The notes beneath the pieces are model-generated. The model did no database searches. It worked only from the letters and a program-made list of their open reading frames with translations, and had not been told where the DNA came from. From IMG/VR virus record IMGVR_UViG_3300045988_183163: a stretch of DNA of 64,000 nucleotides; one strand, written 5' to 3'. Positions 1 to 64,000 of the stretch are shown here, in pieces (position 1 is the first letter of the stretch; each line of letters starts with the position of its first letter). Position numbers and translations under genes: made by a program. Source of the DNA: a virus.

Positions 1-665
1 TCCGGGGTGACAGACGAATAATAGAGACCGTCAAGGAACGCATCACCAATATCGATACCGTCGTCATTGGCTGCACGACCGTCCAGCATCAAGGTCAGTG
101 AGCCGCCGTTATATCCAATCGGATAATAGTCACAGCCGTCATCCTTGCTGGCAGTGTGAATGGAAAAATCACTGATTTCCTTTTCTACGCCTTCGCCTGT
201 GGATTCTGCATTGATTTCACCAATGACTGTATCACCGTTTTCAAGTTCGTTCAATTTCAGATATCCCTTTACAGGCAAATCCCGTACATCCTGTAATGCA
301 ACGTCCGTGATATCCAGTGTCTTGCCGGTATCAACGCTGCGCAGCGAATAGAACTTGCTGCCGTCATCGTAAGACAAAGGACTCTGCCCCATCGGAATAC
401 CGTCCGGCCAGGTAGTGTCAGGATTGTCCAGCGTGCCGGGCGTGAAATCCGGGAGATTCGACAACAAAGACCAGGCATTGATGGGTTCCGGGGTCGGTTC
501 TGCTGTCGGTTCCGGTGTTGCTGTGACGGCAGCCTGTGCTGCTTCTGCGCTTGCTGCTGCGGCTGCCTGGTCTTTCCGTTCCTGAACCACAGCTGTGGCG
601 CAGCCGGAAAGTGTCACGGCGAGTGCCATGGCAGCTGCGGTGATATTGATAATCTTTTTACTCAT
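1..665 (-). CDS. Lipoprotein, N-terminal part; gene runs off the window start
   Basis: ATG at 665..663 on minus overlaps the stop of the next gene (ATGA). The N-terminus MSKKIINITAAAMALAVTLSGC is lipobox-like, followed by an Ala/Pro/Glu-rich linker. The frame stays open to position 1. Confidence 0.55.
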   Translation of the reverse strand, partial: MSKKIINITAAAMALAVTLSGCATAVVQERKDQAAAAASAEAAQAAVTATPEPTAEPTPEPINAWSLLSNLPDFTPGTLDNPDTTWPDGIPMGQSPLSYDDGSKFYSLRSVDTGKTLDITDVALQDVRDLPVKGYLKLNELENGDTVIGEINAESTGEGVEKEISDFSIHTASKDDGCDYYPIGYNGGSLTLMLDGRAANDDGIDIGDAFLDGLYYSSVTP

Positions 666-910
666 GCGCGTTTTACCTCCTTATGTTTGCGGTTTTGCCT
701 AATGCCGAGGAGTGAGAGACCCACCACGCCGATAAGCAAAGTGAGGAGTCCAAGTCCAAAAGCAAAGGCAATATATTGAATTACGTCGATGAGTTTAAAC
801 CATTTTGCGACTGCAGCGCCTAAAACAATCAACAGGCCAAAGCAGCCGGTCAGATAAATGAGCAAGCCAAACTGTGCAGTTCTGCTAAAAAAGGATTCAA
901 GTGTTTTCAT
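662..910 (-). CDS. small membrane protein
   Basis: 82-aa ORF with three hydrophobic helices; in the same strand block as neighbouring genes. Confidence 0.45.
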   Translation of the reverse strand: MKTLESFFSRTAQFGLLIYLTGCFGLLIVLGAAVAKWFKLIDVIQYIAFAFGLGLLTLLIGVVGLSLLGIRQNRKHKEVKRA

Positions 911-1018
911 GATAAACTCCTTTCATACTTTTTATGGTATACAATTCGCAAGAGCCTGCAACAGGAAAATAAAAAAAGCTGCCCAACCGAAGCTGGACAG
1001 CCTATTTATGATTATGTA

Positions 1019-1399
1019 TTATCGTCTGTTATCTCGTTCTTGTCTTCTGTGCTCACGTTCCTCGTATTCTTTTTTCTGATACTTGAGACGTTCATTCAGT
1101 AGGAAGGAGTTTTCATCGCGAGTCATTTGCAGTTTTACCTCGTACCAGCAGCCGTAAAGAAAGGCTGCCAGAATGCAGAAGCCAACGATTTTGACTAAGA
1201 GGTTGAAAAGAACGTTCACAATAACCGGGAAAATATAGCCGATGGCTTTGGCGATAAGCAGGATGAGCCCACCGAAGACAACGATTTTTGCGATTGTCTG
1301 AACAACGGGCGGGAAATCGCCCAGGACTTTGGAAATGGTATCGTTGATTTTGGTGATGATATTAGTGTTTTTGCCACCGTTGTTATTATTTTCTGCCAT
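1019..1399 (-). CDS. membrane protein
   Basis: Start moved to the internal ATG (MAENNNNGG) which has an AAAGGAGG RBS. Two hydrophobic helices and a charged C-terminus. Confidence 0.5.
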   Translation of the reverse strand: MAENNNNGGKNTNIITKINDTISKVLGDFPPVVQTIAKIVVFGGLILLIAKAIGYIFPVIVNVLFNLLVKIVGFCILAAFLYGCWYEVKLQMTRDENSFLLNERLKYQKKEYEEREHRRQERDNRR

Positions 1400-1533
1400 G
1401 TCGGTTCCTCCTTTTTGTGCCAATTATAGCATATATCTGTACAAAACGCTATATCCCACATGAGGAATCTCGATGTTTGAGCAATGGCTCAACAAAAAAA
1501 TGCCGCCACCCTTTCGGATGACGGCAAGTGATG

Positions 1534-3114
1534 TTATTTCTTCACGGGGATATTCTGGTCAAGAATAACATCGAAGTTGTAGTGCGGCATCTTAGATGCA
1601 TCACCACCAGCAGCTTCGAGGGTCATGTAGAAGTCCTCGTCATTCATAGCCTGCACGAGAGTATTCATCTCGTCGCAGGTATGTTTGAGCATAGGACCGC
1701 GCTTATTGCAGAACATCACAGCCGAAACAGGCTGAATGCCCTGTGCAACCATGCCATCCCAATGAGTCCGCAGCTCGGTTACAGACTTCAAAGTAGCAAC
1801 GCCGCTCATGAAGTCATAAATCTTGCAGTGGGACTCGTCGATATGTTCCAGAACGTCGATACGAGTCCGGTTTGCGTACAGAGGGAACTGGAGTTCAACT
1901 TCATTCCCGGTGTCTGCAACCAGCCGATTTGCAAAATCCTGCGCATATTTCTCAAGAGTGAGAGGCTCGCTTTCGAGAGGCTTCACGTTTTCGGCAATAG
2001 CGTCGAAAATTTTACGCCATCCCTTGTCGCTCAGGTCGATATCCGACTTGTTGGCGAGGGTATTCAAGAACCCACGCGGCAGACCGGAAATATCAACAGC
2101 AACAACGCCGGTGAAAGCGTTGAAGGCCGGGTGACGAGCCTTGTCCCAGATGGTATCAAACTGAGCGGTGGCGATAACACGCTCGCCGAGCTGGATATCC
2201 AAGCCCTGCGTAAGCATGTTGTTCTGGTAGAAATGCTTCAAGTCATAGCCACCAGTAACAACACCTTTGGTCGCATCCGTATCCAGCTGACCACACTCAA
2301 CCTTGACAGGAATCTCGTACCCATCATAGTCAACAGTGAAGTTCTTTTCCTTCTGCTTCTCCTTATACGGCTGGAAAATGGGCTTGACGAGCACATCGCA
2401 CGTCTTGCCATTCGCCATATGGAAATCAGGAATCAGGATACGGGCGGGAGCAACGCCGGTAGCGTCAGGTGCCAAGTAATTGCGGTACTTGACACCAAAG
2501 TGCTCAGCCAGGCAGGTACGCAGCACGTTCAGGCTGGTGACCCGGCTCTCAGCGCAGCTGCCGTTCTTGGTCAGCATGGTGCTGGCGGTAGCCTTGTCCA
2601 TCTCCACATAGATGATGGTAGAAGGAGCGCCAAGAGCCTTAAACTGCTCACGCATAACGACATCTGCCATAGGAATCTCTTCCTGCTCGGACATCGTCAT
2701 GGTCGTGGCGAACGGGCCGTCAACGCGGTGATAGCTGTCCTCTCCAGGCTGCTTGGAAGCGATGAACCAGGGATACTTGTTGCGGGTGGCAACCAAAATG
2801 AAATTATTCAGGCCAACGCCATGGATGCACAGCGGGCCCTCATTGCTGTGGCCGTTGCCAAACTGTAGGTTTTCCGGCAGCTTTTCCTTAGACATACCAT
2901 TGCCCCAGTCGGCAATAACCACACCGATTAGGTTTTTGGCATGGCCTTTCACAATCGCGACCAAGATGTTAATGGCATCTTTGCAATTAGAGATGGCATT
3001 ATCAACCGGTTCACAAGCGGCATCGCTCATGGGTAACTTCTGGCGCGAAATAGCGTCAAAGTAATGGTTGGTGATGCCGACGTTGAAAGTGACGTTGTTA
3101 TTCTTCTTAGCCAT
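1534..3114 (-). CDS. GHKL-superfamily ATPase (Bergerat fold, HATPase_c_3-like)
   Basis: N-box-like EPVDNAISNCKDA, G1 box IADWGNGM, G2-like IHGVGLNNF; 526 aa. The antisense 446-aa ORF 1528..2868 is rejected. Confidence 0.5.
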   Translation of the reverse strand: MAKKNNNVTFNVGITNHYFDAISRQKLPMSDAACEPVDNAISNCKDAINILVAIVKGHAKNLIGVVIADWGNGMSKEKLPENLQFGNGHSNEGPLCIHGVGLNNFILVATRNKYPWFIASKQPGEDSYHRVDGPFATTMTMSEQEEIPMADVVMREQFKALGAPSTIIYVEMDKATASTMLTKNGSCAESRVTSLNVLRTCLAEHFGVKYRNYLAPDATGVAPARILIPDFHMANGKTCDVLVKPIFQPYKEKQKEKNFTVDYDGYEIPVKVECGQLDTDATKGVVTGGYDLKHFYQNNMLTQGLDIQLGERVIATAQFDTIWDKARHPAFNAFTGVVAVDISGLPRGFLNTLANKSDIDLSDKGWRKIFDAIAENVKPLESEPLTLEKYAQDFANRLVADTGNEVELQFPLYANRTRIDVLEHIDESHCKIYDFMSGVATLKSVTELRTHWDGMVAQGIQPVSAVMFCNKRGPMLKHTCDEMNTLVQAMNDEDFYMTLEAAGGDASKMPHYNFDVILDQNIPVKK

Positions 3115-3198
3115 AATATAACCCCGTAACGTGGGGCTGCCGTGCTGCTCTCGAATTTATCTCCACAGCAATGTGAGCCCCATATATCGGGGATGTTA

Positions 3199-3438
3199 TT
3201 ATTCTTTTTTGTTGTTTGTTTTGCAGGAGCCGCTGGCGATATCAGAAATCGCTTCTTTGACAGCTCCGAAAACGTCAGCTGATTTCAGAAAGTCTTCGGC
3301 CAATCCTTTGATGTGGCTGTAATTTTTGAAGACTTTCTTGACAAGAAATGCGCCAGCGATTGATACTACTGCCAAAAGCAGCAGAAATTTCGCGGCATCG
3401 GTCAGTTTCACTTGCTCCAGCAGGAGCGCGAGTATCAC
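3199..3438 (-). CDS. small membrane protein
   Basis: 79-aa ORF with two hydrophobic segments. Confidence 0.35.
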   Translation of the reverse strand: MILALLLEQVKLTDAAKFLLLLAVVSIAGAFLVKKVFKNYSHIKGLAEDFLKSADVFGAVKEAISDIASGSCKTNNKKE

Positions 3439-3805
3439 ACCATCTTTGCTCAGCTAGGTCTTAATTAGACCGTGAACGAATGAACCATAGTCAGCTGTAT
3501 ATTGTTTGGCTTTGGCTTCGTGGCTGCTGATGATGGCGTCTACTCGCTAAATTATGTTTCGAATCATGGTAAAGTCCTCCTTGAAGGTTTGTAATTGTTA
3601 TACGGTATATATAAATACGCTCTTAACGCGGCGTTCGCGTGCAGGAACATTTATATAAACACATTGACGCTGTGTACGCGTGCTATGTTGATTAGCATAG
3701 CAATTCTATATAATCAGCCTTTCCTTCGGCTGTCAGAAGTCCACATTCCGTGGGATGAATCTATATTAAACGCAGAAAATCTGCGGGAATCCTCAAAAAG
3801 AAAAA

Positions 3806-3834
3806 GGACAGAAACCCAATATGGGCATCTGTCC
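3806..3834. terminator. bidirectional intrinsic terminator hairpin
   Basis: GGACAGAAACCCAATATGGGCATCTGTCC. On the minus strand it is followed by TTTTTCTTTTTG; on the plus strand by TTCTTCC. Confidence 0.5.
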
Positions 3835-4224
3835 TTCTTCCAGGAGGTATATGAACTATGGCAAATCAATGATATCTCTGTTACATTATCTATTTTATGG
3901 GTGTCGCACACGCCGTCAAGAAGCTGTATAAACTTTTTTGAAAAAAGTTTGCACGCGTGTTAGTGGCTTTTTAGAATGTTACAACATCGTGCAAAGTCGT
4001 GCAACATTGTGTTTAGTTCTCCGATACAGAGCAAACAAAAGATACTGTACCACTCCAATCACCTGGAGTCAGATTTGCTTTCACCGTATAGTTTGAGGTG
4101 ATACTAGCCAAGGCATCGTCACGTTTTCACGTTGTTTTGGGTGTTTCCACTATTATCGGGAAATCGCAAAAAATGTCAAAAAGAAAAAGCCGTCCACCAA
4201 ACGGTGAACGGCTTTCGTGACAAT

Positions 4225-4827
4225 TTATACTGCGGCGAGAACTTCTTTCAAAGTCATTTTGTCAATGCCTGCAAATTCTACAGCGGCAGTAGCCCAAAAG
4301 AAATCGCTGGCGCGGCATTCGTCGTATATCGGGTCAAATTCGTTACATTCGGTTTTGATGTCGAAAAATTCTTCACGGGAGAATCGTTCACACGGAATCC
4401 CTGCATTCCTCTGTACGAAATCTTTAATTCCATCGGTCATAATGGAGCAGCCAATCTCAAGGGTGTCGTCCGAGAGACTATCCCCATATGTGTTATATGA
4501 TAGACCATAGTGAGATACATAGGTTGCGCGGCTTGCACCAGTATATTCGCTCTCGAGAAATTCACTAACAGTCTGCTCCAAAGATACCTTTCCATCTTCG
4601 TACAATTCACCAGAATAATCATACGGGCAATCATTGCTGCGCCATTCATAATGAGTGGGAATGGGGTTCAGCATTGCTGCCAAACTCTCCAAAAGCTGCT
4701 CTCTAATTACATCCTTCTGAGCAAGAAAAAGCGAATTCACATATTCTGCGATTTCATCTTCATTCTGCTTGATATAGTCGATACATTGCTGCATGCTTTC
4801 GGTAACAGGAGCTTCATGTGATTTCAT
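4225..4827 (-). CDS. hypothetical protein
   Basis: 200-aa ORF; a promoter copy lies at 4845..4871 just upstream on minus. Confidence 0.55.
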   Translation of the reverse strand: MKSHEAPVTESMQQCIDYIKQNEDEIAEYVNSLFLAQKDVIREQLLESLAAMLNPIPTHYEWRSNDCPYDYSGELYEDGKVSLEQTVSEFLESEYTGASRATYVSHYGLSYNTYGDSLSDDTLEIGCSIMTDGIKDFVQRNAGIPCERFSREEFFDIKTECNEFDPIYDECRASDFFWATAAVEFAGIDKMTLKEVLAAV

Positions 4828-4844
4828 TATTGATGCCTTCTTTC

Positions 4845-4871
4845 TATTATTTTAGTGTACGCGATTCGCAC
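4845..4871 (-). promoter_or_regulatory. conserved promoter family copy (TTGCTA-N16-TACACT with GTGCGAATCGCG in the spacer)
   Basis: Read on the minus strand: TTGCTAatatGTGCGAATCGCGTACACT. Confidence 0.5.
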
Positions 4872-4917
4872 ATATTAGCAAAAGCCGCTCACCCTGTGAA
4901 GGGCAAGCGGCAAGAGG

Positions 4918-7244
<2,327 letters not shown>

Positions 7245-7334
7245 TTACCTCACATATGTATTGTTTTGTTTTTTTGTGAACCTCCCCACCTAAGCCTTAC
7301 GGCTATAGACGGGGCGTGCGCTCTTCATGGTTCA

Positions 7335-8144
7335 TCAAAGGGTAATGGTTTGAGATTCCGTTGTGGCCTGGCTGACATCTTCAATACCATCCACGAAAAC
7401 TGTTGTTCTGATAAGGATACGGAAAGGGATGCCCTTTTGCCAGGTGGTGTTTGCACGGAGTTCATCCACCAGGCCAATCAGTGCCTGCATCTTGAGCATT
7501 TCGATGGTATAGCGAGTCGGAATCATGGTTCGGGTCGTCTCGAGATAAAAATGCCGATTTTTCTCATTGTATCCGAGAGAATCGTTCGTAACATCCATTT
7601 TTGCAACAACGGTGTAGTCGCTCTGCGGGACATCGTTGAACGGCGTGAGAGAATCATTGAGAATCTGCATGCGAGCGTCGAACTCTTTGATGATGCGAGC
7701 CTTCTCTTTCTCATAAATCTCGTTTGCCTGTCGAACCTGCTCCCGATAGCACTTCACGCACTCTTCTTTCGTGTAGAAGATGTTGACGGAAGTGCCGGAG
7801 CAGCAGCGATACCCGGTGTTGTCCAATGGGGCAATGACGGTTGAAGAAATCTTACCCCGATTTACCGGCCGAAAATAGACCGGAGAATAATAGATGGTTT
7901 TGCTCGTTTCTTTTGCGTCCGTTACAACAACCGGGGTAGGTTTGATGTTACGAATCGGCTTTTTGGTCGGGTCCGCATTTGCGCGATAATCGCAAATCCA
8001 GACCATTTTGCCGAGGACGCTTTCAAGGTTCTCAACATAATCGTACATGCCGAGGTCATTGGTCTGGCGCGTAGGATTCTTTTCTCCAGAGCCCTTAATC
8101 ATCAGCTTGACGGCATTTTTAGCGAGGTATTCATTCAGCTTCAT
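7335..8144 (-). CDS. hypothetical protein
   Basis: Start moved to the internal ATG (MKLNEYLAK) with RBS AAAGAAAGGAAAATACC; the long N-terminal extension of the ORF track has no RBS. Confidence 0.5.
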   Translation of the reverse strand: MKLNEYLAKNAVKLMIKGSGEKNPTRQTNDLGMYDYVENLESVLGKMVWICDYRANADPTKKPIRNIKPTPVVVTDAKETSKTIYYSPVYFRPVNRGKISSTVIAPLDNTGYRCCSGTSVNIFYTKEECVKCYREQVRQANEIYEKEKARIIKEFDARMQILNDSLTPFNDVPQSDYTVVAKMDVTNDSLGYNEKNRHFYLETTRTMIPTRYTIEMLKMQALIGLVDELRANTTWQKGIPFRILIRTTVFVDGIEDVSQATTESQTITL

Positions 8145-8160
8145 GGTATTTTCCTTTCTT

Positions 8161-8565
8161 TCAACGAGCGTTTGTGAATACGGCAACAACCAGCTCCTCG
8201 TAGTCTTCGATGGCACAGTAGATGTCAGCGAAACCATAGGCGTGGCCACGGTCGTAGGCTTTTTGCCAGAGGATGGTTGCAGCCTTTTTGGAAATGCTGC
8301 GTTTCGTTTCGGCTTTGATGTCTTCCTGAATTTGAAGTTCGATAGCTTCCGAGATGTGTTCGATTTCTGCATTCTGCGCCTTCTTCAGCCGAGAGCATTC
8401 CGCATCCCAGGCTTTCTGTCGGCGAACGACCTCTTCCCTGTTCCAGCGCACCGATTTCTCTTCGTCGATGATTTCACCGTCTTTCGGGCGTTTAGAGTTG
8501 GGCCTTGTTGGTCTTTTCCAAGCAGTTTCGAGTCGGTTGCCAAGATTTGTCCATACGTTATCCAT
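8161..8565 (-). CDS. hypothetical protein
   Basis: Start at MDNVWTNLG with RBS AAGGAG; charged, helical. Confidence 0.5.
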   Translation of the reverse strand: MDNVWTNLGNRLETAWKRPTRPNSKRPKDGEIIDEEKSVRWNREEVVRRQKAWDAECSRLKKAQNAEIEHISEAIELQIQEDIKAETKRSISKKAATILWQKAYDRGHAYGFADIYCAIEDYEELVVAVFTNAR

Positions 8566-8583
8566 AGTTAAACTCCTTTTTTG

Positions 8584-8632
8584 TACGCAAAAAGGCGAAC
8601 CTCCCGGTGTGTGAAGTCCGCCTAAAAGCGAA
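8584..8632 (-). terminator. intrinsic terminator inside a promoter-proximal leader
   Basis: Minus-strand RNA forms the hairpin GGCGGACUUCACACACCGGGAGGUUCGCC followed by UUUUUGCG. It lies between promoter 8691..8718 and gene 8161..8565. Confidence 0.55.
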
Positions 8633-8635
8633 GTG

Positions 8636-8698
8636 TGAATTGTACGAGCACACAGTGTGCTTAGTAGATGGTATCTATCGTACAAGCTAAATTATACG
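8636..8698 (-). promoter_or_regulatory. conserved about 63-nt leader element (TTGTACGAtAGATAccATCTACT..GCACA....GTGCTCGTACAATTC), copy A
   Basis: It starts about 6 nt after the -10 box. It contains the inverted repeats TTGTACGA/TCGTACAA and two inner hairpins. A near-identical copy lies at 19182..19251. Confidence 0.5.
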
Positions 8699-8718
8699 GG
8701 TCTCGCACGAAAGCGCAA
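8691..8718 (-). promoter_or_regulatory. conserved promoter family copy (TTGCGC-N16-TATAAT)
   Basis: Minus strand reads TTGCGCtttcGTGCGAGacccgTATAAT. Confidence 0.5.
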
Positions 8719-8724
8719 GATTAT

Positions 8725-9579
8725 TCATCCATTGCTACAGTCACCAAACAGCAAATTATATGCTTTTTCGATTTCAGAATCAGACATGGCCTTCCCTTTT
8801 TCTTCAATGCTGTGCAGAATTAGAGTCTTGTCGCTCACATCCAGTTTGTTGCGATTTTCGTCCTGCGCAAGATACTCTTTGATTTCGGACCACTGCGCAT
8901 CACGCTGGTTCAGAGCGTCAACGTTCTGGACACAGAACGGGTACTCACTTTGCGGCATAGCACCGGAAAGGTATTTGGTATCGTCGCAATACATCTTGAT
9001 AAGCCGGACAATATAGTTCCGCTCTGCTTTGGTTCTCGCAGTCAGAATGTTGCTTGCGCTCTGGTACTTGTAGTTATCCCCAACAGCTTCCAACGACTCT
9101 GCAATCTGTCGAAAACTCAGCATTTCGTTTGTGGCCTTGTCATGCTGCGACACGGTGGAAGCATAGTATCCTTGTTCCGTTTCGTTTGCTTCTACCACGG
9201 CAGCGAGATTCGAGTCAATATGGATGAGCCGTTCACTGTTATCCCCTTGCGCACGAATTGTGTTGTTCACTTTCGCAATCCAACTGTCAGTTTCCGTAGC
9301 ATCATCGCCCGCATAGAGGTAGGTTACAATATCCGGGTTAGTAGGGTTCGGAAGTTCCGCACAAGCCAAGGTCAGATTTCGCCCGTATTCTTTTGCCTGA
9401 AGGTACATGTTCGGATAATCGTCTTGTATTGTCTGAGCGATTGCCTCAACCTCGGCCTCGTCTTTTTCAATGACAAGGCCGACAGTGGCTACCTGCTCTT
9501 CAATGTTGAGCTGCTTCAAAATATCCTCAAGGTCGAATACAATAGCTTCTTTGTTGTTTGTATAGAATCGGATTTTCAT
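8725..9579 (-). CDS. hypothetical protein
   Basis: Start at MKIRFYTNN with RBS AGGAGGAAAATCT. Confidence 0.5.
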   Translation of the reverse strand: MKIRFYTNNKEAIVFDLEDILKQLNIEEQVATVGLVIEKDEAEVEAIAQTIQDDYPNMYLQAKEYGRNLTLACAELPNPTNPDIVTYLYAGDDATETDSWIAKVNNTIRAQGDNSERLIHIDSNLAAVVEANETEQGYYASTVSQHDKATNEMLSFRQIAESLEAVGDNYKYQSASNILTARTKAERNYIVRLIKMYCDDTKYLSGAMPQSEYPFCVQNVDALNQRDAQWSEIKEYLAQDENRNKLDVSDKTLILHSIEEKGKAMSDSEIEKAYNLLFGDCSNG

Positions 9580-9662
9580 AGATTTTCCTCCTGGCAACAA
9601 TAAAAAAGGCAGGCCCTCGGTTGGAAGGTCTGCCAAAAAACAGTTTGAGAATTGCAAAAAGG

Positions 9663-9863
9663 TCATTGTGCGGCTTTGACAGCTGCGTTTATCATTGTGT
9701 AGGCAATATCCAGGAGCCGAAACGCAAGAACTCCAAAAGATAATGCTACCAGCAAAAAGCAAAACACAAATTTTTGTTTGTTCTCACCCTGGAAATAGTA
9801 CATTCCAAAGCAGGACGCGATGAGAACGCAGAGAAACACAACGACCCAAATAATATCAGCCAT
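9663..9863 (-). CDS. small membrane protein
   Basis: 66 aa, two TM helices. Its ATG overlaps the stop of the upstream gene (ATGGCTGA), suggesting translational coupling. Confidence 0.4.
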   Translation of the reverse strand: MADIIWVVVFLCVLIASCFGMYYFQGENKQKFVFCFLLVALSFGVLAFRLLDIAYTMINAAVKAAQ

Positions 9864-10473
9864 TGTCCTGATTTTGATTTTGCTGAGTCGGCTGGGTCTT
9901 GACTTCAGCAGGAGCATTCGGAGTTTGATACTGAACATTCTGGCTCGGCTCTTTGGGAGTTTCGGGAGCCTGGTACTGAACAGTACTGGGGTTGTTCTGC
10001 TGTTCGGCTTTCTTTTCCTCATATTTGGTCTTGAGCTGAGAATAGGAATAGCCATCCTGCGGGATACCGTGATACTCATAATGGCCGAAAGCAAGAATCA
10101 TGTTGAACACCGGATTCAGAAGGCAAAGACCAATCGTGAAACCAATACCTTCACCGAACGCAACAGCTTTCTTGTAGTTGGTGATAGCACCGATGATGAG
10201 AGCAACGACCAGGAACAGATTGCCGAACAGCGGGATACCGGACAAAAGGCTCAGCACGACCGGAATCAGAAACAACCAGCCGTTCCCCCAGTAAATGTTG
10301 AATTCGATGTAGTTGCTGTAGAACGGGACGATGGATGCCCAGCCAGGCTGCCCGGCCTTCTCAAAAATTTTCCAATTGGCGACGATTTTGAGCACAAAAT
10401 ACGCTACCACCAGAAGAATCACCGTATAGAGCATACCGCCCAAAAGATTCAATGCGCTGTAAGAATTATACAT
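9856..10473 (-). CDS. membrane protein with four TM helices and a Gln/Pro-rich C-terminal tail
   Basis: 205 aa with four hydrophobic helices and a low-complexity QYQAPETPKEPSQNVQYQTPN tail. Confidence 0.5.
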   Translation of the reverse strand: MYNSYSALNLLGGMLYTVILLVVAYFVLKIVANWKIFEKAGQPGWASIVPFYSNYIEFNIYWGNGWLFLIPVVLSLLSGIPLFGNLFLVVALIIGAITNYKKAVAFGEGIGFTIGLCLLNPVFNMILAFGHYEYHGIPQDGYSYSQLKTKYEEKKAEQQNNPSTVQYQAPETPKEPSQNVQYQTPNAPAEVKTQPTQQNQNQDNG

Positions 10474-10507
10474 TTTATATCCTCCTCTTTCGGCATATGA
10501 AGCCGGA

Positions 10508-10837
10508 TTATTCCTTCACTAAGTTCTTTGCCTGTCGCTGCCGCTCTGCAAGTTCTTTGCCGCGTCTGACCAGTTCCGCATATTGCTCTTCGGTCAGCTT
10601 GCGAGGCGGCTTGATTTTGACCCATTTCTTGGGCATATCTGCCTCCATACACCAGTCCTCATCCCGCGTGATTTTAACAGCATCAGGGTACTCTTTGGCA
10701 AGCTCTTTTAGCTGTTCCATACGAGCTTTGTTGCAGGTGTAGTAGGATGCTTTCTTCTCCGCATCGTTGAACGTGATGATGGTTTCGCGTTCCCAGGGTC
10801 TATCAGATGCCTGCGTGGCCACTTTTTTATCGGGCAT
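10508..10837 (-). CDS. hypothetical protein
   Basis: 109-aa charged ORF. Confidence 0.45.
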   Translation of the reverse strand: MPDKKVATQASDRPWERETIITFNDAEKKASYYTCNKARMEQLKELAKEYPDAVKITRDEDWCMEADMPKKWVKIKPPRKLTEEQYAELVRRGKELAERQRQAKNLVKE

Positions 10838-10851
10838 GATTTTTTCTCACC

Positions 10852-11067
10852 TCAATCGAATAAAATTGCCGACATAGCAGGGCCTTCGAAGATATACCCG
10901 CTCGCCTCGGCCCATTTCGGCGTCATGAGCTTGCCATTTGCTTTCACAAGCACCATCTTCCGAGCAGAGGTATTCAGGAATTCCGCCGGAGCCCAGTTAT
11001 TTCGCACAACGACGATAGCGTTGTCGTCCGCGTTCTCAAGCATATGCTTCAGCTCTTTTACCGTCAC
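10852..11067 (-). CDS. hypothetical protein
   Basis: 71-aa ORF. Confidence 0.4.
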   Translation of the reverse strand: MTVKELKHMLENADDNAIVVVRNNWAPAEFLNTSARKMVLVKANGKLMTPKWAEASGYIFEGPAMSAILFD

Positions 11068-11071
11068 CGTG

Positions 11072-11368
11072 TCACCTCCCGTTCAACACATCATCCAGTG
11101 CCTGCAAGAAAACTCTGGATTCCTCATTGATTCCGCCGCGACACAGAACTTTCGCAATATCATCAAATCCTACCAAGTACATATTTTCTTCACCCATGTA
11201 CCCTTGCGGCCAGGGAACCGCATAGTAGTTGTGCGGAACAGAACTTGTGTCATAGCCGACCACAATATATTTCTGGTCTGCAACATTTTTCACCGTCAGG
11301 ATAGTCCCAAGCGGTAACGCGTCTTTCATGGAATGAGTAGTTGCAGGCATGATTCTCTGAATTTTCAA
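11072..11368 (-). CDS. hypothetical protein
   Basis: 98-aa ORF; promoter copy at 11390..11417 lies upstream. Confidence 0.45.
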   Translation of the reverse strand: MKIQRIMPATTHSMKDALPLGTILTVKNVADQKYIVVGYDTSSVPHNYYAVPWPQGYMGEENMYLVGFDDIAKVLCRGGINEESRVFLQALDDVLNGR

Positions 11369-11389
11369 AACAGCACCTCCCTAATTTTC

Positions 11390-11417
11390 ATTTTATGAGA
11401 CTCGCACATTTGCGCAA
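11390..11417 (-). promoter_or_regulatory. conserved promoter family copy (TTGCGC-N16-TAAAAT)
   Basis: Minus strand reads TTGCGCaaatGTGCGAGtctcaTAAAAT. Confidence 0.45.
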
Positions 11418-11539
11418 GGAAACTGAAAACAAAAAAAGCGGCCGCTCCAAAAGGAACGACCGCAAAGATACGAGTCAGATATTATTCATTGAGCTGGGCA
11501 AGGATACCCGTGACTTCAGTCATGGGAGGAATTGTTCCT

Positions 11540-12802
11540 TCACCTTCTTTCTGTAATATAATTTGTTGCGACTTCTAGTAGCCGCATTTTTTTGTAGGAC
11601 GCGCTATTAGAAACAACAGTACCGTCCAATTTTTTAAGAGCGAAGTATCCAGAAGTTCGTCTGCCTGTGATAAAGCATTCTGAGCCATTATAGGATACTT
11701 TGTCCCAAAGACGATAACCCTTTACGGTGTACGGAGCTTGATTAGCCTTGCGTATACCACCTTTTAGGATAGTTGCTTTGTGCAGCTGTCTGTTATGGTG
11801 GCGTATAGCCTTCGTGTAGTAGCAAGTATCGCAAGGTATGGCCAATGGGTTCTTGCTAATGCAGCGTGCATCGTTGGTGTGACTTTTAGGAATACTATGC
11901 TTCTCACGCAAGTACTTGGTTATGTAGCCATAAGTCCCTTGTACCGGAATCTTCAGCTCTTTAAGCAAGCGTTCCATAAGTGTCTTACGCATAACCCCCA
12001 TAAAAGCTGCATCTTTGAGAGACCTGCCACGTTTTTTGCCGTCAAGTGTTACTTTTCCAGCGTGTAGAGCTTTATGGCAAGCTGTGCATAGCGTGATAAG
12101 GTTGTTTGGCGCATTGCCACCTGTTCTACGGGTCTCGATATGATGCACATGCAGCTTTACAGCTTTTGTTTTTGTTGGATGCGCACCGCAGCATTGGCAC
12201 GTATAATTGTCACGCTTTAACACATACTGGCGTACATTGTACTCATCGTACATTTCACCAAGCTGATAGTCTGTGCCTACCGGCAGAGGTTTACCTTCCA
12301 GCATTGCTTTTAGACGTTGTGTGTCAAACTCTGCTGTTTCTACTCTGACGAACGTAACAGGCAAAATACGACATACTCGCTTGATAAGCGTAATGTGTTC
12401 TTGAATCTTGACCTCCACTGATGGCGCTAACCAGCCCTTATGCTTGCTATGCACTCTGTTGTTGAAACGCGGCGCACGGTAACGGGTTTTGCGGTTTCGC
12501 CTGCTGCGTCTGAAAGCACGGCGTGCAGAAAGCAAATCAACCACATCATTGCGTGGAGTTGCCTCTTCGCAATAGAGTTCGTACTTTTCAGTGGCAGCAG
12601 ATATGCCAATATGTTTGCTGCCTGCATCTACGCCCAAAGTAATAGGTTGTTTGTATCCTGTACTTCCATACAGGAGCTTGATTGTAAACGGTGTGCGTTT
12701 TACAACGCATGCTTTCTTCTGCTTTAACAATAAGCGAGCCTTGCGTGGAGAGCACGGCATCAAAGGTTCGCCGTGTTTGTTAAGCACATACACATATTGC
12801 AT
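11540..12802 (-). CDS. iscB: IscB, OMEGA RNA-guided nuclease (PLMP, split RuvC, HNH domains)
   Basis: PLMP motif HGEPLMPCSPRKARLL; RuvC-I LGVDAGSKHIG; Arg-rich bridge helix RRAFRRSRRNRKTRYR; RuvC-II VRVETAEFD; HNH CQCCG...HHIE...NLITLCTACH; RuvC-III SHTNDARC. 420 aa; RBS AAGGAG. Confidence 0.8.
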   Translation of the reverse strand: MQYVYVLNKHGEPLMPCSPRKARLLLKQKKACVVKRTPFTIKLLYGSTGYKQPITLGVDAGSKHIGISAATEKYELYCEEATPRNDVVDLLSARRAFRRSRRNRKTRYRAPRFNNRVHSKHKGWLAPSVEVKIQEHITLIKRVCRILPVTFVRVETAEFDTQRLKAMLEGKPLPVGTDYQLGEMYDEYNVRQYVLKRDNYTCQCCGAHPTKTKAVKLHVHHIETRRTGGNAPNNLITLCTACHKALHAGKVTLDGKKRGRSLKDAAFMGVMRKTLMERLLKELKIPVQGTYGYITKYLREKHSIPKSHTNDARCISKNPLAIPCDTCYYTKAIRHHNRQLHKATILKGGIRKANQAPYTVKGYRLWDKVSYNGSECFITGRRTSGYFALKKLDGTVVSNSASYKKMRLLEVATNYITERR

Positions 12803-13091
12803 GATACCATGCTCCTTTCTATTTGTGTGACAGCTAATGATAAGCTGTCCTCTCCTCCGAAGAGGAGTTACTTCCGAAGAAGCTAATCCTTCCCCAAAGT
12901 TATAAGCGGTTTAATGCAGCCACACCTGTTGTCTTTACCTCAGATTTCTTTGATGTGTTGCCTTAGAGCGTGCAGTTAGGATTAACGCCGCACGGTAACT
13001 ATCTATTCGCTTATAACGGAGTGCTCGAAGCACTTAGGGTAGTCAACATATCCTTTCGGACATTTCTAAAGCGTAGACTCGCTGATGCAAG
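12803..13091 (-). ncRNA. candidate omega-RNA of IscB (located 5' of iscB up to the LE hairpin)
   Basis: 290 nt with no ORF between the LE hairpin and the iscB start. It contains several GC-rich stems (for example GGAAGTAACTCCTCTTCGGAGGAG). The position matches the known IscB omega-RNA layout. Confidence 0.4.
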
Positions 13092-13111
13092 CCCGCGACT
13101 TTAGTCGTGGG

Positions 13112-13597
13112 TTATTGACGGGAATCAGCTTTCCTGAAATCAGAAAGTTGATTCTCAGTGGAACACTGCACGAAAGGAATTCCCGTGCGCGAATTCACAA
13201 AAACGTCTGTGGTAGCAAACGCATTGCCAAAACTCATGTCACAGAAAACGACGTGAGAACTTTCGTCACCAGATGCACGGGGCGCAAAGCTGGTACATGC
13301 AAACCAATCCAATTCATCCTGCCCCTGTTCATCATAAAGATAAATGACGGGAGCCGGAATGTTGGGCGTCGGCATAGCCAGTGAGCCAACCTGCATTTCA
13401 TTGACACAGAGGTCAATGGGCGGGTTCCCGTTCTGATAATCCCATTTGGGGTATGACTGAGCCCTGATGGTGGTGTCGCCATCATCTACCTCGATGCCAA
13501 GAGCAGCGATATCGAATGGAATACCGAGCTTTTCCTTGATTTCTTCCGGGGTGAAAGTTAGGAGCTTACCGTGTTCGCCTTGGATGTAGAGTCTCAT
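13112..13597 (-). CDS. hypothetical protein
   Basis: 161-aa ORF. Confidence 0.5.
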   Translation of the reverse strand: MRLYIQGEHGKLLTFTPEEIKEKLGIPFDIAALGIEVDDGDTTIRAQSYPKWDYQNGNPPIDLCVNEMQVGSLAMPTPNIPAPVIYLYDEQGQDELDWFACTSFAPRASGDESSHVVFCDMSFGNAFATTDVFVNSRTGIPFVQCSTENQLSDFRKADSRQ

Positions 13598-13600
13598 GGC

Positions 13601-14173
13601 TTACTTTTCCTCCTTTTTCTTGTCGGCGTTCAGAATCTTTTCCAGAACGTCGTTATAAAAATCGTCAAGGAACAGACCGGTTTCTTCATCCGCTTCCGGA
13701 GCAGTGAAAACACCGTCTCCTTCAGCTGAATCCTGTACAGCGTCGAAGACACCGATTGTGCCCCTAAGTTCATCGGCCAGAAGGTCATAGCCGAGGTCCT
13801 TCACTTTTGCCGAGAGGTCAATCAGCAGCATTTTCTGCCGAAAGAACTCGTTCATATCCAAGCCAATGTAGGGTTTCGCTGCAACATTGTTTTTCTGAGA
13901 CTTTACTTTGAAAATGCCCCAGTCAAAGTTGCTGTCTGCGCCGTACATATACCCGGACGCAAGGCAGAAACCGTCTGCTGCACTGTCCTCAACGTTGATA
14001 CCGACTTCAAAATCGCTGCCGGAATCTTCATCCAGGTTAATCGCAGAGCCTGTTGCCTTTTCGTACTCTGCCTCAACGTCAGTTTTCATGGCTGCCAGTA
14101 GAGCGTTGAAATCGGTATTCTGGGAAAGCAAGTTCATGCTTTCGCCTTCCTGGTTTTTAATGAGAATGTACAT
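13601..14173 (-). CDS. hypothetical acidic protein
   Basis: 190-aa ORF with RBS AGGAGGTAAATACT. Confidence 0.5.
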   Translation of the reverse strand: MYILIKNQEGESMNLLSQNTDFNALLAAMKTDVEAEYEKATGSAINLDEDSGSDFEVGINVEDSAADGFCLASGYMYGADSNFDWGIFKVKSQKNNVAAKPYIGLDMNEFFRQKMLLIDLSAKVKDLGYDLLADELRGTIGVFDAVQDSAEGDGVFTAPEADEETGLFLDDFYNDVLEKILNADKKKEEK

Positions 14174-14192
14174 AGTATTTACCTCCTAACAA

Positions 14193-14432
14193 TCAAATCA
14201 TGCTATCAGACAATTTGTCGATAGCTGCCGTGATGGCTTCGTTTTCCATCTGAGCAATACGCTCAAACAAATGAGACCAGTCGATGGCATCATAGACACG
14301 CTTGACAAACGCATCATAGGTGCCACCGGCCTTCATCATTTCAATTTCAGATTCATAGCAGCCGGGCTCCTCAAGTATGAACTTGATATCGTCGGTTGGG
14401 TTGATTTGTATTGTTGCTTCGTACTCATTCAT
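14193..14432 (-). CDS. hypothetical protein
   Basis: Start at MNEYEATIQ (RBS GAAAGGAAATAATC). The upstream ATG sits inside the terminator hairpin. Confidence 0.45.
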   Translation of the reverse strand: MNEYEATIQINPTDDIKFILEEPGCYESEIEMMKAGGTYDAFVKRVYDAIDWSHLFERIAQMENEAITAAIDKLSDSMI

Positions 14433-14455
14433 TTTGATTATTTCCTTTCTTTTAT

Positions 14456-14492
14456 ACGCAAAAAGGCGAACCACCCAAATGGGAAGTTCGCC
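14456..14492 (-). terminator. intrinsic terminator in a promoter-proximal leader
   Basis: Hairpin GGCGAACUUCCCAUUUGGGUGGUUCGCC followed by UUUUUGCG on the minus strand; it lies downstream of promoter 14562..14590. Confidence 0.55.
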
Positions 14493-14561
14493 TAAAGCGC
14501 ATTGTTAAGTGTGCGAAGGGCAGGGTGCCTTTTCGATAACTGTTATCTATCGTACATTTTT

Positions 14562-14590
14562 GATTATAGGCCGTTCGCATAAATCCGCAA
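14562..14590 (-). promoter_or_regulatory. conserved promoter family copy (TTGCGG-N16-TATAAT), followed by a diverged ATGTACGATAGATAAC element
   Basis: Minus strand reads TTGCGGatttATGCGAACggccTATAATcaaaaATGTACGATAGATAAC. Confidence 0.5.
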
Positions 14591-14619
14591 CAAAAAACCG
14601 CCACCCAAATGGGAAGCGG
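14591..14619 (-). terminator. intrinsic terminator ending the upstream operon
   Basis: Hairpin CCGCUUCCCAUUUGGGUGGGCGG followed by UUUUUU on the minus strand. Confidence 0.5.
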
Positions 14620-14629
14620 TAATGAAAAA

Positions 14630-14914
14630 TTAAATTTCAGCGCAGAACATCGCGAGTTTCTGCCACAGCAAATAGGTGCTGTATCTCATGCGTACCTTTT
14701 CAGGAACACCAGTAACCAAACACCATTTGTGAGCAGTGGCTTTGATGCGGGGAATCTGCCTCTGTTCGGCTTCGGTAAACGTCTTGCTGTATAGTCTGCG
14801 ACGGCGTCCGGAATTCCAAAAGGCTCCTTGCATCGTTTCGCAAATCAGAGCGTACGCCAAATAGCTTTGGGCTTCTTCGTGAGTCAATGTAACCATCGTT
14901 TTCATGGCTGTCAC
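14630..14914 (-). CDS. hypothetical protein
   Basis: 94-aa ORF; its ATG overlaps the upstream stop (ATGA). Confidence 0.4.
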   Translation of the reverse strand: MTAMKTMVTLTHEEAQSYLAYALICETMQGAFWNSGRRRRLYSKTFTEAEQRQIPRIKATAHKWCLVTGVPEKVRMRYSTYLLWQKLAMFCAEI

Positions 14915-15495
14915 CCTGCCTTTCTCTCATTGCGAGCCATGTGCAATGCATAATCAAGAGCATCGGGGTCATCGGCCAAGAATTTGGCTTCCCGAATCGT
15001 ACCAAACTTCGGGTGCTTCACGATTGGATATTTATCAAAGACTTCCCGTTCCTGAATGAGCGTGCCATTCTTGTATATTACCTCAACGTTATGGGACGGA
15101 ACCGCGTAATGACGGATGCGGTCACATTCGCCCTTATAGTTGATAGGAGTGATACAGCCGATAGGCTTTCTCTCTTCCATCCCTGTAACGGTGACTAGAA
15201 AAGCCTTAATGGTTCGAGCTTCATCTTCCGTATTTTCATCGTAGTACTTGAATGTATTGAACATCGAAGTACCTACTTTGTAAGCATCTTCTTCGAGACA
15301 AAGATACGTTCCGTTGTAACGGCAGAACCAGAGCATTGGCACCGCTTTTCCAGTTTCCTGTGCTTCTTTTGCATAGCGCTTGAAAATCTTTATGTCCAGC
15401 TTGAAATCCTCGGTGTAATGCTTCACCGTGCTTTTCACGATGAGTTTCAGGAAATCACAGATGGAAATAGCGGTCATAGTCATATTGGAAGTCAT
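14911..15495 (-). CDS. hypothetical protein
   Basis: 194-aa ORF. Confidence 0.5.
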   Translation of the reverse strand: MTSNMTMTAISICDFLKLIVKSTVKHYTEDFKLDIKIFKRYAKEAQETGKAVPMLWFCRYNGTYLCLEEDAYKVGTSMFNTFKYYDENTEDEARTIKAFLVTVTGMEERKPIGCITPINYKGECDRIRHYAVPSHNVEVIYKNGTLIQEREVFDKYPIVKHPKFGTIREAKFLADDPDALDYALHMARNERKAG

Positions 15496-15510
15496 AATAA
15501 AATCTCCTTT

Positions 15511-16512
15511 TTAGTCAACTATAACTTTAGAAATATTCATGTCATAGCGGTTGAATTTAGAAATATAGTCAAAAATGGTATTTACTTGAGCTTTTGTTGC
15601 GGTTTTGGTCTCATCCATATCGAGGAATGTATTGCCCATCGAAGGATTACGAATGGCAATCCAACCGCGTTTATATAGGAAATCGAGACCCTTGCCGCTC
15701 CAGTCATACGCCATATTTAGAACTTCATGGTCAGAAAGACCAAACGCTTCTCGATTGCGCATGATGATGCGGCCAGCCAGGGCAGCGTGCTCGCCAAACT
15801 CGCAGGCATACCAAGTGCCATCGGGAGCAATCAGACCATATTCGGTCAGCTGATGCTGAATGGGTCTATCACTGATATAGCTGTTGTACAGTCGCTGACG
15901 GCGTTCAACGGATGTGCCTTTCATGTTTGCTTCAATCCAAGAGGCAAGCTTGGTCCAAAAATCGGTTTTGTAGAATTCCGGGTTGGATTCCTGCTCAGGA
16001 AGCGGTTCGCCGTTGAATTCTGCCACAAGGTCAGGACGGTTGAGCAGCCACGCACCATTGTTAAAGGTATCGGGGTAACCCGCATCGCCAATAACATAGT
16101 CCTTGATGCTGTCATAGCTATAATCGATATAATGACGCTCTACATCCTTACAAAGCGTATCATAATCGAATGACATAGCGAAACGGTCGATGTACTTGAG
16201 TGGATGCACAATCATATCCTCACGAATCTGACTGACCAGCATCTTGTGTTGAAGCTCCTCAACCTTCTGCCCGAGGGAACGAACACGAACATTGTCATCG
16301 ACAAGTTCAAACTCATTGATACCAACAAGTTTTTTCCGGCCTTCGATAATGTCCTGGCAAACATGCCTTTTTTCTTCCTCGTTGCCACCCATCATGCAGG
16401 AGAGCAGCAGCTCCTCACACTTTTTATACGGCTTGTCCATATTCCAGAACCAGTCACGTGCAATGGCGGTGAGGAACTCACCATCCATACTGAAATGTAG
16501 TTGTTCACCCAT
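15511..16512 (-). CDS. hypothetical protein
   Basis: Start at MGEQLHF with RBS GAGGAGG. Confidence 0.5.
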   Translation of the reverse strand: MGEQLHFSMDGEFLTAIARDWFWNMDKPYKKCEELLLSCMMGGNEEEKRHVCQDIIEGRKKLVGINEFELVDDNVRVRSLGQKVEELQHKMLVSQIREDMIVHPLKYIDRFAMSFDYDTLCKDVERHYIDYSYDSIKDYVIGDAGYPDTFNNGAWLLNRPDLVAEFNGEPLPEQESNPEFYKTDFWTKLASWIEANMKGTSVERRQRLYNSYISDRPIQHQLTEYGLIAPDGTWYACEFGEHAALAGRIIMRNREAFGLSDHEVLNMAYDWSGKGLDFLYKRGWIAIRNPSMGNTFLDMDETKTATKAQVNTIFDYISKFNRYDMNISKVIVD

Positions 16513-16533
16513 GTTGGGTAACCTCCTCAATTG

Positions 16534-17061
16534 TTATGTGTTGTTCTCGACAAAGTCTTCGCATTCCTCGCTGGTCAAAACCACGCCGAAATAGGCAACA
16601 CGCTTGACGGTGGTTTCCCACACGCGAACGGTGCGTGCCATTGGCTGAACGACCCAGGAATGACAGCGCCAGAGCCCGTCTTCGGAAAGAGCATAGCCCG
16701 TTGCAATAAAGCACCGGTCTTTGTTTTTATACCAAAGCCGTGCAGAATTGTAATGGCACTGGCAATCCTGGCCTTTCCTCATATAGCTGCTGCCATAAAA
16801 GAACCGGCCGCGTTCAAGGATTTTTGGTGCATCTTCATCGAACATCGTCATGCAGACTTCATCCCCGCCAAATGTGAGGATTTTGTCATGCAGCTTCTTC
16901 ATAGCATCGAGCGTTTGAGTATCGAAACCAGAAGAGGTGTTGTAAATCTGGCTTTTGGTAAGCCGCATTTTCCAATCCTCGTTCATTGGGTTCCAATGAA
17001 TCGGCGCAGGCATCCGGTTTGCGGTGAGAATGGGGTGTTTAGAACTGTTCCAGCCTTTCAT
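16534..17061 (-). CDS. hypothetical protein
   Basis: 175-aa ORF; the antisense ORF 16531..17118 is rejected because of the strand block. Confidence 0.45.
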   Translation of the reverse strand: MKGWNSSKHPILTANRMPAPIHWNPMNEDWKMRLTKSQIYNTSSGFDTQTLDAMKKLHDKILTFGGDEVCMTMFDEDAPKILERGRFFYGSSYMRKGQDCQCHYNSARLWYKNKDRCFIATGYALSEDGLWRCHSWVVQPMARTVRVWETTVKRVAYFGVVLTSEECEDFVENNT

Positions 17062-17642
17062 TACAATTTCTCCCTGATAGAACGCAGACAGCTCAGGATT
17101 TTTGCATACAAACGGTAACGATTTTCGCCGCTCGGTACAAAGTCACCAAGCTTTTTGGAAATGAGAAGTTTATCAAATGCCTCCATAATATCAAAGACGG
17201 TGAACAGCTTGTATTGTGCATTTATATGATTCACACGGAACTCGACATCTTCGACAAGATGCCAATATTCCATGCCATACAACATCGCGCCGCTTTCGTT
17301 TGCTTTTCGGTCTTGCTCTTCGTCTGCATCGTCACACACAATATAGACACCGTTTTCGTCGAGATAGTTCTCGAAGACGTCGCAGATATCGGAGGCAACA
17401 GAACGGATATCGGAATTTGCCTTCACCTCAGGTTCAGGCTGGGCGGCTTCAACTTTGTACTCGATACTGTCGTGACGAAGTGACTCTTCGATGCCATCAA
17501 AAACGATGTCCGCGCAGTCGTTATCATCCCGACACGCTTCGAAAATGTTTTTGACGAATTCGATTGCCTCTTTGGAATCGGAGCTTCCCTCAACAGAGAA
17601 CTCCAAAGGAACCAAGGCAACAACTTTGTATTTATTCTTCAT
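17061..17642 (-). CDS. hypothetical acidic protein
   Basis: 193-aa ORF. Confidence 0.5.
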   Translation of the reverse strand: MKNKYKVVALVPLEFSVEGSSDSKEAIEFVKNIFEACRDDNDCADIVFDGIEESLRHDSIEYKVEAAQPEPEVKANSDIRSVASDICDVFENYLDENGVYIVCDDADEEQDRKANESGAMLYGMEYWHLVEDVEFRVNHINAQYKLFTVFDIMEAFDKLLISKKLGDFVPSGENRYRLYAKILSCLRSIREKL

Positions 17643-17852
17643 GATTTTTTCTCCTTAGTTTAACAGGATGCCGCAGCATTTGTTCAAGGCAAGTGCGCTT
17701 GCAGCGAGAGCAGCAACCTTCTCAAAGGTAATGCTCTCCGCAATTGCACAGACGCTCATAACAATGAGCAGAACAGCTGCCACAGCAGATACTATTACTA
17801 TCTGACTTTTGATGCCGGTTTTCATGAGCTTTTTCTCTTTCTGTTTATGCCC

Positions 17853-18188
17853 TTATCGGAGCATATCAATGATTTTTCCAACCAACTCATCATTGGTCAC
17901 GAACTGATTACGTCCTTTTGCGCCGAGCGATACAGAGGAGTAATCTTTCATACTGGCGGCATAGCGAACCATGTTCTTGTCAGACAAGAGCTGATAGCAA
18001 CTCTTTTCAGTGCTGACGTAAACGCACTTATTGTTGAGAACGTTCTGAATGTGGCCAGAGCAGCCAACACGCTTACCGTTGATGATGATGTTGTGTAGGT
18101 TATGGGTTAGCATAAGGTCTTTGCTTTCGGTTTCTTTTACCTTTAACTGGTTCAAGAGTTTTCGGGACAGATAAACGGTTGCTTTCAT
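17853..18188 (-). CDS. hypothetical protein
   Basis: 111-aa ORF. Confidence 0.4.
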   Translation of the reverse strand: MKATVYLSRKLLNQLKVKETESKDLMLTHNLHNIIINGKRVGCSGHIQNVLNNKCVYVSTEKSCYQLLSDKNMVRYAASMKDYSSVSLGAKGRNQFVTNDELVGKIIDMLR

Positions 18189-18205
18189 TGTGACTTCCTC
18201 CTAAT

Positions 18206-19033
18206 TCAAATGAAGTATTTGTAAGCGGCAGTTAAGCGTTTGCGGTACAGGTCTAACGTGGTCAGCCCTCCTGCATAGACTTTGCGGGAAGAGATTATCA
18301 CGTTGGTTCCTGCTTCCATATGGGAGAAGAACATCGAAAGGCAATCTTCCAGGCTGTCGCTTGTAGTGAGAGTTTCGTACACCGGATATGAGTATTTGGC
18401 GGCTTTGCTGTATGTGCTATTGAGCTCATACACGAAGAACATCACCTGTCCCGTAACGGTGTTGGGGTCATAGCCATTGCCATAACACCAGTTGAAAAGG
18501 TCTGTCTTTCGGCTATAAGTCCATTGCAGGAGTCCATAGCCGCCATCCGAAGGGTTTTCGGCCGAGGCTTTAAGACCGCTTTCCATCGACATGCAGCCCA
18601 TCACTGCGGCAGTACCGGCCTTTGAAAGGCCAGCGGACCGCAGAGCTGTGTAGATTTCAAGCTCATTGTCGTTGAGATTATCTGGAATTGTTTCGGGTTT
18701 CGGTTCAGCTTCTTCGATGGCTGCTTCTGCGGTCTCAATCCGTGGTTCCGGTTCTGCAGCATCGGAAGATTCGACCTCAGCAGTTGTAATTTCCTCCTGT
18801 GCTTCTTCGGAAGTTTCCGTTATCGGGAACGCTTTATCGAGCTCATTCACCGTTTCAATGGGAGTGGAAAAAGCGATAGGTTCGGTTTTGGGAGCTATGT
18901 TTTCCTCTGCGTGTGCAGGAACAGAAAGCATAAAACCCATGCAGGCGATGATGGTAAAAATACACATCACCGCGACGACAACCAGGACATGCTTGTTCCG
19001 AAAAATGCTGTTATTATTCTTTTCGACTTTCAT
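18206..19033 (-). CDS. membrane-anchored lysozyme-like peptidoglycan hydrolase (phage tail lysozyme-type domain)
   Basis: N-terminal TM helix, acidic linker, and a C-terminal region AVMGCMSMESG...GYGLLQWTYSRK typical of phage lysozyme-2 type domains. Confidence 0.45.
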   Translation of the reverse strand: MKVEKNNNSIFRNKHVLVVVAVMCIFTIIACMGFMLSVPAHAEENIAPKTEPIAFSTPIETVNELDKAFPITETSEEAQEEITTAEVESSDAAEPEPRIETAEAAIEEAEPKPETIPDNLNDNELEIYTALRSAGLSKAGTAAVMGCMSMESGLKASAENPSDGGYGLLQWTYSRKTDLFNWCYGNGYDPNTVTGQVMFFVYELNSTYSKAAKYSYPVYETLTTSDSLEDCLSMFFSHMEAGTNVIISSRKVYAGGLTTLDLYRKRLTAAYKYFI

Positions 19034-19123
19034 TTTGTGACTCCTTTTTTGTGTCTTTTCCTTGTAGCGGAAGATTGTGATTTGAGATTTGTGGTTTGTT
19101 TTGAATTCCTCCTTTTTCTGTAA

Positions 19124-19172
19124 ACAAAAAAAGGCAGGCCCATCATGAAGATGAGTCTGCCTTGAATGAGAA
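19124..19172 (-). terminator. intrinsic terminator in a promoter-proximal leader
   Basis: Hairpin AGGCAGACUCAUCUUCAUGAUGGGCCUGCCU followed by UUUUUUUG on the minus strand; it sits between the leader element and gene 18206..19033. Confidence 0.55.
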
Positions 19173-19181
19173 CAGAATTAT

Positions 19182-19251
19182 GAATTGTACGAGCACGCGG
19201 TGTGCAAAGTAGATGTTATCTGTCGTACAACTTTAATACTATGGAATTCGC
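19182..19251 (-). promoter_or_regulatory. conserved leader element copy B (TTGTACGAcAGATAacATCTACT..GCACA....GTGCTCGTACAATTC)
   Basis: About 85 percent identical to 8636..8698, with compensatory changes in the inner stems. Confidence 0.5.
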
Positions 19252-19263
19252 AAGGATGTGCAA
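19236..19263 (-). promoter_or_regulatory. conserved promoter family copy (TTGCAC-N16-TAGTAT)
   Basis: Minus strand reads TTGCACatccTTGCGAATTCcaTAGTAT. Confidence 0.45.
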
Positions 19264-19285
19264 GAGCTTTTGATGTGCTTCTTTT

Positions 19286-19825
19286 TCAGGCTTCGTTAAG
19301 CCATTTCTGAGTGATATCCATGATTTGATTCTGAAATTCCGGGTCCGGCAAGGTTTTGCTGTCTGCCCAAATTGAGTTACGGACGATTGGGTAATCGTAC
19401 ACGACGCCGTCAACGATATAGGGCCAAAGAACAACTTCACCACCCACAAGCCAGAGCTTTTGGACTTTGACAGGCTTCTCATATCTTGTGAGCCAGCATT
19501 CACTGGTCACGACAGAATCCGCCACATATTTCTGTGTTTCTTCCTCAGTTAAGAGATTCGGGTCTTCGTCCTTGATGTTGTACATTCGGACAATGAACGG
19601 TAACGGCATGTCCTTGGAGTATTTTTTGTTCTGACGCAGCTCAGCGAGCAGGAATTTTGAGACAAAATGCGCAATGCCGATGCTGGTCAGGCAGTCGTCA
19701 AGGGTATGCCCAAGACAAATTCTTGGGATTTCCTGGTCCTCCCCTTTCATCCGATTCGTTGGTATCTGCGGAACAACATCGTCCGGCAGGCATCCGGTGT
19801 CTGCCATGATATGATAAAGAATCAT
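19286..19825 (-). CDS. hypothetical protein
   Basis: Start at MILYHIMADTG with RBS AGGAGGAAACATC. Confidence 0.5.
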   Translation of the reverse strand: MILYHIMADTGCLPDDVVPQIPTNRMKGEDQEIPRICLGHTLDDCLTSIGIAHFVSKFLLAELRQNKKYSKDMPLPFIVRMYNIKDEDPNLLTEEETQKYVADSVVTSECWLTRYEKPVKVQKLWLVGGEVVLWPYIVDGVVYDYPIVRNSIWADSKTLPDPEFQNQIMDITQKWLNEA

Positions 19826-19978
19826 TGATGTTTCCTCCTGAAATAAAAAAAATAGCAGGCCCTCAAGAATCGAGAGTCTGCGTTGTTCGCACGATGAATC
19901 ATTCATTCGAGTGTGTTTTTATCGTGTAGTTGATATTTTGTTTGGCTTGTACACGTAGCCAGCCCAAACAGACATCGT

Positions 19979-20461
19979 TCAGAACGTCTTGTTATCAGGA
20001 ATCCGCAGATACATCCAGGACTGTGGTGCTCGCTTAACGCCGAGCTCTCGCAGCGACATATCCATAGATTGGACATCAGAAACGTTCCAGCAATAAAGAG
20101 TGCCGGACTTATTGCCGTATGCAATCAGCTCATTTGCGGTAAGGCAGCTGTCCTTCACGAATTGAGCGGTCTTTTCGGTCACTTCCGTGCCAATAGCATA
20201 TGCCGGAAGCTCACGCAGGCAATCGAGTGTATTGATGGCACGGCAAACAAATGCGGCAGTCACTTTTCCAGCACCACCGTTAGCTTTGGTTTCGTAGCAA
20301 AATACTACAAAAGGATAGCTAATTTCCCACGGCATAGTTTTTCGGACCTCAACAGTCTTTTCTCCGCTCAGAATTTTTTCAAGCCATTGCTTCTTGATGC
20401 TGAGAAGAACGGCTTTATTCGAGTTGATTTCAAGGGTTTTATTGATATTTGAATTAAGCAT
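19979..20461 (-). CDS. ASCH-domain-like protein
   Basis: 160 aa; the N-terminus (LLSIKKQWLEKILSGEKTVEVRK) resembles the ASCH beta-barrel. Confidence 0.4.
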   Translation of the reverse strand: MLNSNINKTLEINSNKAVLLSIKKQWLEKILSGEKTVEVRKTMPWEISYPFVVFCYETKANGGAGKVTAAFVCRAINTLDCLRELPAYAIGTEVTEKTAQFVKDSCLTANELIAYGNKSGTLYCWNVSDVQSMDMSLRELGVKRAPQSWMYLRIPDNKTF

Positions 20462-20515
20462 TGTTATGCTCCTTTCACACTTCGGGTATTTTTTATTTTT
20501 GGTGGGATTTCTTAC

Positions 20516-20553
20516 TGACGCAAGCCCACGACTTTAGTCGTGGGTTATTGACT
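20516..20553. repeat. solo IS200/IS605-type subterminal hairpin (LE-like remnant)
   Basis: TGACGCAAGCCCACGACTTTAGTCGTGGGTTATTGAC is nearly identical to the IscB-element LE at 13085..13120. No transposase or nuclease gene is attached. Confidence 0.5.
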
Positions 20554-20566
20554 TGTTTTTGGAGCG

Positions 20567-20809
20567 TCACCATTTATGGAACGGGTTCAAAAGTCCGGGA
20601 CGGTATTCGTTATCGACATACATCTTGATGTCGTTATCGTCCAGGGCATCCAAAATGTTCATCCAGCATTCCGCTTCGACGTGCATCTCGCCGTCCATTT
20701 TCAAGGCCCTGTCGCACTGAACTAAGTCTGCGCGAAAAGAATTCACATAGAAGCAATCTTTTGCGGCAGCTGCGAACCTGGTAAAGCTGTTCTTGGTATT
20801 TGTGGTCAT
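20567..20809 (-). CDS. hypothetical protein; paralog of 4918..5187
   Basis: Start at MTTNTKNSF (RBS GAAAGGATG...); C-terminus ...EAECWMNILDALDDNDIKMYVDNEYRPGLLNPF. Confidence 0.45.
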   Translation of the reverse strand: MTTNTKNSFTRFAAAAKDCFYVNSFRADLVQCDRALKMDGEMHVEAECWMNILDALDDNDIKMYVDNEYRPGLLNPFHKW

Positions 20810-20963
20810 AGTATTCATCCTTTCTGAAATATTTTTGTTTCTAATCAGTACATACAAAAAAAGAAGCAGGCCCTCAAAAGAGAGTCTGCTTACTTGTGCA
20901 TGACAGATTGTTAATTTAATGTTCAATTAGGAGGTAAGTGATGGTATCTGTTATGCAATTATT

Positions 20964-20991
20964 ATTTTAGGCGGTTCGCACATTTGTGCAA
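20964..20991 (-). promoter_or_regulatory. conserved promoter family copy (TTGCAC-N16-TAAAAT)
   Basis: Minus strand reads TTGCACaaatGTGCGAACcgccTAAAAT. Confidence 0.45.
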
Positions 20992-21000
20992 GTGGCTTTT

Positions 21001-21540
21001 TCAGCTTCGTTTGTTTTTGGTGGAAGTACTGTTCCAACCCTTAGACTTGTGCTTTTCAGAGCTGTCGCCTTTGAACATTTCGGATGCTTTACTGCCATCG
21101 TCTTCCGCATGAGCAATATATTCAGCCGCAAGAATTTCATACTGTGCGCGAGAAATCCCGGTTTGCTCTGTAAAATTTATGAATTCATGTTCAAACGCCA
21201 AACTGAGTGTTATTAAGACGCGATTGGCAAGTTCTTGCCGGAATTCATCAACGGTGCCATCAAATTTTATTGTGCTGTCGTCCTCATCATCATTTGTGAA
21301 ATCATCAGCCGCAGCATTGACGGCGTCGCCAAAGAAAGTGGTCATCTCGTATGCCATATCCACAGGGCTGATATTCGGGATACCATTCTCATCTTTTTCG
21401 TTCAGTTTAACCTGAAGCAGTCCCTGTATGATGCTATAGCGCATTAGCAGTACTGACATTGTGCTGGTAGGTTCGAAGTTTTCGATTTCTTTTTCGAGCA
21501 TCTTTTGCTTGTTTGCGACAATTTTGTAGTTTGCTTTCAT
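21001..21540 (-). CDS. hypothetical acidic protein
   Basis: 179-aa ORF. Confidence 0.5.
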   Translation of the reverse strand: MKANYKIVANKQKMLEKEIENFEPTSTMSVLLMRYSIIQGLLQVKLNEKDENGIPNISPVDMAYEMTTFFGDAVNAAADDFTNDDEDDSTIKFDGTVDEFRQELANRVLITLSLAFEHEFINFTEQTGISRAQYEILAAEYIAHAEDDGSKASEMFKGDSSEKHKSKGWNSTSTKNKRS

Positions 21541-21551
21541 GTGAAACTCCT

Positions 21552-22628
21552 TTAAGCGCCTAAAACCCGTCTAACGGTAGCAACCGGAACCTCACGTTTT
21601 CCTTCCGGCAGCACAAAAGTCGGCTCAATCCAGCGAACTTCCAGGCGAGTTCGGCCTTCTCCGACCCAATAATGATGCCAATGAGCGCGGCGGACGTGAG
21701 GTCTGACCGTACGGCCCGTGCCGGTTGCTGTGGACTTCTGATATTCCGTGCCAGAAGCCAGCTGCTTTTCAAAGCTCTTTCCGATGACAAAGCCTACATT
21801 ATAGGTCTTGACGTTGACTTTTTTAGGAGTTGCACCAGGTTTAGAAACAAGAATAGGCCGCTTCTCTTTCGGGATTTTTACCTCTTTGATTTCAGCATTC
21901 TTGGATGCAAGGTAATAAGCTGCAGAAACCGCAACACGAAGATACGGCTCAACGCCGGCGTTGAATTCCCGCTGCTTTTCCAGCTCTTCTTCACTGAGAA
22001 CGGCACCGGGTACATTTGAAATCGTGGCGTCATTGACAGTGGCGGAATCAGTTCCGTTCTGAAATGCCTGCTCGCGAGCATCATTGTTGCGCCGATAGGA
22101 CTCAATCAGCTTCTTGCCGTTGAGACACCACTGCATGCACTGGCAAAGTTCGATATTGTCAAAGTTGAGATTTGCCTTAAAAGGAACAATTAGGAAGAGT
22201 GTATCCACATCGTTCTGGCCGTGGGAAGCATCAAACTCGATGTGTACGAACATCGCATCGTGATGAGAGCCAGCGGGCAGATTCATGACAAAATCCCTAT
22301 ATGGCAGCCGCATCATGATATCGGAATAAATCGGTGCGTCCTCAGTCTCTGCCAATGTTCTGAGAAATTCCGGCGCAAAATTGTATACGGTTTTCGCTGA
22401 CCGCCAATAGTTTGCAACATACGCCATTGAGAACTGCGCGGCAAGTTCCCCATCCATCGCATCGGCGGCAATCTGACCGTTTTGGATAAGGCGGTGCCCA
22501 AGTGGAATAAATTCTTTCACATAATAGTCATAGCCCTTATCCAGCAGCTTGTTGGCCCCAGAATTCAAAAGAAACTGACTGCTCTGCTCGGCATACCAAA
22601 GAGCGCTGTTCACAATGATATTGTCCAC
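21552..22628 (-). CDS. hypothetical protein, paralog family A (RLPxRDF...MFVH[IV]EFD...KTY.VG...HYW.G.GR)
   Basis: 358 aa; shares several motifs with 42104..42991. Confidence 0.55.
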   Translation of the reverse strand: MDNIIVNSALWYAEQSSQFLLNSGANKLLDKGYDYYVKEFIPLGHRLIQNGQIAADAMDGELAAQFSMAYVANYWRSAKTVYNFAPEFLRTLAETEDAPIYSDIMMRLPYRDFVMNLPAGSHHDAMFVHIEFDASHGQNDVDTLFLIVPFKANLNFDNIELCQCMQWCLNGKKLIESYRRNNDAREQAFQNGTDSATVNDATISNVPGAVLSEEELEKQREFNAGVEPYLRVAVSAAYYLASKNAEIKEVKIPKEKRPILVSKPGATPKKVNVKTYNVGFVIGKSFEKQLASGTEYQKSTATGTGRTVRPHVRRAHWHHYWVGEGRTRLEVRWIEPTFVLPEGKREVPVATVRRVLGA

Positions 22629-22637
22629 AATGATACC

Positions 22638-22865
22638 TCACTGCCAATACAGTTTTATTGTTCCGTTAACAAAAAGAATCTGGCTGTACTCCTCGCCGTC
22701 AAGGACAATGCAGCGGTCCGCTCCTCGCTTGTGAGCTCCGGTACAATACACGGTTTTATTATCGATAGCCGGAATGGACGGTGCTTTTGCCAAAACCAAC
22801 TGACCGCGCATGGCGCAGATGTCTAAGAAAGAAATGATGTGGTCGCCCACCCTGGAAGCCTCCAA
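22638..22865 (-). CDS. hypothetical protein
   Basis: 75-aa ORF. Confidence 0.35.
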   Translation of the reverse strand: MEASRVGDHIISFLDICAMRGQLVLAKAPSIPAIDNKTVYCTGAHKRGADRCIVLDGEEYSQILFVNGTIKLYWQ

Positions 22866-22870
22866 TCTAA

Positions 22871-23542
22871 TTACAGTGCTCTAATTGGGAAAGAACCTTC
22901 AGCACGCGGCAGCGGCTCGTTTGTCACTTTCAGAACGGAGCTATCTCGTTTCTCTGTCGCATATCGAATGGTTTTAAGAATCTCGTATGCCAGTTTGCTG
23001 TTGTAGGCAAGTTCTGAATTTGAAATACCAAAGTTCCCATTCCAACCAAGCCTTATCTTTTTGAGCTGTGGAATCAGAAGGTCACGGGCTTCGAGGACCC
23101 CCACCCCATTCCAGCGTGCATCATGATACGCCTGGAAGTGCTGCTCATCGTTACCAGAAATATCGAGGGCTTCATAAATGACGCCAAATTGCCCCATCAA
23201 AATACGTGAGTATGTATCCAACGCATCAGCAACTACTTTCCAGGAAGAGACATCTAAGCTAACACTGTATTTATATGGAGCGTCCTTTCCCGGCAGTTCT
23301 CGTGCATGATGCAGTATATCTTCCAGAATGTCGCTGCACTTGTTAGATAAACTTTTGACAGGTGCCGTTACGTTCACAGCTGTCAGAGCAGCGCAAGCAC
23401 TTGCAATGTCTGCTTCGCTTGTTCCATAAGCCTCTCCAACCTCTTTGCAGATAGAGGAAAAATCGTTGCTATAAAACGTTATCATAACAGCAAGAGCGTG
23501 CAGAATGAAGAAGTACTGCTTGCTCGTGAAATCAATGTACAT
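22871..23542 (-). CDS. hypothetical protein
   Basis: 223 aa; promoter copy 23575..23603 lies upstream. Confidence 0.5.
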   Translation of the reverse strand: MYIDFTSKQYFFILHALAVMITFYSNDFSSICKEVGEAYGTSEADIASACAALTAVNVTAPVKSLSNKCSDILEDILHHARELPGKDAPYKYSVSLDVSSWKVVADALDTYSRILMGQFGVIYEALDISGNDEQHFQAYHDARWNGVGVLEARDLLIPQLKKIRLGWNGNFGISNSELAYNSKLAYEILKTIRYATEKRDSSVLKVTNEPLPRAEGSFPIRAL

Positions 23543-23574
23543 ACGGCAAAAATCCTTTCACTTTTTACCCTTTC

Positions 23575-23603
23575 ATTATACCGCGATTCGCAATTTCTCA
23601 CAA
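23575..23603 (-). promoter_or_regulatory. conserved promoter family copy (TTGTGA-N17-TATAAT)
   Basis: Minus strand reads TTGTGAgaaatTGCGAATCGCGgTATAAT. Confidence 0.5.
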
Positions 23604-23831
23604 CGGAAAGCGTTAAATGGTAACAGTTTATACACATTCTTTTGCAATTGACATTCTCCCCCGCCTAAGCCCAACGGCTATAGACGGGGTACTCTGCCTT
23701 CAAATTTCATAGATGAATTAGTGGCAAATGAAGGGACTTTTGCTTCCTGGACAATTTTGTTGCTTTGCTGTATGATTAAAGTACAACAATTAGGGCAATA
23801 CAAAAATCGATAACGGCGAGGTACTAACAAG

Positions 23832-24203
23832 ATGGACGCGACAATGCAGACGGTTCTCCGGCTCCATGAGCAAGGTATACCTAGAAGAACCATTGCCAAA
23901 CGTGCAGGCATCTCATTGCAGAAAGTGCGCAAAATACTGATTACGGCCGGGGCCTGGTCAGATGAAACATCAGAAAAAATCGGGAAGCTGCGTGCGAACG
24001 GTATGTCAGTTCCTGAAATTGCAGAAGAATTGGGTGTAAAAACCAATACTGTTTGGAGCTATTTGCCATACAGCAAAGGCATGTATAATCAAGAATATCC
24101 GACCATTAACGCCATTCGAGTCCGAAATTCGAAGCGAAAAGCAAAAGAAAAAGCCCTCACCTGCACGGATACCGCACAGAATGAGGGCAGTGGCGCTTGC
24201 TGA
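23832..24203 (+). CDS. helix-turn-helix DNA-binding protein (two HTH-like segments)
   Basis: IAKRAGISLQKVRKIL and MSVPEIAEELGVKTNTVWSYL. It is the only plus-strand gene in the first 50 kb. Confidence 0.45.
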   Translation: MDATMQTVLRLHEQGIPRRTIAKRAGISLQKVRKILITAGAWSDETSEKIGKLRANGMSVPEIAEELGVKTNTVWSYLPYSKGMYNQEYPTINAIRVRNSKRKAKEKALTCTDTAQNEGSGAC

Positions 24204-24278
24204 AGGATTCGAACCTTCGGACAGTCTCCCATCGTCGGTTTTCTGGACCGATTTCATCAACCACTCGAACAAGCAAGC
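24191..24278 (-). tRNA. type-II tRNA, Ser-like, with non-canonical anticodon loop CCAGAAA (C33; anticodon reads AGA)
   Basis: Acceptor GCUUGCU/AGCAAGC, G73, CCA encoded, T arm GAAGG-UUCGAAU-CCUUC, long variable arm, anticodon stem UCGGU/ACCGA. Confidence 0.5.
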
Positions 24279-24282
24279 AGAT

Positions 24283-24371
24283 GGCGCAGAGGGTGAGATT
24301 CGAACTCACATGCCGCGATTTCCGCGACGGCAGCTTAGCAAGCTGCTGCCCTACCGTTAGGCGACCTCTGC
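24283..24371 (-). tRNA. tRNA-Ser(GCU)
   Basis: Acceptor GCAGAGG, D stem 3 bp, anticodon arm GCAGC-UUGCUAA-GCUGC, long variable arm, T arm GUGAG-UUCGAAU-CUCAC, G73, CCA. Confidence 0.75.
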
Positions 24372-24403
24372 ATAATGCACCTTTTAACGTAGGTGCGACG
24401 TAG

Positions 24404-24478
24404 TGACCCCTGGCAGACTCGAACTGCCGACTTCAGCTTGAGAGGCTGGCGACTTGGACCAACTTGTCGAAGGGGCCT
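24404..24478 (-). tRNA. tRNA-Glu(CUC)
   Basis: Overall E. coli tRNA-Glu-like architecture; anticodon loop CUCUCAA; T arm GGCAG-UUCGAGU-CUGCC; A73; no CCA encoded. Confidence 0.65.
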
Positions 24479-24481
24479 TAT

Positions 24482-24565
24482 GGTGTGCCGGGCTGGATTC
24501 GAACCAGCGAACCGAAACGGAGCGGTTTTACAGACCGCCTGCTTTAACCTCTTGCATACCGACAC
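24482..24565 (-). tRNA. tRNA-Tyr(GUA)
   Basis: Type II; anticodon arm GCGGU-CUGUAAA-ACCGC; long variable arm; T arm GCUGG-UUCGAAU-CCAGC; A73; CCA. Confidence 0.75.
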
Positions 24566-24568
24566 ATA

Positions 24569-24644
24569 TGGTGCTCCCGGCCGGAATCGAACCAGCGACA
24601 CGCGGTTCTTCAGACCGCTGCTCTACCAACTGAGCTACAGAAGC
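24569..24644 (-). tRNA. tRNA-Phe(GAA)
   Basis: D arm GCUC-AGUUGGUAG-AGC; anticodon arm GCGGU-CUGAAGA-ACCGC; T loop UUCGAUU; A73; CCA. Confidence 0.8.
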
Positions 24645-24645
24645 A

Positions 24646-24725
24646 TGGTGACCCGTGTGGGTTTCGAACCCACAATAACCTCCGCCGTGAAAGGGCGGCA
24701 ACTCTACCAATTCGTCCAACGGGCC
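24646..24725 (-). tRNA. tRNA-Glu(UUC)
   Basis: Anticodon arm CCGCC-CUUUCAC-GGCGG, the same as E. coli tRNA-Glu; T arm GUGGG-UUCGAAA-CCCAC; G73; CCA. Confidence 0.65.
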
Positions 24726-24754
24726 ATATATAGCCGCAATCCTGCGGCGAGGGT

Positions 24755-24976
24755 TTATGCGATGACAAGGATGTCATCTATCTTGGTATCCAGCATCGCT
24801 GCCAATATCACAAGGTTGTCGATGGTGGGGAGCGCTGTTCCAGCTTGCCATTTGGCAACTGCCTGCGTGGATACGCCGAGTGTATCTGCCACATCTTTCA
24901 CCTTGATACCTGCTGCCTTTCGCAGTGTCTTAATGTTGGCACCAGTTTTCTGAATATCAATAGTAGGAACGTTCAT
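24755..24976 (-). CDS. XRE-family helix-turn-helix transcriptional regulator (Cro/CI-type)
   Basis: 73 aa; IKTLRKAAGIKVKDVADTLGVSTQAVAKWQAG matches the HTH_3 pattern. Confidence 0.7.
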   Translation of the reverse strand: MNVPTIDIQKTGANIKTLRKAAGIKVKDVADTLGVSTQAVAKWQAGTALPTIDNLVILAAMLDTKIDDILVIA

Positions 24977-25344
24977 TTTTTCTTGCTGCCTTTCTGTATT
25001 GCAGGCAACAAAAAAGCTGCCTGCCGAAATCTCGACAAGCAGCTATGACATGCAGTTATCGCTTAGAAGACGCACCGCATCTGTACATGGTCTGTTTTTG
25101 CCTGTCGAGGAGTATGAGAAATAAAACTGCGTTCATAAGAGCTGAACTCAGATTCATAACTATACTCATACGACATTACATTAACAGTGTTGCACAGCAT
25201 TTTGGGGTATCTCCTTTCGTTTCGTTCTGATATTATTATAGCATGTTTTTGCACATTTGCAATCAACTTGTGGTTTAGTTTTTTGGTCTGTATACTCTCC
25301 AAAACAAAAAGCCGCCTCTTATGTGAGGACGGCTTTTCTTATTG

Positions 25345-25420
25345 TGGCAGGGGTAACACGACTCGAACATGCAACACGCGGTTTTGGAGACCGCTGCTCT
25401 ACCACTTGAGCTACACCCCT
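25345..25420 (-). tRNA. tRNA-Trp(CCA)
   Basis: Anticodon arm GCGGU-CUCCAAA-ACCGC; D arm GCUC-AAGUGGUAG-AGC; G73; CCA. Confidence 0.75.
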
Positions 25421-25427
25421 ATATAGA

Positions 25428-25492
25428 TACTCCAGTTGGGAGTCGAACCCAGAGTAAAACGGGACTTAAAGCCGCCGCGTTTGCCAGTTTCG
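25428..25492 (-). tRNA. aberrant tRNA-like sequence (acceptor, D and T arms fold; no regular anticodon arm; loop region contains UUUAAGU)
   Basis: Acceptor GCUCCAG/CUGGAGU (G1-U72), D arm GCG-AAACUGGCAAA-CGC, T arm CUGGG-UUCGACU-CCCAA, A73. The anticodon region GGCGGCUUUAAGUCCCGUU cannot form a 5-bp stem. Confidence 0.35.
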
Positions 25493-25505
25493 CCACTGGA
25501 GCATA

Positions 25506-25581
25506 TGGCGGGTTGTACAGGGTTTGAACCTGCGGCCCACGGATTAACGGTCCGTTGCTCTACCAGCTGAGCTAACAACCC
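25506..25581 (-). tRNA. tRNA-Asn(GUU) with C33 (loop CCGUUAA)
   Basis: Anticodon arm ACGGA-CCGUUAA-UCCGU (E. coli Asn has CUGUUAA); T arm GCAGG-UUCAAAC-CCUGU; G73; CCA. Confidence 0.65.
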
Positions 25582-25610
25582 ATAAATGGCAGTTGTTGTA
25601 CTGCCGGACA

Positions 25611-25688
25611 TGGTACTCCCCGAGGGATTCGAACCCTCAAAACGGTGCGGTTTGAGCGCACTGTGTCTGCCAATTTCACCAGAGGAGC
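25611..25688 (-). tRNA. type-I tRNA with anticodon CAA (Leu-like decoding, A73, short variable loop)
   Basis: Anticodon arm GUGCG-CUCAAAC-CGCAC; T arm GAGGG-UUCGAAU-CCCUC; acceptor GCUCCUC/GGGGAGU; CCA. Confidence 0.5.
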
Positions 25689-25691
25689 TTA

Positions 25692-25767
25692 TGGCGGGCG
25701 TAGCAGGATTTGAACCTGCGACAAACGGATTAACGGTCCGCCGCTCTGCCTACTGAGCTATACACCC
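25692..25767 (-). tRNA. tRNA-Asn(GUU) with C33, second copy
   Basis: Anticodon arm GCGGA-CCGUUAA-UCCGU; T arm GCAGG-UUCAAAU-CCUGC; G73; CCA. Confidence 0.65.
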
Positions 25768-25798
25768 ACAAAAGTGGCAGATAATGCTCTGCCGGGCA

Positions 25799-25874
25799 TG
25801 GTGCGCTCGCGGGAAATCGAATCCCGAACACCCCGATTAAAAGTCGGGTACTCTACCGATTGAGTTACGAGCAC
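25799..25874 (-). tRNA. tRNA-Lys(UUU)
   Basis: Anticodon arm CCCGA-CUUUUAA-UCGGG; T arm CGGGA-UUCGAUU-UCCCG; A73; CCA. Confidence 0.75.
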
Positions 25875-26138
25875 TTGTCGCGCATCTTCCGTGCCATGCT
25901 TATGGGAACACAGCTTTGAGGAATCTCACTTCCGATGCGCATGAAAGTGAGCGTTGGCCGAGAATGGTCGAGTCGAACAACCGTTGTCAGGGTGAATCCT
26001 CCCACGACTAAAGTCGCGGGCTTCCCCTCTTTTAAGGAGAGGAACTTGCTAACGAAATGGTACAGCAATCCCTCAGCAAGTAAGTCCCGAAGAACAAACT
26101 CACCGCAAGAAAGCTAATTGTCACAGTTAGCCTACATC

Positions 26139-27080
26139 TTACGCTGCCTGTGTACTGAGTTTTTTGAGCTCAGGATACAGAACTTTAAGCGTGGCAAGTG
26201 TAACTTGGATTCTACGCTCAACATCCGGAACATTAGCCGAAAACTGAGACCTTACCATCGCTGGCAAGGGTTTTAGCAACTCTCTGACAAAGTAGCGAGC
26301 GCCAATATTGTAGCTCGCACTTAGGTCGCAGTTGTATTGTTTGCCGCTTGCAAACGTTGCAAGGGCACGATTGGTTTCATCACGCTCAAGAGCACCACTG
26401 CCATCAAAGGCGAGTTTGCTTGTGCCCCAAGCGCAGATACGCGAAATCCGGATACCACAGCGGTGTGCCTTCTGTGTCACATAATCCTGTATGGAATTAC
26501 GTTTCCACATTGTCAGCTTTTGTGCTTTACTGCCGCCGTGCTTTTTGCCTGTAAATGACAAATGTTCAAAAACAATCACATCTACAGAATAAAGCACAGC
26601 AAATTCAGTAATCGCAGCAGCAACCTTTTTCGCTATATCGTTATTCAAGGCTTTGGCGTAACGCCACATAGCTGCGGCGCTGTTGGAACCGTGCTCCCTT
26701 TGCTTACGCTTGATACGGTTAAGCACATGATACAGATGGTCTTTTTCACTCGGAAAATTGATAAATTTTCTTGCAAGGACAGTTCCATCGGCAGTCATGA
26801 TGCTGCACACGGCGTCAGTATTGAGACCAAGGTCTACAGCGCAGATACGCCTGTCTTGAATTTCAGTTTCAGAGAGTTCTACCTTCTCCACGAAAGCGAA
26901 GCGGAGAAAATATTTTCCGTACTTCTTTTCGAGGGAGGGAGCGCTCTTTTCGCAATGTGACCAGTATTTCGTGATGTATTTGACATCGGTGGCACGCATT
27001 GCAATAGGAATCCAAACCCAGTCATTGTTTTTATACAGCTTCAGATAGCACTGGTTTGGTTTGTTGCTTTCCTCATACAT
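26139..27080 (-). pseudogene. tnpB: TnpB-like (RuvC-I ICAVDLGLN, RuvC-II VIVFEHL, RuvC-III NCDLSASYNIGARY), lacking about 100 N-terminal residues and the CxxC...CxxC zinc finger
   Basis: 313-aa ORF. A 400-nt gap to tnpA has no ORF of 60 aa or more, while the frame stays open upstream of the first ATG. The zinc-finger cysteines are replaced (CAWGTSKLAFDGS). Confidence 0.5.
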
Positions 27081-27488
27081 AACGGTCTTATAAAAAGCCG
27101 GGAAGCAAAATCTATCGCATTGAAGTTTTGGCTCCCTGTCAACCTTGCCGTTTGCTTCCCAGTTCTTATGGCTACTGTAGTAGCTGCTTACAGAGCCGAG
27201 TGCTGCTTGAATAGCCGCTCTGCGCAGGTAACTAGGGAACTTATAAAACTTGGCATCGAAATCATATTTAGCAGTGCTGTATTTTGTAGTATGAATTAAC
27301 TTCTCGGCAAAACTCTTTCGAGATTTGGCACCCTCTACTTTTTGAATAGAATCCCATTCTTTGTTAAATCAACCAATCAAGAAAGAAACGGCTTCGCGAT
27401 AAATCTTTATAGTATTGTCGAACATTTTCTGCTTTTTGATTTCCACAGCATAGCTGGAAGTGATTTTCACTGCGAAGCCCCCCTTTCA

Positions 27489-27869
27489 TCAGTTTCTTAT
27501 TTTTTGAGATGCAATGTATTCTTGTACTTGTTTGCGCGTGTTATCACTGACGGTTGCAATAAAGTAGCTTGGGTTCCAAAGATGCCCGCCCCAAAGTTGC
27601 TTCTTCAAGTCCGGATTGGCGATAAAAATAGCTCTTGCACTGTTGCCTTTAAGCACTTTTATCATATCCGGGATAAAATGCTGCGGTGAACACTCCACCA
27701 ACAGGTGAATATGGTCAGGCATGCATTCCATTTCTACAATATTGATTTTTATGGTTTCGGCGGTCTGCTGCAGAGACTCTTTTAGCGATTGTTCCGTTTC
27801 GTTTGTCAAAGCCTGATGCCTTACCGTCTGGCGAATCCTCGAATATACATTATGTATAATAGCATACAC
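27489..27869 (-). CDS. tnpA: IS200/IS605 family Y1 (HuH) transposase TnpA
   Basis: 126 aa; HuH motif MPDHIHLLVE; C-terminal region LKGNSARAIF...GHLWNPSYFIATV with the catalytic Tyr region. Confidence 0.7.
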   Translation of the reverse strand: MYAIIHNVYSRIRQTVRHQALTNETEQSLKESLQQTAETIKINIVEMECMPDHIHLLVECSPQHFIPDMIKVLKGNSARAIFIANPDLKKQLWGGHLWNPSYFIATVSDNTRKQVQEYIASQKIRN

Positions 27870-28486
27870 TTTAATAAGCCTGGCTGGAATTCACTCCAGC
27901 GGCATTAGAGTGACCTGATTCTGATTTTCTGCATCAAAAAAGCACCCATCAGGCGTTGTGCGTCTGACAGGTGCTCATATCGTGCAGAGTATGGAAAACA
28001 ACCGATACTTGGATGATTTTATTCAACCATCACTGCACTATGATTTGCACAAACAGACAACACAAAACAGCTGAAGAGATTCCAATTGCTCCACAGCTTT
28101 TGCAATTTATTCTGTTTGTTCATCATAGCAGCAAACATCGTGCAGTTTTCCTTTCATCAAATTCAGCGTCTTAATTATACAATATGTAAAAGCCAAAGTC
28201 AAGGCTTTTCGTAAAAATAATGGCAGGCCCGTGCTCATTGTTCGACCGGTCTCCAAGCAGCAATCCGCGCTATTGCATTCGAGAACGGTATGTCCTCACA
28301 CGAACACAACTCGCTTAAAGCCTTAGCCATCCTGGACTCATAGTCAGCCAAAGCCAGGTCGATGGGCACCGTGATTGCAGCAGAGTCATCTGGCGTTTCC
28401 AGAACGGGAGTCCTGGTATTTTCACCTGGCATTCCCTCTTGACACCACTCACAAAAACAAAAAGCCGGGAAACCCCGGCAAAAATT

Positions 28487-28575
28487 TGGCGGTCAGAGTG
28501 GGATTCGAACCCACGGACGTTTTTGGCGTCGCTGGTTTTCAAGACCAGTTCCTTAAACCACTCGGACATCTGACC
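28487..28575 (-). tRNA. tRNA-Ser(UGA)
   Basis: Type II; anticodon arm CUGGU-CUUGAAA-ACCAG; T arm GUGGG-UUCGAAU-CCCAC; G73; CCA. Confidence 0.8.
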
Positions 28576-28658
28576 ACAAAAGGATGGGGCGGGACCGAAA
28601 TCCCGCCCCATAGCAAGGAGAAAAAACTATCGATTACCGTTAGTTAGAGGATGGCAAA

Positions 28659-29792
28659 TTAGTGGATGCCCAGGGAAGCGGCATAAGCAGCTTCACGAGC
28701 GGCAACCTGTGCCTGCAGAGCAGCGATGGAAGCGGCATAAGCGGCTTCACGCTTTTCAGCAGCAGCCTGAGCTTCAGAGGTAGAAGCGTACTGGGGCTCG
28801 TTGCCAGCCAGAGTACCAGCATAGCCCTTGACGCCATCAGCGCCCTTAACAGTCAGGACTTCATGACCACAATGGTCACAGACGTAAACGTTACCCTTGC
28901 GGGTCCAGTTGTGATAGCCACAGCTGGTACAGACGGTGTACTCATTGCCCCAGGTGCCATTGGCAATAGCGGCGGCAATTTCACCGTGCTCAGAGACTTC
29001 AACGTTCTTGCGAGGAGCGGTCGGAGTAGTGGTGGTAGTACCGTTGCCCTTGTTGGAGCCGGTAGAAGTGTTGTCCTTACCGGTGTTGTCCTTATCGGGG
29101 GCCACTACGTCGCCCTTGTCATCGGGAGTGGTGGTGCCGTTGTCACCGGTATTGTCACCAGTGTTGTCGTCCTTATCGTCGGGTTTGGTAACATCACCCT
29201 TGTCATCGCCCTTGTTGTCATCCTTGCCGTCGTCGGGAGTGGATGCAGAAGTGGCTTTCAGGGTCAGGACGTTGTCGTGGATGTCGTCGCCCAGGTAGTA
29301 GAACAGGCGGTCATGGTTCAGGCTCTTGCTGGATGCGGTGTAAGTATCACCGGAATCCGTGGTCCAGGCTTCAACACTCTGACCATCAACACTGCCCGGG
29401 AAAGTGGCGGTGTCAGTCTCGGTCAGCACCGTGTTGCCGTCAATCTGGTAGTTGATGGTGATGGAACGCGGATTGCCCTCAGCCGCATAGCAGGAAGTGA
29501 TGCCGTCAGCGGTGAACCACTGGTCAACTGCATCGTACGGCAGAGTGTCGCCGGGATAGTAGTTGTAGGTATACCCGCCATGGCCTTGCAGGGTAATCCA
29601 GTAGCCGTAGTCATACTGACTTGCCGGGAACGTCATAGAGCCGCCCGGAGCCAGGTCCTGGGAAGAACCATTGCTGAAAGAGAAATGGTAGGTGTCACCG
29701 GTGGCTGCGAACGCTGCGACAGGCAGACAAGTTGCCATCATACCGGCTGCTGCAATCCCTGCGATTGCTTTCATGATTTTCTGATTGCTCAT
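28659..29792 (-). CDS. secreted Asp/Gly/Thr-rich protein with a C-terminal zinc-ribbon
   Basis: Signal peptide MSNQKIMKAIAGIAAAGMMATCLPVAAFA; low-complexity DDKGD repeats; CTSCG...CDHCGHEV zinc-ribbon. The antisense 388-aa ORF is rejected. Confidence 0.55.
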   Translation of the reverse strand: MSNQKIMKAIAGIAAAGMMATCLPVAAFAATGDTYHFSFSNGSSQDLAPGGSMTFPASQYDYGYWITLQGHGGYTYNYYPGDTLPYDAVDQWFTADGITSCYAAEGNPRSITINYQIDGNTVLTETDTATFPGSVDGQSVEAWTTDSGDTYTASSKSLNHDRLFYYLGDDIHDNVLTLKATSASTPDDGKDDNKGDDKGDVTKPDDKDDNTGDNTGDNGTTTPDDKGDVVAPDKDNTGKDNTSTGSNKGNGTTTTTPTAPRKNVEVSEHGEIAAAIANGTWGNEYTVCTSCGYHNWTRKGNVYVCDHCGHEVLTVKGADGVKGYAGTLAGNEPQYASTSEAQAAAEKREAAYAASIAALQAQVAAREAAYAASLGIH

Positions 29793-29894
29793 GCTGTGTA
29801 CTCCTTTGTTCTTTTAATTTTTTTATGATTATCTATCTGCATTTATTCAGATACCGATTTAAGGAGAAATCAGCCGCAGCTTTGCTGCGTTGCC

Positions 29895-29935
29895 CACCAT
29901 CCGCCGCGTGGAGGCTTTCTCATGGATGGTTGACG
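29895..29935 (-). promoter_or_regulatory. structured motif copy 1 (stem CCATCC/GGATGG around AGCCTCCACGCGGC, then TGGGCAAC)
   Basis: One of three copies with compensatory stem changes; it lies in the leader of gene 28659..29792. Confidence 0.4.
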
Positions 29936-30154
29936 AAGCAGATATGTGCTTCGCCAGTGCCGCAACCGTCTTCGCCACTCGACACAATTTCGGTTTGAAT
30001 TTATCCCCGTAAAATCGCATGTCCATGCTGCGCGGAGAGGATAAAATTCTTCGTGGTATGGTTTCGGAGTTCCGCGCCTGATTGGCCGTACTACACGCAA
30101 TGCAGTACAATACCCCAGATACCTTTGGCGGAAGGAAGCGAAAGGGTGTCTGGA

Positions 30155-30230
30155 TGGAGAAGGGAGATGGCCTCGAACCATCGATACCCTGCTTTGCGGC
30201 AGGTGCTTTATCCAGCTAAGCTATCCCTCC
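30155..30230 (-). tRNA. tRNA-Cys(GCA)-like with a 6-nt anticodon loop CGCAAA (U33 absent)
   Basis: Acceptor GGAGGGA/UCCCUUC, U73 (typical of Cys), D arm GCUU-AGCUGGAUAA-AGC, T arm GAUGG-UUCGAGG-CCAUC, anticodon stem CCUGC/GCAGG. Confidence 0.45.
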
Positions 30231-30260
30231 ATGATGGCGGGTCAAGCCCGCCAAATAGCG

Positions 30261-30644
30261 TTACGCAAACTGGAAGTCGCCGTACTGAGTCACGGCGCGT
30301 TCCAGGCGCAGAGGAATGGTTTTTGTGCTCTTCTGAGTGATGTCCTCGCGTGCTACCTGAGCTTCACTCACGCCAGCCGCCTGCAGGACTTCATACAGAT
30401 TGGAAGGACCAGTACCAGCATAACCACAGGTCAAGCCATTAACCTGAAGCGTGAAGCCGTGCAGATGCGGTGCCAAACCGGGAACGAAATCGAGTTCAAC
30501 AATGACCTCGTCGCTCTTGTCGTTTACACGGTTGACAGCGATGGCGCGGATGTTCCGGTTGCCAAACATTTCAATCAGCTTTTTTGCCGCTGCAGCGGTT
30601 TCTATGGTAGTCGTACCTTCAACATTGATAATTGCCTGTTCCAT
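30261..30644 (-). CDS. hypothetical protein
   Basis: Start at MEQAIINVEG (RBS AGGAAGGAG). The longer ORF-track version runs through tRNA-Thr and is rejected. Confidence 0.45.
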   Translation of the reverse strand: MEQAIINVEGTTTIETAAAAKKLIEMFGNRNIRAIAVNRVNDKSDEVIVELDFVPGLAPHLHGFTLQVNGLTCGYAGTGPSNLYEVLQAAGVSEAQVAREDITQKSTKTIPLRLERAVTQYGDFQFA

Positions 30645-30685
30645 AGAATTCATCTCCTTCCTATTATCGCTTAATTTGGTGATGG

Positions 30686-30758
30686 GGCTTGATGGCAGGT
30701 TCGAACTGCCGACCTGCGCGTTACGAATGCGCTGCTCTACCAACTGAGCTAATCGAGC
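30686..30758 (-). tRNA. tRNA-Thr(CGU)
   Basis: Anticodon arm GCGCA-UUCGUAA-UGCGC; D arm GCUC-AGUUGGUAG-AGC; T arm GGCAG-UUCGAAC-CUGCC; no CCA encoded. Confidence 0.7.
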
Positions 30759-31030
30759 ACGATAGGGTGTTTTATGCTGGTCACCCCTTGAGCGAGAAGC
30801 CAACTCGCATCCAGCACCATTCGGCAGCCACGCCGATAGATTCTGTATTGTACCCTCTTCACCGTTTTCCGGTCTTATTCGCGACTAACACCGGGACTTT
30901 CGAATACTTTCAGGCACAGCACCTGTTTGTCTATTATTTTTGAGGCTGTCTCATCGACATTCGGACAGCGGACCACAAGTGGACCATGCTCACCAAGTTT
31001 AACGTCGTGGCGTACGGTGACTGCGACGTG

Positions 31031-31105
31031 TGGAGCAAGTAGCGGGGGTCGAACCCGCGTCTCCGCCTTGGAGGGGCGGAGTATTAGCCGTTATACGATA
31101 CCTGC
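31031..31105 (-). tRNA. tRNA-Gly(UCC) with C33 (loop CCUCCAA)
   Basis: D arm GUAU-AACGGCUA-AUAC as in E. coli Gly(UCC); anticodon arm CCGCC-CCUCCAA-GGCGG; U73; CCA. Confidence 0.6.
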
Positions 31106-31581
31106 ATAAGATTGCGGGTGAACCCTCACTTAGCCCCGCCATGACATCCGTTTAGTAGGTCGTCATCCCCGGATGTCATCTTCACACCACCTGACAATCT
31201 TGCGAACCTCATCGTTGACGATACGCGAGAATCCAAGAAAGCGCTTGGGTGTTGGTCAACTTCAAATTTTGAGCCCTGTCGTTGATTCCCTGTCAAATCG
31301 GGTTAACGGTTGTCGTTGGGCTGTGTGTGAGACTGCAGCGAAACTTACCAGTTGCCGTGCAGCAATCTCGCCTTTACGGCTGTGTCGCGTCTGGATGCGC
31401 CCCGACTTGACGGGGATGCTCGTACGTTTGCATGCTTCTAAGACATTCGTCAGCAGCCGCAAGAGCCGCTGTCCGCCACCCGCCACGAGGAGGCCGCCTT
31501 AATGGGTGGCATGCTGTCCGCCAGATGTTGTGTATAGCATCGTATCATGTGATTTCGATACATCCAACGGATAGCGTCTGG

Positions 31582-31654
31582 AGCTGGAAATCGGACTTGA
31601 ACCGATGACCGACTGATTACAAATCAGTTGCTCTACCAGCTGAGCTAAACCAGC
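31582..31654 (-). tRNA. tRNA-Thr(UGU)
   Basis: Anticodon arm ACUGA-UUUGUAA-UCAGU; T arm AUCGG-UUCAAGU-CCGAU; two U-U mismatches at the base of the acceptor stem. Confidence 0.6.
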
Positions 31655-31696
31655 AAATACAAACATTAGCCAGATGCCCGGAACACGGAAACATCT

Positions 31697-31735
31697 GTTG
31701 CCCACCGTCCGCCGCGTGGAGGCTGTTTGCTTGGA
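31697..31735 (-). promoter_or_regulatory. structured motif copy 2 (stem CCGTCC/GGACGG around AGCCTCCACGCGGC, then TGGGCAAC)
   Basis: Lies immediately 5' of tRNA-Thr(UGU) on the minus strand. Confidence 0.4.
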
Positions 31736-32026
31736 CGGCTGGCGCGGAGTTACCCGCGCCAAATGGGAAATAAAGAGGTATGAAAGGAAGGATATTACTA
31801 TGAAACGGATGATTTTCACGCTTCACCTGTGTCAGCTCAAATGAAGCCATGCGACCAAGATTGGGGAAAGGAAAACCTTGATGTCTCAGGAGCCGTTCCT
31901 CTTCCTGAGAACAATTGTATTATACCATATATGTGGTATCCGGTCAATGAAAAGACACAATATATAGTGTCTAAATTGTAAACAAACATTAAGATACCAC
32001 TATATCTAGTGGTTGGGGCAAGCGCA

Positions 32027-32920
32027 TCAAAAATGCCTTGTGGTTCCGGCAGATTGCAGGAAAGTCAGCAAATCCTGCGTTAAACTTACCCGGCAGACCG
32101 TCGCCCCACTCTTGGCGAACAGGTCGGCGATTGAGTCCCCTTGTCCCCACTTGTTCAGCGGGTCGGGATTCAGAACGAAGAAGTTGGATGCCCGCTTAGA
32201 GAGCCATTCGACCTCTTCCACGCCAGAATAGTTCTTGTTATTTCGGCAGTCCCCCAGCATGACAATAGTGGTATCCTTGTTGATGATGCCGGTATTGTTG
32301 TAGCGCAGTTCTTTGAGAGGCACACCGTAGTTCGAGTAGATACCTCGGCTTGGAACGCTCTTGTTGATGCTCTCCACAGCGGATGTTACGTTCTCATTTG
32401 AGAAATAACGGTCAACAGGAACTAAGTGGTTCACAAAAACGAACAGGTGGCAGCCACCGGGAAATACTTCCCTCATCAGACCCATGTACGTCAGAGCGAG
32501 AGAAGTCATAGCGCGGCATGACCCGGAAATATCCGCCAGCATCACGACATTTGCTTTGGACTTTATCGGCTTTTTGTAGTACAGTCGTGCAATCTCGCCA
32601 TCACACTGGACGGATTTCTCAATCGTTTTTTTGACGTCGATTTGCTTTTTCTGCTGGGTTATGTACAGCTTACGAAGCTTTTGGCGGAAAGTCTCGGCGT
32701 TTGTGCGGATAAAAGTGAGGACCTTCTCAATATCGGCATTAGAGAGCTTCGAGACATCCTCGTTGAGAAGTGCATCCGTTTGCTTTTTGCTTCTTACCGC
32801 ATTATGACCTCCGGAGAATACTTCTCGATGTCGGAGCGACTGCTCCTTCTCAATGCTTTGCATTTGCTTCTCTTGCTGGGCTTTCCGAATGTTCGTAAGA
32901 ATTGCATCGTAAGAAGTCAC
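32027..32920 (-). CDS. VWA-domain protein (CoxE-like); GTG start overlapping the stop of a 24-codon upstream ORF
   Basis: MIDAS-like VMLADISGSC and a VWA core. GTG at 32920 sits in the quartet GTGA with the stop of the small ORF MSSEPKVITSFEEAPQSFELAKRE. Confidence 0.55.
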   Translation of the reverse strand: MTSYDAILTNIRKAQQEKQMQSIEKEQSLRHREVFSGGHNAVRSKKQTDALLNEDVSKLSNADIEKVLTFIRTNAETFRQKLRKLYITQQKKQIDVKKTIEKSVQCDGEIARLYYKKPIKSKANVVMLADISGSCRAMTSLALTYMGLMREVFPGGCHLFVFVNHLVPVDRYFSNENVTSAVESINKSVPSRGIYSNYGVPLKELRYNNTGIINKDTTIVMLGDCRNNKNYSGVEEVEWLSKRASNFFVLNPDPLNKWGQGDSIADLFAKSGATVCRVSLTQDLLTFLQSAGTTRHF

Positions 32921-33066
32921 TCTCTTTTCGCGAGTTCGAACGATTGCGGTGCTTCCTCAAAGGAAGTGATTACTTTTGGTTCACTGCTCATGCTTTCACC
33001 CAATTGACATTCTCCCCACAGCTAAACTCGATAAAGCACCTTTTTGCCAATACTCTTTAATGCAAC

Positions 33067-33879
33067 CTAGTGGACAGTGGTGTGACCATCCACATCCACA
33101 CCGACGCAATACGCATCGACATAGTCATTGTTGGTTACCTCCATTTCGTTGAGCTTTTTGAGCCATTTCGTTTTGACGATGTGTTCCAAGTAATCCGCAT
33201 TATATTTGGGATTCGATGAAATCACAGAGAACGGTCTACCAAGCTCTTTCTCTCTCAATTCTTCCGTTTCCCGCATTTTTTCAAGCATATACCGGAAATT
33301 TTCGGGGTAGTATTTATAGAGATAGGCAAAGTTAAGAAACGAGGACATCGGGCAATACATACAACCGCAGCGCTTGTTGGTTTTGTAGTAGTTGTTGAAA
33401 ATAGGCTGTGTCTTTGCCCATTCCAAAATCACATCTTCGTTAATGCCGTTTTCTGCGAGAGGGTATATCTCTAACTTTTTGGCACTCAACCGCTTGTTGA
33501 AACGGCGTTCTTCGTCGGCACAATAGCCTATGTAATTTACTACATAAAAACCGACTTCGTTCAGCCATTCGGATAGTTGCCGCTTTGCATCAAGTTTATA
33601 GTGACCGTTACACCATCTTACTTTTCTTGTTGGGAAACCGCATTTATCATACAATTCTTCCCACGTTTTCCTCGGCTTGATTCGCACAAATTGGATGCCA
33701 GCTCGCTTGCACTCCGTTTCCATATAGTCGATAACGTTATGTATAAACGGGTAGTCGATTTCGAGTTCAAAGTGAACCACGCCGTCAAGCGGGTATCTGT
33801 CCAGATTGTGCAGTATGTAATTGAGCATATACAGGCTATCTTTTCCGCCAGATACGCTTGCCCAGTATGATGGGCGCAA
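33067..33879 (-). CDS. PAPS-reductase / DndC-like PP-loop ATP pyrophosphatase family protein
   Basis: PP-loop SGGKDS near the N-terminus; 270 aa; C-terminal Cys cluster CGCMYCP. Confidence 0.65.
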   Translation of the reverse strand: MRPSYWASVSGGKDSLYMLNYILHNLDRYPLDGVVHFELEIDYPFIHNVIDYMETECKRAGIQFVRIKPRKTWEELYDKCGFPTRKVRWCNGHYKLDAKRQLSEWLNEVGFYVVNYIGYCADEERRFNKRLSAKKLEIYPLAENGINEDVILEWAKTQPIFNNYYKTNKRCGCMYCPMSSFLNFAYLYKYYPENFRYMLEKMRETEELREKELGRPFSVISSNPKYNADYLEHIVKTKWLKKLNEMEVTNNDYVDAYCVGVDVDGHTTVH

Positions 33880-33898
33880 TGCAATTGCTTTGTCTGCG

Positions 33899-34099
33899 TT
33901 AGTTATCGTTCGTTACCTCCGTTCTGTGATTCCACAACTCAATCGCGTCCTGTTCGTTTTTTATGAGGACAGTTCCGATGCGGCAGTAGTTGCACCGCAC
34001 TGCATACATGCCTTCATAGCTTGCATATAACCCGGCTGTAGAACCACAGAACGGGCAAGGCTTTAGTTCGATATCATCATCATCAATAAACGTTACCAT
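33899..34099 (-). CDS. Lar-family restriction alleviation-like zinc-ribbon protein
   Basis: 66 aa; LKPCPFCGS...VRCNYCRIG matches the Lar family CPFCG...C..C pattern. Confidence 0.55.
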   Translation of the reverse strand: MVTFIDDDDIELKPCPFCGSTAGLYASYEGMYAVRCNYCRIGTVLIKNEQDAIELWNHRTEVTNDN

Positions 34100-34284
34100 T
34101 GTCGGTTACCTCCGTGAGCCAGTAGTCTTTGCGGCACTCTCGATAAAAAAGCCCACACTGAACTGGGTAGAACTTCTTATTTTGATTTTCTTAGATGTGT
34201 GGGAACACCTCATATACGCTGACATACAGCATCCCCGGTTTATAATCCGCATATTCTACCGGACGCTTCTGGTCGTAGGCTTTG

Positions 34285-35680
34285 ACATTGACACACTCCC
34301 ACGATTAAAATCGTGGGATTCTACTTCAACGAGGCCGCTGGCTGACCCAGTCTTACGCCTCTCGGTAACGGCATGGTGCCCCATCCGTGAGAGTATTTTT
34401 ACGCAGTGTAGCCCGTTTGAGTTAATCCCATACGGCATATATTGATAGCTGCATTGACGTCTCTTTCGTGGTGCGTGCCGCAAGATGGGCAATTCCACTG
34501 CCGCTGCTTGAGTGTGAGCTTCGGGTAGATGTACCCGCAGCGACTGCAGCACTTGCTGGATGGAGCGAAACGGTCAATTTTCACGACCTCCGTGCCACAG
34601 TTGGATGTTGTCCACTCAAGGATTTTGACAAACTCACCAAACGCTATATCATTGATTTTGCGTCCCCAGAGTTTTTGCATCCCTGCAAGATTTAAGTTTT
34701 CAATGCAGATGATAGCGTAATCCGCTATCAGTTGGTAAGCAACCTTAAAGAACCAATCGGTGCGTTGGTTACATATTTTTCGATAGATACGTTCCAACTC
34801 TTTAATTGCTTTCTTACGGTTATTACTTCCCGGCTTACAGCGTGAAATATGTCTTTGCACTCGCTGCAGCTCTTTCAGAGAGGCTTTATACCATTCAGGG
34901 GAATCTATCACGCTGCCGTCATCCAAGTTGAGGAAGTGCTTCAAGCCAAAATCCATCCCGACAGCTTTACCTGCTCGTGGAAGAATTTCATTACATTCCT
35001 CTTGGGTGACGACAAAGAGGTAGACATCACCTAAATTGTCGCGCTTGACGGTTAAGGTTTTCACTTTACCCTTCAAAGGACGAGAATCGAAATAGCGATA
35101 CTTCTTACCATTGATGGTGACGCTGCCTTTGCCGTCAAACTTATAGCCTGCCTGTTTGAGCGTGAAGCTTTTATACATCTCGCGCTTCTTAAATTTCGGC
35201 AGCGACTTCTTGGTAGGATGCGCCTTTTTCTTATTATCAAAATAGGCTTTATAGGCGCGGTCAACGCGCTCCACCACATCCTGAATAGCTTGGCTGCCAA
35301 GATTGTGCCAGTGACCCCACTTGCGGCGCTTGCAGATTTTAGCAATGTACTTTTTCAAATCATTGGCTTTAAGCGTTTTGCCATAGACCAAATAGTACAT
35401 ACGCCGCATAGCAATGCAAAAATTCCAAATCTCGGAGGCTATTTCTATCTGCTGAACAAGATACTTGTTCTTCTTGTTGTTATACAGTTTGTACTTGTAG
35501 GTTTTCATTACAAGACGAATGAGTAGTAGCCTCCTTTTCTTTAGAATCTACTATCTATGGTACGCAATTCGCACGCTTTGACAGCAAAAAATGCTGTCCA
35601 TCTTGCGGATATGCAGCGTGAATTGATTCGTTCTTAACGCCTTTCATCCCACGACTAAAGTCGTGGGTTTTCCCGGCTTG
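34285..35680 (-). mobile_element. IS200/IS605-like element carrying tnpB only
   Basis: LE hairpin CCCACGACTAAAGTCGTGGG at 35648..35667 and RE hairpin CCCACGATTAAAATCGTGGG at 34298..34317 flank an intact tnpB. Confidence 0.65.
34399..35508 (-). CDS. tnpB: TnpB (RuvC-like RNA-guided nuclease, IS605 OrfB family)
   Basis: 369 aa; N-terminus MKTYKYKLYNN; RuvC-I GMDFGLK; RuvC-II IICIENL; zinc finger CSRCG...CPSCG; RuvC-III HERDVNAAINI. Its omega-RNA is expected to overlap the 3' end and RE (about 34290..34520). Confidence 0.8.
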   Translation of the reverse strand: MKTYKYKLYNNKKNKYLVQQIEIASEIWNFCIAMRRMYYLVYGKTLKANDLKKYIAKICKRRKWGHWHNLGSQAIQDVVERVDRAYKAYFDNKKKAHPTKKSLPKFKKREMYKSFTLKQAGYKFDGKGSVTINGKKYRYFDSRPLKGKVKTLTVKRDNLGDVYLFVVTQEECNEILPRAGKAVGMDFGLKHFLNLDDGSVIDSPEWYKASLKELQRVQRHISRCKPGSNNRKKAIKELERIYRKICNQRTDWFFKVAYQLIADYAIICIENLNLAGMQKLWGRKINDIAFGEFVKILEWTTSNCGTEVVKIDRFAPSSKCCSRCGYIYPKLTLKQRQWNCPSCGTHHERDVNAAINICRMGLTQTGYTA

Positions 35681-35858
35681 TTTTTATAAAATCGACGTGA
35701 GTTTTGAACTTCTGCTCGTCACCTCCACGATGCGCTTCAATGAGTTTCCCAATCGTGACAACGTTGATTTGGTTCATGCTTTTTTCCTCTCTTTCTACTA
35801 CAATTATACTCTTCCGCTGAACTGAAATGTGATTTTTTGTCGATTGTTAGCGGAAAAT

Positions 35859-36650
35859 TCATAATTTGAAAGGGCAAAAGCTGAACGTTGGGACGTCTGA
35901 ATTCGGGTTCTCAACCTGGTATTTAATGACTCTTTTTTGCGCCCCTAAAGCCTTGTATGTCTGCTCAGCATTCACGCATAAGCCGTTGGCAAAGAAGAGA
36001 GTGGAACCATTGCGTTCACTGATATTTTCGGCAGAATACATTTTTGGCTTTCTGATTCCGGGGTCGAGATGAATTCCACCGCGCATCAGCTTTTCAGCAT
36101 AGAACCAGACATCAACGCGGGAGAAAATGTAAAGCAGCTGCGTGGTTCTGAAATAATAGAGAATCTGGTCCGCACCACTCCTGTATACCCAGCCCGGGGT
36201 GTGCCATAAAGGGTCGATGCCATCCCGATACCGCCGCGCTACCCGCTGTTCGTTCAGAGCGTCAGGCACCATGGAGAAGTAGTCCACCGAGGTTTCCAGG
36301 TAGAAATTTCCGGTATTGTGACTGTCCACTTTCGCTTCCAGGCCAAAGGTCTTACCATTCTTCTTCCAGACAATGAAATCGGTATCTTTGTCTTGATATG
36401 ATTTATCCTGAGTCACGTCATCGTAATGGCTAATGCCATGATTCACTTTGATAATCGGGTCGTTAAGGAATTTGCGAGCCAAGTCTTCTCCGAATTTTCC
36501 CTCATCGAGTTGCTTGGACATCTTAAACTGACGAGGGCTTTCTTCCCAGGCTATCATACTTTTACACGGCATCTGCCGAATTTTCAGGCAGCTGCGATAC
36601 GATATGTGTAACGATACGTTCTGTACAGGCATTGACAGCGGCCCCGTCAA
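35859..36650 (-). CDS. PD-(D/E)xK-like nuclease-fold protein (start uncertain; possibly 36521)
   Basis: Motif DTDFIVWKK...GLEAKVD is consistent with a restriction-endonuclease-like fold. Confidence 0.4.
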   Translation of the reverse strand: MTGPLSMPVQNVSLHISYRSCLKIRQMPCKSMIAWEESPRQFKMSKQLDEGKFGEDLARKFLNDPIIKVNHGISHYDDVTQDKSYQDKDTDFIVWKKNGKTFGLEAKVDSHNTGNFYLETSVDYFSMVPDALNEQRVARRYRDGIDPLWHTPGWVYRSGADQILYYFRTTQLLYIFSRVDVWFYAEKLMRGGIHLDPGIRKPKMYSAENISERNGSTLFFANGLCVNAEQTYKALGAQKRVIKYQVENPNSDVPTFSFCPFKL

Positions 36651-36759
36651 CTACTTCATGATGTGTGACCCGAAATATGCAAACGACCTTGGCGAGATTG
36701 TGCAGTGAATCGTTCTGAACGCGGTAAGGTGATTTGCTACCATATTGGCTGACACAATC

Positions 36760-36786
36760 AAAAAAAGAAGGCTGCTACCCGTGATG
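36760..36786. terminator. bidirectional intrinsic terminator between promoter 36877..36904 and gene 35859..36650
   Basis: GGCTGCTACCCGTGATGGGCGGCAGCC, flanked by an A-run upstream and TTTTGTCTT downstream. Confidence 0.5.
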
Positions 36787-36876
36787 GGCGGCAGCCTTTT
36801 GTCTTAAAAAAGAAAACGAGAACGCCGTCGGCAACGGAGTCTTCGCAAAAGATAGTTCTTTTTGATTGCGGTTTTA

Positions 36877-36904
36877 ATTATATGGAACCCGCAATGCATT
36901 GCAA
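36877..36904 (-). promoter_or_regulatory. conserved promoter family copy (TTGCAA-N16-TATAAT)
   Basis: Minus strand reads TTGCAAtgcaTTGCGGGTtccaTATAAT. Confidence 0.45.
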
Positions 36905-36907
36905 GCA

Positions 36908-37360
36908 TTATTTGCCCGCTTGCTTTTTCAGCTTATCCCTCGTTTCCATGAGAATGATTCCGAGCCGATTCTGACCTGGGATGTTCTGGCATTTCGGGCA
37001 GTGGCAGTTGCCCCAGTAATTGTCATGCCAGCTGGTCGTGTCTTCCTCAATAGGCTGCGTACCCGTTTCGAGGAGGCGCTGTTTGAGGTCCTCATTCTGC
37101 TCGAATTTGGCCATCACCACGCGGCGCATTACATCGTCCCGGGTTTCGTCCCAGTTGGCAGGAAAAGCCACATGACGGCCAAAATGCTTAGCCGTTGCCG
37201 GAGGCATGTCTGAAAATTGTTTGCGCTCTTCCAGCGGAACCTTGTGGCTCTGAAACGCTGCTTCGGCATTCTTGTAACGAATCCCATCCATCACGAATTC
37301 GCAAGGATAATAGTTACTCATAAACCAGTAGCGAGGGGTATCTTTTCTGAATCGAATCAT
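36908..37360 (-). CDS. NADAR-family protein (YbiA-like, DUF1768)
   Basis: 150 aa; hallmark WGNC...G.N.LG..LM..R segment (YWGNCHCPKCQNIPGQNRLGIILMETR) and the N-terminal MSNYYPCEF...AEAAFQ. Confidence 0.65.
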   Translation of the reverse strand: MIRFRKDTPRYWFMSNYYPCEFVMDGIRYKNAEAAFQSHKVPLEERKQFSDMPPATAKHFGRHVAFPANWDETRDDVMRRVVMAKFEQNEDLKQRLLETGTQPIEEDTTSWHDNYWGNCHCPKCQNIPGQNRLGIILMETRDKLKKQAGK

Positions 37361-37382
37361 ACAAATTCTCCTAATTTATAGC

Positions 37383-37937
37383 TCAGGCAGCGCTTTTATC
37401 GCTGTCGTTCTTCTTTTCTGTCGCCGCATCCGAAAGGCCATCGAACAGCTCAACCGCCGTGGACACAAACAGCTGGCTCTGAACCGTGATTTTCCCCGGC
37501 TCCGGAGTCCGCTCTTTCATGTGCGCAGCAGCATTATAAATTGCCGCCAAAACCCCATGCTTCATCAAAACCACTTCTCTGATATCCGCATTTTCAGCGG
37601 CAAGGAAGCTGGCGAGGTTGTAGGCCCGCCCAAGCATCGGCTCATCGTACAAAGGAGCATTGCGCTGAACCATGGTAGTATAAACAGCGGGTTGTTTCCC
37701 GGTATCGCTGAACCGAATGCCTCGAAAGCCAGAACTGACCTCATACAAAAGCGTGAGGCGTTCGGTCAGAAACACCGCCGTCTCGGCAATTCTCTTTGCC
37801 GTTTCATCAGGGAACGGAACGGCATTGTCCTGCTGTGCCGCGTGCAGAATTTTTTTGGCTAAAAGCCGTTTCGCATATTCCTGCACATCGTGGTCAAGCT
37901 CGTAGCAAATGTGGCTTGCCGTCTTGTCTGTACGCAT
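37383..37937 (-). CDS. hypothetical protein
   Basis: Start at MRTDKTASH with RBS TAGGAGGTAATC. Confidence 0.45.
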   Translation of the reverse strand: MRTDKTASHICYELDHDVQEYAKRLLAKKILHAAQQDNAVPFPDETAKRIAETAVFLTERLTLLYEVSSGFRGIRFSDTGKQPAVYTTMVQRNAPLYDEPMLGRAYNLASFLAAENADIREVVLMKHGVLAAIYNAAAHMKERTPEPGKITVQSQLFVSTAVELFDGLSDAATEKKNDSDKSAA

Positions 37938-37941
37938 ATGA

Positions 37942-40137
37942 TTACCTCCTAGTTCTTGCGGCCTTCTGCTTGTCAACCCACGCTTCAGCTTCCTCTACTG
38001 TGGCATACACAGCCGTCTCACCGCGCCGGGCAATCTGCTTTCGGGCATTCTGTGCTGCCTGCTCACTCTTGTAAGTTTCATAGCCAATGTAGGACCCATC
38101 CCATCGGGCAAGGCAGCAGTAATATTCGTGGCTCTTGGCGGGAGCTGTCGGGACAAAGGGAGGAGGTACTGCGGGTGTTGCCTGAGTCGGCTGTGCGGCA
38201 GAAATCGGTGTTCCGGTCTTTCTGGCAATTAGATTCTGCTTTTCTGCCATCCAGGCATCAGCTTCCTTCATATAATAGAAGTACTTTGCTTCACAATTGT
38301 TGAACAGCGAATAATACATATTAAGCATTTCTTTCTCGCTGCTGCAGACCTTCTTGCGTGCTAAATTATACCCTGCATCGTAGTAGCAGCAGATGAAAGC
38401 ATCCCCACGCGGTGCTTTCTTCGTCTCATCCTCCTTGTAGTCTGGATACAGCTTGGCGAGGTCGTCCGCCGTATTCTTTTCCGGGTCCAGCGTAGATGCG
38501 TCGAACCCATTTGGAAGCTCCCAGTCATGAGAACTGATGACGTTCAGGAAACTGCTTGCATACTGCATTGTCCAGCGCCCAACATGGACGAACCCAAAAC
38601 TTTCAAGACACCGAATCTGTTTCGGGGTAGCCATTCCGCTGGCTCTGCGAGCAATGAGTCGTTTGAGAATTGCAGCGGCAAGGCCCTGAGATTTGATGGC
38701 ATCCCCTTTTACGCCGTAGCACGAAATACTATCGATGATGTCATCGGAAGGCTCCTGCCTCTCACTCTCAAACATCGGCTGATAGTCGTTGAGTTCCGGC
38801 GCTTCGATGCTGAAGATATACTGCAGAGGGTCAACGAGCCCTCTCGGCTTTTGACGCTGTGCCTGGAGTTTACGCTGAATCGTATCCTGCTTTTCGAGTT
38901 CACACAGTGCTTTCCGCTTTTCCTCGTCCAGCTCAGTCTGTGCTTCCTCGATTGCCTCAATCAGCCCCAATTCAGGACTCCCGAAATTCTCCTGGCTATT
39001 CGAACCGGTGAGTGCCGCATCCGCCAGCATATCGGTGGTCTTTTGTGCCACTTCTTGGTCTTCACAGAAAATATCAGCAGGATGGCAAAGACTATGTTTC
39101 TTTGTCAGCCACAGGAAATCCAGCACGAGAAGATTCTTTTTCCCTTCACACAGACGTGTTCCGCGTCCCACAATCTGCGCATACAGGCTGCGGCTCCTGG
39201 TAGGACGCAGGCAAATGATGCAGTCAACGGTCGGGCAATCCCAGCCTTCCGTCAGAAGCATCGCGTTCGTGAGCGCCTTGTACTCGCCGTTGTCGAATCC
39301 TTTCAGAACGTCCTCGCGGTCCGCAGACGCGCCATTGACTTCTGCAGTCTTGAAGTTCCGCTTATTGAGGATATTGCACAGTCTTTTGCTGATTCGTACC
39401 AGAGGCGTAAAGATAACGGTCTTTCGGTTCTGGCATTCTCGTACAATGGCATCCGCAATCGTGTCCAGATACAGGTCAAGAACATTGCCGAGGTCCTGAG
39501 CACTGAAATCACCGGCGTTGATATGGACTTTGCTGATATCCACCTTGACAGGAATCGTCTTCGTGTTGATTTTGCAGAGATAACCTTCCCGAATTGCATC
39601 CGGAAGCTTATATTCAAATGCAAGACTATCAAAGATATCAGATAGGGATTTCATGTCGCTTCGGTCGGGTGTTGCGGTCACGCCCAACACTTTGGCATCG
39701 ATGAAATGCTCGAGAATTCCCTTGTAAGTTTTGGTTGCCGTGTGATGCGCTTCATCAATGATGATAGTCCCGAAATAATCACGCGGATACTTCATTAACC
39801 GATTCTGCTTAGAGAGAGTCTGTACACTGGCAACCACGACCATCTTATCGGAATCGAGCGCCGAGCTTTGTGCTTTCTCTAACGCGGTCTCTAGCCCCGT
39901 CACCATCTTGAGCTTGTCGCTTGCCTGCTGTAAAAGCTCTTCCCGGTGCGCAAGAATCAAAACGTGTTCGCCCTTTGCCACCTGGTCGTTCACGATGCTT
40001 GCAAACACAATAGTTTTGCCGGTTCCGGTCGGCATCACAACCAGCGTTTTCTTATTCCCGGCATCCCACTCCCTGTGAATCGCTGCAGCAGCTTCCTGTT
40101 GGTAGGGCCGGGAGTCAATCTTCTTTGTCATTGTCAT
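37942..40137 (-). CDS. SF2 DEAD/DEAH-box helicase with a long C-terminal extension
   Basis: Walker A VVMPTGTGKT, DEAH box IIIDEAHH, motif III-like GVTATP, motif VI QIVGRGTRL; 731 aa. Confidence 0.75.
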   Translation of the reverse strand: MTMTKKIDSRPYQQEAAAAIHREWDAGNKKTLVVMPTGTGKTIVFASIVNDQVAKGEHVLILAHREELLQQASDKLKMVTGLETALEKAQSSALDSDKMVVVASVQTLSKQNRLMKYPRDYFGTIIIDEAHHTATKTYKGILEHFIDAKVLGVTATPDRSDMKSLSDIFDSLAFEYKLPDAIREGYLCKINTKTIPVKVDISKVHINAGDFSAQDLGNVLDLYLDTIADAIVRECQNRKTVIFTPLVRISKRLCNILNKRNFKTAEVNGASADREDVLKGFDNGEYKALTNAMLLTEGWDCPTVDCIICLRPTRSRSLYAQIVGRGTRLCEGKKNLLVLDFLWLTKKHSLCHPADIFCEDQEVAQKTTDMLADAALTGSNSQENFGSPELGLIEAIEEAQTELDEEKRKALCELEKQDTIQRKLQAQRQKPRGLVDPLQYIFSIEAPELNDYQPMFESERQEPSDDIIDSISCYGVKGDAIKSQGLAAAILKRLIARRASGMATPKQIRCLESFGFVHVGRWTMQYASSFLNVISSHDWELPNGFDASTLDPEKNTADDLAKLYPDYKEDETKKAPRGDAFICCYYDAGYNLARKKVCSSEKEMLNMYYSLFNNCEAKYFYYMKEADAWMAEKQNLIARKTGTPISAAQPTQATPAVPPPFVPTAPAKSHEYYCCLARWDGSYIGYETYKSEQAAQNARKQIARRGETAVYATVEEAEAWVDKQKAARTRR

Positions 40138-40193
40138 ATTTCACCTAAAAAAACAAGCAGGCCCGAAATGAGCCTGCCTTACATTTTCCCAAT

Positions 40194-40394
40194 TTAGTTC
40201 ATTGCCCGCTGCATCACAAATATGATGCCGGTTGCCAAAACCATAACGCCAATGTCTCTGACAACGGTTCCGACCCGTTTATCATTGGTAATGTCCTGAT
40301 TCCATTCAAATCCCCAACCAATCATAGCGACACCAACCACAATCAAAATAACACCAACAATCGTTAAGCTCTCTTCTGATAAACCGTACATCAT
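40194..40394 (-). CDS. small membrane protein
   Basis: Start at MMYGLSEES (RBS GGAAAGGAAATGC); two TM helices. Confidence 0.4.
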   Translation of the reverse strand: MMYGLSEESLTIVGVILIVVGVAMIGWGFEWNQDITNDKRVGTVVRDIGVMVLATGIIFVMQRAMN

Positions 40395-40478
40395 GCATTT
40401 CCTTTCCGCAAACAAAAAGCCCCGCACAAGCAATTCATGCGGGGCAGCGATTCGATATACTTCTACTTTATATTTGCT

Positions 40479-40506
40479 ATTGTACGCAATTCGCACAGAT
40501 TAGCAA
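40479..40506 (-). promoter_or_regulatory. conserved promoter family copy (TTGCTA-N16-TACAAT)
   Basis: Minus strand reads TTGCTAatctGTGCGAATTGCGTACAAT. Confidence 0.5.
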
Positions 40507-40563
40507 TAGAAAATTACAAAAAATTCCCGCATGAGCGCTATCACTCACGCGGGAAAATGCTGC

Positions 40564-41172
40564 TTAGTACTCGGTGCAGAGAACCGTCAAAAGGCTGGAG
40601 AAGTAGTACATTGCGATGGTCGTGATTTTCACAGCATCGCTTCCCTGCCCGTTTGCAAGGCGTGTAAAAGTTCCGCCGTTCTTGAGTCGGGTCATGGTCA
40701 GGTACATGAGCATATAGGTGTTCACATAGACGTCTGTATATCGCTGACCGTCGTCCTCGTAGCGCTGCGGGATACATTCCTGACTCAACATTTCAATGAG
40801 CTGATACCAGGATTTCAGGAACAGCGGGCTCTTCGGCTCATTCAGAGCATTCTGAGCCTGCTTCTGGTATTCCTTCAAAGTCTCCTCTTTCAGAGGCATA
40901 AACTCAACGTTCGCAAACTTATCGCGGTTGTAGTAGAGCCACAGCGTAGCGTTGGACAGGTCCATGCAGATACCGGCGAGCTTCTCCGCCTTTTCATCTT
41001 CCAGCTGAGTCACCGGAACGCTCGGGTCATCGATTTCGGCATCTTCGGAAGTCATGTCCACAATCCGGTAGCTGTTCTCCTCTGCCCGAATTTCAGAACT
41101 GACGAAGCGCTTGAAATCGTCAACGAGAGTCCGATAAGCTTCGAGCTGAGCATTTTCTTTCTGTTCACTCAT
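40564..41172 (-). CDS. hypothetical protein
   Basis: 202-aa ORF. Confidence 0.5.
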   Translation of the reverse strand: MSEQKENAQLEAYRTLVDDFKRFVSSEIRAEENSYRIVDMTSEDAEIDDPSVPVTQLEDEKAEKLAGICMDLSNATLWLYYNRDKFANVEFMPLKEETLKEYQKQAQNALNEPKSPLFLKSWYQLIEMLSQECIPQRYEDDGQRYTDVYVNTYMLMYLTMTRLKNGGTFTRLANGQGSDAVKITTIAMYYFSSLLTVLCTEY

Positions 41173-41211
41173 GTTTATATCTCCTATTCGTTCTATCTTG
41201 GATTTTTATTT

Positions 41212-41239
41212 ATTGTATGCGTATCGCACGTTTTTGCAA
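41212..41239 (-). promoter_or_regulatory. conserved promoter family copy (TTGCAA-N16-TACAAT)
   Basis: Minus strand reads TTGCAAaaacGTGCGATAcgcaTACAAT. Confidence 0.45.
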
Positions 41240-41377
41240 GAGTTCTGGCCCTAAGCACATTTTTGGCAGTTTGTCAATGGCCGCAGAATATCAAAGTGCT
41301 GTTAAAGTTCAGGCGGAAAAACGTTCTGGAACCAACAAACCCGGGCTCCCGCCTCTTGCATTTGTTTACCGCCTTTT

Positions 41378-42085
41378 TCAGCCTGTGTTCTGGCTGTTCT
41401 TCTTGACATCGGCTGCAACCTTCAAGCGGCGTATGTACTCTTCCAGTTCCTCCAGCGTATAGGTCTCTTCCATCTCAATCGGATTCTTAGCGTCTTTGGG
41501 CAGGTAGCTTTTCGTGCAGACGAATTCAGGAGTTGTCACGGGACAATCCAGAACCGTTTCATCGTACAGTTCCTTCTCAATGTTGCGGTAGAGAAAGAAC
41601 GGGATATGCCGTCCGCAATCGTCATCCGATTCCGTCCATTCCGGGAGTTCCTGAATCTCGCGGCCATATGTTTCATACAATACCGTGTTTGCCCGAGCAT
41701 TGCCAAGCAGGGTATTGTACAGCTTGAAGTTTTCCCTCACTTCACGGCGAAAGAACTTCGGGAGCGAGAACTCCTCGAATTCCAGCTTCGTATCAGAACG
41801 TAGATAGTAGCGGTACTGCGCCTCGACCGGCATGAATTCAGTCGTGTTGTTCAGTTCTTTCAAAGCGTTGAGTCGTTCACTCGTTTTTTTGACATTATGC
41901 CTTGCATAGCACAGATACGCTGAAACCAGAATCATCAGAAGAAGAGCTGCAAGGATAATGACAATGAGCCATTCCTCGCCTTCCATATGCGGCAGGTGTT
42001 TCAGAATACTATCCTGGATAGCATAAGGAAGGTCATCGAACCATTCATAGAACCCAATCGGGTCCTGATAAGTATGGGGAGCCAT
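41378..42085 (-). CDS. membrane-anchored hypothetical protein
   Basis: 235 aa with one N-terminal TM helix. Confidence 0.5.
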   Translation of the reverse strand: MAPHTYQDPIGFYEWFDDLPYAIQDSILKHLPHMEGEEWLIVIILAALLLMILVSAYLCYARHNVKKTSERLNALKELNNTTEFMPVEAQYRYYLRSDTKLEFEEFSLPKFFRREVRENFKLYNTLLGNARANTVLYETYGREIQELPEWTESDDDCGRHIPFFLYRNIEKELYDETVLDCPVTTPEFVCTKSYLPKDAKNPIEMEETYTLEELEEYIRRLKVAADVKKNSQNTG

Positions 42086-42103
42086 GATTCACCCTCACCG
42101 CCA

Positions 42104-42991
42104 TCAGTAAATAAACTTGCATTCCCGGCGTTCCCGGCCATTGCCGCACCAGTAATGCCGCCAGCGGGGAGTTTTGCCTTCCCCATTCTTTTTGTATTCT
42201 TTGGCCGCATTCTCACCAACGGTATATGTCTTGACGTTGATTCGCTGTGCCTTTCCCTGAAACACGAATACCGGGCGGTCACGCTTTTTGGAAGTTTCCA
42301 AGCAGACATCAGGGTTCTTGCTGGCAAGATAGTTGGCGCACAGGATTGCCAGCCGGACATAAGGTGTGCCGCCGTCAAAGACCGAAGGGACTGCTTCCAT
42401 CACAGCCGGTACGCTGATACCATTTACTTGCCGCTGCCCTGCTGCCTTTTCCAGGTATTCTTTCGTGCTCCGAGTTGCTTCCGTCAAACTCTGATTTTCC
42501 TTGGCCCAGGCAGGCAGAGTCAGGAACGTGAAATCATCGTGGCTGCCCTTAGTGGGGCCGACAAGAACGATACCGAAAGCTGTGGTTTTCTCTTTTTCGT
42601 CGAATTCCACATGCACGAACATACCGTTGTAGTCGTAGCTGTCATACACCGGGATAAAGAAATCACGAACCGGGAGTCGCTGCAGGATATCCTGATGAAT
42701 TGCCACGTCATCCGTATCCATCAGCATTTTCTGAAACTCGTAGTCAAAATCATAGACCGTCTTCGTCTGATTCCAGCAGCCAATGGTAAAGCAGGGAAAA
42801 ATCTGCGCAGCCAAAACACGCTCAAAACCCGGCGTGTTCATTCTCTGCGCCGCTGTCATGCAGCACAGCATCGCGGACTTGTTGTATTCTTCCAGCGTTT
42901 TTCCACACGGGTCACTGAATCCAAAATGGTTTCGGGTTTGTTTGGTAACGGCATTCGCCGTCAATGCGATTCTCAGCTGTTCATTGGTCAT
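42104..42991 (-). CDS. hypothetical protein, paralog family A (second copy)
   Basis: 295 aa; shares RLPVRDF..., MFVHVEFD, KTYTVG and HYWCGNGR motifs with 21552..22628. Confidence 0.55.
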   Translation of the reverse strand: MTNEQLRIALTANAVTKQTRNHFGFSDPCGKTLEEYNKSAMLCCMTAAQRMNTPGFERVLAAQIFPCFTIGCWNQTKTVYDFDYEFQKMLMDTDDVAIHQDILQRLPVRDFFIPVYDSYDYNGMFVHVEFDEKEKTTAFGIVLVGPTKGSHDDFTFLTLPAWAKENQSLTEATRSTKEYLEKAAGQRQVNGISVPAVMEAVPSVFDGGTPYVRLAILCANYLASKNPDVCLETSKKRDRPVFVFQGKAQRINVKTYTVGENAAKEYKKNGEGKTPRWRHYWCGNGRERRECKFIY

Positions 42992-43587
42992 TTGTTATCC
43001 TCCAAATTATTTTTGATTTTTGCCATATGCAAACAGCGCTGGACCATCCCAATGGTGAATTTGCGAGTCGTCAGTACTGTCATGAGCTTGCCTTCATTAC
43101 CCTTGATAGTTCGTTCCAAAATGTTCCAGGATTCGCTTTCGGGCTTGACATTGGTATATAAGTCCAGCGGAACATACAGCCACGCGATTTCACTGTCCTG
43201 CATCACGGCATAGGATTGTAGGATTTTATCAATTGCCTCCACGCCGACCTTCCAGCTGGTGATTATGGTCCGGCTGATATCGTATACAATCAGGTGCGGT
43301 GCTTCATTTGCTTCCGTATCAACTTCAATGACATGAGCAATATACGGTTTCCCGTCCACCAGCTTATACCGATAAATGATGGACGGGATTTTCTCTCGAA
43401 TCAATCTGTCATGTTCAAGCGCCAAGTCCGCGTACTCGCCCGTTGCATCAATGATGATGACTCGTCCCTGACAGGTCCTCAGTGTCGCTCTAATTTGCTT
43501 GCGGCACCAGGCAGAGCTGCTCTCTTTGTACTCCGTCGAGACAAGAAAGAAATTCCTGCCCGGTGTGATAATGGGTTCATAGCTCAT
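42988..43587 (-). CDS. hypothetical protein
   Basis: 199 aa; its ATG overlaps the upstream stop. Confidence 0.5.
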   Translation of the reverse strand: MSYEPIITPGRNFFLVSTEYKESSSAWCRKQIRATLRTCQGRVIIIDATGEYADLALEHDRLIREKIPSIIYRYKLVDGKPYIAHVIEVDTEANEAPHLIVYDISRTIITSWKVGVEAIDKILQSYAVMQDSEIAWLYVPLDLYTNVKPESESWNILERTIKGNEGKLMTVLTTRKFTIGMVQRCLHMAKIKNNLEDNK

Positions 43588-43626
43588 TGTTTATCCTCTG
43601 TAGCTTTTGTAATTCATTCACTTTTA

Positions 43627-43654
43627 ATTGTCTGCAATTCGCACAGTTTCGCAA
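43627..43654 (-). promoter_or_regulatory. conserved promoter family copy (TTGCGA-N16-GACAAT)
   Basis: Minus strand reads TTGCGAaactGTGCGAATTGCAGACAAT. Confidence 0.45.
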
Positions 43655-43687
43655 CATGATATTGTCTGTGAATACCAGTTATCGGAG

Positions 43688-44326
43688 TCATAGTCCTTTG
43701 ACAAAATTCGGGTCGTAGTGGGACAGGACTTCCTCGTTCAAGCTGTATTCGCAGTTGATAGTCGTTGCGTCATCCACATACATGCCTCGGTTTGCGTAGT
43801 ATATTCCATCAATATAAATGGCGAACATGACGGACGGCATCAGTGCCTTTTCATTCACTGCGTAAATCAGGTATTCATCCAGATTATCCTTGACCACCGC
43901 GCTCTTATTGATTTGGGCGATTTGCTGTCCGCCAAGAAATACAGGGCAGCATACTCCTTCTTTTCCAAAACCAATTTTGTAGCTCTGGTATTCCTCGCCA
44001 TACAGCTGCATGGCGATAGAATTGTATCCTTGGAGGAATCCGGTTTTTGTATGGATGACGGAAATCTCGCCTACCGTGCAGTTGTTCTCACGGATAGCAA
44101 AAGGGTGTCTCAGAATATCTTTTGTGTTGATGCCGCGCATGTACGCCCTTGCGTCAGCAGCTGGCATGTATTGCAGCAGGAACTTGGAATCATTCAGCCG
44201 GATGCCATAACCCTGCCGTAGCAATTTCGGGATATAGTGTGCCTGCCCGATAACGGCCTTGCCTTTCACGATATCGAAGGTGAACTCATATCCTTTCGAT
44301 TTGGTTTGCTTCACAATCCATTGCAA
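43688..44326 (-). CDS. hypothetical protein
   Basis: 212-aa ORF. Confidence 0.5.
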   Translation of the reverse strand: MQWIVKQTKSKGYEFTFDIVKGKAVIGQAHYIPKLLRQGYGIRLNDSKFLLQYMPAADARAYMRGINTKDILRHPFAIRENNCTVGEISVIHTKTGFLQGYNSIAMQLYGEEYQSYKIGFGKEGVCCPVFLGGQQIAQINKSAVVKDNLDEYLIYAVNEKALMPSVMFAIYIDGIYYANRGMYVDDATTINCEYSLNEEVLSHYDPNFVKGL

Positions 44327-44753
44327 GACTCATCGCCTCCTTTTGCCTTCTCACTCGCTGGATAACCTTGTAAATACCAGGAACCGAGAGCTGATATTTT
44401 TCGGATAGTTTCTGCACCGGCACACCACTCTCGTATTCTCGAAAGATATTCTCATTGCGGGGTTTTTGCCGAATTTTGATGCGCTCATTTCTACGGTTTT
44501 CAGTCAGGCCCGCATCGTTGGCAACCATGCTGCAATATCCTTCTGCCACGTTAAATTTCGCAATCATTTCCTTGAGAGGGACACTGTTCTTGTATGCCGC
44601 AAGAATTTCGGCCTTTCTAGCATCCTCTACCTGCGCCAACTGAATTCTGGCCTCCTGTTTCGCGTCGTCTAACGCTCGATAGCATGTACGGACGCTCAAC
44701 CTGTATTTTGCGGCAAGCTCCTCAATGGAATAGCCGTTGCCGTAGTCTTTCAT
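44286..44753 (-). CDS. DNA-binding protein with two sigma-70 region-4-like / resolvase-type HTH repeats (start uncertain)
   Basis: Repeats YSIEELAAKYRLSVRTCYRAL and VPVQKLSEKYQLSVPGIYKVI. The ORF-track start at 44864 lies upstream of promoter 44837..44864, so it was trimmed to the next ATG. Confidence 0.4.
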   Translation of the reverse strand: MKDYGNGYSIEELAAKYRLSVRTCYRALDDAKQEARIQLAQVEDARKAEILAAYKNSVPLKEMIAKFNVAEGYCSMVANDAGLTENRRNERIKIRQKPRNENIFREYESGVPVQKLSEKYQLSVPGIYKVIQRVRRQKEAMSLAMDCEANQIERI

Positions 44754-44836
44754 GATATTGCAATTTCGCTCAATCAACTTTTTGCTTGCAAATTTTGAGA
44801 TGGTACTCAACTCCTTTGCTTTACGCTTTATTTCTG

Positions 44837-44864
44837 ATTGTCTGCAATTCGCACAAATGGGCAA
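44837..44864 (-). promoter_or_regulatory. conserved promoter family copy (TTGCCC-N16-GACAAT)
   Basis: Minus strand reads TTGCCCatttGTGCGAATTGCAGACAAT. Confidence 0.45.
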
Positions 44865-44922
44865 CTATTTTTGCGAAATAAGAAGGCAGGCTCCGAAAAG
44901 AACCTGCCATGCATATTAGAGG

Positions 44923-45261
44923 TTAAAGATGCCCAGCCAGCGCCGAAACTTGATGCCGAACAATTCCTGTGCCTGCTCGTAGTTCATGATAAGCTGGTTG
45001 CCGCCAGAAATCAACACTATGCCGTCCGGCGTATAAGCCGTTTCCGTAAGCTTTATTGACGGCCTTTTTGAGCTCCTCTTGAAACTCCTGCTCTTCCATT
45101 TCGTTCTTTCTGAATGCTTCCGCAAACGCCTTGTACAAGTCATAGGTCTCTTTGTCGGGGTTAAATGGTGCGGTTCTGTAGTATTCTGTTACGAACCACT
45201 TTTTGCCATCGATGCTGGTCAGATAAAATCTTGTATTCGGAATCGGAATGCTTCCCATCAT
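44923..45261 (-). CDS. hypothetical protein (start uncertain)
   Basis: 113-124-aa ORF; a GGAGG RBS lies near the internal ATG pair. Confidence 0.35.
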   Translation of the reverse strand: MMGSIPIPNTRFYLTSIDGKKWFVTEYYRTAPFNPDKETYDLYKAFAEAFRKNEMEEQEFQEELKKAVNKAYGNGLYAGRHSVDFWRQPAYHELRAGTGIVRHQVSALAGHL

Positions 45262-45266
45262 GTCAA

Positions 45267-45656
45267 TCACCATCCTCCACGACCAAGGCGAACCCACTCG
45301 GTTTTCGTGGTGTGCGAAGTATGATGAGCATATACTTCATATTGCAGCTTGCGCTCATACTCTGCTCTTGACGCTTGTTCTTCCTTCAGCTCCTTGACTG
45401 TGGCGAGCAGCTTATCTTCTCGACCTTCCGCTTCACCCTTGGCAAAAGCTGCTTTTTCGGCTTCTTCGATGCGCTGGTATCTGCTCTTTCGCTCTTTCTC
45501 GATGTAGAGTAACCCGTTGGCTACTGCATCAAGGAACGCTTGCATCTCAGATTCCGGGATAGGTTCTTGGCTTTCTCTGCTTTTGGATATACAGCAAAAG
45601 CCCTCATCGTCGTAATGGATGAAATAGGGTGAGTTCGGAACCTGTTGTACTCGCAT
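45267..45656 (-). CDS. hypothetical protein
   Basis: 129-aa ORF. Confidence 0.4.
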   Translation of the reverse strand: MRVQQVPNSPYFIHYDDEGFCCISKSRESQEPIPESEMQAFLDAVANGLLYIEKERKSRYQRIEEAEKAAFAKGEAEGREDKLLATVKELKEEQASRAEYERKLQYEVYAHHTSHTTKTEWVRLGRGGW

Positions 45657-45711
45657 AGGGCACTTCTTCCTTCCGTCTCAAAGACAATTTGCCGGGACTG
45701 TCTCCCGTTGC

Positions 45712-45745
45712 CCGCTGCTCGCCGCGTGGAGGCTGTCTTTTGGAG
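45712..45745 (-). promoter_or_regulatory. structured motif copy 3 (stem GCTGCTC/GAGCAGC around AGCCTCCACGCGGC, then GGGCAAC)
   Basis: Lies between the VWA gene stop and the next gene. Confidence 0.4.
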
Positions 45746-45775
45746 CAGCTGCGCGGACAAAACCGCGCTTTTGAG

Positions 45776-47470
45776 TTACATCTCTGCGTTAAACAGGTTG
45801 CGGAGCTTGTAGGTGATATCCTCGCTGTTGCCGACGATAGCTGCCGCTTCGTTGATGGAAGCGAGCTCCGAAAGACTATCCGCTGCGTAGTTGTAGCTGA
45901 TGGTGTAAATGGGGATATCCATACCGGCTATGATGTTCTTCGTATCGGAGAAGCCATATCCGGTATTGTTGTCACCGTCCGTGAGCACAAAGATGATGGG
46001 CGTGCAATTCCCACCCAGTTCCTGAGATTTCTGGTAGATGCGGTCCATAGCAACGCAAAGACCGTTGTACATTGCGGTGCTGCCGTTCGCATCGAGGGAG
46101 TTCACGGCACCCTTATACAGAGTTTTCTGGGTCAGAGAGAACTGGTTAATGGGCAGGTATTCCCTGACATCTGAATCAAAGCCAATGATGCCGATATAGT
46201 TGTCGTCATTGATATACTGGATGGTGTTTATCATCGCGGTTTTCAGGGCATTCAGGGGTTCGCCGCGCATCGAGCCGGAAGTATCGACAACGAACTCTGC
46301 CACAATAGGAATGCCTGAGTCCTTCTCTTCTTTCCAGACACTCTGAGCCTGTGCGATGGTGTTGCCATCGTATGCCTTGCCTGTATAAGCATAGTCGTCA
46401 AGACCATTGAATCCGTCCTTGGTCGCCTCTGCCTGGTTCTGAGCGCAGAAGGAAACGAAGGCAGCAATAACTTCCTTCTTCTCCGCAGAGACATTCCCGA
46501 TGGAATACAGAGGATTATCGTGCCGTACACCGAACGGGATGAACTCGTAGTTGCGCTGTAAGGTCGGGTCATTCTGATAAGACTGATACTCCATGACAAC
46601 GCCGTCCACGATGCCCTTGTCTGCCGACTGGACCATCTGCTGGGTCGTGAAGGATACGAGAGGGACGTTCGCTTGAAATTTCTGGAAATTCTCAACAGCA
46701 GCCGTATCGACAATCGTATCGCTGCCGCTGCTCGCAAGAGCCTCAAGCAGAAAATTAAGACCCGTAGCACTTGTGTAGGGGTTCGAGTATCCCATCATGA
46801 GTTTGCCATCGATGGTTGCGTTCAGAACGGAAGAAACAGACGCTTCACCGTATTCAGAGCGAAGCATATCCCCTGTCTTCTTTGATACGAGAATACCCGC
46901 CACATTGCCGACCAGACGGTCAGCCTCAACGGTCAATTCTACGCCCTCGTTCTTCACCAGCTCGCCAAAGAGCGTATTTGAGGGGGTATAGCACTCGGGC
47001 TGATACTTTCCCGTCGAGATGTACTCAGCCGCCGTACCGGACGGAATGGAGCGCAGGGAGACACTCATAGTCTTGTCTCCGGAAGTCTTGTTGTGCTGGG
47101 CGTTGAACTTCTTTGCCATTTCGGTCAGGAAAGAATCTGAGCCGGACTCTGCTGCTTTCTCGCCAGAGGAAAAGATTTCGATGTTCACATCTCCGTTTCC
47201 TACGACCACGAATGGGTAGGAGGATTCAATGTCGGGCAGTTCATCCTTTGCATCAAGGAATTCAGAGACATCCAGCTGCTGAGGATTGACCTTGACCTCC
47301 TGCACGCCGATGCGCTTCATCTTGCTGCTCAAGTTGGCATATGCCTGCTCGGACGTCATTGTACTAATGCTGACGTTTGAGTCCCTCATCACCGTCATCG
47401 AAAATACTCCGAGAACAACGCCTACCACAGCAATGGTTGCAACCACAGGGAAAATGTTCTTTTTTGTCAC
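45776..47470 (-). CDS. membrane-anchored protein with a periplasmic binding-protein-like region and C-terminal VWA domain
   Basis: N-terminal TM helix. The VWA MIDAS motif VVDTSGSMRGEP...GST...VLTDGDNN is clear. Confidence 0.65.
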   Translation of the reverse strand: MTKKNIFPVVATIAVVGVVLGVFSMTVMRDSNVSISTMTSEQAYANLSSKMKRIGVQEVKVNPQQLDVSEFLDAKDELPDIESSYPFVVVGNGDVNIEIFSSGEKAAESGSDSFLTEMAKKFNAQHNKTSGDKTMSVSLRSIPSGTAAEYISTGKYQPECYTPSNTLFGELVKNEGVELTVEADRLVGNVAGILVSKKTGDMLRSEYGEASVSSVLNATIDGKLMMGYSNPYTSATGLNFLLEALASSGSDTIVDTAAVENFQKFQANVPLVSFTTQQMVQSADKGIVDGVVMEYQSYQNDPTLQRNYEFIPFGVRHDNPLYSIGNVSAEKKEVIAAFVSFCAQNQAEATKDGFNGLDDYAYTGKAYDGNTIAQAQSVWKEEKDSGIPIVAEFVVDTSGSMRGEPLNALKTAMINTIQYINDDNYIGIIGFDSDVREYLPINQFSLTQKTLYKGAVNSLDANGSTAMYNGLCVAMDRIYQKSQELGGNCTPIIFVLTDGDNNTGYGFSDTKNIIAGMDIPIYTISYNYAADSLSELASINEAAAIVGNSEDITYKLRNLFNAEM

Positions 47471-47471
47471 G

Positions 47472-48284
47472 TTAAATTTCTCCTTTCAAGTTGTTATATC
47501 GTTTCATAGCCTCACGACTGATATCTTCATCCTGTTCAATATCCTGCGTCGTCTTGTTAATGACAGCATCGAGCTTTGACATTGCGAGCACAACCTCTGT
47601 ATCCCACGGATTCTGGGCAGAACGTTGGTTCAGAGCGTATGCTAAAGAATCCAATCGGAGGATTAAGCGCTCATTGTCATGAACTACCTTATCCACGGTA
47701 CTTACGATACCATTGTAGATTTCTTTCTTTTTCTGCGCTTCTTCTTTGTTTCCAAACGAGATAGAGCCTTGACAGAAAGCCTTGTATTCCGTTTCATCAA
47801 ACATTGAAGCCGAGCGAATCGCGTCATCCAGTCGGTCATAGAAGATACGTTCTGCGGATTCCAATAACGTTAGGCACTTGGTTTGTTCCCCGGATGTCTT
47901 GCTATCCTGGGTCATGCTGTAGGCAACGGCCATTTTTTGCCCGAAGCGCCGTACCTGATACAGCATTTGGTCAGCCTGCTCTGAGAAGACGCTTTTTGTC
48001 TTTACTGCCGTTTGAATTTTGTTGGTATACAGCTCTTCTTTGCTTGTAGGCCGTTCAGATGCAGCAGAAGCCGCAGCTTTCTGCTTTTTGAGAAAATTGC
48101 GATATGCAATGTAGGCGCAGAGCAGCAGGAACAGGACTGGCGTGCCATATTTCGCAAGGAGGATAAGGAACAGCGATGTTCCGTGCATGTATTCGATAGT
48201 GTAATAGGTGCTGATATAGGTTTCGACCATGTAGACTATAGCCGCTGCTATGATAATCAAACTCACGCCGAGCATTAACTTCAC
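47472..48284 (-). CDS. membrane protein (2 TM) with a cytoplasmic coiled-coil domain, XpaC/TelA-like
   Basis: Two N-terminal TM helices followed by a helical domain; the overall pattern resembles the XpaC/TelA toxic-anion-resistance families. This is a weak call. Confidence 0.35.
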   Translation of the reverse strand: MKLMLGVSLIIIAAAIVYMVETYISTYYTIEYMHGTSLFLILLAKYGTPVLFLLLCAYIAYRNFLKKQKAAASAASERPTSKEELYTNKIQTAVKTKSVFSEQADQMLYQVRRFGQKMAVAYSMTQDSKTSGEQTKCLTLLESAERIFYDRLDDAIRSASMFDETEYKAFCQGSISFGNKEEAQKKKEIYNGIVSTVDKVVHDNERLILRLDSLAYALNQRSAQNPWDTEVVLAMSKLDAVINKTTQDIEQDEDISREAMKRYNNLKGEI

Positions 48285-48345
48285 CTCTCCGGTTTTACTC
48301 TATTTGCTATCAAGAGGGCTTGATACGAAGTATCTTTTGCTTCTA

Positions 48346-48373
48346 ATTATCTTCGATTCGCACGATTCAGCAA
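48346..48373 (-). promoter_or_regulatory. conserved promoter family copy (TTGCTG-N16-GATAAT)
   Basis: Minus strand reads TTGCTGaatcGTGCGAATCGAAGATAAT. Confidence 0.45.
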
Positions 48374-48495
48374 CAAAGCCTTAACATGCAAAAAAGACAG
48401 TCACCCTAATTGGATGGCTACCATGAACTTTTCGTTTGCGTCACAACAGAAAAAAGGATGGCTCTTTCGAGTCACCCTCTTTTTATTCGTTGTCT

Positions 48496-50139
48496 TTAAT
48501 CTTTGGCCTTTTTGTCTTTCATGATAGCCTTCTCTTCTTCGGTCACATCCGGTCGAAAATGAGTGACTTCCTCACCGTTGAGACTCTTCTCATGAATTAG
48601 ATAGCCGCCTTCTACGCGTTCCATAGCATTGACACCTCCTTCCTTTTCACTATTCACAGGCTGTTCGCCTTGATTCATGATGTTGATGTTGCGGTCGGTC
48701 TTTGCCTGGATGCTGTTGGCACGGACAATTTCGCCCATGTCGATTCCGGTCGCTTCTTTCACCGTCTGCATGGTTTGAGCCATCAGGATAGGAACGTTCC
48801 CGGAAACGCCGGATACGCCGGAGGCGTCACCGCCAATGATAGAAACCTTATCAATGCTGGACAAAGGCTGAGCCACGCTTTTGGCAATGTCAGGAAGAAC
48901 CTTGATGAGCATTTCAGCCACAGCCGCATCGTTATACTGCTTATATGCCTCTGCTTTCTGTTTCATGGCTTCCGCTTCAGCCAAGCCTTTCTGACGAATC
49001 GCTTCAGCTTCTGCCTTACCGACAAGTTCAATGCCTTCTGCTTCCTGCTGCTTGGAGAACTTCTGTGCCTCAGCTGCACGTTCCGCCTCATATTTCTTGG
49101 CTTCTGCCTCTTTCTGGCGGCGGTACAGGTCAGCATCTGCCTGTTTGCGGACTTCCGCATCCAGTTTGCGTTGCTGGACCTCGGCTTCCTGTGCGGCAAG
49201 GTCTACCATTTTCTTCTGCTTGGCGATTTCAGCATCCGCTTCCGCTTCTTTGATTTCTTTGGCGCGGAGATTCATCTGAATCTGACCGGCAGCATCTGCG
49301 TCAGCCGCAGCTTTATCAGCTTCAGCTTTCAGCTTTGCCTTGGCGAGCTGCAATTCATTGTTGCGTTTTGCAATCGCAGTCTGCGCTTCAACTTCCTTGG
49401 CATTTGCAGCCATCTCAGCATCGGCCTTCGCGCAGGCTACATCACGGGCAGCCTGAGCACGGGCAATTTCAGCCTGTTTTTTCACAAGCTCTTCCTGTTC
49501 AATGCCGATAGCCTCAATGACGCCGTGGTTGTGGCCCTGAACATCCACCGCATCCCTGATATCCTGGACGTTAAAAGTCACGACCTCAAGTCCCATCTTA
49601 GCAAGGTCGGGGCGAGCATTCTCGATAACGCTCACAGCCATCTGCTTGCGGTTCGTCAGAATTTGGTCGACGGTCATGTCAGAGACAATCTCACGCAAAT
49701 TGCCCTGCAGAACGTCATTAACTTTCTCATTGATGCCCTGCTCGTTCATGCCCAGAAAGTTCGAGATGGCTGCCTGTTGGCGGGACATGATGTACGCCTT
49801 GGCGTCTTTCAGACCGGATGCCTTCACTTCTTCATCCAGAACGGTAGAGTTTTCGCTGTAGACTTGAATCGTGACAACAGAGTCAATCCAGAGACTTACG
49901 CCGTTCTTCGTCTTAACACCTGTTTCAGGAGTTTTGACGTCAATTTTCAGAAGGCGCATATTTAGCCGGTCAGCCCGCTGAAGAACGGGCAGAACAAATG
50001 TACCTTTTCCGCAAACTACTTTAGGCTTAGACAGACCAAAGCCGGTCACAACGATAGCCTCCGTGGGCGGAGCTTTCTTGTAGCAGAGAAATCCAAAGAG
50101 AATAATCAGGGCTGCCACAATCGCAATCACATATACCAT
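48496..50139 (-). CDS. flotillin-like SPFH/band-7 domain protein
   Basis: N-terminal TM helix, SPFH domain (VVTGFG...KIDVKTPE...), a long Ala/Glu-rich coiled coil, and a C-terminal flotillin-type region; 547 aa. Confidence 0.75.
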   Translation of the reverse strand: MVYVIAIVAALIILFGFLCYKKAPPTEAIVVTGFGLSKPKVVCGKGTFVLPVLQRADRLNMRLLKIDVKTPETGVKTKNGVSLWIDSVVTIQVYSENSTVLDEEVKASGLKDAKAYIMSRQQAAISNFLGMNEQGINEKVNDVLQGNLREIVSDMTVDQILTNRKQMAVSVIENARPDLAKMGLEVVTFNVQDIRDAVDVQGHNHGVIEAIGIEQEELVKKQAEIARAQAARDVACAKADAEMAANAKEVEAQTAIAKRNNELQLAKAKLKAEADKAAADADAAGQIQMNLRAKEIKEAEADAEIAKQKKMVDLAAQEAEVQQRKLDAEVRKQADADLYRRQKEAEAKKYEAERAAEAQKFSKQQEAEGIELVGKAEAEAIRQKGLAEAEAMKQKAEAYKQYNDAAVAEMLIKVLPDIAKSVAQPLSSIDKVSIIGGDASGVSGVSGNVPILMAQTMQTVKEATGIDMGEIVRANSIQAKTDRNINIMNQGEQPVNSEKEGGVNAMERVEGGYLIHEKSLNGEEVTHFRPDVTEEEKAIMKDKKAKD

Positions 50140-50403
50140 AATTTTTGTTTCTCCATTCGTAAAATAGTAATAAAACTATAAGTCAGGACTTGCGTCCTGT
50201 GGTCCACTTCGCCAATGTTATGCACTGTTTTAGCCTTTCGACATGACGCTCGCACTTCTCCTCCCCTCGGAGATGTTTAACGAAACGCCTGCAGAGCTCA
50301 CCACTTGTGGAGCATGGATAAGGTGCCTATATTATTAGTACACAACGTAGTTTTCCCCACTGCCGGAGCAATGGGCTTAGGCTAACCAACCGGGCTTACG
50401 GGT

Positions 50404-50458
50404 TGCCCCGCAAGCCCCGTCTATAACCGGCGAGCCGGTTTAGGCGGGGTTGTTGACA
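50404..50458. repeat. 55-bp inverted-repeat arm (partner at 63946..64000), including the last 6 codons of the lipoprotein gene and a GNRA-tetraloop hairpin
   Basis: 54/55 identity to the reverse complement of 63946..64000. It contains GGGCUUGCGGG-GCAA-CCCGUAAGCCC. Confidence 0.6.
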
Positions 50459-50784
50459 TCACTTGCTTTGTCGATTTCACGCATGAAAACCTCATTGCCG
50501 TTCTCATCGTACTTATGGACGGTAACAACGCCATCTTCATCATCAGCACTGTAGTGCATTGTCTCAGTGCTCAACAGCAGGTCCTCTGCAGCAGCTTCGT
50601 CTACATCAGTGACCTCAGAAGGCGCTTCCTCCGGCGTAGTCTCCTCAACCACAGAACTTTCAGCCGGGGCGGTAGAAGCTGCTTCGGAAGAGGAAGCGGC
50701 AGGCTTCTGAGTAGCGCATCCGGCAAGCATCAGGGCTGCAGCGGTTGCCACAGCAGCGGCAGCGGTCAGGTTTTTGTTTCTCAT
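50440..50784 (-). CDS. lipoprotein
   Basis: Start at MRNKNLTAAAAVATAAALMLAGC (lipobox) with RBS GAAGGAGAACG. Confidence 0.55.
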   Translation of the reverse strand: MRNKNLTAAAAVATAAALMLAGCATQKPAASSSEAASTAPAESSVVEETTPEEAPSEVTDVDEAAAEDLLLSTETMHYSADDEDGVVTVHKYDENGNEVFMREIDKASDVNNPA

Positions 50785-51116
50785 GTTCTTTCGTTCTCCT
50801 TCGTTTGGATAGTTTTTGCACAAATACTTCAATGTAGTATTTGTTGTACAACTACTATTGTACCGAGCTCGCATATTCCGGCAAGCAAACAACCATTACA
50901 AATTGGTAACCATTCGTGCAGCAGCTGACGATAACCGCCGGTTGTAGAAGCAGCGGACGGAACAGTGTATTACATTGACCCGACGTTCAACAGCGACGGG
51001 GACTACGAACGGTTCTTCTGGAAAGAAGAGCTGGAAGACCACAATATCGAAATCGACATTGTGCGCATCCGTGCTATGACGAACTGCTGCCGCAAGTTCA
51101 AGACGATGTAACTACA

Positions 51117-51147
51117 AGCCGTCTGCTTTCGGATGGGCGGCTTTTTT
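51117..51147 (+). terminator. intrinsic terminator following a short gene remnant
   Basis: GCCGTCTGCTTTCGGATGGGCGGC followed by TTTTTTT. Confidence 0.5.
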
Positions 51148-51157
51148 TGAAAAAATG

Positions 51158-51205
51158 TTTGACGAAACTTGCGAACAGCATACAATAAGTGTTGTACGAC
51201 AGATA
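51158..51205 (+). promoter_or_regulatory. conserved promoter family copy on the plus strand (TTGACG-N16-TACAAT), followed by TTGTACGACAGATAA
   Basis: TTGACGaaacTTGCGAACagcaTACAATaagtgTTGTACGACAGATAA; a terminator hairpin at 51244..51276 follows. Confidence 0.5.
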
Positions 51206-51243
51206 ATAAACCGACATCAACCATTCATAATCTGACAAATTCA

Positions 51244-51276
51244 GACAGGCACCAATCGGGTGACCTGTCTTTTTTG
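51244..51276 (+). terminator. leader terminator downstream of promoter 51158..51185
   Basis: GACAGGCACCAATCGGGTGACCTGTC followed by TTTTTTG; it precedes gene 51316..51666. Confidence 0.5.
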
Positions 51277-51315
51277 TTATGAGACCGCGTAATGCGGAGA
51301 AAGATGAGGATTACC

Positions 51316-51666
51316 ATGACCACTATTATGAACACCGCCGAATTCATCCGCGTTACCGACCTTCTGAAGAAGGAAAAGATTGCCAAGAGCAGCGGCAACA
51401 TATTTGCTGCTATGATGGCGATGCGCGAGAACCGCCCCGAAGCAATCTGCGCAGATGGCTTCAAGATGTCCATTCAGGCATCCGATGAGCACTACTGCCA
51501 GAAGACCGATGACGGGAGCTATGCGAGCGTAGAAATCGGGTTTCCGTCTTCGTCCGAGTCCCTGCTCGACGATTATGGTGATGACGGAGTGTACGGCTAT
51601 GTGCCGCTCACTGTTGTCGATGCCATCATCGCCAAGCACGGTGGAATCCTGCTCGATGAGCAGTAA
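51316..51666 (+). CDS. hypothetical protein
   Basis: Start at MTTIMNTAEF (RBS GAGGA); 116 aa. Confidence 0.4.
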   Translation: MTTIMNTAEFIRVTDLLKKEKIAKSSGNIFAAMMAMRENRPEAICADGFKMSIQASDEHYCQKTDDGSYASVEIGFPSSSESLLDDYGDDGVYGYVPLTVVDAIIAKHGGILLDEQ

Positions 51667-51815
51667 GCCACTCTATCCAATTCCAGCATGACATCCGGCT
51701 GCACGCCGTTTGTTCATATATGAAGCAGTTATCATTCCTCTTAATGAGAACAAAAATGATAGCTGCTATTTTTATTTTACAAGCCTCGAAAATACGAGGA
51801 GAAAGAGAGTTTGTT

Positions 51816-52988
51816 ATGAAAACCGCTATGAACACCAACATCAACACTAACATCAACACCAACACTACCAATTCCAAGAAAGTTATCCCCGGCATCAATG
51901 ACGTGGCTACCAAATGCCCTATGGCTGCTACCATGTGGAGTGACAAGAACACCTTCTCTCCCAGTAAAGTGGCTGCGGGAAGCAGAAGAAAGTTCACATT
52001 TGTTTGCCCAGACTGTGGGCAGGAATTTGAAAGCAAAATCTTTAGTGTTGTTCGTTCGGTAATGAACGGTAACACTGGTTGCCCTGTTTGTGCAGGTAAA
52101 AAGATTGTTTCCGGCATCAACGATTTGGCTACCAAATGCCCGAAAGCAGCCGCCATGTGGAGCAACAAGAATGCTTGCTCTCCCAGCGAAGCACCTGCAG
52201 GCAGCCACAAAAAGGCCGTCTTTGTATGTCCTGATTGCGGACAAGAGTTTGAGTCTTCCATTTGCAATGTCGTCAACTCTTTGATGCATTACCGCACCGG
52301 TTGTCCCGTTTGTCGTGGTTTGAAAGTGGTTTCCGGAATCAACGACTTGGCTACTAAGTGCCCTGCAGCAGCCAACATGTGGGGCAGCAAAAACGCTTGC
52401 TCTCCAAATGAGGTATCTGCAGGCAACAACAAAATGGCATGGTTTGTCTGTCCCGACTGCAAACAGGAGTTTAAGGCTCCCGTTTGCAATGTCGTCAATT
52501 CTTTGTTGCATGACAATACCGGTTGCCCTGTTTGTGCAGGTCGCAAGGCTGTTTCCGGCGTCAACGATTTGGCGACCATGTATCCAAAAGCCGCTGCTAT
52601 GTGGAGCGGCAAGAACGATTACGCCCCAAGCGAAATTCCTGCTCGTTCGTCCAGACGCGCCATTTTTGTGTGCCCCGATTGCAAACAAGAGTTTGTGACA
52701 AGCATCCACAACATGACGCGGGCTATTGCGTCCGGTGTTACTTGCTGCCCCAATTGCAGACTGCGGGGGCGTGCCATCAACGCAGCTCGCAAGGACGAGT
52801 ACGGTTCTCCGAAATCTGTCGGCACTACGATGACGATGAAGGATGGCAGCAAAGCCACCTGCACCGCTTATCATGGTGTCAACAACATCACGGTGGAGTT
52901 TGAAGACGGGTTCGTTTTGTACCATGCTCGCTGGAACCAATTTGTCCGTGGTGCTCTTCACCACGGTCAGAAAACCACTGAAGAATAA
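51816..52988 (+). CDS. zinc-ribbon tandem-repeat protein (four about 75-aa repeats GINDLATKCP...W..KN...FVCPDCGQEF...GCPVC)
   Basis: Start at MKTAMNTNIN (RBS GAGGAGAAAGAGAG). Four repeats, each with CxxC...CxxC. The antisense 420-aa ORF is rejected. Confidence 0.6.
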   Translation: MKTAMNTNINTNINTNTTNSKKVIPGINDVATKCPMAATMWSDKNTFSPSKVAAGSRRKFTFVCPDCGQEFESKIFSVVRSVMNGNTGCPVCAGKKIVSGINDLATKCPKAAAMWSNKNACSPSEAPAGSHKKAVFVCPDCGQEFESSICNVVNSLMHYRTGCPVCRGLKVVSGINDLATKCPAAANMWGSKNACSPNEVSAGNNKMAWFVCPDCKQEFKAPVCNVVNSLLHDNTGCPVCAGRKAVSGVNDLATMYPKAAAMWSGKNDYAPSEIPARSSRRAIFVCPDCKQEFVTSIHNMTRAIASGVTCCPNCRLRGRAINAARKDEYGSPKSVGTTMTMKDGSKATCTAYHGVNNITVEFEDGFVLYHARWNQFVRGALHHGQKTTEE

Positions 52989-53112
52989 TAAAAAAAGCCA
53001 TCTAATACGAAGTTGGCTTATAAATGTAGCAGCTATCATCTTCCTGCAAGGGGGGATGGTGGCTGCTTTTTATTGCAAGCCTCGAATGTTACGAGGAGAA
53101 AAGAGGATAATT

Positions 53113-54672
53113 ATGAATACTTTTGTGAAGGTTATGCATGCCAACACCTGCAATTGCGCTGCTTGCGCATCTGTTCCGACTCTTGGCATTAAGATGCCGT
53201 ATGAGGAAGAGGAAAAGAAAGCTACTAAAACTAGAAAGACTCGCCAAAAACTGATTGTTGGAGAAAACGATTTGGCTACGGTCGCTCCTGAAATCGCCGC
53301 AATGCTGAGTGAGAAAGATAAGCACTTTGCTTTTGAAGTTACTGCTGGAAGCAACAGGAAACTTACTTTTGTCTGCCCTGTCTGCAAGAAAGAGTTTGAG
53401 GCTAAAATTTGCAGTGTCACAATAGCAGTTTGCCCATGTCCTTATTGCCGCAAAGTAAAAAAAGCGCGTCGCAATTCGAAACCTATTGTTGGAGTTAATG
53501 ATTTGGCTTCGCAATGCCCGCAGGCTGTAGCAATGTGGAGCGAAAAGAATAAATGCTACCCAACAGAAGTTTTCGCCCAAAGCACTAAGACTGCAATTTT
53601 CAATTGCCCAAAATGTAAGCACGAATTTGAGACGACTGTCACATCCTTTGTGAAAAGCATCAAAAAATCGAAAGGCAATACTACTGGCTGCCCTATCTGT
53701 AATGGGACTAAAGTTGTTGTTGGCTACAATGATTTAGCTACGACCTGCCCCCAAGTAGCTGCTATGTTAAGCAAAAAAAACGCTGGCTTTGCAACAAAGT
53801 ACACTATGGGAAGCAATGCAGTTGCAAGTTTTACTTGTCCTGATTGCAAAAAAGAATTTGAGGCTAAAATTTGCAAAGTCACAAATGTAGTTTACCCATG
53901 TCCTTATTGCCGCGATACAAAAATTCTCGCTAATCATATGGATTTGGAAACTTACTTAAAGAAAAATAATCGAGAGGATATTCTTAACTGTATTCGTCCA
54001 GATAGTCCGTATCAGGCAAGTGAAGTTTCTTATTCCAGCAACAAAACATTATTTCTTAATTGCCCTGAATGTGGTAATAAATGGGTGATTTCAGCTAATT
54101 ATCTGACTGCACAAGGCATTAGTTATATGTGTGGTAATTGTAATCAAACGACAAATTTTATTTCCAAGCCAGAGCAGTATGCTGTTCGTATTGCAATGGG
54201 TTTTGCAAGGGAAAACGGAGTTCCAAATGCATTCGATGAAGTTCGTCACATTTTTGGCTATAACAACAAATATGGTGTAGATTTTGTCGATAACACTCGC
54301 AAGATTTGCATGGAGTACAATGGTGTATATTGGCATAAAGACAAAAAAAGAGTTGATTGCTATAAATTCATCAAAATCCATAATGCCGGATATACTTTTA
54401 TTCGTATACTGGAACCGGGCTTAAAAGCTTTTGACAAAAAATATGACATTGTATTGCCAAAAAACTACAAACACGGTAACGAGTATGAATCAAAAATCAT
54501 GGAGGACCTTGGCTATAAGCTTATTTCTTTATTTGAGGAAATCTATAATTACAAGGCCACTCCTGAAATTCAAAAATTAGTCGATTTTAAAGAATTCGAA
54601 AAGTGGTACGATATTCATCGCAAAAGAATTTCTGCAAAAGCTACCGAAAACGCAGCAAAGAAAGCTGCCTGA
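53113..54672 (+). CDS. zinc-ribbon tandem-repeat protein with a C-terminal DUF559/Vsr-like endonuclease-type domain
   Basis: Start at MNTFVKV, with the same leader as the upstream gene. It has zinc-ribbon repeats and a C-terminal GVDFVD...CMEYNGVYWHKD...D motif reminiscent of DUF559 PD-(D/E)xK nucleases. Confidence 0.55.
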   Translation: MNTFVKVMHANTCNCAACASVPTLGIKMPYEEEEKKATKTRKTRQKLIVGENDLATVAPEIAAMLSEKDKHFAFEVTAGSNRKLTFVCPVCKKEFEAKICSVTIAVCPCPYCRKVKKARRNSKPIVGVNDLASQCPQAVAMWSEKNKCYPTEVFAQSTKTAIFNCPKCKHEFETTVTSFVKSIKKSKGNTTGCPICNGTKVVVGYNDLATTCPQVAAMLSKKNAGFATKYTMGSNAVASFTCPDCKKEFEAKICKVTNVVYPCPYCRDTKILANHMDLETYLKKNNREDILNCIRPDSPYQASEVSYSSNKTLFLNCPECGNKWVISANYLTAQGISYMCGNCNQTTNFISKPEQYAVRIAMGFARENGVPNAFDEVRHIFGYNNKYGVDFVDNTRKICMEYNGVYWHKDKKRVDCYKFIKIHNAGYTFIRILEPGLKAFDKKYDIVLPKNYKHGNEYESKIMEDLGYKLISLFEEIYNYKATPEIQKLVDFKEFEKWYDIHRKRISAKATENAAKKAA

Positions 54673-54728
54673 TAGATTACAAGACCTCTGACGAACTCAG
54701 TCGTCTTTTTACATAGATAGCGTTTCCT

Positions 54729-54766
54729 GCCGTTCACCCATAACCGGGTGGGCGGCTTTTTCTTTT
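54729..54766 (+). terminator. intrinsic terminator after the zinc-ribbon genes
   Basis: GCCGTTCACCCATAACCGGGTGGGCGGC followed by TTTTTC. Confidence 0.5.
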
Positions 54767-55000
54767 GCCAACTACTTGCCATACGTCAATTTCATGCATG
54801 AATTACAAAATAGTAACCGTTCCATACAACCGCTGGCGATAACTACCAGTTGTAGTGTATTTGATTGGACTTCCAAATTCTATTTTAGTCGCACATATTG
54901 CAACTTACGGTTGTATTTGCTATACTAATAACAACCGATAACAACCAACGAAGCACAAATAACAACTAATAGGTGTTACCGCGAACCGAGGAGGCCAATC

Positions 55001-56302
55001 ATGGCGAGCGAACGAGCGATACTTCACTGTGACATGAACTCTTTTTACGCAAGCTGCGAGGCGGCTTATAACCCAAAGCTGCAGGGTAAGCCGATTGCAG
55101 TATGTGGTGACCCGGAAAGGCGAAACGGCATTGTGTTGACTGCCTCGTATCCGGCCAAACGGATGGGCGTGAAAACCGGGATGGCACTCTGGGAAGCGCA
55201 GCAGCATTGCCGTGACATCATCTTTGTTCCGGCTCATTATGACCTATATACCAGGTACAGTGGGTATACCAGAGAGATATTCCTCAGATACTCTGACATG
55301 GTCGAACCGTTTGGCTTGGATGAAGCATGGCTCGATTGTACCGCAAGCCGGTCTCTCTTTGGAAGCGGGGAAGAGATAGCCAAGAAAGTATCTGATACCG
55401 TGAAGAATGAACTGGGCATTACCTGTTCCATCGGAGTGAGCTGGAATAAAGTCTTTGCCAAGTTGGGGTCTGATTACAAGAAGCCAGATGCCACCACCGT
55501 TATATCAAGGTCAAACTGGAAAGATATTGTGTTCCCGCTGCCTGCCACGGACCTTCTGTATGTTGGGTCCAGAACGGGGAAAAAGTTATCAAGCTACTGT
55601 ATCCATACAATCGGTGATTTGGCGACCGCCAATCCAAACTTTCTGAAAGAAAAATTCGGGAAAATCGGCCCGATGCTTTGGGGATTCGCCAATGGCCTTG
55701 ACACGGGAGCAGTGGCGAAATACGAGGGAAGGAAAGCTCAGGTACCTATCAAGAGCATCGGAAACAGCTGGACAACGCCACGGGACTTGAAGACTAACCG
55801 GGATGTCTGGATTGTTATTTATCTGCTCGCGGAAAGTGTCGCTGCGCGGCTCAGAGAGAACCATTTCCGATGCCGAGGCGTAGAGGTGAGTCTCCGGGAT
55901 TCCAGCCTTTTCTCTTTTGAGAGACAGTGCAAGCTCGGCCAGCCAACGATGCAGGAAAAGGATATTGCGGAGGCAGCTTACCAGCTGTATAAGAAGAACT
56001 ACCGGTGGAGTGAGCACCTACGCTCAGTTGGCGTGCGTGCCATTGACCTGCGGCCAGATACGGAACCAAACCAGATATCTTTTGAGTACAGCGCCGAAAA
56101 GCAGGAAGAGACCGAGCGGCTTGAATCCGCGATTGACGGGATACGGAACCGGTTCGGATACTATTCCGTACAACGAGCCGTCATGTACAAAGACCGGTTT
56201 CTCTCTCATTGTGACGCCAAGGGAGACCACACCATACACCCACACGGGTATTTGCAGGGAAGCACAGGGGAGCATCTAATCTATGTCAGAACCAAGAATT
56301 AA
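55001..56302 (+). CDS. Y-family DNA polymerase (DinB/UmuC-like)
   Basis: ILHCDMNSFYASCE and the catalytic DE region; 433 aa; RBS GAGGAGG. Confidence 0.8.
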   Translation: MASERAILHCDMNSFYASCEAAYNPKLQGKPIAVCGDPERRNGIVLTASYPAKRMGVKTGMALWEAQQHCRDIIFVPAHYDLYTRYSGYTREIFLRYSDMVEPFGLDEAWLDCTASRSLFGSGEEIAKKVSDTVKNELGITCSIGVSWNKVFAKLGSDYKKPDATTVISRSNWKDIVFPLPATDLLYVGSRTGKKLSSYCIHTIGDLATANPNFLKEKFGKIGPMLWGFANGLDTGAVAKYEGRKAQVPIKSIGNSWTTPRDLKTNRDVWIVIYLLAESVAARLRENHFRCRGVEVSLRDSSLFSFERQCKLGQPTMQEKDIAEAAYQLYKKNYRWSEHLRSVGVRAIDLRPDTEPNQISFEYSAEKQEETERLESAIDGIRNRFGYYSVQRAVMYKDRFLSHCDAKGDHTIHPHGYLQGSTGEHLIYVRTKN

Positions 56303-56555
56303 GAAATATGTCGAGGTCATTGCCGATTTCTCTCCTGAAGGCATATTAACGCCTCAGACAGTCATCTGGGACACGGGCCAGAGATTCGATATCACCTGCA
56401 TCTCGGAAGTGTTGCCCCGGAAATACTCGAAAACTGGCGGAGTAGGAGTTCGCTATACCTGCCAGATAGGAAGAGCCAAAACATATCTGTTCTTTGAGGA
56501 GGACAGGTGGTTCGTGGAAGCAAAGGAAAATGCTGCAGCCGGAGACCCCTGCTAA
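56283..56555 (+). CDS. small protein downstream of the Y-family polymerase (YolD-like position)
   Basis: 90 aa; overlaps the polymerase stop. Gene order resembles the uvrX-yolD / yqjW-yqzH pairs of Bacillus prophages. Confidence 0.35.
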   Translation: MSEPRIKKYVEVIADFSPEGILTPQTVIWDTGQRFDITCISEVLPRKYSKTGGVGVRYTCQIGRAKTYLFFEEDRWFVEAKENAAAGDPC

Positions 56556-56959
56556 AAATCGAAGAAATAATCGCCCGTCAAGACTCCACCAACTTCCATG
56601 GTCGAGTTTGGGTCGGGCTTGCAACCAGATTTGCAGCAGAATGACTCCATTTCGGGCGTCAACACAGATTGGATAATAATGCGGTGTACGCCGTTTTCTT
56701 CGCAGATTTTCTTTAAGGCAAAAAGTATCGCTGTCATCGTACCACAACGTTTGTGAGCAAACTCAACGCGAGAAAGAACCAATGCAAAATTTCCAAGGAA
56801 AGCAACACGCAGCTCATTTTCCCCGTCGCTAGAAGTAATCCAAATAGTACGCATACTGTTGGAAACACTGCAATGACAGTCTTGCTTGCTCTCGATAGTA
56901 TCTACAAGTTGTTGTATTTGCTCTTTCGTAAGCTCAAGCATACCTAAAGCCTCCATCAT
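56552..56959 (-). CDS. hypothetical protein (possibly GNAT-like; start uncertain)
   Basis: The ORF-track version begins with TTG. The ATG pair at 56959 is preceded by TATAAT 16 nt upstream with no SD, so it may be near-leaderless. Confidence 0.3.
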   Translation of the reverse strand: MMEALGMLELTKEQIQQLVDTIESKQDCHCSVSNSMRTIWITSSDGENELRVAFLGNFALVLSRVEFAHKRCGTMTAILFALKKICEENGVHRIIIQSVLTPEMESFCCKSGCKPDPNSTMEVGGVLTGDYFFDF

Positions 56960-57036
56960 TTTTTGGTTGTAAAAATTATACCACAAACAGTGTCAAGCAG
57001 ACGAAGTGATTTTGCAACGAAAGGAGAAGAAACAAG

Positions 57037-57567
57037 GTGAATAGCAAATACCGAGAGCAAACCTGCTGCTTTGTTGGGCACAAGGATATCCCACCGGGCG
57101 AGCAGCTCAAAATATTGGCCAGGGTGGAACACCGGCTTATTCCACTTATCCAGCAGGGAGTCACTTACTTTGGTATCGGCGGTTCTTTAGGTTTTGATAC
57201 TCTTATGGCGGATATGCTGGTTTCGTTGAAAGCAGCACATCCCCGAATTCGCGTTATTGAGGTTTTGCCTTTTGAGGGATACCGTTCTAAATGGAGCTTA
57301 GAACAGCAGCGGCATGCCGAGAAAATAGACAAGCAGGTAGACAAAATAGTATATGCTGCGAAAGAACCAGGCAGGGGAGTATACCTTCTAAGAGACCGAC
57401 ATCTAGTCGATTACTCTGCTTATTGTATCTCCTATTGCACAAGGACTACCGGCGGCACGGCATATACGGTGAAATACGCTCTGGAACACGGCATAACGGT
57501 GTACAACGCCTCCAGTTTCGATGTGAGCGCCTTGCTTCAGGCCCGACCGCTTGCGAAGAACGGATGA
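57037..57567 (+). CDS. DUF1273 / SLOG-superfamily protein (YoqJ-like)
   Basis: 176 aa; N-terminus CCFVGHKDIP... and a Rossmann-like pattern typical of SLOG proteins. Confidence 0.45.
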   Translation: MNSKYREQTCCFVGHKDIPPGEQLKILARVEHRLIPLIQQGVTYFGIGGSLGFDTLMADMLVSLKAAHPRIRVIEVLPFEGYRSKWSLEQQRHAEKIDKQVDKIVYAAKEPGRGVYLLRDRHLVDYSAYCISYCTRTTGGTAYTVKYALEHGITVYNASSFDVSALLQARPLAKNG

Positions 57568-58517
57568 AAAAGCGCCCTTGCACAAAACATGAGGGAGATT
57601 TCCGGGCGTTTGGAGAAATACCCATAGGACTTTGAGCTTTGCTGCACAAAAACAAGCCTCCGCTCTTTGGCGGGGGCTCTTCTTGTATTCTCAAAAACGT
57701 TGAATTTAATTTCACTGAATTCCGATTCAGCATTATTTGGCGTGGCTCAGCTTGGCCCGACAGCACGATACCATGGCGGCCGAACACAATGATTCTCCAG
57801 AACGGAATTCTCGACATTCGGTGCGAATCGTATATAATCTAAATAATAAAACAGTATAGGAATATAGCTAAGCCGCCAAGCGAGTGAAATCGTTTGGTGG
57901 CTTTTCTTTTTGCTACGGAAAAGTAGACATTGTACTTGTCATGAGCTTGTTGCATACTTGCTACGAACTTGCTAAAAACTTGCTAAGCACTTGCTACGCT
58001 TCACCTCGAAGCAAGTTCATTTTTTTTGCGCGAAAGAATATCGGATAAGTGACGCTTCTTACTCGTATGACCGAGAGAAAACATGCAAAGACTCTACCAT
58101 TCTGGTAGGGCTTTTTTGCTGCCCAAAAAGTTGGAAAAATGTCGCAAGCGAGCCGCTGAAACCTCGGAATTTTGTCGCAGCCTTTCCGAATATGAGATGT
58201 ATCTCACAAAAGCGAAATGCGCTGCTTCGTATCTGTGGTGAGACAATCGGAACAGGCAAATAGCAAAATCTCAGCTGCCGCAAATGCTGTCAAGTTCAAA
58301 TCACAACTCCCAAAAGTTTCGTTTGGGAAAGCCTGCATTAAAAGTTTCGTTCTGGAAAATGCAGAGGGGAAAGGAAAATGTCGAAGCATATATGCACTGA
58401 TTTTCTTCTTGCTATTTGTGCAATCCGCTCAAATTGGCGATAAATATTCCCAAAATAAATAAGTCAAAGTGCTTTTGGTGTATAATGGCTCTGACAAACA
58501 GAAAAAAGGAGAACACT

Positions 58518-59600
58518 ATGAAAAAGGTTGTATCATTAGCACTTTCGACTTTGCTCGTCCTCTCGTTGGCTGCCTGCGGCAAGGCGAATAGTTCCGCTGC
58601 AACAGCCGCAAGTGAATCCAAGTCAAGTGCTTCGTCAAATAGCACTTCCAATAGCACGCAAGATTACAGCCCTGACGGGATTAAAGTAGGAGAGACATAT
58701 ACTACAGAAGACGGCAAAACATATGAAAGGGTGTGGAACGGCACAGGCAGCGATTTACCTACGCCGTCCCCCGAACCCAAAATTACATACGATAATGATT
58801 TCCAGGCACAGACACTTGTTGATAATGAAGAATGCACCATTATCTTGCAGAGCGTAGGCTACGATGATGATTACGGCTATTATTGGAAGCTTTACTTCAA
58901 GAATAAGACATCAGATAAAAAACTCGGTTACTCGTTTGGCGACTGCACATTGAATGGCGTAGGTGCGAGCCTTTGGCTTACGAGTGTTGAACCTGGTCAA
59001 GAGGAAACGGAGATTCATCATTGGGAAAGTTCCGGGCTTAAAATTTATAACATCAATCCGCAGGATATCAATACGGTAAGTTTTTATCTCGATGTCTATA
59101 ACGAATTAGATTATGATGTTATCCCACGGCATGACTTTGTTGATGACGATTTCGTGGTTTATCCAAAAGGGGAAGAAAACGCAACCGAGCCAAAGCATGA
59201 AACCCAACCCACAGACCTCGTACTGGCCGACAATGACGCTTGCACTCTGATGATTTGTGGATTTGACCCCGATGGCCTGCACGGTTATACGACCAAAGCT
59301 TACATAGAAAACAAGACGGATAAAGAAATCATGTTTGCCTTTAGAAGCGGAGGCTCTATAAACGGTTTTGAGTGCTTCCCTGAAACAGATACAATGGGAA
59401 TTGATGCGCACACTAATGCCTATGTAGACATCTACTATTACGATTATTTAGATACTTATGAGGCCAACGGTAAAGACCCCACCTCTGTCACCGAAATGGT
59501 GATGCCAATCGTTATAAACAATTCCAGCACTCGGGACATCTATGTAGATGAGACTTTCACTATTAACCCTCAGACAAATTCCGTGACAACATCGGAATAA
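58518..59600 (+). CDS. lipoprotein with an internally duplicated about 140-aa domain
   Basis: Start at MKKVVSLALSTLLVLSLAAC (RBS AAAGGAG). Two homologous domains: ...DNEECTIILQSVGYDDD... and ...DNDACTLMICGFDPDG... Confidence 0.6.
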   Translation: MKKVVSLALSTLLVLSLAACGKANSSAATAASESKSSASSNSTSNSTQDYSPDGIKVGETYTTEDGKTYERVWNGTGSDLPTPSPEPKITYDNDFQAQTLVDNEECTIILQSVGYDDDYGYYWKLYFKNKTSDKKLGYSFGDCTLNGVGASLWLTSVEPGQEETEIHHWESSGLKIYNINPQDINTVSFYLDVYNELDYDVIPRHDFVDDDFVVYPKGEENATEPKHETQPTDLVLADNDACTLMICGFDPDGLHGYTTKAYIENKTDKEIMFAFRSGGSINGFECFPETDTMGIDAHTNAYVDIYYYDYLDTYEANGKDPTSVTEMVMPIVINNSSTRDIYVDETFTINPQTNSVTTSE

Positions 59601-59689
59601 TTTGACGCCCTCCTGCGATTAAAATTATTAACTTTCCCGGGCTTCGTTTGCAACTTTGTAAATAAAGGTTTCGTTCTGGAAAACACGGT

Positions 59690-59740
59690 GGAAAATTGAC
59701 ACCTCCCACGATTGAAATCGTGGGATTCCTGGGCGGCGCG
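59690..59740. repeat. solo IS200/IS605-type hairpin (RE-like remnant)
   Basis: ATTGACACCTCCCACGATTGAAATCGTGGGATTCCTGG is nearly identical to the TnpB-element RE at 34287..34322. Confidence 0.5.
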
Positions 59741-59814
59741 GCAAGGTTCATCGCCAAATCGTGTCTGAAACAGCGAGTTATGCGGTTTCCCATCATACGC
59801 TACGGGTGTAGCGC

Positions 59815-60282
59815 ATGACGAGCATCCAGCCAAAATATCCGAAAGGTGAAGAGAAAGCGACAAAACCAAAACACGAGATTCAGCCCACGGATATTGTGCT
59901 GTTCGACAATAATGCCTGCAGCATGGTCGTTTGCGGATTTTATTCTGATAGTTTCATGGGCTATACGGCAAAAGCCTACTACGAAAACAAAACCAACGAC
60001 CGTATCGATGTCATTCTGGACAAAGGCTCTATCAATGGTTTTGAGTGTACCCCGGAAGGGACAACGCTGCTGGAACCACATTCTAACGCCTATATTGATA
60101 TTCGTTGGCAGGAATATGCCGAAACCTACGCAGAAAATGGCAATGACCCAACATCCATCACAAAAATTGTAATGCCAGTTTTTGTGAGAAAAGACACAGG
60201 GAGCAATACGGTATACATTGACGCCACTTATTCCATTGACCCGCAGGCAAGAACTGCAACGCCGATAGTGAACCCCCAATGA
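59815..60282 (+). pseudogene. 5'-truncated paralog of the lipoprotein domain (single domain, no signal peptide)
   Basis: 155 aa, homologous to residues about 255-394 of the 58518..59600 product. An IS-type hairpin lies immediately upstream. Confidence 0.4.
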
Positions 60283-60451
60283 TAGTCGCATGATTTTCCG
60301 AAACCAAAAACTACTGGAAAAGCAGCAAAATTTTTCTGAGTTCAGAAAACTTTTGGTACTTTGGGGAAAAGTTTTCTGGAATGGGAAAACTCTCCGACTT
60401 TTTGGAATAAAAAAATAAAAGCGCTCACCATTTTTCGGTGGGCGCTTTTCT

Positions 60452-61981
60452 TCATTCTTCGGTTTTCTTTTTCAGCCACTGCCTTCTAACGAACGGCGTT
60501 ACATAGGTTTCATCACTCTTCAGCTCATAGCCATAGCTTTCAGCTATCAGGATGGCACGTTCGCTTGCTTTCTGTCCGGCAGGCAGGTGGCGAATGAAAC
60601 CATTGATGTTTTTGGACGAAGCATCATATTTGGACTTGTCGAACACCCGCAGCGGCTCGTCGTCATCATTGCCTTTCTTGCGATAATCGCGGGGCTTTCC
60701 GCCAATCATCAGACAACGAATCCCGAATGGAGTATCCGCGTGTGTCACAAACGAAGACCGGAACGACGCATCAGTGGGCAGGACATCCGGCAAATCACAG
60801 GCGAGAGAAGTGTACAGCCAGAGAATCAGATTCGTGACGCTGTCAACCAGCTCTGGAAATTGAGCCCGGTCAGTCAAAATATAAAACCACTCGGTGCTTG
60901 TGTTATAGTATCCGGCCAGGTCACCAAACTTGGTTACGATTTTATACAGACACACAATCTCGTTGTCGCGGCAAGTCTCTTTCAGCTTAATTTCCTGTAT
61001 CAGCTGGCAGGCATCAAACTGAAACAATGCACCGTTGGCGGGAAGAGTTCTGCGGCGATGGTGCAGCGTATCTTTCAGAAACTCTGTCGTATATTTGGGT
61101 GAGATGGGCTTTGGCCACCAGGACCACATGTTCGGAGTATTCTCAATCAGCGGCTTGTCCGGCAGCATGTCCACGGTATACTCGTTCACATAGGTAGCCA
61201 TCGAAAGGACTGTGTTCGTATACAAATGTGAGAGCAAAGCAAGGTTGTTGATGCTGTCGAAGTCGGCAACGCCCTCATAACCATAACGCTTATAGTACGA
61301 AAAGACCATATCCAAGCGTCTGTCTTCAGAAATCTGAGATTCACATTTGTCGTATGGCCGATTGTTGAAAAGAGCATCACTATAATAGACAGGAACATCG
61401 GCGAGGGGATAGGGGTCCCGGATGATGATTGGCTCGTTCTCAGTTGAGATACCGACAATGTTGTTCACAATATCGAATTCCTGAGGCTTGAGGTATTCGC
61501 TCCCCTGCATCAGCATATCGATTACCGCGTACAGGACAGAATCATTACGTTCCACATTTCCGTCAATGGATAATCCTGAATGAACACATTCCTGCACATA
61601 AGCAATGGTCTTAAAGTACAGAGCATAGTCCTTATTCTTCTTGATGGGCTTTGTGAGCTCCTGCATGAGCCGATGATATCCCTTGATGAATTTGTCAGAG
61701 TTCGCCATAGCAAGCTCTATCTGAGAGTTAATGGCCTCAATGATAGGCTTACATTCCTCGGCTTCACGAGCCAAGTGAAAAAGGAAAGTGGACGCTTTCC
61801 CGAAATCTGCATCATGCAGCGTCGCCACGACCTGGCAAGCACTGGACAGGGTTCTTCTCTGAAATACCCAGATAGACTCGCCTTTGCTCCGATACTTCTT
61901 ATCCCATACCGGTGCGTATTTATCGACTAAGGCATTACCGAAATCTTCCTGCACTGCCAAAACACCATTTTCGTTCTGCAC
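60452..61981 (-). CDS. large hypothetical protein
   Basis: 509 aa; lies 10 nt downstream of the HD-domain gene on the same strand. Confidence 0.5.
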   Translation of the reverse strand: MQNENGVLAVQEDFGNALVDKYAPVWDKKYRSKGESIWVFQRRTLSSACQVVATLHDADFGKASTFLFHLAREAEECKPIIEAINSQIELAMANSDKFIKGYHRLMQELTKPIKKNKDYALYFKTIAYVQECVHSGLSIDGNVERNDSVLYAVIDMLMQGSEYLKPQEFDIVNNIVGISTENEPIIIRDPYPLADVPVYYSDALFNNRPYDKCESQISEDRRLDMVFSYYKRYGYEGVADFDSINNLALLSHLYTNTVLSMATYVNEYTVDMLPDKPLIENTPNMWSWWPKPISPKYTTEFLKDTLHHRRRTLPANGALFQFDACQLIQEIKLKETCRDNEIVCLYKIVTKFGDLAGYYNTSTEWFYILTDRAQFPELVDSVTNLILWLYTSLACDLPDVLPTDASFRSSFVTHADTPFGIRCLMIGGKPRDYRKKGNDDDEPLRVFDKSKYDASSKNINGFIRHLPAGQKASERAILIAESYGYELKSDETYVTPFVRRQWLKKKTEE

Positions 61982-61991
61982 GGTATCCTCC

Positions 61992-63389
61992 TTACAACTT
62001 TAACTGCCCCACACAACTCTGCGCAGTGGGCAGTAGTTTGTGGGCCATCTCGTTGCGGAAATACTTAGGGTCTACGGCTCGCATCCCGAACCGCACACGG
62101 TCTAAAGCATCTGCGTCTTTCAGAATCGTATACAGCAGCCACACCCGTTCTTTGTCCCGGATATTGGATGCTTTGAGGTCTGCAAGAGCTTTGCGGTCGT
62201 CTAAGCAATGATATTTGATGAGGAAAGCAGTTGCCGAATTGCAGTCGGAGTCTGCGTCATAATAAATGTCCCTGGACTTTGCTCCGTGACTGTCATCGAC
62301 ATCATCATTCGTCCGCCCAATATCATGATAAAGAATCGCATCACATAGCTGGTGGGATTCTTTTTTTGTTAAGGCAATGCCCTGAACCTGGACAAGGAGC
62401 AGAGCATCAAAGAGAACCCGCAGCGTGTGCTCGGCATTGTGCTCCTCGTCATCAATCCGGCCATAATCATCGTACAGTGCGGAGATACGGCTCCGGTAGC
62501 GCTGGTAGAGAGGGTAGAACGCCTGAATTTCATCTGTCAGAGCGTTAATGCCGTATAGTGTATCGACCTTTCTATCTTTTACAGCAGCCGGTGGGACAAG
62601 GACCTCTTTTTCTTCATCATTCGGAAAATACTCGATGATGTCACATTTGCTGACATGGGCAGTGATGATTCTGCTGTTCTCGAGACTCGGGATGCGGCAG
62701 GCAAAGAAACAGGCTGCCTTGTAGCTTGTGGTCCAGGAGAAAGATTTCTCGTATGGAGTTGACTTACTCCCTTCCCCACGATAGATGGTCACAATATCCG
62801 GCAGGCTGGATAGCTTCTTTTCAGTGTCCTGCTTTTGCTTCTGAGACTTTCCAGAAAAGACTTTCTGAAGGTTATCCTCTTTGAGAGCCGAGAACCCAAA
62901 ATCACTGGTACGATAGAAGTCCAGAAAAAGTGCGTATAGATTCTCACCCGGACTGGACAACTCAATGTACCTGGAAAGAACAGACACACGAAGGCTGTTT
63001 TCCAGGGAAAAGAGGTAGCTGCGAATGAAGGGGGCGTTTCCCGATGAGATTTTCTCGGCCATATCCAGAACTCTCTGCTGAAACTTTTCGTCCGATTCGC
63101 CGTTCACAGCCAGACGCTTGTCCCCGTAAATGTTCAGAGAAAGAACAATGGGAACGGTCGTGCTATCGAGCTCGCAATAATAAAGAGGAGCAAGCATATT
63201 GTGCGCAGCATAAATCTTGTCGACGGGGAGTCTCGGATACTTTTTAGCGAATTCAGTGGCCGTTATACCGATGCTGTAGCCTTCTTTGTAGTACCGTTCA
63301 ATGTCAGCACTTGTCTGCACTGCAGTGAGGGGTAGCATCGTCTCGAGACTTGCTTGGTTGATGCTTACAAGAATATCCCCGACCGTCAT
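61992..63389 (-). CDS. protein with a C-terminal HD phosphohydrolase-like domain
   Basis: H..H motif NAEHTLRVLF, HD motif ILYHDIGR, and a distal D in DADALDRV; the N-terminal 330 aa are uncharacterised. Confidence 0.5.
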   Translation of the reverse strand: MTVGDILVSINQASLETMLPLTAVQTSADIERYYKEGYSIGITATEFAKKYPRLPVDKIYAAHNMLAPLYYCELDSTTVPIVLSLNIYGDKRLAVNGESDEKFQQRVLDMAEKISSGNAPFIRSYLFSLENSLRVSVLSRYIELSSPGENLYALFLDFYRTSDFGFSALKEDNLQKVFSGKSQKQKQDTEKKLSSLPDIVTIYRGEGSKSTPYEKSFSWTTSYKAACFFACRIPSLENSRIITAHVSKCDIIEYFPNDEEKEVLVPPAAVKDRKVDTLYGINALTDEIQAFYPLYQRYRSRISALYDDYGRIDDEEHNAEHTLRVLFDALLLVQVQGIALTKKESHQLCDAILYHDIGRTNDDVDDSHGAKSRDIYYDADSDCNSATAFLIKYHCLDDRKALADLKASNIRDKERVWLLYTILKDADALDRVRFGMRAVDPKYFRNEMAHKLLPTAQSCVGQLKL

Positions 63390-63846
63390 TGTTTTTCTCC
63401 TCCCACAATTCTTTCTAACATAATTATATCATATTTTACAGATGGACGGGCCAAAATCGCAACTTTGTTCATGAATACTTAAACTTTATGCACGAGATTT
63501 ATTGTTGCCCTAATATATAAAACTAGAACCCCGTCATCTTGGATGGGGCTCTTGAGTTGTAACTGGAGGTGTATCTCATTTTGTGCCAGGGGTATTGTAT
63601 GGTAGTTTTCGAAAATGAGTGCAAAAAAACAAACACCAGAAGTCGAACTCAAAAATATCTTAGTCTTGGCAAGTTTACCCTTGCGCCGCTGTGCGAACTT
63701 CGTACAATAAGAATTGTACAAGAGAAACGGCAAGAGACATTTGTAGTGATTGTAGTTGGTCGCCACGAATCGATGCCGTGTCTGCTTGCGCATAATTACC
63801 TCTTTTCGAAGCCCACAGGTCATTCTCTCACCTGTGGGTTTTGTTT

Positions 63847-63874
63847 ATTGCGGAATCGTGCGAATTGCAGACAA
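63847..63874 (+). promoter_or_regulatory. conserved promoter family copy on the plus strand (TTGCGG-N16-GACAAT)
   Basis: TTGCGGaatcGTGCGAATTGCAGACAAT. Confidence 0.45.
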
Positions 63875-63945
63875 TTAAAGACAGAGCGATTGTGAGATGG
63901 GGCGATACCGATGCAGTAGGAATGAGAATCTTAGCAGCTAAAAGA

Positions 63946-64000
63946 GTCAACAACCCCGCCTAAACCGGTTCGCCGGTTATAGACGGGGCTTGCGGGGCAA
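63946..64000. repeat. 55-bp inverted-repeat arm (partner at 50404..50458); runs to the window edge
   Basis: GTCAACAACCCCGCCTAAACCGGTTCGCCGGTTATAGACGGGGCTTGCGGGGCAA. On the plus strand it would encode ...VNNPA-stop. Confidence 0.6.

Follow-up and report, generated by a model that had tools for sequence, protein, structure and literature searches.

An invariant TGCGA spacer element in a predicted promoter class with an attached leader RNA from large phage-like gut genomes

The window analysed here, a 64,000-nt stretch of viral DNA, contains 22 copies of one promoter architecture, TTG(C/A)-N7-TGCGA-N6-TAnAAT, for which fewer than 0.1 copies would be expected by chance. This architecture is specific to a lineage of phage-like gut genomes of 220-270 kb, in which it looks like the general promoter of the element's core programme, and we infer that most operons of such a large genome start from a predicted TGCGA promoter. 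Judged by their genomic context, it is well supported that the sites are genuine promoters. Our preferred reading, to which we assign a probability of about 0.4, is that they are sigma-A-type promoters predicted to need a lineage-specific factor at the TGCGA block.

Scanning the window with a position weight matrix (PWM) yielded 21 sites of at least 23.7 bits and none in the range of 8 to 23.7 bits, and Markov shuffles gave 0.03-0.9 matches; the site at 23575, which has a 17-nt spacer, was added to give the total of 22 (Table 1). The initial annotation had reported about 16 copies. All 16 exist, 15 of them with coordinates correct to within 1 nt, but the class was under-counted, the additional sites being those at 934, 3892, 4152, 50857, 57811 and 63681. 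The interval it had put forward as the leading example, 4845-4871, was shifted, since the full minus-strand 28-mer spans 4854-4881, its GTGCGAAT lying at 4864-4871. The exact 16-nt spacer claimed for most copies was confirmed in 21 of 22, and so was the location in gaps at operon starts: all 22 copies share the orientation of the downstream gene and lie in gaps, or overlap only with the N-terminal extension of a longest-ORF call. Of the proposed conserved spacer core, TGCGA alone turned out to be invariant (21/21), whereas the full octamer GTGCGAAT is present in only 8 promoters; its ninth occurrence in the whole window (33680) lies within a gene.

Where they could be called, a ribosome binding site (RBS) and a start codon follow 20-200 nt downstream of the window copies. 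A terminator is located between promoter and gene for 10 of the 22 promoters, and by a strict test four copies lie directly 3' of a terminator hairpin with a T-run. A generic sigma-70 consensus scan showed no excess over the shuffled control, so the signal is the specific architecture and not promoter-like noise. The word TGCGA as such was counted 135 times overall against 142 expected, which rules out a restriction, methylation or avoidance word.

Table 1. Predicted promoters, leader RNAs and related features of the window. For 25235..25269, the lower bound is the end of TGCTATAAT and the upper takes in the -35.
Position	Strand	Feature	Details
934..961	-	TGCGA promoter, class A	TTGCAG-16-TACCAT; after terminator; RBS + ATG 23 nt past -10
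3892..3919	-	TGCGA promoter	TTGACG-16-TAAAAT; degenerate leader
3800..3886	-	Degenerate leader RNA copy + terminator	35 bits
4152..4179	-	TGCGA promoter, class A	TTGACA-16-GATAAT; after terminator
4854..4881	-	TGCGA promoter, class A	Copy of the initial annotation's leading example; core GTGCGAAT 4864-4871
8691..8718	-	TGCGA promoter, class B	Heads operon of NAD ligase gene
8587..8685	-	Leader RNA	5' stem P1, two hairpins, linker, terminator; 79 bits; fold z-score -5.3
11390..11417	-	TGCGA promoter, class A	
14563..14590	-	TGCGA promoter, class B	
14458..14557	-	Leader RNA + terminator	71 bits
19236..19263	-	TGCGA promoter, class B	Upstream of lysozyme gene
19126..19230	-	Leader RNA + terminator	86 bits; fold z-score -5.0
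20964..20991	-	TGCGA promoter	Diverged leader box TGCATAACAGATACC
20858..20958	-	Diverged leader RNA + terminator	42 bits
23575..23603	-	TGCGA promoter variant	17-nt spacer, TTGTGA ... TATAAT
35557..35584	-	TGCGA promoter without -35	CTGTCA; full GTGCGAAT block; upstream of TnpB
36877..36904	-	TGCGA-type promoter	Core TGCGG; leader terminator ~60 nt past -10
40479..40506	-	TGCGA promoter, class A	Heads helicase operon; leader terminator ~60 nt past -10
41212..41239	-	TGCGA promoter, class A	
43627..43654	-	TGCGA promoter, class A	Best direct repeat, TTGCGAA-N3-GTGCGAA
44837..44864	-	TGCGA promoter, class A	Upstream of Mor-like gene (predicted driver)
48346..48373	-	TGCGA promoter, class A	Heads VWA operon
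50857..50884	-	TGCGA promoter	Degenerate box TGTACAACAAATAC
51159..51186	+	TGCGA promoter, class B	TTGACG-16-TACAAT
51192..51276	+	Leader RNA + terminator	25 bits
57811..57838	+	TGCGA promoter, poor -35	TCGACA; full GTGCGAAT block; terminator ~63 nt past -10
63681..63708	+	TGCGA promoter	Degenerate box TGTACAAGAGAAAC
63848..63875	+	TGCGA promoter, class A	In relatives heads flotillin operon (predicted driver)
44289..44753	-	Mor-family protein	Three HTH units; tentative candidate block reader
23832..24203	+	123-aa protein	Two HTH units (HTH_23, HTH_7, sigma-r4-like); second tentative candidate
25235..25269	-	Canonical host-type promoter (contrast)	TTGATT-17-TGCTATAAT; upstream of XRE gene + tRNA array
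31919..31953	-	Canonical host-type promoter (contrast)	TTGACC-17-TGGTATAAT; upstream of ribozyme + tRNA-Thr

Contigs of 220-270 kb from human-gut samples served as relatives and provided 185 non-redundant promoter copies. In these the block is almost invariant (T12 100%, G13 97%, C14 100%, G15 99%, A16 99%), as are the hexamer positions T1 (99%), T2 (97%), G3 (99%), A24 (99%) and T28 (98%), and the 16-nt spacer is kept in about 98%; the class carries about 40 bits of information. Given the quality of the -35 and -10, host sigma-A might be able to initiate unaided. The geometry TTG-8-TGCGA-6-TAnnnT has 313 distinct occurrences; one alternative spacing reaches 46, which is a second TTG in a T-run 3 nt upstream at the same sites, and the others reach 13 at most. 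With positions 5-18 masked, the PWM still detected 188 distinct sense-strand sites in the gaps upstream of genes, compared to 21 antisense matches and a single match in the coding control. Hence the motif is not equally frequent in coding sequence, a condition under which the initial annotation would have had to be given up, and 180 of the 188 sites carry TGCGA with at most one mismatch. Inside orthologous promoter groups, variability is 0.003 in the block versus 0.078 in the upstream flanks. Upstream of TTGC there is no conservation and no dyad (at most about 0.6 bit at positions -19 to 0); positions -6 to -1 are T-rich across the 185 promoters, many copies being placed immediately behind a terminator hairpin with its T-run.

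The conserved blocks form a direct repeat in many copies, TTGC-N6-GTGC being found in 98 and TTGC-N6-TTGC in 22 of the 185 promoters (together 120 with TTGC-N6-(G/T)TGC). The sequence next to the block varies with the type of -35. All eight promoters without TTG have the full GTGCGAA; G11 is present in 9 of 33 promoters with the canonical TTGAC but in 119 of 152 others (p = 4e-8), and A17T18 in 1 of 33 versus 70 of 152. The block acts like a positive element: it is most complete at promoters with an absent or non-canonical -35 and relaxed in its flanks at those with TTGAC. This link could also be due to shared ancestry of duplicated cassettes and not to energetic compensation.

A search of 596 Gb of bacterial genomes with the strict pattern gave 16 matches, 8 of them on the element's own contigs, and 185,579 species genomes yielded a single independent chromosomal site. 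One perfect site is located in the chromosome of Butyricicoccus pullicaecorum metagenome-assembled genomes (MAGs), in promoter position before a 33-aa ORF. Phages whose flotillin gene is 76-89% identical have zero copies of the motif and canonical promoters instead. For window positions 40000-48000 (8 kb), a near-identity DNA search against deposited phages gave no match, protein-level matches comprise a generic ligase and helicase only, and a literature search for the exact motif returned unrelated primers only. One protein of the lineage is found in 590 blocks of the public assembly index, and the likely host is a member of the Clostridia, with Butyricicoccus and other Oscillospirales as candidates. 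Promoters of the form TTGAnn-17-TGnTATAAT coexist in the same genomes, mostly before accessory genes but also before an XRE gene and tRNAs; compared to these, the TGCGA class lacks the TG at -15/-14 and its spacer measures 16 nt. The genes behind TGCGA promoters belong to replication and anti-defence or encode regulators, including every Mor-like regulator. The likeness to middle or late promoter classes drawn by the initial annotation is not supported.

Also overlooked at first was a conserved leader with a terminator, attached to about 40% of the copies. These run on into TGTACGATAGATA(C/A)CA, about 7 nt past the -10, at the predicted transcript start. We refer to them as class B (72 of the 185 promoters) and to the other 113 as class A. 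In class B, a structured leader follows whose 5' stem starts 6-7 nt past the -10, which lends indirect support to a predicted transcription start 6-9 nt downstream of this hexamer; near +95 comes an intrinsic terminator. Of the class B promoters, 70 of 72 have such a terminator, as have 36 of 113 of class A, the remaining 77 being without. In 69 of 72 class B promoters (63 at the main offset, 6 one nt shorter), about +3 to +8 is occupied by a -10-like hexamer, which is TACGAT in nearly all cases; in class A it stands at the right place in only 15 of 113 promoters, and about 75-85% of this class lack it. In total, about 60% of all copies are without this pause-like hexamer, and most of these are also without a terminator.

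The terminator helix co-varies, and RNAalifold, applied to the MAFFT alignment, recovered no other structure. With 90% pairing and a conserved 3' strand, stem P1 is invariant and thus receives no support from co-variation. A predicted antiterminator helix, in which the linker can pair co-varyingly with the 5' arm of the terminator, is significant only in an alignment-free duplex permutation test and not on the MAFFT alignment. A stretch of about 60 nt is similar between the leaders at 8691 and 19236. Comparison of window positions 8300-21000 with Rfam gave no family for the leader, neither at the gathering threshold nor at E <= 5.

The block is asymmetric and invariant, its spacing is fixed, it is fullest without a canonical -35, and the same genomes hold TGnTATAAT promoters without it; for these reasons it is reasonable to infer that it is read by something besides the normal sigma contacts. 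To this extent we follow the initial annotation, which had also named an alternative sigma; this was sought in the sampled lineage sequence and none was found (see below). According to our preferred reading, host sigma-A RNA polymerase would recognise the -10 (TAnAAT) and part of the -35 (TTG), and a lineage-specific DNA-binding factor would read (G)TGCGA(A) at about -24 to -18, the promoter working only with this factor. The TGC of TTGC, which lies one helical turn upstream and forms the other half of the direct repeat, is probably read by the factor too. Placed between sigma regions 4 and 2, where it may hold the complex in one rigid geometry, it would act like an activator overlapping the -35 (class II) or like a sigma appropriator. 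The result would be a private promoter class for the core programme of the element. The structured leader would add a second layer in about 40% of the copies and, as it ends in an intrinsic terminator, these operons would also need antitermination.

With respect to the reader of the block, Mor-like multi-HTH proteins (PF08765) are the only activators recognised in the sampled lineage sequence. The protein of the window matches PF08765 with E = 7e-12, and its paralogues are 23-43% identical. Its AlphaFold2 model (pLDDT 77) has three HTH units and gave no significant fold match, none being Q- or AlpA-like; the predicted C-terminal HTH matches Mu C in the transcription initiation complex 9l0x locally, the overall match being non-significant. 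Because every Mor-like paralogue is preceded by a TGCGA promoter, such an activator would need basal expression or delivery with the virion to start, and the triple-HTH paralogues as block reader are only a guess. The relatives of the protein that could be retrieved are at least 86% identical, apart from one chimeric sequence with 70% over part of its length, and therefore no clade with altered protein and altered motif is available for a co-variation comparison. Two proteins of 465 and 509 aa behind a canonical promoter were considered as early factors and have no Pfam or PDB sequence matches.

Searches for other transcription proteins were negative in the sequence covered. A phmmer search with regions 2 and 4 of RpoD/SigA against six frames of 2.28 Mb of lineage sequence detected no similarity (best E = 0.33), nor did two additional SigF-like and ECF-like queries, which were approximate sequences. 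The catalytic motif of beta' (DFDGD as a regular expression) does not occur in the sampled lineage sequence. Among the Pfam families listed for 69 large and 122 small conserved proteins and for the window proteins (one list giving 25 of 44 families) there is no Sigma70 or RNA polymerase, and among the families listed (25 of 44 in the one list) no MotA or AsiA homologue. The complete family lists and the window proteins contain no Q or AlpA family, and Phage_CII was not seen in the Pfam scans. Capsid, portal and terminase genes were not seen in the sampled sequence, which is biased towards motif-bearing regions, so that the DNA outside the sample may contain a sigma or Q-like gene. The consensuses of sigma-H (GAAT), sigma-D (GCCGATAA), sigma-54 (GG-N10-GC) and ECF/sigma-I (CGAA), the Spo0A box (TGNCGAA) and the LexA Cheo box, compared by eye, fail in spacing or partner element.

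The block might instead be the loading site of a promoter-loaded antiterminator of the Q/AlpA type, with initiation independent of it, an explanation we regard as rather unlikely. Here, sigma region 2 would pause on TACGAT, and the factor at TGCGA would join the polymerase and pass the terminators of the leader and of the operon end. GTGCGAA, with predicted binding at about -24 to -18, has an AlpA-like place between -35 and -10, and a site so short, asymmetric and invariant would fit a single HTH; the hexamer at fixed offset and the leader terminators of class B, of part of class A and of 10 of the 22 window promoters agree with this. However, class A mostly lacks hexamer and terminator while its TGCGA is equally invariant, the promoters without -35 argue for a role in polymerase recruitment, and RNA-level features of class B (the P1 3' strand and the co-varying linker pairing) would be superfluous for Q-type systems. 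The absence of Q and AlpA families from the complete Pfam lists also counts against it, although a new Q family would go unseen by Pfam, as Q families are mutually unrelated. We are similarly doubtful of a genome-wide regulon of promoter-embedded loading, in which a new protein family unrelated to Q, AlpA and MotA docks on TGCGA at each core promoter. If true, the factor would ride with host polymerase, and the cassettes of promoter, pause, leader and terminator would be timed gates, present in dozens; the single Q switch of lambda would recur throughout a genome of 250 kb, linked to cis-regulatory leader RNAs of a new class.

It seems improbable to us that the element encodes a divergent sigma which reads TTGC, TGCGA and (G)CATACAAT and displaces host sigma-A on the core polymerase. 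A rigid, information-rich class with some 40 bits that differs from the canonical class of the same genome would suit such a sigma, as would an extended -10 reading GCATACAAT, which we take to resemble the CATACAnT -10 elements of Bacillus sporulation sigmas. Phage sigmas like SPO1 gp28 and T4 gp55 are too divergent for simple searches. Against such a sigma stand the negative six-frame phmmer search of 2.28 Mb and the missing Sigma70 family among those listed by Pfam. We know of no sigma that reads a base-specific element at -23 to -19 and, since core early-type genes and all regulators use TGCGA promoters, a phage sigma would need prior expression from another promoter. We likewise give little credence to host sigma-A acting unaided, with the block as an operator for a repressor or shut-off protein, or as the site of a host regulator, for joint down-regulation. 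The hexamers are reasonable sigma-A matches, the operons must be transcribed by something when infection begins, the element encodes XRE-like and BlaI-like repressors, and the chromosomal site of B. pullicaecorum leaves room for a host protein that knows the TGCGA site. But a short asymmetric site is unlike a dimeric operator, the 11-bp partial palindrome TGCGAAyyGCA is too compact for an HTH dimer, and a strictly invariant operator would be unusual and gives no reason for the fullest block without -35. Moreover, the TG extension and the 17-nt spacer of canonical promoters are systematically avoided, which would be strange if the promoters worked unaided, and the species genomes hold only one independent chromosomal site. 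Hardly credible is the idea that the block was inherited with recently duplicated cassettes and not selected. Promoter and leader do move together at a fixed offset, and some copies are paralogous, such as the leaders at 8691 and 19236. The conservation pattern already contradicts it: flanks and spacer positions 5-10 are unrelated among copies while three blocks are fixed, the blocks are 10-25 times less variable than the flanks in orthologous groups, terminator stems co-vary, and the block is kept in 185 non-redundant copies.

Very little is known about transcription control in uncultured large gut phages of Firmicutes. The lineage described here is common and has an unusually clean cis-code, with a promoter of about 40 bits, an invariant spacer element, an attached leader attenuator and hundreds of variants, and its natural variation might be turned into a readable grammar of elements between -35 and -10. 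With this cis-code, the identity of the block reader and a genome-wide use of Q/AlpA-style loading become testable. As compact orthogonal parts, promoter and leader could be of use in the engineering of Clostridia.

In terms of known systems, the sites have the features of sigma-70/sigma-A promoters, namely a TAnnnT -10, a TTGnnn -35 and a 16-nt spacer, and they lie upstream of and co-oriented with genes and not in coding sequence. Phage Mu uses two Mor-family proteins in sequence, and several such paralogues (PF08765) are present in our lineage. The dyad sites to which Mor and C of Mu bind (about -30 to -55) overlap the -35 region or lie upstream of it, at promoters without a -35 hexamer. In contrast, there is no upstream dyad here (at most about 0.6 bit from -19 to 0), a -35-like TTG is present, and the protein has three HTH units. 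The CII promoters of lambda (PRE, PI and PaQ) resemble ours in a direct repeat overlapping the -35, its counterpart here being TTGC-N6-(G/T)TGC in 120 of 185 copies, of which 22 have the exact TTGC-N6-TTGC. The CII repeats are situated about 4-5 bp further upstream than the repeat found here. CII, which binds TTGCN6TTGC flanking the -35 (PMC4651098), serves three lambda promoters. In the TGCGA class, it is the second repeat, lengthened to TGCGA(A), that does not vary.

The early promoters of T4, of the 'uber' or extended -10 type, also have more conserved positions than host promoters (PMC2988021). There, an UP element, TGn and A/T-rich positions are read by polymerase, whereas the spacer pentamer found here is G+C-rich and TGn is avoided. 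The middle promoters of T4, about 60 in number, resemble the TGCGA class in that a phage element with a TGC core is combined, at fixed distance, with a host-type -10; this element, the MotA box (a/t)(a/t)(a/t)TGCTTtA, has its centre at -30 and takes the place of the -35, with 12 +/- 1 bp between it and the -10 (PMC2988021). While the MotA box tolerates changes, the core described here is invariant, lies 6 bp from the -10 and is combined with a -35-like TTG. In the AlpA system of Pseudomonas aeruginosa, the element GGGACG is located at -25 to -20, between -35 and -10, with each base pair being essential, and is followed by the -10-like CACGAT at -1 to +5 and an intrinsic terminator downstream (PMC9371919). 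A Q cassette consists of promoter, Q binding element (QBE), sigma-dependent pause element (SDPE), terminator and genes, and the various families of Q are unrelated to one another (PMC9388147). The TGCGA class resembles AlpA at PalpB and lambdoid Q at PR' in the place of its block between the hexamers and in a promoter of the sigma-70 type and, mainly in class B, in an early nACGAT and a terminator before the genes. It differs in that about 60% of its copies are without the pause-like hexamer and in its conserved leader RNA structure, and while AlpA and Q control one promoter per genome, the TGCGA element is found at dozens.

All 16 promoter copies listed in the initial annotation were recovered in the window, and its observation of a promoter with a conserved spacer core could be confirmed and extended: the copies represent promoters of the sigma-A type that are built of three blocks and specific to the lineage. 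This TGCGA promoter reads TTG(C/A)-N7-TGCGA-N6-TAnAAT (28 nt), with TGCGA as its middle block. A PWM built from the known copies and then iterated found 21 window sites at or above 23.7 bits, none between 8 and 23.7 bits, and less than one match in shuffles; the site at 23575, with a 17-nt spacer, brings the total to 22. The copy placed at 4845-4871 is real, but its position was off by about 10 nt, the 28-mer lying at 4854-4881 (-). A conserved core was likewise correctly seen, with TGCGA present in 21/21 sites, whereas the longer GTGCGAAT is merely its commonest form. Each copy is directed toward the next ORF, in line with the claimed orientation on the coding strand. Many are immediately preceded by a terminator hairpin with T-run, and an RBS with start codon follows 21-202 nt past the -10 where callable. 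Since a generic sigma-70 scan of the window DNA gave no excess over background, the promoter signal lies in the specific architecture.

An exact-pattern scan of IMG/VR gave more than 116 stretches among the matches listed, nearly all from one contig group. Over 143 loci (1.5 Mb) of the lineage, which comprises the window's genome and related human-gut contigs, the PWM found 519 matches with 170 different 28-mers; the non-redundant set, loci of a second scan included, holds 185 promoters. Conservation in this set is T1 99%, T2 97%, G3 99% and C4 74% in the -35 region, G11 69%, T12 100%, G13 97%, C14 100%, G15 99%, A16 99% and A17 78% in the block, G20 84% in the extended -10, and T23 85%, A24 99%, A26 85%, A27 92% and T28 98% in the -10. 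The spacing is fixed (TTG-8-TGCGA-6-TAnnnT, n=313); the sole other sizeable count (46) arises because the T-run upstream of these sites offers another TTG, and no further spacing exceeds 13. Among orthologous promoters, variability in the three blocks is 10-25 times lower than in the flanks. As site selection by PWM could inflate conservation, the scan was repeated with positions 5-18 masked: among 188 distinct upstream-gap sites TGCGA is exact in 164, has one mismatch in 16 and more in 8. The same masked PWM gave a single match in the coding control, thus the motif is not equally frequent in coding sequence. TTGC-16-TAnAAT promoters without the block are in practice absent from the lineage.

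No TGCGA promoter was found in phages sharing the flotillin gene at 76-89% identity, whose intergenic regions carry ordinary TTGACn-17-TGnTATAAT promoters. The lineage also has such canonical, host-type promoters, 33 of them in gaps without the TGCGA motif. They precede an XRE-like gene with the tRNA array, a ribozyme with tRNA-Thr, IS elements, a restriction-like gene, two uncharacterised proteins (465 and 509 aa) and other accessory genes. With a stricter pattern and one genome for each of 185,579 bacterial and archaeal species (596 Gb in all), 16 matches were obtained. Eight matches lie on contigs of the window's own element and five are singletons, roughly the chance expectation. The other three come from Butyricicoccus pullicaecorum MAGs and represent one shared intergenic site on the chromosome, positioned ahead of a 33-aa ORF that carries its own terminator, with a PTS transporter gene on the other side; this site could be due to chance or point to the host or a host factor. 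Broad use of the architecture by any bacterial lineage appears to be lacking.

The window carries 17 tRNA genes and belongs to a large genome, which we call phage-like since capsid, portal and terminase genes were not seen in the sampled lineage sequence. Window proteins include an NAD-dependent ligase, a helicase, a DinB-type polymerase, flotillin, VWA proteins and a lysozyme; several elements of the RNA-guided or IS200/IS605 type are also found there (see table). Further lineage genes encode SecY, a trigger-factor C-terminal domain, DNA polymerase III alpha, a topoisomerase, several methylases and an actin-like ParM/Alp protein (listed with L282:3891-4850(-), L278:1596-7970(-) and other loci); a 2,124-aa glycine-rich protein is followed by a TGCGA promoter and then a Big_2-domain protein. 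A DNA search with window positions 40000-48000 gave no close match among deposited phages. One window protein has an identical copy on ENA metagenome contigs of 203-272 kb, and in IMG/VR it occurs at 100% identity on viral contigs up to 222 kb and at 87% on one of 389 kb. Another member of the lineage is a 223,830-bp contig that was deposited under the name 'Clostridiales bacterium HRGM_Genome_2451'. Compared with the related loci L002 and L007, the segment 50458-64000 is inverted, which explains the divergent gene orientation and GC skew change near 51 kb; in these relatives, 63390-64000 joins directly to the reverse complement of 50457 downwards, and a 55-bp inverted repeat (50403-50457 / 63946-64000), inside the HEARO region, is common to both breakpoints. 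GATC is absent from the 64-kb window (about 248 expected) and occurs 24 times in 2.2 Mb of lineage loci (about 9,600 expected); CTAG is strongly depleted too (15 vs 248). This scarcity looks like restriction-site avoidance.

Features of the window and of related loci (L-numbers denote sampled loci)
Feature	Position	Strand	Remark
Mor-family protein	44289-44753	-	candidate recognition protein (guess); paralogues 23-43% identity
Mor-like relatives	L174:7756-9945, L167:3355-4374, L181:12398-12958, L145:10280-10798		
Protein with two HTH units	23832-24203		DNA-binding protein
Canonical TGnTATAAT boxes	25235-25243, 31919-31927, 63423-63431, 56975-56983, 1423-1431	-	
B. pullicaecorum site	L273:7267-7294(-), L279:5555-5582(+), L280:2733-2760(+)		perfect TGCGA-type site TTGCATTTTTGTGCGAATCGCCTATAAT
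Leader behind promoter	8587-8685, 14458-14557, 19126-19230, 20858-20958, 3800-3886	-	covariance model
Leader behind promoter	51192-51276	+	covariance model
Degenerate, weaker leader copies	9601-9702, 19847-19945	-	covariance model; no promoter, inside operons
tRNA	30155-30230	-	anticodon not assigned by ARAGORN; in array of 17 tRNAs
HDV-like ribozyme (RF02682, Rfam)	31659-31739	-	directly 5' of tRNA-Thr (31579-31654)
HDV-like ribozyme (RF02682, Rfam)	45680-45749	-	between VWA gene and next ORF
IscB-like ORF	11540-13119	-	RRXRR + HNH domains; HEARO RNA adjoining
Second HEARO RNA	50197-50457	-	no adjoining ORF
TnpB gene	34399-35508	-	downstream of -35-less TGCGA promoter
IS200 TnpA beside TnpB-like ORF	26139-27869	-	

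A second layer is formed by a leader RNA. In 72/185 promoters (class B; those without the box are class A) the sequence runs on into TGTACGATAGATA(C/A)CA, a box that begins 6 nt (in a few cases 5 nt) past the -10, at the predicted transcript start. The sampled lineage sequence holds 190 distinct boxes, 166 of them behind a promoter of at least 16 bits at the same offset and about 12 more behind weaker copies. The leader of about 100 nt consists of a 5' stem (UUGUACGA paired with UCGUACAA) enclosing two small hairpins, a conserved linker (UUCAYAAUUCUG or UUUCG) and an intrinsic terminator just upstream of the RBS. A leader terminator follows 70/72 class B and 36/113 class A promoters, and 10/22 of those in the window. 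In the conserved leader, the terminator helix shows co-variation at 9/12 pairs; the 5' stem is 90% paired and uninformative in this respect because it is invariant. The linker is able to base-pair with the terminator's 5' arm, and as matched pairs are more stable than permuted ones (-5.93 vs -5.26 +/- 0.16 kcal/mol; 0/1000 permutations as stable), a terminator/antiterminator switch is suggested. No Rfam match to the leader was obtained, and this multi-copy leader attenuator attached to the promoters appears to be previously undescribed. The class A promoters at 36877 (-), 40479 (-) and 57811 (+) have no conserved leader box and are followed by strong intrinsic terminators about 60 nt past the -10, before any ORF; these may yield short transcripts or represent a second attenuator type.

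We tentatively regard the block as a site at which a factor must dock to help the host polymerase at these promoters (probability about 0.4). All eight promoters without TTG carry the full GTGCGAA, while G11 is found in 9/33 promoters with canonical TTGAC vs 119/152 others (p = 4e-8) and A17T18 in 1/33 vs 70/152. This trade-off fits modular elements that sum to recruit one complex and does not fit an operator; in part it could also reflect common descent of duplicated cassettes. A promoter used by the host alone, with the block as operator, is a reading we hold to be improbable. Unlike the neighbouring canonical class, TGCGA promoters keep a 16-nt spacer and avoid TG at -15/-14; the pentamer itself is neither avoided nor enriched genome-wide. 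In many sites the motif may also be taken as two direct repeat units spaced by one helical turn (TTGC-N6-GTGC 98/185, TTGC-N6-TTGC 22/185; best site TTGCGAA-N3-GTGCGAA), and the lambda CII target is TTGCN6TTGC around -35 (PMC4651098). In class B, the leader box opens with the hexamer GTACGA, a direct repeat of the block GTGCGA with one mismatch, 25 bp downstream of it (e.g. 8685-8718(-)). As TACGA also occurs as variant core in 4/185 promoter blocks, a second site for the same protein might lie at about +2.

The main rival, in which the block serves to load a Q/AlpA-like antiterminator, is possible but less probable than docking. The layout of class B speaks for it, whereas as the whole story it is opposed by the roughly 60% of promoters (class A) that keep the block mostly without pause-like hexamer or leader terminator, and by the -35-less promoters, which indicate a recruitment role. 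A docking factor and such an antiterminator are compatible and could both be true. A hidden phage sigma is rather unlikely: six-frame phmmer searches over 2.28 Mb with sigma regions 2 and 4 (RpoD, SigA queries) gave a best E of 0.33. A regex for the beta' catalytic motif had no match, and sigma, RNA polymerase, Q, CII and MotA families were absent among the Pfam matches listed (25 of 44 families in one scan) for window proteins and 69 large and 122 small conserved lineage proteins. Because Q families are mutually unrelated (PMC9388147), a new one would be invisible in Pfam.

Assigning any protein as reader of the block would be a guess. Apart from the tabulated proteins, one XRE-like and one BlaI-like DNA-binding protein were seen. 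Mor-like triple-HTH proteins are expanded in the lineage to at least four paralogue groups, with three members in tandem at one locus. The predicted structure of the window copy has three HTH units (pLDDT 77), and its comparison with Mu C in the initiation complex gave a local, non-significant match alone. Every Mor-like paralogue is preceded by a class A promoter; if one were the reader, the circuit would therefore be self-activating and need basal transcription to start.

Phages are already known to have promoter classes of their own that carry an additional recognition element. The sites bound by Mu Mor and C are located upstream of the -35, a region without conservation in the lineage promoters. 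T4 middle promoters similarly couple a phage element to a host-type -10; however, the MotA box is centred at -30, substitutes for the -35 and tolerates changes (PMC2988021), unlike the block. The Q/AlpA cassette is the closest architectural match to class B. In the AlpA system, the spacer element GGGACG at -25 to -20, with each base pair essential, is joined by a -10-like hexamer CACGAT at -1 to +5 and a terminator downstream of the promoter (PMC9371919). The counterparts in the lineage are GTGCGAA around -24 to -18, a -10-like hexamer around +3 to +8 in 69/72 class B promoters, which is TACGAT almost without exception, and a T-run about 100 nt past the -10. Three traits of the TGCGA class are unusual: the element sits within the spacer, it is invariant, and it is used across the genome.

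Follow-up and report, generated by a model that had tools for sequence, protein, structure and literature searches.

Positions 8,584 to 8,718 belong to a 64,000-nt stretch of viral DNA (the window) from the IMG/VR record IMGVR_UViG_3300045988_183163, which covers only part of the phage genome. The layout at this locus comprises, in order, a promoter, a three-way junction formed by the 5' end of the transcript, a conserved linker, a terminator, an SD and a start codon. That is, a leader RNA of about 100 bases, predicted to be folded, and a strong stop signal are placed between an early promoter and its gene, and the same arrangement is found at many promoters. The leader RNA family appears to be new, with no earlier description, and the phages that carry it form a clade of large uncultivated Clostridiales/Firmicutes gut phages. 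Since a strong stop precedes the gene, we propose that the gene is expressed solely when the terminator is overridden.

Leader copies and promoters in the window

At the locus above (copy A), the promoter occupies 8691..8718 on the minus strand, with the -35 hexamer TTGCGC at 8718-8713, TGCGA at 8707-8703 and the -10 hexamer TATAAT at 8696-8691. The 46-nt junction (8640..8685, minus strand) consists of the stems P1 (UUGUACG/CGUACAA), P2 (UAGAU-ACC-AUCUA) and P3 (GCACAC..GUGUGC). It is followed by the single-stranded linker UUCACACUUCGCUUUU (8624..8639, minus strand), which is unpaired in the MFE fold and falls in conserved columns, and by a type-1 terminator, GGCGGACUUC...GAGGUUCGCC plus U5 (8589..8623, minus strand), identified from sequence, fold and family covariation. 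The SD lies at 8577-8573 and the ATG at 8565. The whole leader has a folding energy of -30.2 kcal/mol (MFE, z -4.6) and matches the family covariance model with 91.9 bits.

A preliminary description had named four loci with promoter, motif, terminator and ribosome binding site in this order, and all parts could be read at each of them. In copy B (within 19124..19263, minus strand), the -35 hexamer lies at 19263-19258, TGCGA at 19252-19248, the -10 hexamer at 19241-19236, the junction at 19230-19185, the linker at 19184-19164 and a type-2 terminator, GGCAGACUCAUC..GAUGGGCCUGCC plus U7, at 19163-19126 (94.6 bits; -31.0 kcal/mol, z -5.3). An AGGAGG without a start codon is present right behind this terminator, and the gene, which encodes a Phage_lysozyme2 domain, starts about 90 nt on, at 19033. 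Copy C (within 14456..14590, minus strand; 57.1 bits, z -3.5) has TGCGA at 14579-14575, the -10 hexamer at 14568-14563, and a leader at 14557-14460 with a variant junction (P2 GAUAAC/GUUAUC, P3 GGCA/UGCC, weakened P1), a type-1 terminator at 14493-14460 and the ATG at 14432; a separate terminator (14619-14601) is located just upstream of its promoter. Copy D, on the plus strand (within 51159..51276; 25.5 bits, z -3.1), has the -35 hexamer at 51159-51164, TGCGA at 51170-51174, the -10 hexamer at 51181-51186, the leader at 51192-51274, the terminator at 51243-51276 and the ATG at about 51304-51316. Its 5' block pairs with the linker (UUGU/ACAA and CAGAU/AUCUG), and there is no dedicated 3' strand for P1.

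These four are real, but the list was incomplete. A diverged fifth copy is located at 20860..20980 on the minus strand, with TGCGA at 20980-20976 and a leader at 20958-20860 that ends in a type-2 terminator (30.2 bits, E 8e-4; z -4.3); its altered 5' block, UGCAU.ACAGAU, pairs over 11 bp with an equally altered AUCUGU.CAUGCA, both sides having changed. At 9603..9657 (minus strand, 25.9 bits), linker and type-2 terminator alone are present, with neither promoter nor junction, right behind the stop TGA at 9664-9662 and followed by an SD and the ATG at 9579, and the gene 9579-8725 thus lies behind a terminator without any junction. This unit is probably a remnant, and it has syntenic orthologues in L071 and L073; it was considered whether linker plus terminator could be a general terminator class in these phages, and this was rejected, as promoter-less cases are rare and remnant-like. 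A probable degenerate copy is found at 3801..3908 (minus strand), with a promoter at 3908, AAUGUAACAGAGAUAUC... and a terminator GGACAGAUGCCC..GGGUUUCUGUCC plus U run (18.9 bits, E 0.12), and a probable degenerate version lies behind the promoter at 63692 (plus strand). In total, the window contains at least 5-6 copies, at sigma-A-type promoters of the non-structural region. The units are mosaic, in that copy A has its junction in common with B and its terminator in common with C.

The promoters conform to the consensus TTGnnn..TGCGA-N6-TAnnAT and form a sigma-A-type, presumably early, family, whose core, TGCGA-N6-TAnnAT, occurs at 15 sites in the window against 0.54 expected. TGCGA is conserved within the spacer, a position that normally carries no information, and because it is also present at family promoters in the window without any terminator, it is a feature of the promoter and is not linked to the terminator. 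At 36760-36904, where a promoter with a terminator in its leader had also been reported, a variant family promoter (TGCGG) is indeed followed by an A-run/stem/T-run hairpin. Two further promoters, at 40495 and 57822, have a terminator ahead of the gene and no junction. Both the spacer conservation and these junction-free terminators would suit a DNA mechanism similar to lambda Q/qut, in which a phage protein on TGCGA loads at a sigma-dependent pause, caused by a hexamer of the 5' block that resembles a -10 box (TACGAT/TAMCAT), and yields a terminator-resistant polymerase, the RNA fold being secondary. The terminator-free TGCGA promoters speak against it, as do results on the transcribed region described below.

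The 5' element and its conservation

The motif TGTACGAYAGATA, with no more than one mismatch, occurs at exactly four sites in the window (8672-8684, 14544-14556 and 19217-19229 on the minus strand and 51193-51205 on the plus strand), compared with 0.11 expected, and none of 100 shuffles reaches four. In all copies it begins 5-6 nt past the -10 hexamer, which would put it on the expected transcription start or no more than 1-2 nt away, and not at about +6 as first suggested. The junction unit TTGTACGA...TCGTACAA, formerly taken to be 63 nt long, measures 46 nt in both copy A (8685-8640) and copy B (19230-19185), and 29-52 nt across the family. The family consensus of the 5' block is UUGUACGAYAGAUAMC, an invariant block of 16 nt. 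In the predicted fold, the closing stem P1 is built with the extreme 5' terminus of the transcript. The sequences of P1 and P2 are fixed, with no covariation, while the P3 hairpin is free in sequence and hypervariable. Compensatory changes between copies A and B, which had been claimed, are absent, since their P3 differences (GCACACUGUGUGC vs GCACACCGCGUGC) lie in the loop or open one pair. In minimal members of 85 nt, whole hairpins are missing.

All leaders of the window fold as a 5' domain plus the terminator hairpin, with z = -3.1 to -5.3 relative to shuffles (MFE), the 5' end being locked in P1 and the 3' end in the terminator hairpin according to the predicted folds. The junction and the terminator behave as independent domains with no competing fold (MFE), which points to control via the polymerase or a factor more than to control by refolding. 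Several other identities of the 5' region were tried and rejected. The frame TTG-TAC-GAY-AGA-TAA (M-Y-D-R-stop, with a synonymous Y) could be taken for a leader peptide, but the stop is lost in the GATACC variants, copy A included, and there is no SD; it is regarded as a coincidence. An ANTAR/RAT-type two-hairpin target is at odds with the loops, which are not ANTAR-type hexaloops, and with hairpins that stay clear of the terminator. A CRISPR-repeat mimic, an omega-RNA or a retron ncRNA does not agree with the overall architecture or the hypervariable P3, and no RT or Cas gene is associated.

Beyond the window, more than 100 distinct homologues were found in uncultivated phage contigs (IMG/VR), which decisively contradicts the possibility, raised at the outset, that the element has no homologues in related phages. 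A promoter is directly upstream in 103 of the 136 raw matches, several copies occur per contig, the density reaches 7 per 13 kb, and a genome would hold dozens. Sampling with the linker only recovered the exact 5' block in 38/38 true members, and the median leader, between the family promoter and the hairpin plus T-run, is 103 nt long. Among 100 distinct sequences, 92.1% of the cells are paired, compared with 35-50% in slid-partner controls, and changes on both sides were observed in 18 of 29 pairs (5/5 in P3 and 10/12 in the terminator). Across the wider family, compensatory changes are abundant, and this covariation supports the fold. G·U outnumbers A·C by 59:20 in P3 and by 149:12 in the terminator, and consequently the sense-strand RNA is the molecule under selection.

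The P3 covariation and the sense-strand bias are not explained by a mechanism acting on DNA only. The conservation of P1 and P2 in sequence, with no covariation, does leave room for a DNA-level role of the 5' block, which may act as an initial transcribed sequence, a pause site or an operator, and it agrees with the Q/qut-like mechanism. So do the NANNAT hexamers within the motif, found at positions 4-9 (TACGAT) in 93/100 members and at positions 13-18 (TAMCAT) in 68/100, although such hexamers are frequent by chance in A/T-rich sequence. Q acts on a DNA site, qut, at a single late promoter, whereas the leaders are found at many early-type promoters, and no Q-family protein was found in the window. 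Taken together, we regard a Q/qut-like mechanism as highly improbable.

Because the P1 halves TTGTACGA / TCGTACAA constitute an inverted repeat overlapping the start site, they could also be an operator pair for a repressor of the early promoters. However, the half-sites would be spaced anywhere between about 13 and 36 nt apart, and the diverged fifth copy changes both halves complementarily, which suits pairing in RNA better than a fixed protein site. A metabolite or ion riboswitch is suggested by purine-type riboswitches, which have a similar layout of three-way junction and terminator. Here, whole hairpins are dispensable, there is neither an alternative MFE fold nor an Rfam match, and, as for the operator, the downstream genes are mutually unrelated and the copies number dozens per genome. 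Both ideas are therefore given hardly any credence.

No leader locus was matched in a gathering-threshold scan of the whole window with Rfam 15, and permissive scans of loci A and B gave 8-19 bits on the terminator hairpins alone, far below gathering. None of the deposited phages carries the leader element. In a scan of bacterial genomes for a host or prophage, the matches were at chance level, save for 'Clostridiales bacterium' MAG contigs, which look like binned phage. The leader sequence is also absent from the literature searched, although an unnamed listing in the IMG/VR structured-RNA catalogue is possible.

Terminators and gene context

The linker, with the consensus AAUUCACAAUUYYG, is single-stranded and 12-25 nt long (median 18). 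A candidate antiterminator helix between the linker and the 5' arm of the terminator was paired in 78.4% of cells compared with 76.2% in shuffles, with one covarying pair; linker and arm types are associated 75:2, which block inheritance could account for. The 5' element and the terminator are strongly coupled, in that a terminator precedes the gene at 97/100 promoters with the element versus 18/47 without it (OR 52, p 3e-15). About half of these 18 promoters carry diverged versions of the element. It should be noted that read-through may be independent of this RNA, since terminators are present at 18/47 element-less promoters too. Compared with the terminators at the ends of cassettes, those of the leaders have longer stems (12 vs 10 bp, p 0.002) and lower energies (-18.7 vs -17.0 kcal/mol, p 0.017). 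In predicted strength they are at least equal to ordinary gene-end terminators, and the design is not leaky.

An SD and a start codon follow 106/108 leaders at a median distance of 28 nt. In 68/120 contexts a second terminator is located just upstream of the promoter, so that the gene is boxed in, and because there is also no room for another promoter, the leader promoter is the sole promoter of the gene. In 43/120 contexts the upstream ORF reaches the promoter with no terminator of its own, and the leader terminator would therefore also end the upstream transcripts. Downstream of the leaders, 130 distinct proteins were grouped into 36 clusters with no relation to one another, mostly ORFans; the products include an MBL-fold lipoprotein, YopX, NT5C and a lysozyme-like protein. 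Since these clusters are unrelated, the control would be generic and not gene-specific.

Could the short RNA itself be the real product? Many paralogous stable RNAs of ~100 nt, made from strong early promoters, would then act in trans via the 5' block or the linker. They could pair with other RNAs as sRNAs do, or titrate a protein or RNA of the host like a decoy or sponge, and the genes would be expressed by residual read-through; in type III toxin-antitoxin loci a terminator likewise sets the RNA-to-protein ratio. A promoter, ~100 nt and a strong terminator are indeed the anatomy of an sRNA gene, and strong terminators suit an sRNA as well as a switch. The sequence blocks are invariant while the stems drift, as for a binding surface or seed, the many copies per genome would provide a high dose, and both RNA ends would be sequestered, in P1 and in the terminator hairpin. 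However, almost all copies adjoin an SD and a start codon, and more than half are boxed in upstream. For a seed, it is unusual that the most conserved block lies mostly within helices (P1/P2), and no complementary target sites were found in the window beyond the opposite strands of the leaders themselves. Consequently, we consider a trans-acting product rather unlikely. If it were the product, the cell would be flooded with stable RNAs sharing a 16-nt block, which would point to a target in the host.

Another explanation involves no switch at all. In a constitutive cassette, the junction would be an mRNA stabiliser, whose paired 5' end shields the transcript from 5'-dependent RNases, and the terminator a partial insulator or attenuator, which blocks transcription arriving from upstream and scales down a very strong promoter; units of ~150 bp would spread by recombination among ORFans, like the PeSL cassettes of T4. 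The repeated and mosaic units, the diverse ORFans flanked in the non-structural region, the leader terminators that also end upstream transcripts, and the remnant of linker and terminator working as a plain intergenic terminator are all consistent with this, and PeSLs are a precedent for composite promoter/terminator shuffling motifs (PMC4122927). Nevertheless, leader terminators that exceed gene-end ones in strength would be odd for a leaky valve, an insulator would be redundant in the 68/120 cassettes with an upstream terminator, and a stabiliser needs only the 5' stem and not the 16-nt block, the invariant linker and the third hairpin. In PeSLs, moreover, the order is reversed, with the stem-loop ahead of the promoter. 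On balance, such a cassette is distinctly unlikely.

Proposed mechanism and comparison with known systems

The reading that fits best, which we hold tentatively, is that the leader is a cis-acting antitermination or attenuation checkpoint on early genes. Transcription would start at or beside UUGUACGAYAGAUAMC, the first ~46-50 nt would fold into the three-way junction, whose stem P1 takes in the very 5' end, and the polymerase would then pass the linker and reach a canonical strong intrinsic terminator. By default, it would terminate after about 100 nt and release a short RNA whose two ends are both helical; the gene behind the terminator would be made solely upon read-through. The invariant 5' junction, together with the linker, would be the cis element that licenses or regulates read-through. 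It might serve as a landing site for a factor in trans, of phage or host origin (N/nut- or LoaP-like), or work directly on the polymerase (put/conAn2/canT-like). Its reach would be short, since ordinary terminators close most cassettes; processive antitermination balanced by resistant, long-stemmed terminators at the cassette ends was rejected, as no such terminators were seen. A switch of this kind had been proposed at the outset, and a conserved structured RNA tied to a terminator bears it out in part, but the MFE folds contain no alternative antiterminator. The purpose of a self-acting antiterminator directly before its own terminator is also not obvious unless polymerases are discriminated, and the leader anatomy suits a small-RNA gene equally well.

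Such discrimination is the core of a bolder version of the checkpoint, which is unlikely: the 46-nt junction would be the smallest self-acting RNA antiterminator yet and the first in Firmicutes phages. The junction would fold while the polymerase is still retained by sigma at the -10-like hexamer of the initial transcribed bases, dock on the polymerase and carry it through the terminator 12-25 nt on. The pass would be given solely to polymerases from the cognate promoter and other transcription would be stopped, which would amount to a promoter-specific, short-range licence at dozens of single-gene cassettes per genome.

If the junction does control read-through, it would represent a new and very compact class of leader-RNA antitermination device, and the first known example of such a device controlling the early genes of a phage of Gram-positive hosts genome-wide and in many copies. 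To our knowledge, the known RNA antiterminators (put, EAR, conAn2 and canT) are present in single or double copy and are mostly of far greater size. With its 46 nt, an element that overrides a strong terminator would also be a useful part for synthetic biology and a probe of how nascent RNA and RNA polymerase communicate. Whether switch or trans-acting RNA, the leader family marks the early promoters and early ORFans of widespread uncultivated gut phages, the latter being candidate host-takeover and anti-defence genes, and experiments can now draw on a covariance model and over 100 sequences.

Among known systems, the put RNA of HK022 binds the zinc-binding domain of the RNA polymerase beta' subunit and makes the enzyme resistant to terminators with no protein factor. 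The put sites, one of the two analogies drawn initially, fit better in anatomy, although there is no similarity in sequence or structure: with filters off, the model R1 gave at best 15 bits (E 0.45) against the complete HK022 genome, outside the PL/PR region. Like the leader, put is a structured RNA directly behind an early promoter, at more than one promoter per phage, with two hairpins and a NANNAT hexamer inside the element. For example, putL begins at transcript position 3 and has two hairpins and a -10-like hexamer, and this NANNAT hexamer has been proposed to help folding by way of a sigma-dependent pause (PMC9378689). Put-like action would explain how a canonical terminator is passed without an alternative RNA fold. 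However, the leader junction has 46-52 nt with hairpins enclosed by a stem of the 5' end, whereas put, at about 70 nt, forms a V of two long stems; the host belongs to the Firmicutes and is not E. coli; a strong terminator is placed 12-25 nt behind the junction; and there are dozens of copies versus two for put. The cassette-end terminators also speak against put-like action over 10 kb.

The conAn2 RNA of the pLS20 family and canT of Tn916 resemble the leader in being cis-acting RNAs of Firmicutes elements, located between promoter and terminators. On its own, conAn2 acts at short range only (PMC8191782), and the Tn916 terminator T1 is an insulator passed only by canT-containing transcripts (PMC11658703). 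They are much longer than the leader junction (260-600 nt for conAn2 and about 340-450 nt for canT) and each element has a single one, heading a long operon, in contrast to leaders at many single-gene cassettes. In addition, conAn has a dedicated protein partner, ConAn1, and no such partner was recognised in the window.

The other initial analogy, lambda PR'-qut-tR', holds for the promoter-terminator layout, with a terminator about 100-200 nt past the promoter and a short RNA by default, and extends to an early transcribed -10-like hexamer and conserved sequence in the promoter spacer (summarised in PMC11658703). It fits less well in other respects, because the leader has a covarying RNA hairpin and recurs at many early-type promoters, and the window has no Q homologue. 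T4 PeSLs are likewise short, repeated promoter-plus-terminator motifs beside variable ORFans in plastic regions (PMC4122927, PMC2839356), and their mosaic composition, as in the leader, suggests recombination between copies. Their order is terminator, promoter and SD, as opposed to promoter, structured leader, terminator and SD, and they lack a conserved folded leader.

In lambda N-nut, a small leader hairpin recruits a protein to the elongation complex, and terminators are passed. Similarly, in Firmicutes a small leader hairpin recruits LoaP, and the complex passes leader and operon terminators (PMC12691694). By contrast, neither a NusG paralogue nor an N-like protein is recognisable in the window. 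The suggested search for a Q-like or other antiterminator protein in the 64-kb window gave none, as no member of the Q, N, NusG/LoaP or sigma families could be recognised by Pfam or PHROGs among its about 75 proteins, which represent a partial genome. N-like proteins are hard to detect; the small basic proteins of this kind in the window are spurious ORFs over tRNAs and two weak candidates.

Finally, boxA was considered as a general feature of the linker and rejected. The string CGCUUUUA resembles lambda boxA and is restricted to type-1 leaders, and is thus inconsistent across the family, while other type-2 linkers (UGCAAAUAAAUGG) are unlike boxA. In copy B, UGUUCUCAUUCAA has a loose likeness to the boxA of Firmicutes rrn operons.

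Promoters and leader copies

At four loci, 8584-8718 (-), 19124-19263 (-), 14456-14590 (-) and 51158-51276 (+), here termed copies A, B, C and D, the order reads as in the preliminary description: promoter, element, terminator, gene. The element, (T)TGTACGAYAGATA, begins 5-6 nt past a sigma-70/sigma-A-like promoter, and is followed by a G+C-rich hairpin with a T-run and then by a Shine-Dalgarno (SD) sequence and start codon. With no more than one mismatch, TGTACGAYAGATA occurs at precisely these four sites in 64 kb (0.11 expected). Some details had to be revised, however: the unit given as 63 nt is a junction of 46 nt in copies A (8685-8640) and B (19230-19185), the element starts at about the start site instead of "+6", and no compensatory changes distinguish A from B, the two best copies in which they had been reported.

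Two further copies were found in the window. One is diverged (20860-20958, minus strand); the other, at 9603-9657 (-), consists of a linker and a type-2 terminator immediately past a stop codon, with neither promoter nor junction. Together with the unit of leader A, the latter encloses the gene at 9579-8725, which lacks its own family promoter, and the same arrangement is kept at two loci outside the window, L071 and L073. Probable degenerate copies lie behind the window promoters at 3908 and 63692.

The family promoter has the form TTGnnn-(~5)-TGCGA-N6-TAnnAT, and its core was found at 15 window sites versus 0.54 expected, for example at 950, 11406, 35573, 41228 and 50873 on the minus strand and at 57822 and 63692 on the plus strand. 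The conserved TGCGA lies within the spacer, 6 nt ahead of the -10 box, a position normally without information, and is present at family promoters with and without the leader alike. Unrelated leaders of about 80-120 nt, also ending in a pre-gene terminator, occur behind family promoters at 40400-40495 (-) and 57822-57910 (+) in the window and at L013, L027, L030, L052 and L057 outside it. Therefore, the promoter-terminator-gene layout is, in these phages, a habit broader than this RNA family.

Scanning IMG/VR with a 15-mer yielded at least 119 loci and at least 102-108 distinct leader sequences, with as many as 7 copies per 13 kb; the family promoter is directly upstream in 103/136 among the matches listed. 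A second sample was drawn by the linker alone, which avoids circular selection on the 5' block. All 38 true members in it carry the exact 5' block and the terminator, and 37 of them the promoter, while the other 30 matches are chance occurrences within genes. Anchoring solely on the promoter uncovers diverged 5' versions (TGCATGATAGATACC, TGAACGATAGATACC and others), and thus GATAGATAMC is the most conserved core.

A similar arrangement was seen on unrelated AT-rich viral contigs (L250 300-760 on the minus strand, L221, L236, L244 and L290), where a promoter is followed after about 35-50 nt by ATTCACAATTTCGCT, here joined to another terminator hairpin. These small units have the 15-nt linker in common with the leader family, either through chance or as a module of both, their stems show compensatory changes between copies, and at least four stand in tandem in L250.

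Structure of the leader RNA

The leader has a median length of 103 nt (range 83-124). Its first 29-52 nt fold into a three-way junction, in which P1 pairs the extreme 5' end (UUGUACGA) with UCGUACAA, P2 has the sequence UAGAU-AMC-AUCUA or a register variant of it, and P3 is a hairpin whose sequence is free. The single-stranded linker that comes next, AAUUCACAAUUYYG (12-25 nt, median 18, sd 2.5), leads to a terminator hairpin (median -18.7 kcal/mol) whose sequence is of either the GGCGGACUUC... or the GGCAGACUCA... type, and an SD and start codon follow in 106/108 members, at a median of 28 nt past the T-run. The parts are mosaic, the junction being common to A and B and the terminator to A and C. 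In copy D and the diverged copy at 20958 the linker takes over as the partner of the 5' block, and in the latter copy both partners are altered complementarily (UGCAU.ACAGAU with AUCUGU.CAUGCA). What all versions have in common is that a helix closes the 5' end just ahead of the terminator.

In 22 hand-picked members, 92.7% of cells pair, versus 33-42% with the partners slid, and 12 pairs show changes on both sides. For 100 distinct members the values are 92.1% versus 35-50%, in a covariance-model alignment that leans towards the model's structure. Both-side changes were found in 18/29 pairs (5/5 in P3 and 10/12 in the terminator), and the observed values were reached by no shuffle. At paired columns G·U exceeds A·C, by 59:20 in P3 and 149:12 in the terminator; therefore, the transcribed strand is under selection in these helices, and a cruciform or antisense reading of them is excluded. 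P1 and P2 keep their sequence and show no covariation, with G·U:A·C at 9:35 and 20:36, respectively. The support for their predicted pairing comes from complementarity at variable spacing and from the diverged copies, and is not statistical.

Compared with shuffles, every copy in the window folds better (z = -3.1 to -5.3), with the junction and terminator as independently folding domains, and no competing fold is apparent in the predicted folds of these copies. The one candidate antiterminator helix would join the linker YYGY to the terminator 5' arm: the types of linker and arm are associated 75:2, and all 7 recombinants are wobble-compatible. However, its pairing on the alignment (78.4%) is barely above that of shuffles (76.2%). 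A riboswitch or operator appears a most improbable reading of the leader.

Terminator coupling and candidate functions

Among 147 distinct family promoters, a pre-gene terminator is present in 97/100 with the element and 18/47 without it (OR 52, p 3e-15). Two of the three exceptions with the element have merely degraded T-runs, and about half of the 18 element-less promoters with a terminator bear diverged versions of the element. The leader RNA family is real and widespread, and coupled tightly to strong promoter-proximal terminators. Ahead of the start codon there is no space for a further promoter, which makes the unit a leader rather than a free-standing gene. In 68/120 contexts the promoter is immediately preceded by a second terminator, and the gene is then reachable solely via the leader terminator. 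The downstream proteins (130 distinct, in 36 clusters) are unrelated to each other and include an MBL-fold lipoprotein, YopX, a 5'-nucleotidase, a tail-lysozyme-like protein and many small acidic ORFans.

Leader terminators are not weak: they exceed the ordinary cassette-end terminators of the same contigs in length (12 versus 10 bp, p 0.002) and in stability (-18.7 versus -17.0 kcal/mol, p 0.017). A constitutive stabiliser-plus-insulator cassette spreading like the promoter/stem-loop cassettes of T4 (PeSLs) is unlikely, given this strength and an element order reversed relative to PeSLs. That the actual product is the short RNA, protected at both ends and serving as a decoy or sRNA, would fit the anatomy and the invariant blocks, but gene linkage is obligatory and the window holds no complementary sites, and we regard this as possible but doubtful. 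Very unlikely is a DNA-level mechanism like that of Q at lambda qut, based on the TGCGA of the spacer and on a pause hexamer, as P3 covaries and TGCGA also occurs at promoters without a terminator.

Our tentative preference is that the leader acts in cis as an antitermination/attenuation checkpoint on early genes, probably of short range. By default, transcription would end after about 100 nt, and the gene would be expressed only upon read-through, controlled via the polymerase or via a factor recognising the invariant junction; such control is favoured because refolding is not apparent. The antitermination or attenuation interpretation offered earlier is partly supported, with the checkpoint idea as the best fit and put as a closer analogy than qut. 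A processively resistant polymerase should be accompanied by extra-long terminator stems (PMC10325885), whereas the cassette-end terminators are ordinary.

By analogy, the element would work most like the RNA antiterminators put, conAn2 or canT. HK022 putL begins at transcript position 3 and has two hairpins, and its -10-like hexamer is proposed to help folding through a sigma-dependent pause (PMC9378689); the leader element likewise has NANNAT hexamers, at fixed positions. conAn2 alone acts only at short range (PMC8191782), and Tn916 canT comes paired with an insulator terminator, T1 (PMC11658703). The leader differs from each of the three in size, architecture, copy number and similarity, and is therefore filed apart from them, as putative leader-RNA-linked terminator control. 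No Rfam 15 family matches it, its covariance model finds nothing in the HK022 genome, and no deposited phage carries it. The family is apparently undescribed, and its sequence is in no paper of the literature searched. Large catalogues of candidate structured RNAs exist for IMG/VR and human microbiomes (PMC10690425, PMC8040213), and may list the leader without naming it. Its interest would be greater if a self-acting or promoter-specific 'pass' reading were true.

Phage carriers and other RNA elements

The carriers of the family are large Firmicutes gut phages, with the leaders at presumably early promoters. In bacterial genome collections, true copies occur solely on 'Clostridiales bacterium' MAG contigs, the remaining matches being at chance level. 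For example, the 224-kb contig DYBQ01000001.1, deposited as 'Clostridiales bacterium HRGM_Genome_2451', bears at least nine leaders with family promoters (among them L147, L152, L155, L171, L180 and L195), and is probably the genome of a large phage that was binned as a bacterial MAG.

No near-identical DNA to the window was found among deposited phages. It encodes an NAD ligase, a helicase about 50% identical to Faecalibacterium and Streptococcus phage helicases, an ImpB-type polymerase, VWA and SPFH proteins, and HNH/IscB and TnpB elements; its ribosome-binding sites are strong AGGAGG, and no structural genes are recognisable in it. We infer that it represents the non-structural (early/accessory) portion of a large uncultivated phage infecting Clostridia-like Firmicutes. 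Its sole clear transcription factors are a Mor-family/HTH protein (44286-44864, minus strand; PHROG 'late transcriptional activator') and a 123-aa double-HTH protein (23832-24203, plus strand), whose gene adjoins the tRNA block on the opposite strand. The window, which spans part of the genome, encodes no recognisable Q, N, NusG or sigma protein, and a screen of it for small basic, N-like proteins gave no convincing candidate.

The 17 phage tRNAs are all on the minus strand (24191-31654), with one odd call having a 2-nt 'anticodon' (30155-30230). Two HDV-like ribozymes (Rfam HDV-F-prausnitzii) lie at 31659-31739 and 45680-45749, both on the minus strand, the former directly adjoining tRNA-Thr (31579-31654).

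Two HEARO (IscB omega-RNA) matches, at 12879-13119 and 50197-50457 (both minus), pass Rfam gathering. The first, as expected, precedes the RRXRR/HNH IscB ORF (11540-12802, minus strand); the second has an SPFH/flotillin ORF (48496-50139) next to it downstream, on the same strand, in place of an IscB, and may be an orphan or relocated omega-RNA. A TnpB gene (OrfB_IS605 and Cas12f1-like TNB; 34399-35508, minus strand) is driven directly by the family promoter at 35573. Since it sits directly behind this promoter, and a second, weak TnpB-like ORF (26139-26999, minus strand) and IscB are also present, RNA-guided nuclease genes appear to be integrated into the promoter system of the phage itself.

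Follow-up and report, generated by a model that had tools for sequence, protein, structure and literature searches.

The window analyzed here, a 64,000-nt stretch of viral DNA (IMG/VR record IMGVR_UViG_3300045988_183163), carries on its minus strand a complete non-autonomous IscB element, in which an iscB gene is preceded by a HEARO-type omega-RNA and a subterminal hairpin is present near each end. Its parts and flanking features, as well as other OMEGA-type pieces of the window, are listed in Table 1. The surrounding DNA is phage-like, as the original prediction for this locus had recognized, with PHROG matches to DNA helicase and DNA polymerase, 17 tRNA genes and relatives in IMG/VR. The element sits among replication genes in the genome of a large gut phage whose hosts are Bacillota, probably Oscillospiraceae. 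A megablast search with positions 9500..15500 found no close DNA relative among GenBank phages, and the genomic context was therefore drawn from IMG/VR and metagenome contigs. Records of the identical IscB protein were found in 170 assembly-collection blocks; among the contigs examined, lengths reached 288 kb, and neighbors were of phage type, e.g., lysozyme and NAD-dependent ligase. In IMG/VR, 79 loci had IscB relatives with 66–100% identity, with two copies on several contigs, and related phage contigs carried several copies belonging to two IscB families.

Table 1. Positions of the IscB element, its parts and flanks, and other mobile-element features of the window.
Feature	Position	Strand	Description
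Phage's own intrinsic terminator	11438..11463	-	11-bp stem followed by T-run; 27 nt downstream of the element
Target/TAM motif ATGAA (TTCAT on + strand)	11485..11489	-	Target DNA, not part of the element; present in the empty site
Complete non-autonomous IscB element	11490..13119	-	1630 bp; defined by filled versus empty sites in related IMG/VR phage contigs
Subterminal imperfect palindrome, iscB 3' end	11507..11526	-	CCCATGACTgaAGTCACGGG; 17 nt from the element tip
iscB ORF, 420 aa	11540..12802	-	Uninterrupted; PLMP, RRXRR bridge helix, RuvC I/II/III, HNH insert
Omega-RNA scaffold	12803..13119	-	Rfam HEARO part 12879..13119, then hairpins and ribosome-binding site, up to the ATG
Subterminal imperfect palindrome, omega-RNA end	13092..13111	-	CCCACGACTaaAGTCGCGGG; 8 nt from the element tip; conserved A·C mismatch
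Flank predicted to encode the omega-RNA guide	13120..13135	-	AGGAAAGCTGATTCCC; 3' end of phage ORF 13112..13597
Element-end fragment, 38 nt	20515..20552		Decayed relative
TnpB-like ORF	26139..27469	-	Divergent; sub-threshold TNB match (18-19 bits vs 26.3); in-frame TGA
Y1 (HUH) TnpA homologue	27489..27869	-	Pfam Y1_Tnp, 111.7 bits, model positions 14-121 of 121; also found by tblastn
TnpB	34399..35508	-	Clear TnpB
Second HEARO omega-RNA, without IscB	50197..50457	-	Rfam HEARO match

The 420-aa protein scored 339.9 bits with the NCBIfam equivalog model NF040563 (guided_IscB; cut-off 175, E = 1.3e-101). Pfam matches included RRXRR (PF14239; 201.6 bits, residues 4-166) and HNH (PF01844; 34 bits, E = 3.2e-8, residues 202-248), the latter inserted between RuvC-II and RuvC-III, and IscB chains in PDB could be aligned with E values of 1e-38 to 1e-30. 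The PLMP motif corresponds to residues 13-16 and the arginine-rich bridge helix, RRAFRRSRRNRKTRYR, to residues 94-109. These matches confirm that the ORF is an IscB with PLMP, bridge helix, split RuvC and HNH domains, as had been proposed together with the HMM search that would reveal them. Four motifs could be paired with those of OgeuIscB: LGVDAG (D59), VRVETAEF (E155), HVHHI (H220/H221) and HTNDARC (H308/D311). In this alignment, D59, E155 and H308/D311 correspond to D61, E193 and H340/D343 of OgeuIscB. The C-terminal region is presumably TAM-interacting.

The window protein has the complete set of RuvC and HNH catalytic residues. Multiple alignment of 57 unique relatives showed that D59, E155, H308/D311, H220/H221, N234, H243 and four Cys residues are invariant, and that there is little or no variation in the PLMP motif and the four zinc-binding cysteines. 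When the window copy was compared pairwise with its relatives, dN/dS was 0.03-0.08 in all pairs with unsaturated dS. Because of this low ratio and the invariant catalytic residues the nuclease is, judging from its sequence, intact and under purifying selection. By analogy with other IscBs, RNA-guided, TAM-dependent cleavage of double-stranded DNA is predicted for it. Cas9 of a type II CRISPR system was also considered and was rejected: TIGR01865 gave 10.9 bits (cut-off 100), the protein has only 420 aa, and its partners are HEARO RNA and transposon ends, not tracrRNA.

Element boundaries were defined by comparing the window with three related contigs (L065, L066 and L074) in which the same site is empty. 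The empty site reads …GGCTGATTCCC|ATGAATAATATCTGACTCG…, the joint there being …GATTCCC|ATGAATAATATC…, and the filled site of the window reads …GCTGATTCCC|GTCAATAACCC…(element)…CCCAGCTCA|ATGAATAATATC…. The element therefore extends exactly from 13119 to 11490, starting with GTCAATAACCC and ending with TTGCCCAGCTCA, and was inserted without target duplication. Copies residing in different contexts gave consistent limits, with similarity beginning at window position 13119/13120 and stopping at 11497-11481. The insertion altered the end of the upstream phage ORF: its last two codons changed, from …DSHE to …DSRQ, and the stop codon is now provided by the element. On the other side, the phage terminator also adjoins the empty site in L065, and it probably ends the transcript carrying the omega-RNA and iscB.

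The two 20-nt hairpins, which lie at the positions originally given for them and represent IS200/IS605-type ends, have a mismatch at the identical stem position. Both were kept in all copies, and in several relatives the iscB 3' hairpin is identical to that of the other end. Viewed on the opposite strand, TTCAT directly precedes the element, which has one hairpin 17 nt inside this end and the other 8 nt before the far tip (…TTATTGAC|). Such distances are the LE/RE geometry of IS608-type elements. Insertion without duplication, 3' of a specific motif of 4-5 nt (here TCAT/TTCAT), is a further trait of the IS200/IS605 family, and the element is a non-autonomous (ISC-type) member of this family. 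The original prediction had named the omega-RNA-end hairpin LE; this label has to be reversed, since by TnpA's convention this hairpin is RE and the iscB 3'-end hairpin is LE (Meers et al., PMC10055086). The window and 89 fetched loci together contained 106 copies with the same ends, hairpins and ORF, and this recurrence argues that the features did not arise by chance. The ORF was intact (at least 300 aa) in 82 of the 106; the remaining 24 end copies lacked an intact ORF, some of them being cut by the end of the locus.

A covariance-model search, which had been suggested for the region upstream of iscB, identified Rfam HEARO (RF02033), the RNA now named IscB omega-RNA, at 12879..13119(-). The match covered the full model (1-211) and, with 91.6 bits, exceeded the gathering score of 83 (E = 2.5e-17). 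The expected omega-RNA upstream of the nuclease gene was thus found, but it does not lie between the hairpin and the start codon as had been thought: because 13119 is the first position of both the element homology and the HEARO match, the omega-end hairpin is within the omega-RNA scaffold. The distance from this hairpin to the iscB ATG is 289 nt, in agreement with the estimate of 290 nt. Beyond the region covered by the Rfam model, two or three further conserved hairpins precede the ribosome-binding site.

To examine this RNA we aligned the segment between element tip and iscB start codon in 23 sequences, namely that of the window and those of 22 relatives with 69-93% identity to it. RNAalifold predicted 75 pairs, 19 of which had compensatory double changes, and 97.8% of the cells were paired. 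None of 500 shuffled alignments reached 19 compensatory pairs (mean 9.4), and moving the 3' partners by 1-3 columns left 0-6 such pairs. This covariation indicates that the omega-RNA structure is under purifying selection. Over the first 30 nt, the RNAalifold fold differs from the hairpin of the HEARO model. In it, columns 16-22 of the alignment (CUAAAGU) are paired with columns 53-59 (ACUUUAG), and columns 18/57 covary between A-U and G-C.

The guide is placed 5' of the scaffold by analogy with other IscB systems, and its length of 16 nt is an assumption taken from other IscBs. The predicted guide, AGGAAAGCTGATTCCC, occurs once in the window. A match of 15 of 16 nt followed directly by ATGAA was found in the empty allele of L065, L066 and L074; the single difference is a synonymous A/G change, and this one mismatch is carried by all empty alleles that were found for the window site. 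The occupied allele reads GTCAA where the empty allele has ATGAA. No sigma-70-like promoter was found upstream of the omega-RNA on the minus strand.

Common ends were detected at approximately 32 independent insertion sites in related IMG/VR phage contigs. ATGA adjoins the element in 30 of 32 distinct sites, including 21 with ATGAA and 7 with ATGAC. About 40 unrelated left flanks were all followed by GTCAATAACCCACGACT, and all right ends showed the hairpin, approximately 17 nt and then ATGA. Both filled and empty alleles were found at seven sites among the fetched loci (the site of the window and six more), all with the identical, precise type of junction. Presence or absence of the insertion therefore varies at these sites, contradicting the view that it never does. 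At 23 of 32 sites, the ATG of ATGA is the start codon of an ORF with 50 aa or more, and 11 of these 23 have a Shine-Dalgarno-like motif in the left flank. These counts suggest that the element often separates the start codon of the following phage gene from its ribosome-binding site. For Geobacillus IscB, TTCAT is also the wild-type TAM (Meers et al. 2023, PMC10055086).

No tnpA was found inside the IscB element (11490..13119). Absence of tnpA is usual for iscB, since only ∼1.5% of iscB genes adjoin tnpA (Meers et al., PMC10055086). That no tnpA is attached, as originally stated, holds for the element itself but not for the window, in which a Y1 homologue was detected 14.7 kb away. This homologue is a candidate trans-acting transposase; its integrity appears doubtful because the match lacks Pfam model positions 1-13, corresponding to the N-terminal strand, and the DNA upstream of the gene revealed no LE hairpin. 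It may be a truncated remnant rather than an intact autonomous partner. The RE hairpin of the tnpA-containing element (26001..26020) is identical to the omega-end hairpin of the IscB element. One related contig (L046) has an IS605-type unit that is intact, its tnpA being full-length; the hairpins of this unit are related but differ slightly in having GATT, not GACT. The TnpB element of the window (∼34.28-35.69 kb) possesses one hairpin of each variant, which suggests that one transposase type may serve the whole set of elements, as in Geobacillus. Members of the IscB element family with identical types of ends and an ATGA flank were also detected in genomes of Bacillota, for example in the complete chromosome of Owariibacterium komagatae (Oscillospiraceae). 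Because of this chromosomal occurrence, a host transposase may be another source of the activity.

The closest parallel is the ISGst network of Geobacillus stearothermophilus (Meers et al. 2023, PMC10055086), whose IscB elements are likewise non-autonomous and IS605-like. In both systems the transposon RE bounds an omega-RNA (HEARO) that precedes iscB, the target is TTCAT, which is also the TAM in Geobacillus and the likely one here, and the catalytic residues D58/H209/H210 of the Geobacillus protein correspond to D59/H220/H221 of the window protein (PMC10055086). In Geobacillus, hairpin ends are common to co-resident TnpB and tnpA elements, pointing to one TnpA in trans, and such sharing of ends is also seen here; in Geobacillus, a single TnpA mobilizes many elements in trans (Meers et al., PMC10055086). 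In addition, the window TnpB element appears to be placed after TTTAT, the TAM of GstTnpB2. Unlike in Geobacillus, the elements described here reside in phage genomes rather than in a bacterial chromosome, and many copies are located exactly between a ribosome-binding site and the next ATG.

Another system for comparison is OgeuIscB-omegaRNA (PDB 7XHT, 7UTN and 8CSZ), which has the same domain order and catalytic residues and a HEARO-type omega-RNA, but is distant in sequence from the window protein (E about 1e-36 over residues 2-346). The window IscB is smaller (420 vs 496 aa), its C-terminal TAM-reading region is unalignable, and the 5' domain of its omega-RNA contains an additional insertion. 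The published TAM of OgeuIscB, NWRRNA, fits several of the flanks detected here (ATGAAA, ATGACA). Free-standing HNH homing endonucleases of the T4 Seg/Mob type are likewise phage nucleases that are expected to cut the nuclease-free allele and to be copied in by recombination during co-infection. In contrast to these proteins, the target of the window element would be read by an RNA copied from its flank, and transposon ends together with a defined 5-nt target make new sites reachable.

IscB-like ORFs were also identified by tblastn in cultured phages (Silviavirus, Clostridium phage c-st and Ralstonia phages), with up to 52% identity; most are annotated as HNH endonuclease or hypothetical protein. 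Considering these ORFs and the HEARO RNAs present in Silviavirus genomes, the occurrence of IscB in a phage is not new in itself. No transposon boundaries or targets were described for these homologues in the records or literature examined. In a 2026 review, homing into co-infecting phages was treated only as a theoretical extension.

Considered jointly, the data make it highly probable that the window carries an intact non-autonomous OMEGA element that would be mobilized by TnpA in trans, and whose homing would be guided by its flank; guide length, TAM use and homing are here predicted by analogy with known IscB systems. A Y1 TnpA, provided by another element in the phage or by the host, would bind the two hairpins on single-stranded DNA and move the element to a position 3' of TTCAT. 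The omega-RNA would be made by read-through from the upstream phage gene, its 5' guide being a copy of the flank AGGAAAGCTGATTCCC; such read-through is suggested by the lack of a promoter-like site upstream and by the terminator 27 nt beyond the element. IscB and the omega-RNA would then cut alleles in which that flank is followed by ATGAA, and which may arise by excision or be brought in by a co-infecting phage without the insertion. Because the occupied allele has GTCAA at the TAM position, it would be spared and only element-free alleles are expected to be cut. Repair by recombination with an occupied copy may restore or spread the element, i.e., lead to homing.

A rather unlikely reading places the benefit with the phage, which would keep IscB with flank-derived guides mainly as a weapon to destroy or convert co-infecting relatives without the insertion, transposition being rare or irrelevant; the analogy would be with free-standing phage homing endonucleases that act through marker exclusion. 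Several observations agree with such a role: cleavage does not depend on a tnpA in cis, the guide is part of a phage gene and its target allele is known from related phages, selection on IscB is strong, and related phage contigs have multiple copies and two IscB families. The review mentioned above also holds ‘non-restorative homing’ into co-infecting phages to be theoretically possible. However, mechanistically this proposal equals flank-guided homing of a mobile element and differs only in the level of selection, and the exact IS200/IS605-type junctions at 32 or more different sites argue for frequent, real transposition.

That the locus is an inactive relic, i.e., a decaying, immobile IS copy with a dead nuclease, is improbable. 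The absence of tnpA in cis would fit this view, as would decayed kin in the window (the fragment at 20515..20552, the orphan omega-RNA at 50.2 kb and the interrupted TnpB-like ORF) and the 24 of 106 end copies without an intact ORF, some of which are cut by the locus end. On the other hand, the ORF is full-length with every catalytic residue and low dN/dS, the omega-RNA scored above the gathering score and shows compensatory changes, both ends are intact, and the identical protein recurs in the 170 blocks of the assembly collection. Still less credible, to the point that we give it almost no weight, is the view that the ORF encodes a conventional protein-guided HNH homing endonuclease of the free-standing type, in line with the annotation of the GenBank phage homologues. 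An HNH domain is indeed present, and ‘HNH endonuclease’ was the label on the tblastn matches in cultured phages; however, this domain sits in a split RuvC of a protein that also has PLMP and RRXRR and exceeds the cut-off of the IscB equivalog model, and the gene is accompanied by a cognate structured RNA and transposon ends.

The window element is thus an ordinary member of a known IscB class, precisely inserted into a large gut phage genome. The prevailing view of IscB elements is unchanged by it, and its value lies in the natural history that it documents: exact filled and empty sites, dozens of them within a single phage population, reveal ends, target and probable TAM (TTCAT) and putative guides without experiment, and this readout agrees with the laboratory results on Geobacillus. 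Since phages recombine freely in co-infection, they also offer a setting to test RNA-guided homing into never-occupied alleles. With its 420 aa, a defined omega-RNA and the likely TAM ATGAA, this IscB is also a compact candidate for genome-editing screens.

A broader proposal, conceivable although we consider the balance to be somewhat against it, is that this gut-phage lineage carries a self-sustaining OMEGA network consisting of two IscB families, TnpB, tnpA and orphan omega-RNAs, with related hairpins and ATGA(A) at start codons as target/TAM, and spreading by RNA-guided homing between co-infecting phages. If true, the network would represent an RNA-programmed counterpart of phage homing endonucleases that retargets at each transposition, and could bias inheritance or exclude rival phages. 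It would also mean that the element end adjoining the downstream gene must tolerate or restore translation of that gene.

The inventory of OMEGA pieces in the window required revision. Among the three OMEGA nucleases counted originally, IscB and the TnpB at 34399..35508 stand, but the third, the TnpB-like ORF, has only a sub-threshold TNB match and is interrupted by a TGA. The second HEARO omega-RNA had been overlooked; it belongs to another IscB family (456-468 aa) of the same phage population. It is not followed by a second IscB, the downstream ORF encoding a Band_7/flotillin protein instead. A mobile cassette composed of this omega-RNA and the flotillin gene was also rejected, as homology continued rightward for more than 3.4 kb and a second boundary was absent. 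In two related contigs (L110 and L132), homology begins exactly at the 5' end of the orphan omega-RNA, and the sequence of this locus looks more like a remnant or a recombination breakpoint.

We examined the relationship between IscB insertion sites and phage genes in loci of related IMG/VR phage contigs. In 23 of 32 insertion sites (L011-L089), the ATG of the flanking ATGA, which lies beside the iscB 3' end of the element, starts an ORF of 50 aa or longer, and 11 of these 23 sites have a Shine-Dalgarno-like motif in the left flank. The element thus often lies between a ribosome-binding site and the start codon that it serves. A long stem is present in the element end (GGGCAA…TTGCCC), which could bring an upstream AGGA/GAAGG near the flanking ATG. 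The window also holds empty target sites that carry IscB elements in relatives (9570..9593, minus strand, and 52822..52841, plus strand). With a slash marking the insertion junction, one of them, CAGGAGGAAAATCT/ATGAAAATCC, is occupied in L008 (by its second copy) and in L065, L066 and L074, and the other, GCACTACGATGACG/ATGAAG, in L024.

Isolated ends of the element were detected as well (see the table). A short omega-end fragment lies in the window at a site where 19 related contigs have a 250-nt orphan omega-RNA, and a solitary hairpin is preceded by TTGACACCT. The mini-element of the related locus L081 consists of both element ends fused on one hairpin. In two further loci, L014 and L015 (~5684..7313), the right flank is that of the window and the left flanks differ, as expected if copies had recombined with loss of the phage DNA in between.

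Coordinates of mobile elements and their fragments, RNAs and neighboring genes (window positions, except for the last row)
Feature	Position	Strand	Remarks
Omega-end fragment of IscB element, 38 nt	20515..20552	-	94.7% identical to the element's omega end
tRNA genes, 17	24191..25874, 28487..28575, 30155..31654	all -	
IS605-like unit	26001..27869	-	Y1 TnpA homologue, TnpB-like ORF and end hairpin
TnpB-like ORF, 443 aa	27469..26139	-	One in-frame TGA within the ORF (…FLIG*FNKEWD…), which may be a defect or may be read through
Y1 TnpA homologue	27489..27869	-	111.7 bits in Pfam; no match to the N-terminal strand
Matches to HDV-like ribozyme of Faecalibacterium prausnitzii, two	31659..31739, 45680..45749	-	RF02682, 50 and 60 bits
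TnpB element	~34280..35690	-	ORF 34399..35508 with OrfB_IS605 and TNB domains
Hairpin CCCACGATTTTAATCGTGGG	34317..34298	-	One boundary of TnpB element
Hairpin CCCACGACTTTAGTCGTGGG	35667..35648	-	Other boundary of TnpB element
Band_7/flotillin gene, 547 aa	48496..50139	-	58 nt downstream of second omega-RNA
Second HEARO/omega-RNA	50197..50457	-	84.8 bits (gathering score 83)
Isolated hairpin CCCACGATTGAAATCGTGGG	59705..59724	+	
Mini-element, 45 bp	L081 ~3611..3655	-	GTCAACAA, hairpin, TCTCCTTGCCCTAATTT, then ATGA

The second omega-RNA, whose 5' start reads GTCAACAACCCCGCC, is not accompanied by an IscB in the window. Of 53 IMG/VR loci, roughly 35-40 have an RNA of this type in front of a second IscB family (mostly 456-468 aa). 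The arrangement of orphan RNA and flotillin gene was also found in L110 and L132, with two different left flanks, in a comparison in which L122 stops short of the flotillin position, and homology between the window and these two loci breaks exactly at the 5' end of the RNA. The ORF upstream extends into the RNA and ends in …SDVNNPA*.

End hairpins are also shared with other elements. That of the IS605-like unit (26001..26020) is identical to the omega-end hairpin of the IscB element, and no matching hairpin was found in a search upstream of its tnpA. RuvC-like D/E/D motifs are present in its TnpB-like ORF, with only a sub-threshold TNB match. The separate TnpB element has one hairpin of the IscB-element type and one of the type in L046, a locus with an intact IS605-type unit; on the left it is apparently flanked by TTTAT, and its end reads …GTGTCAAT.

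In the omega-RNA alignment of the IscB element (23 sequences), RNAalifold paired columns 16-22 (CUAAAGU, loop side of the end hairpin; window ~13104..13098) with downstream columns 53-59 (ACUUUAG; ~13072..13066), a pairing which replaces the end hairpin of the Rfam model. At columns 18/57, 13 sequences have A-U and 8 have G-C. Because of this predicted pairing, the RNA fold may differ from the hairpin that the transposase reads in the DNA.

Among the tRNA genes, the call at 30155..30230 (minus strand) is odd in having a two-base 'anticodon', and one of the two ribozyme matches directly adjoins a tRNA.
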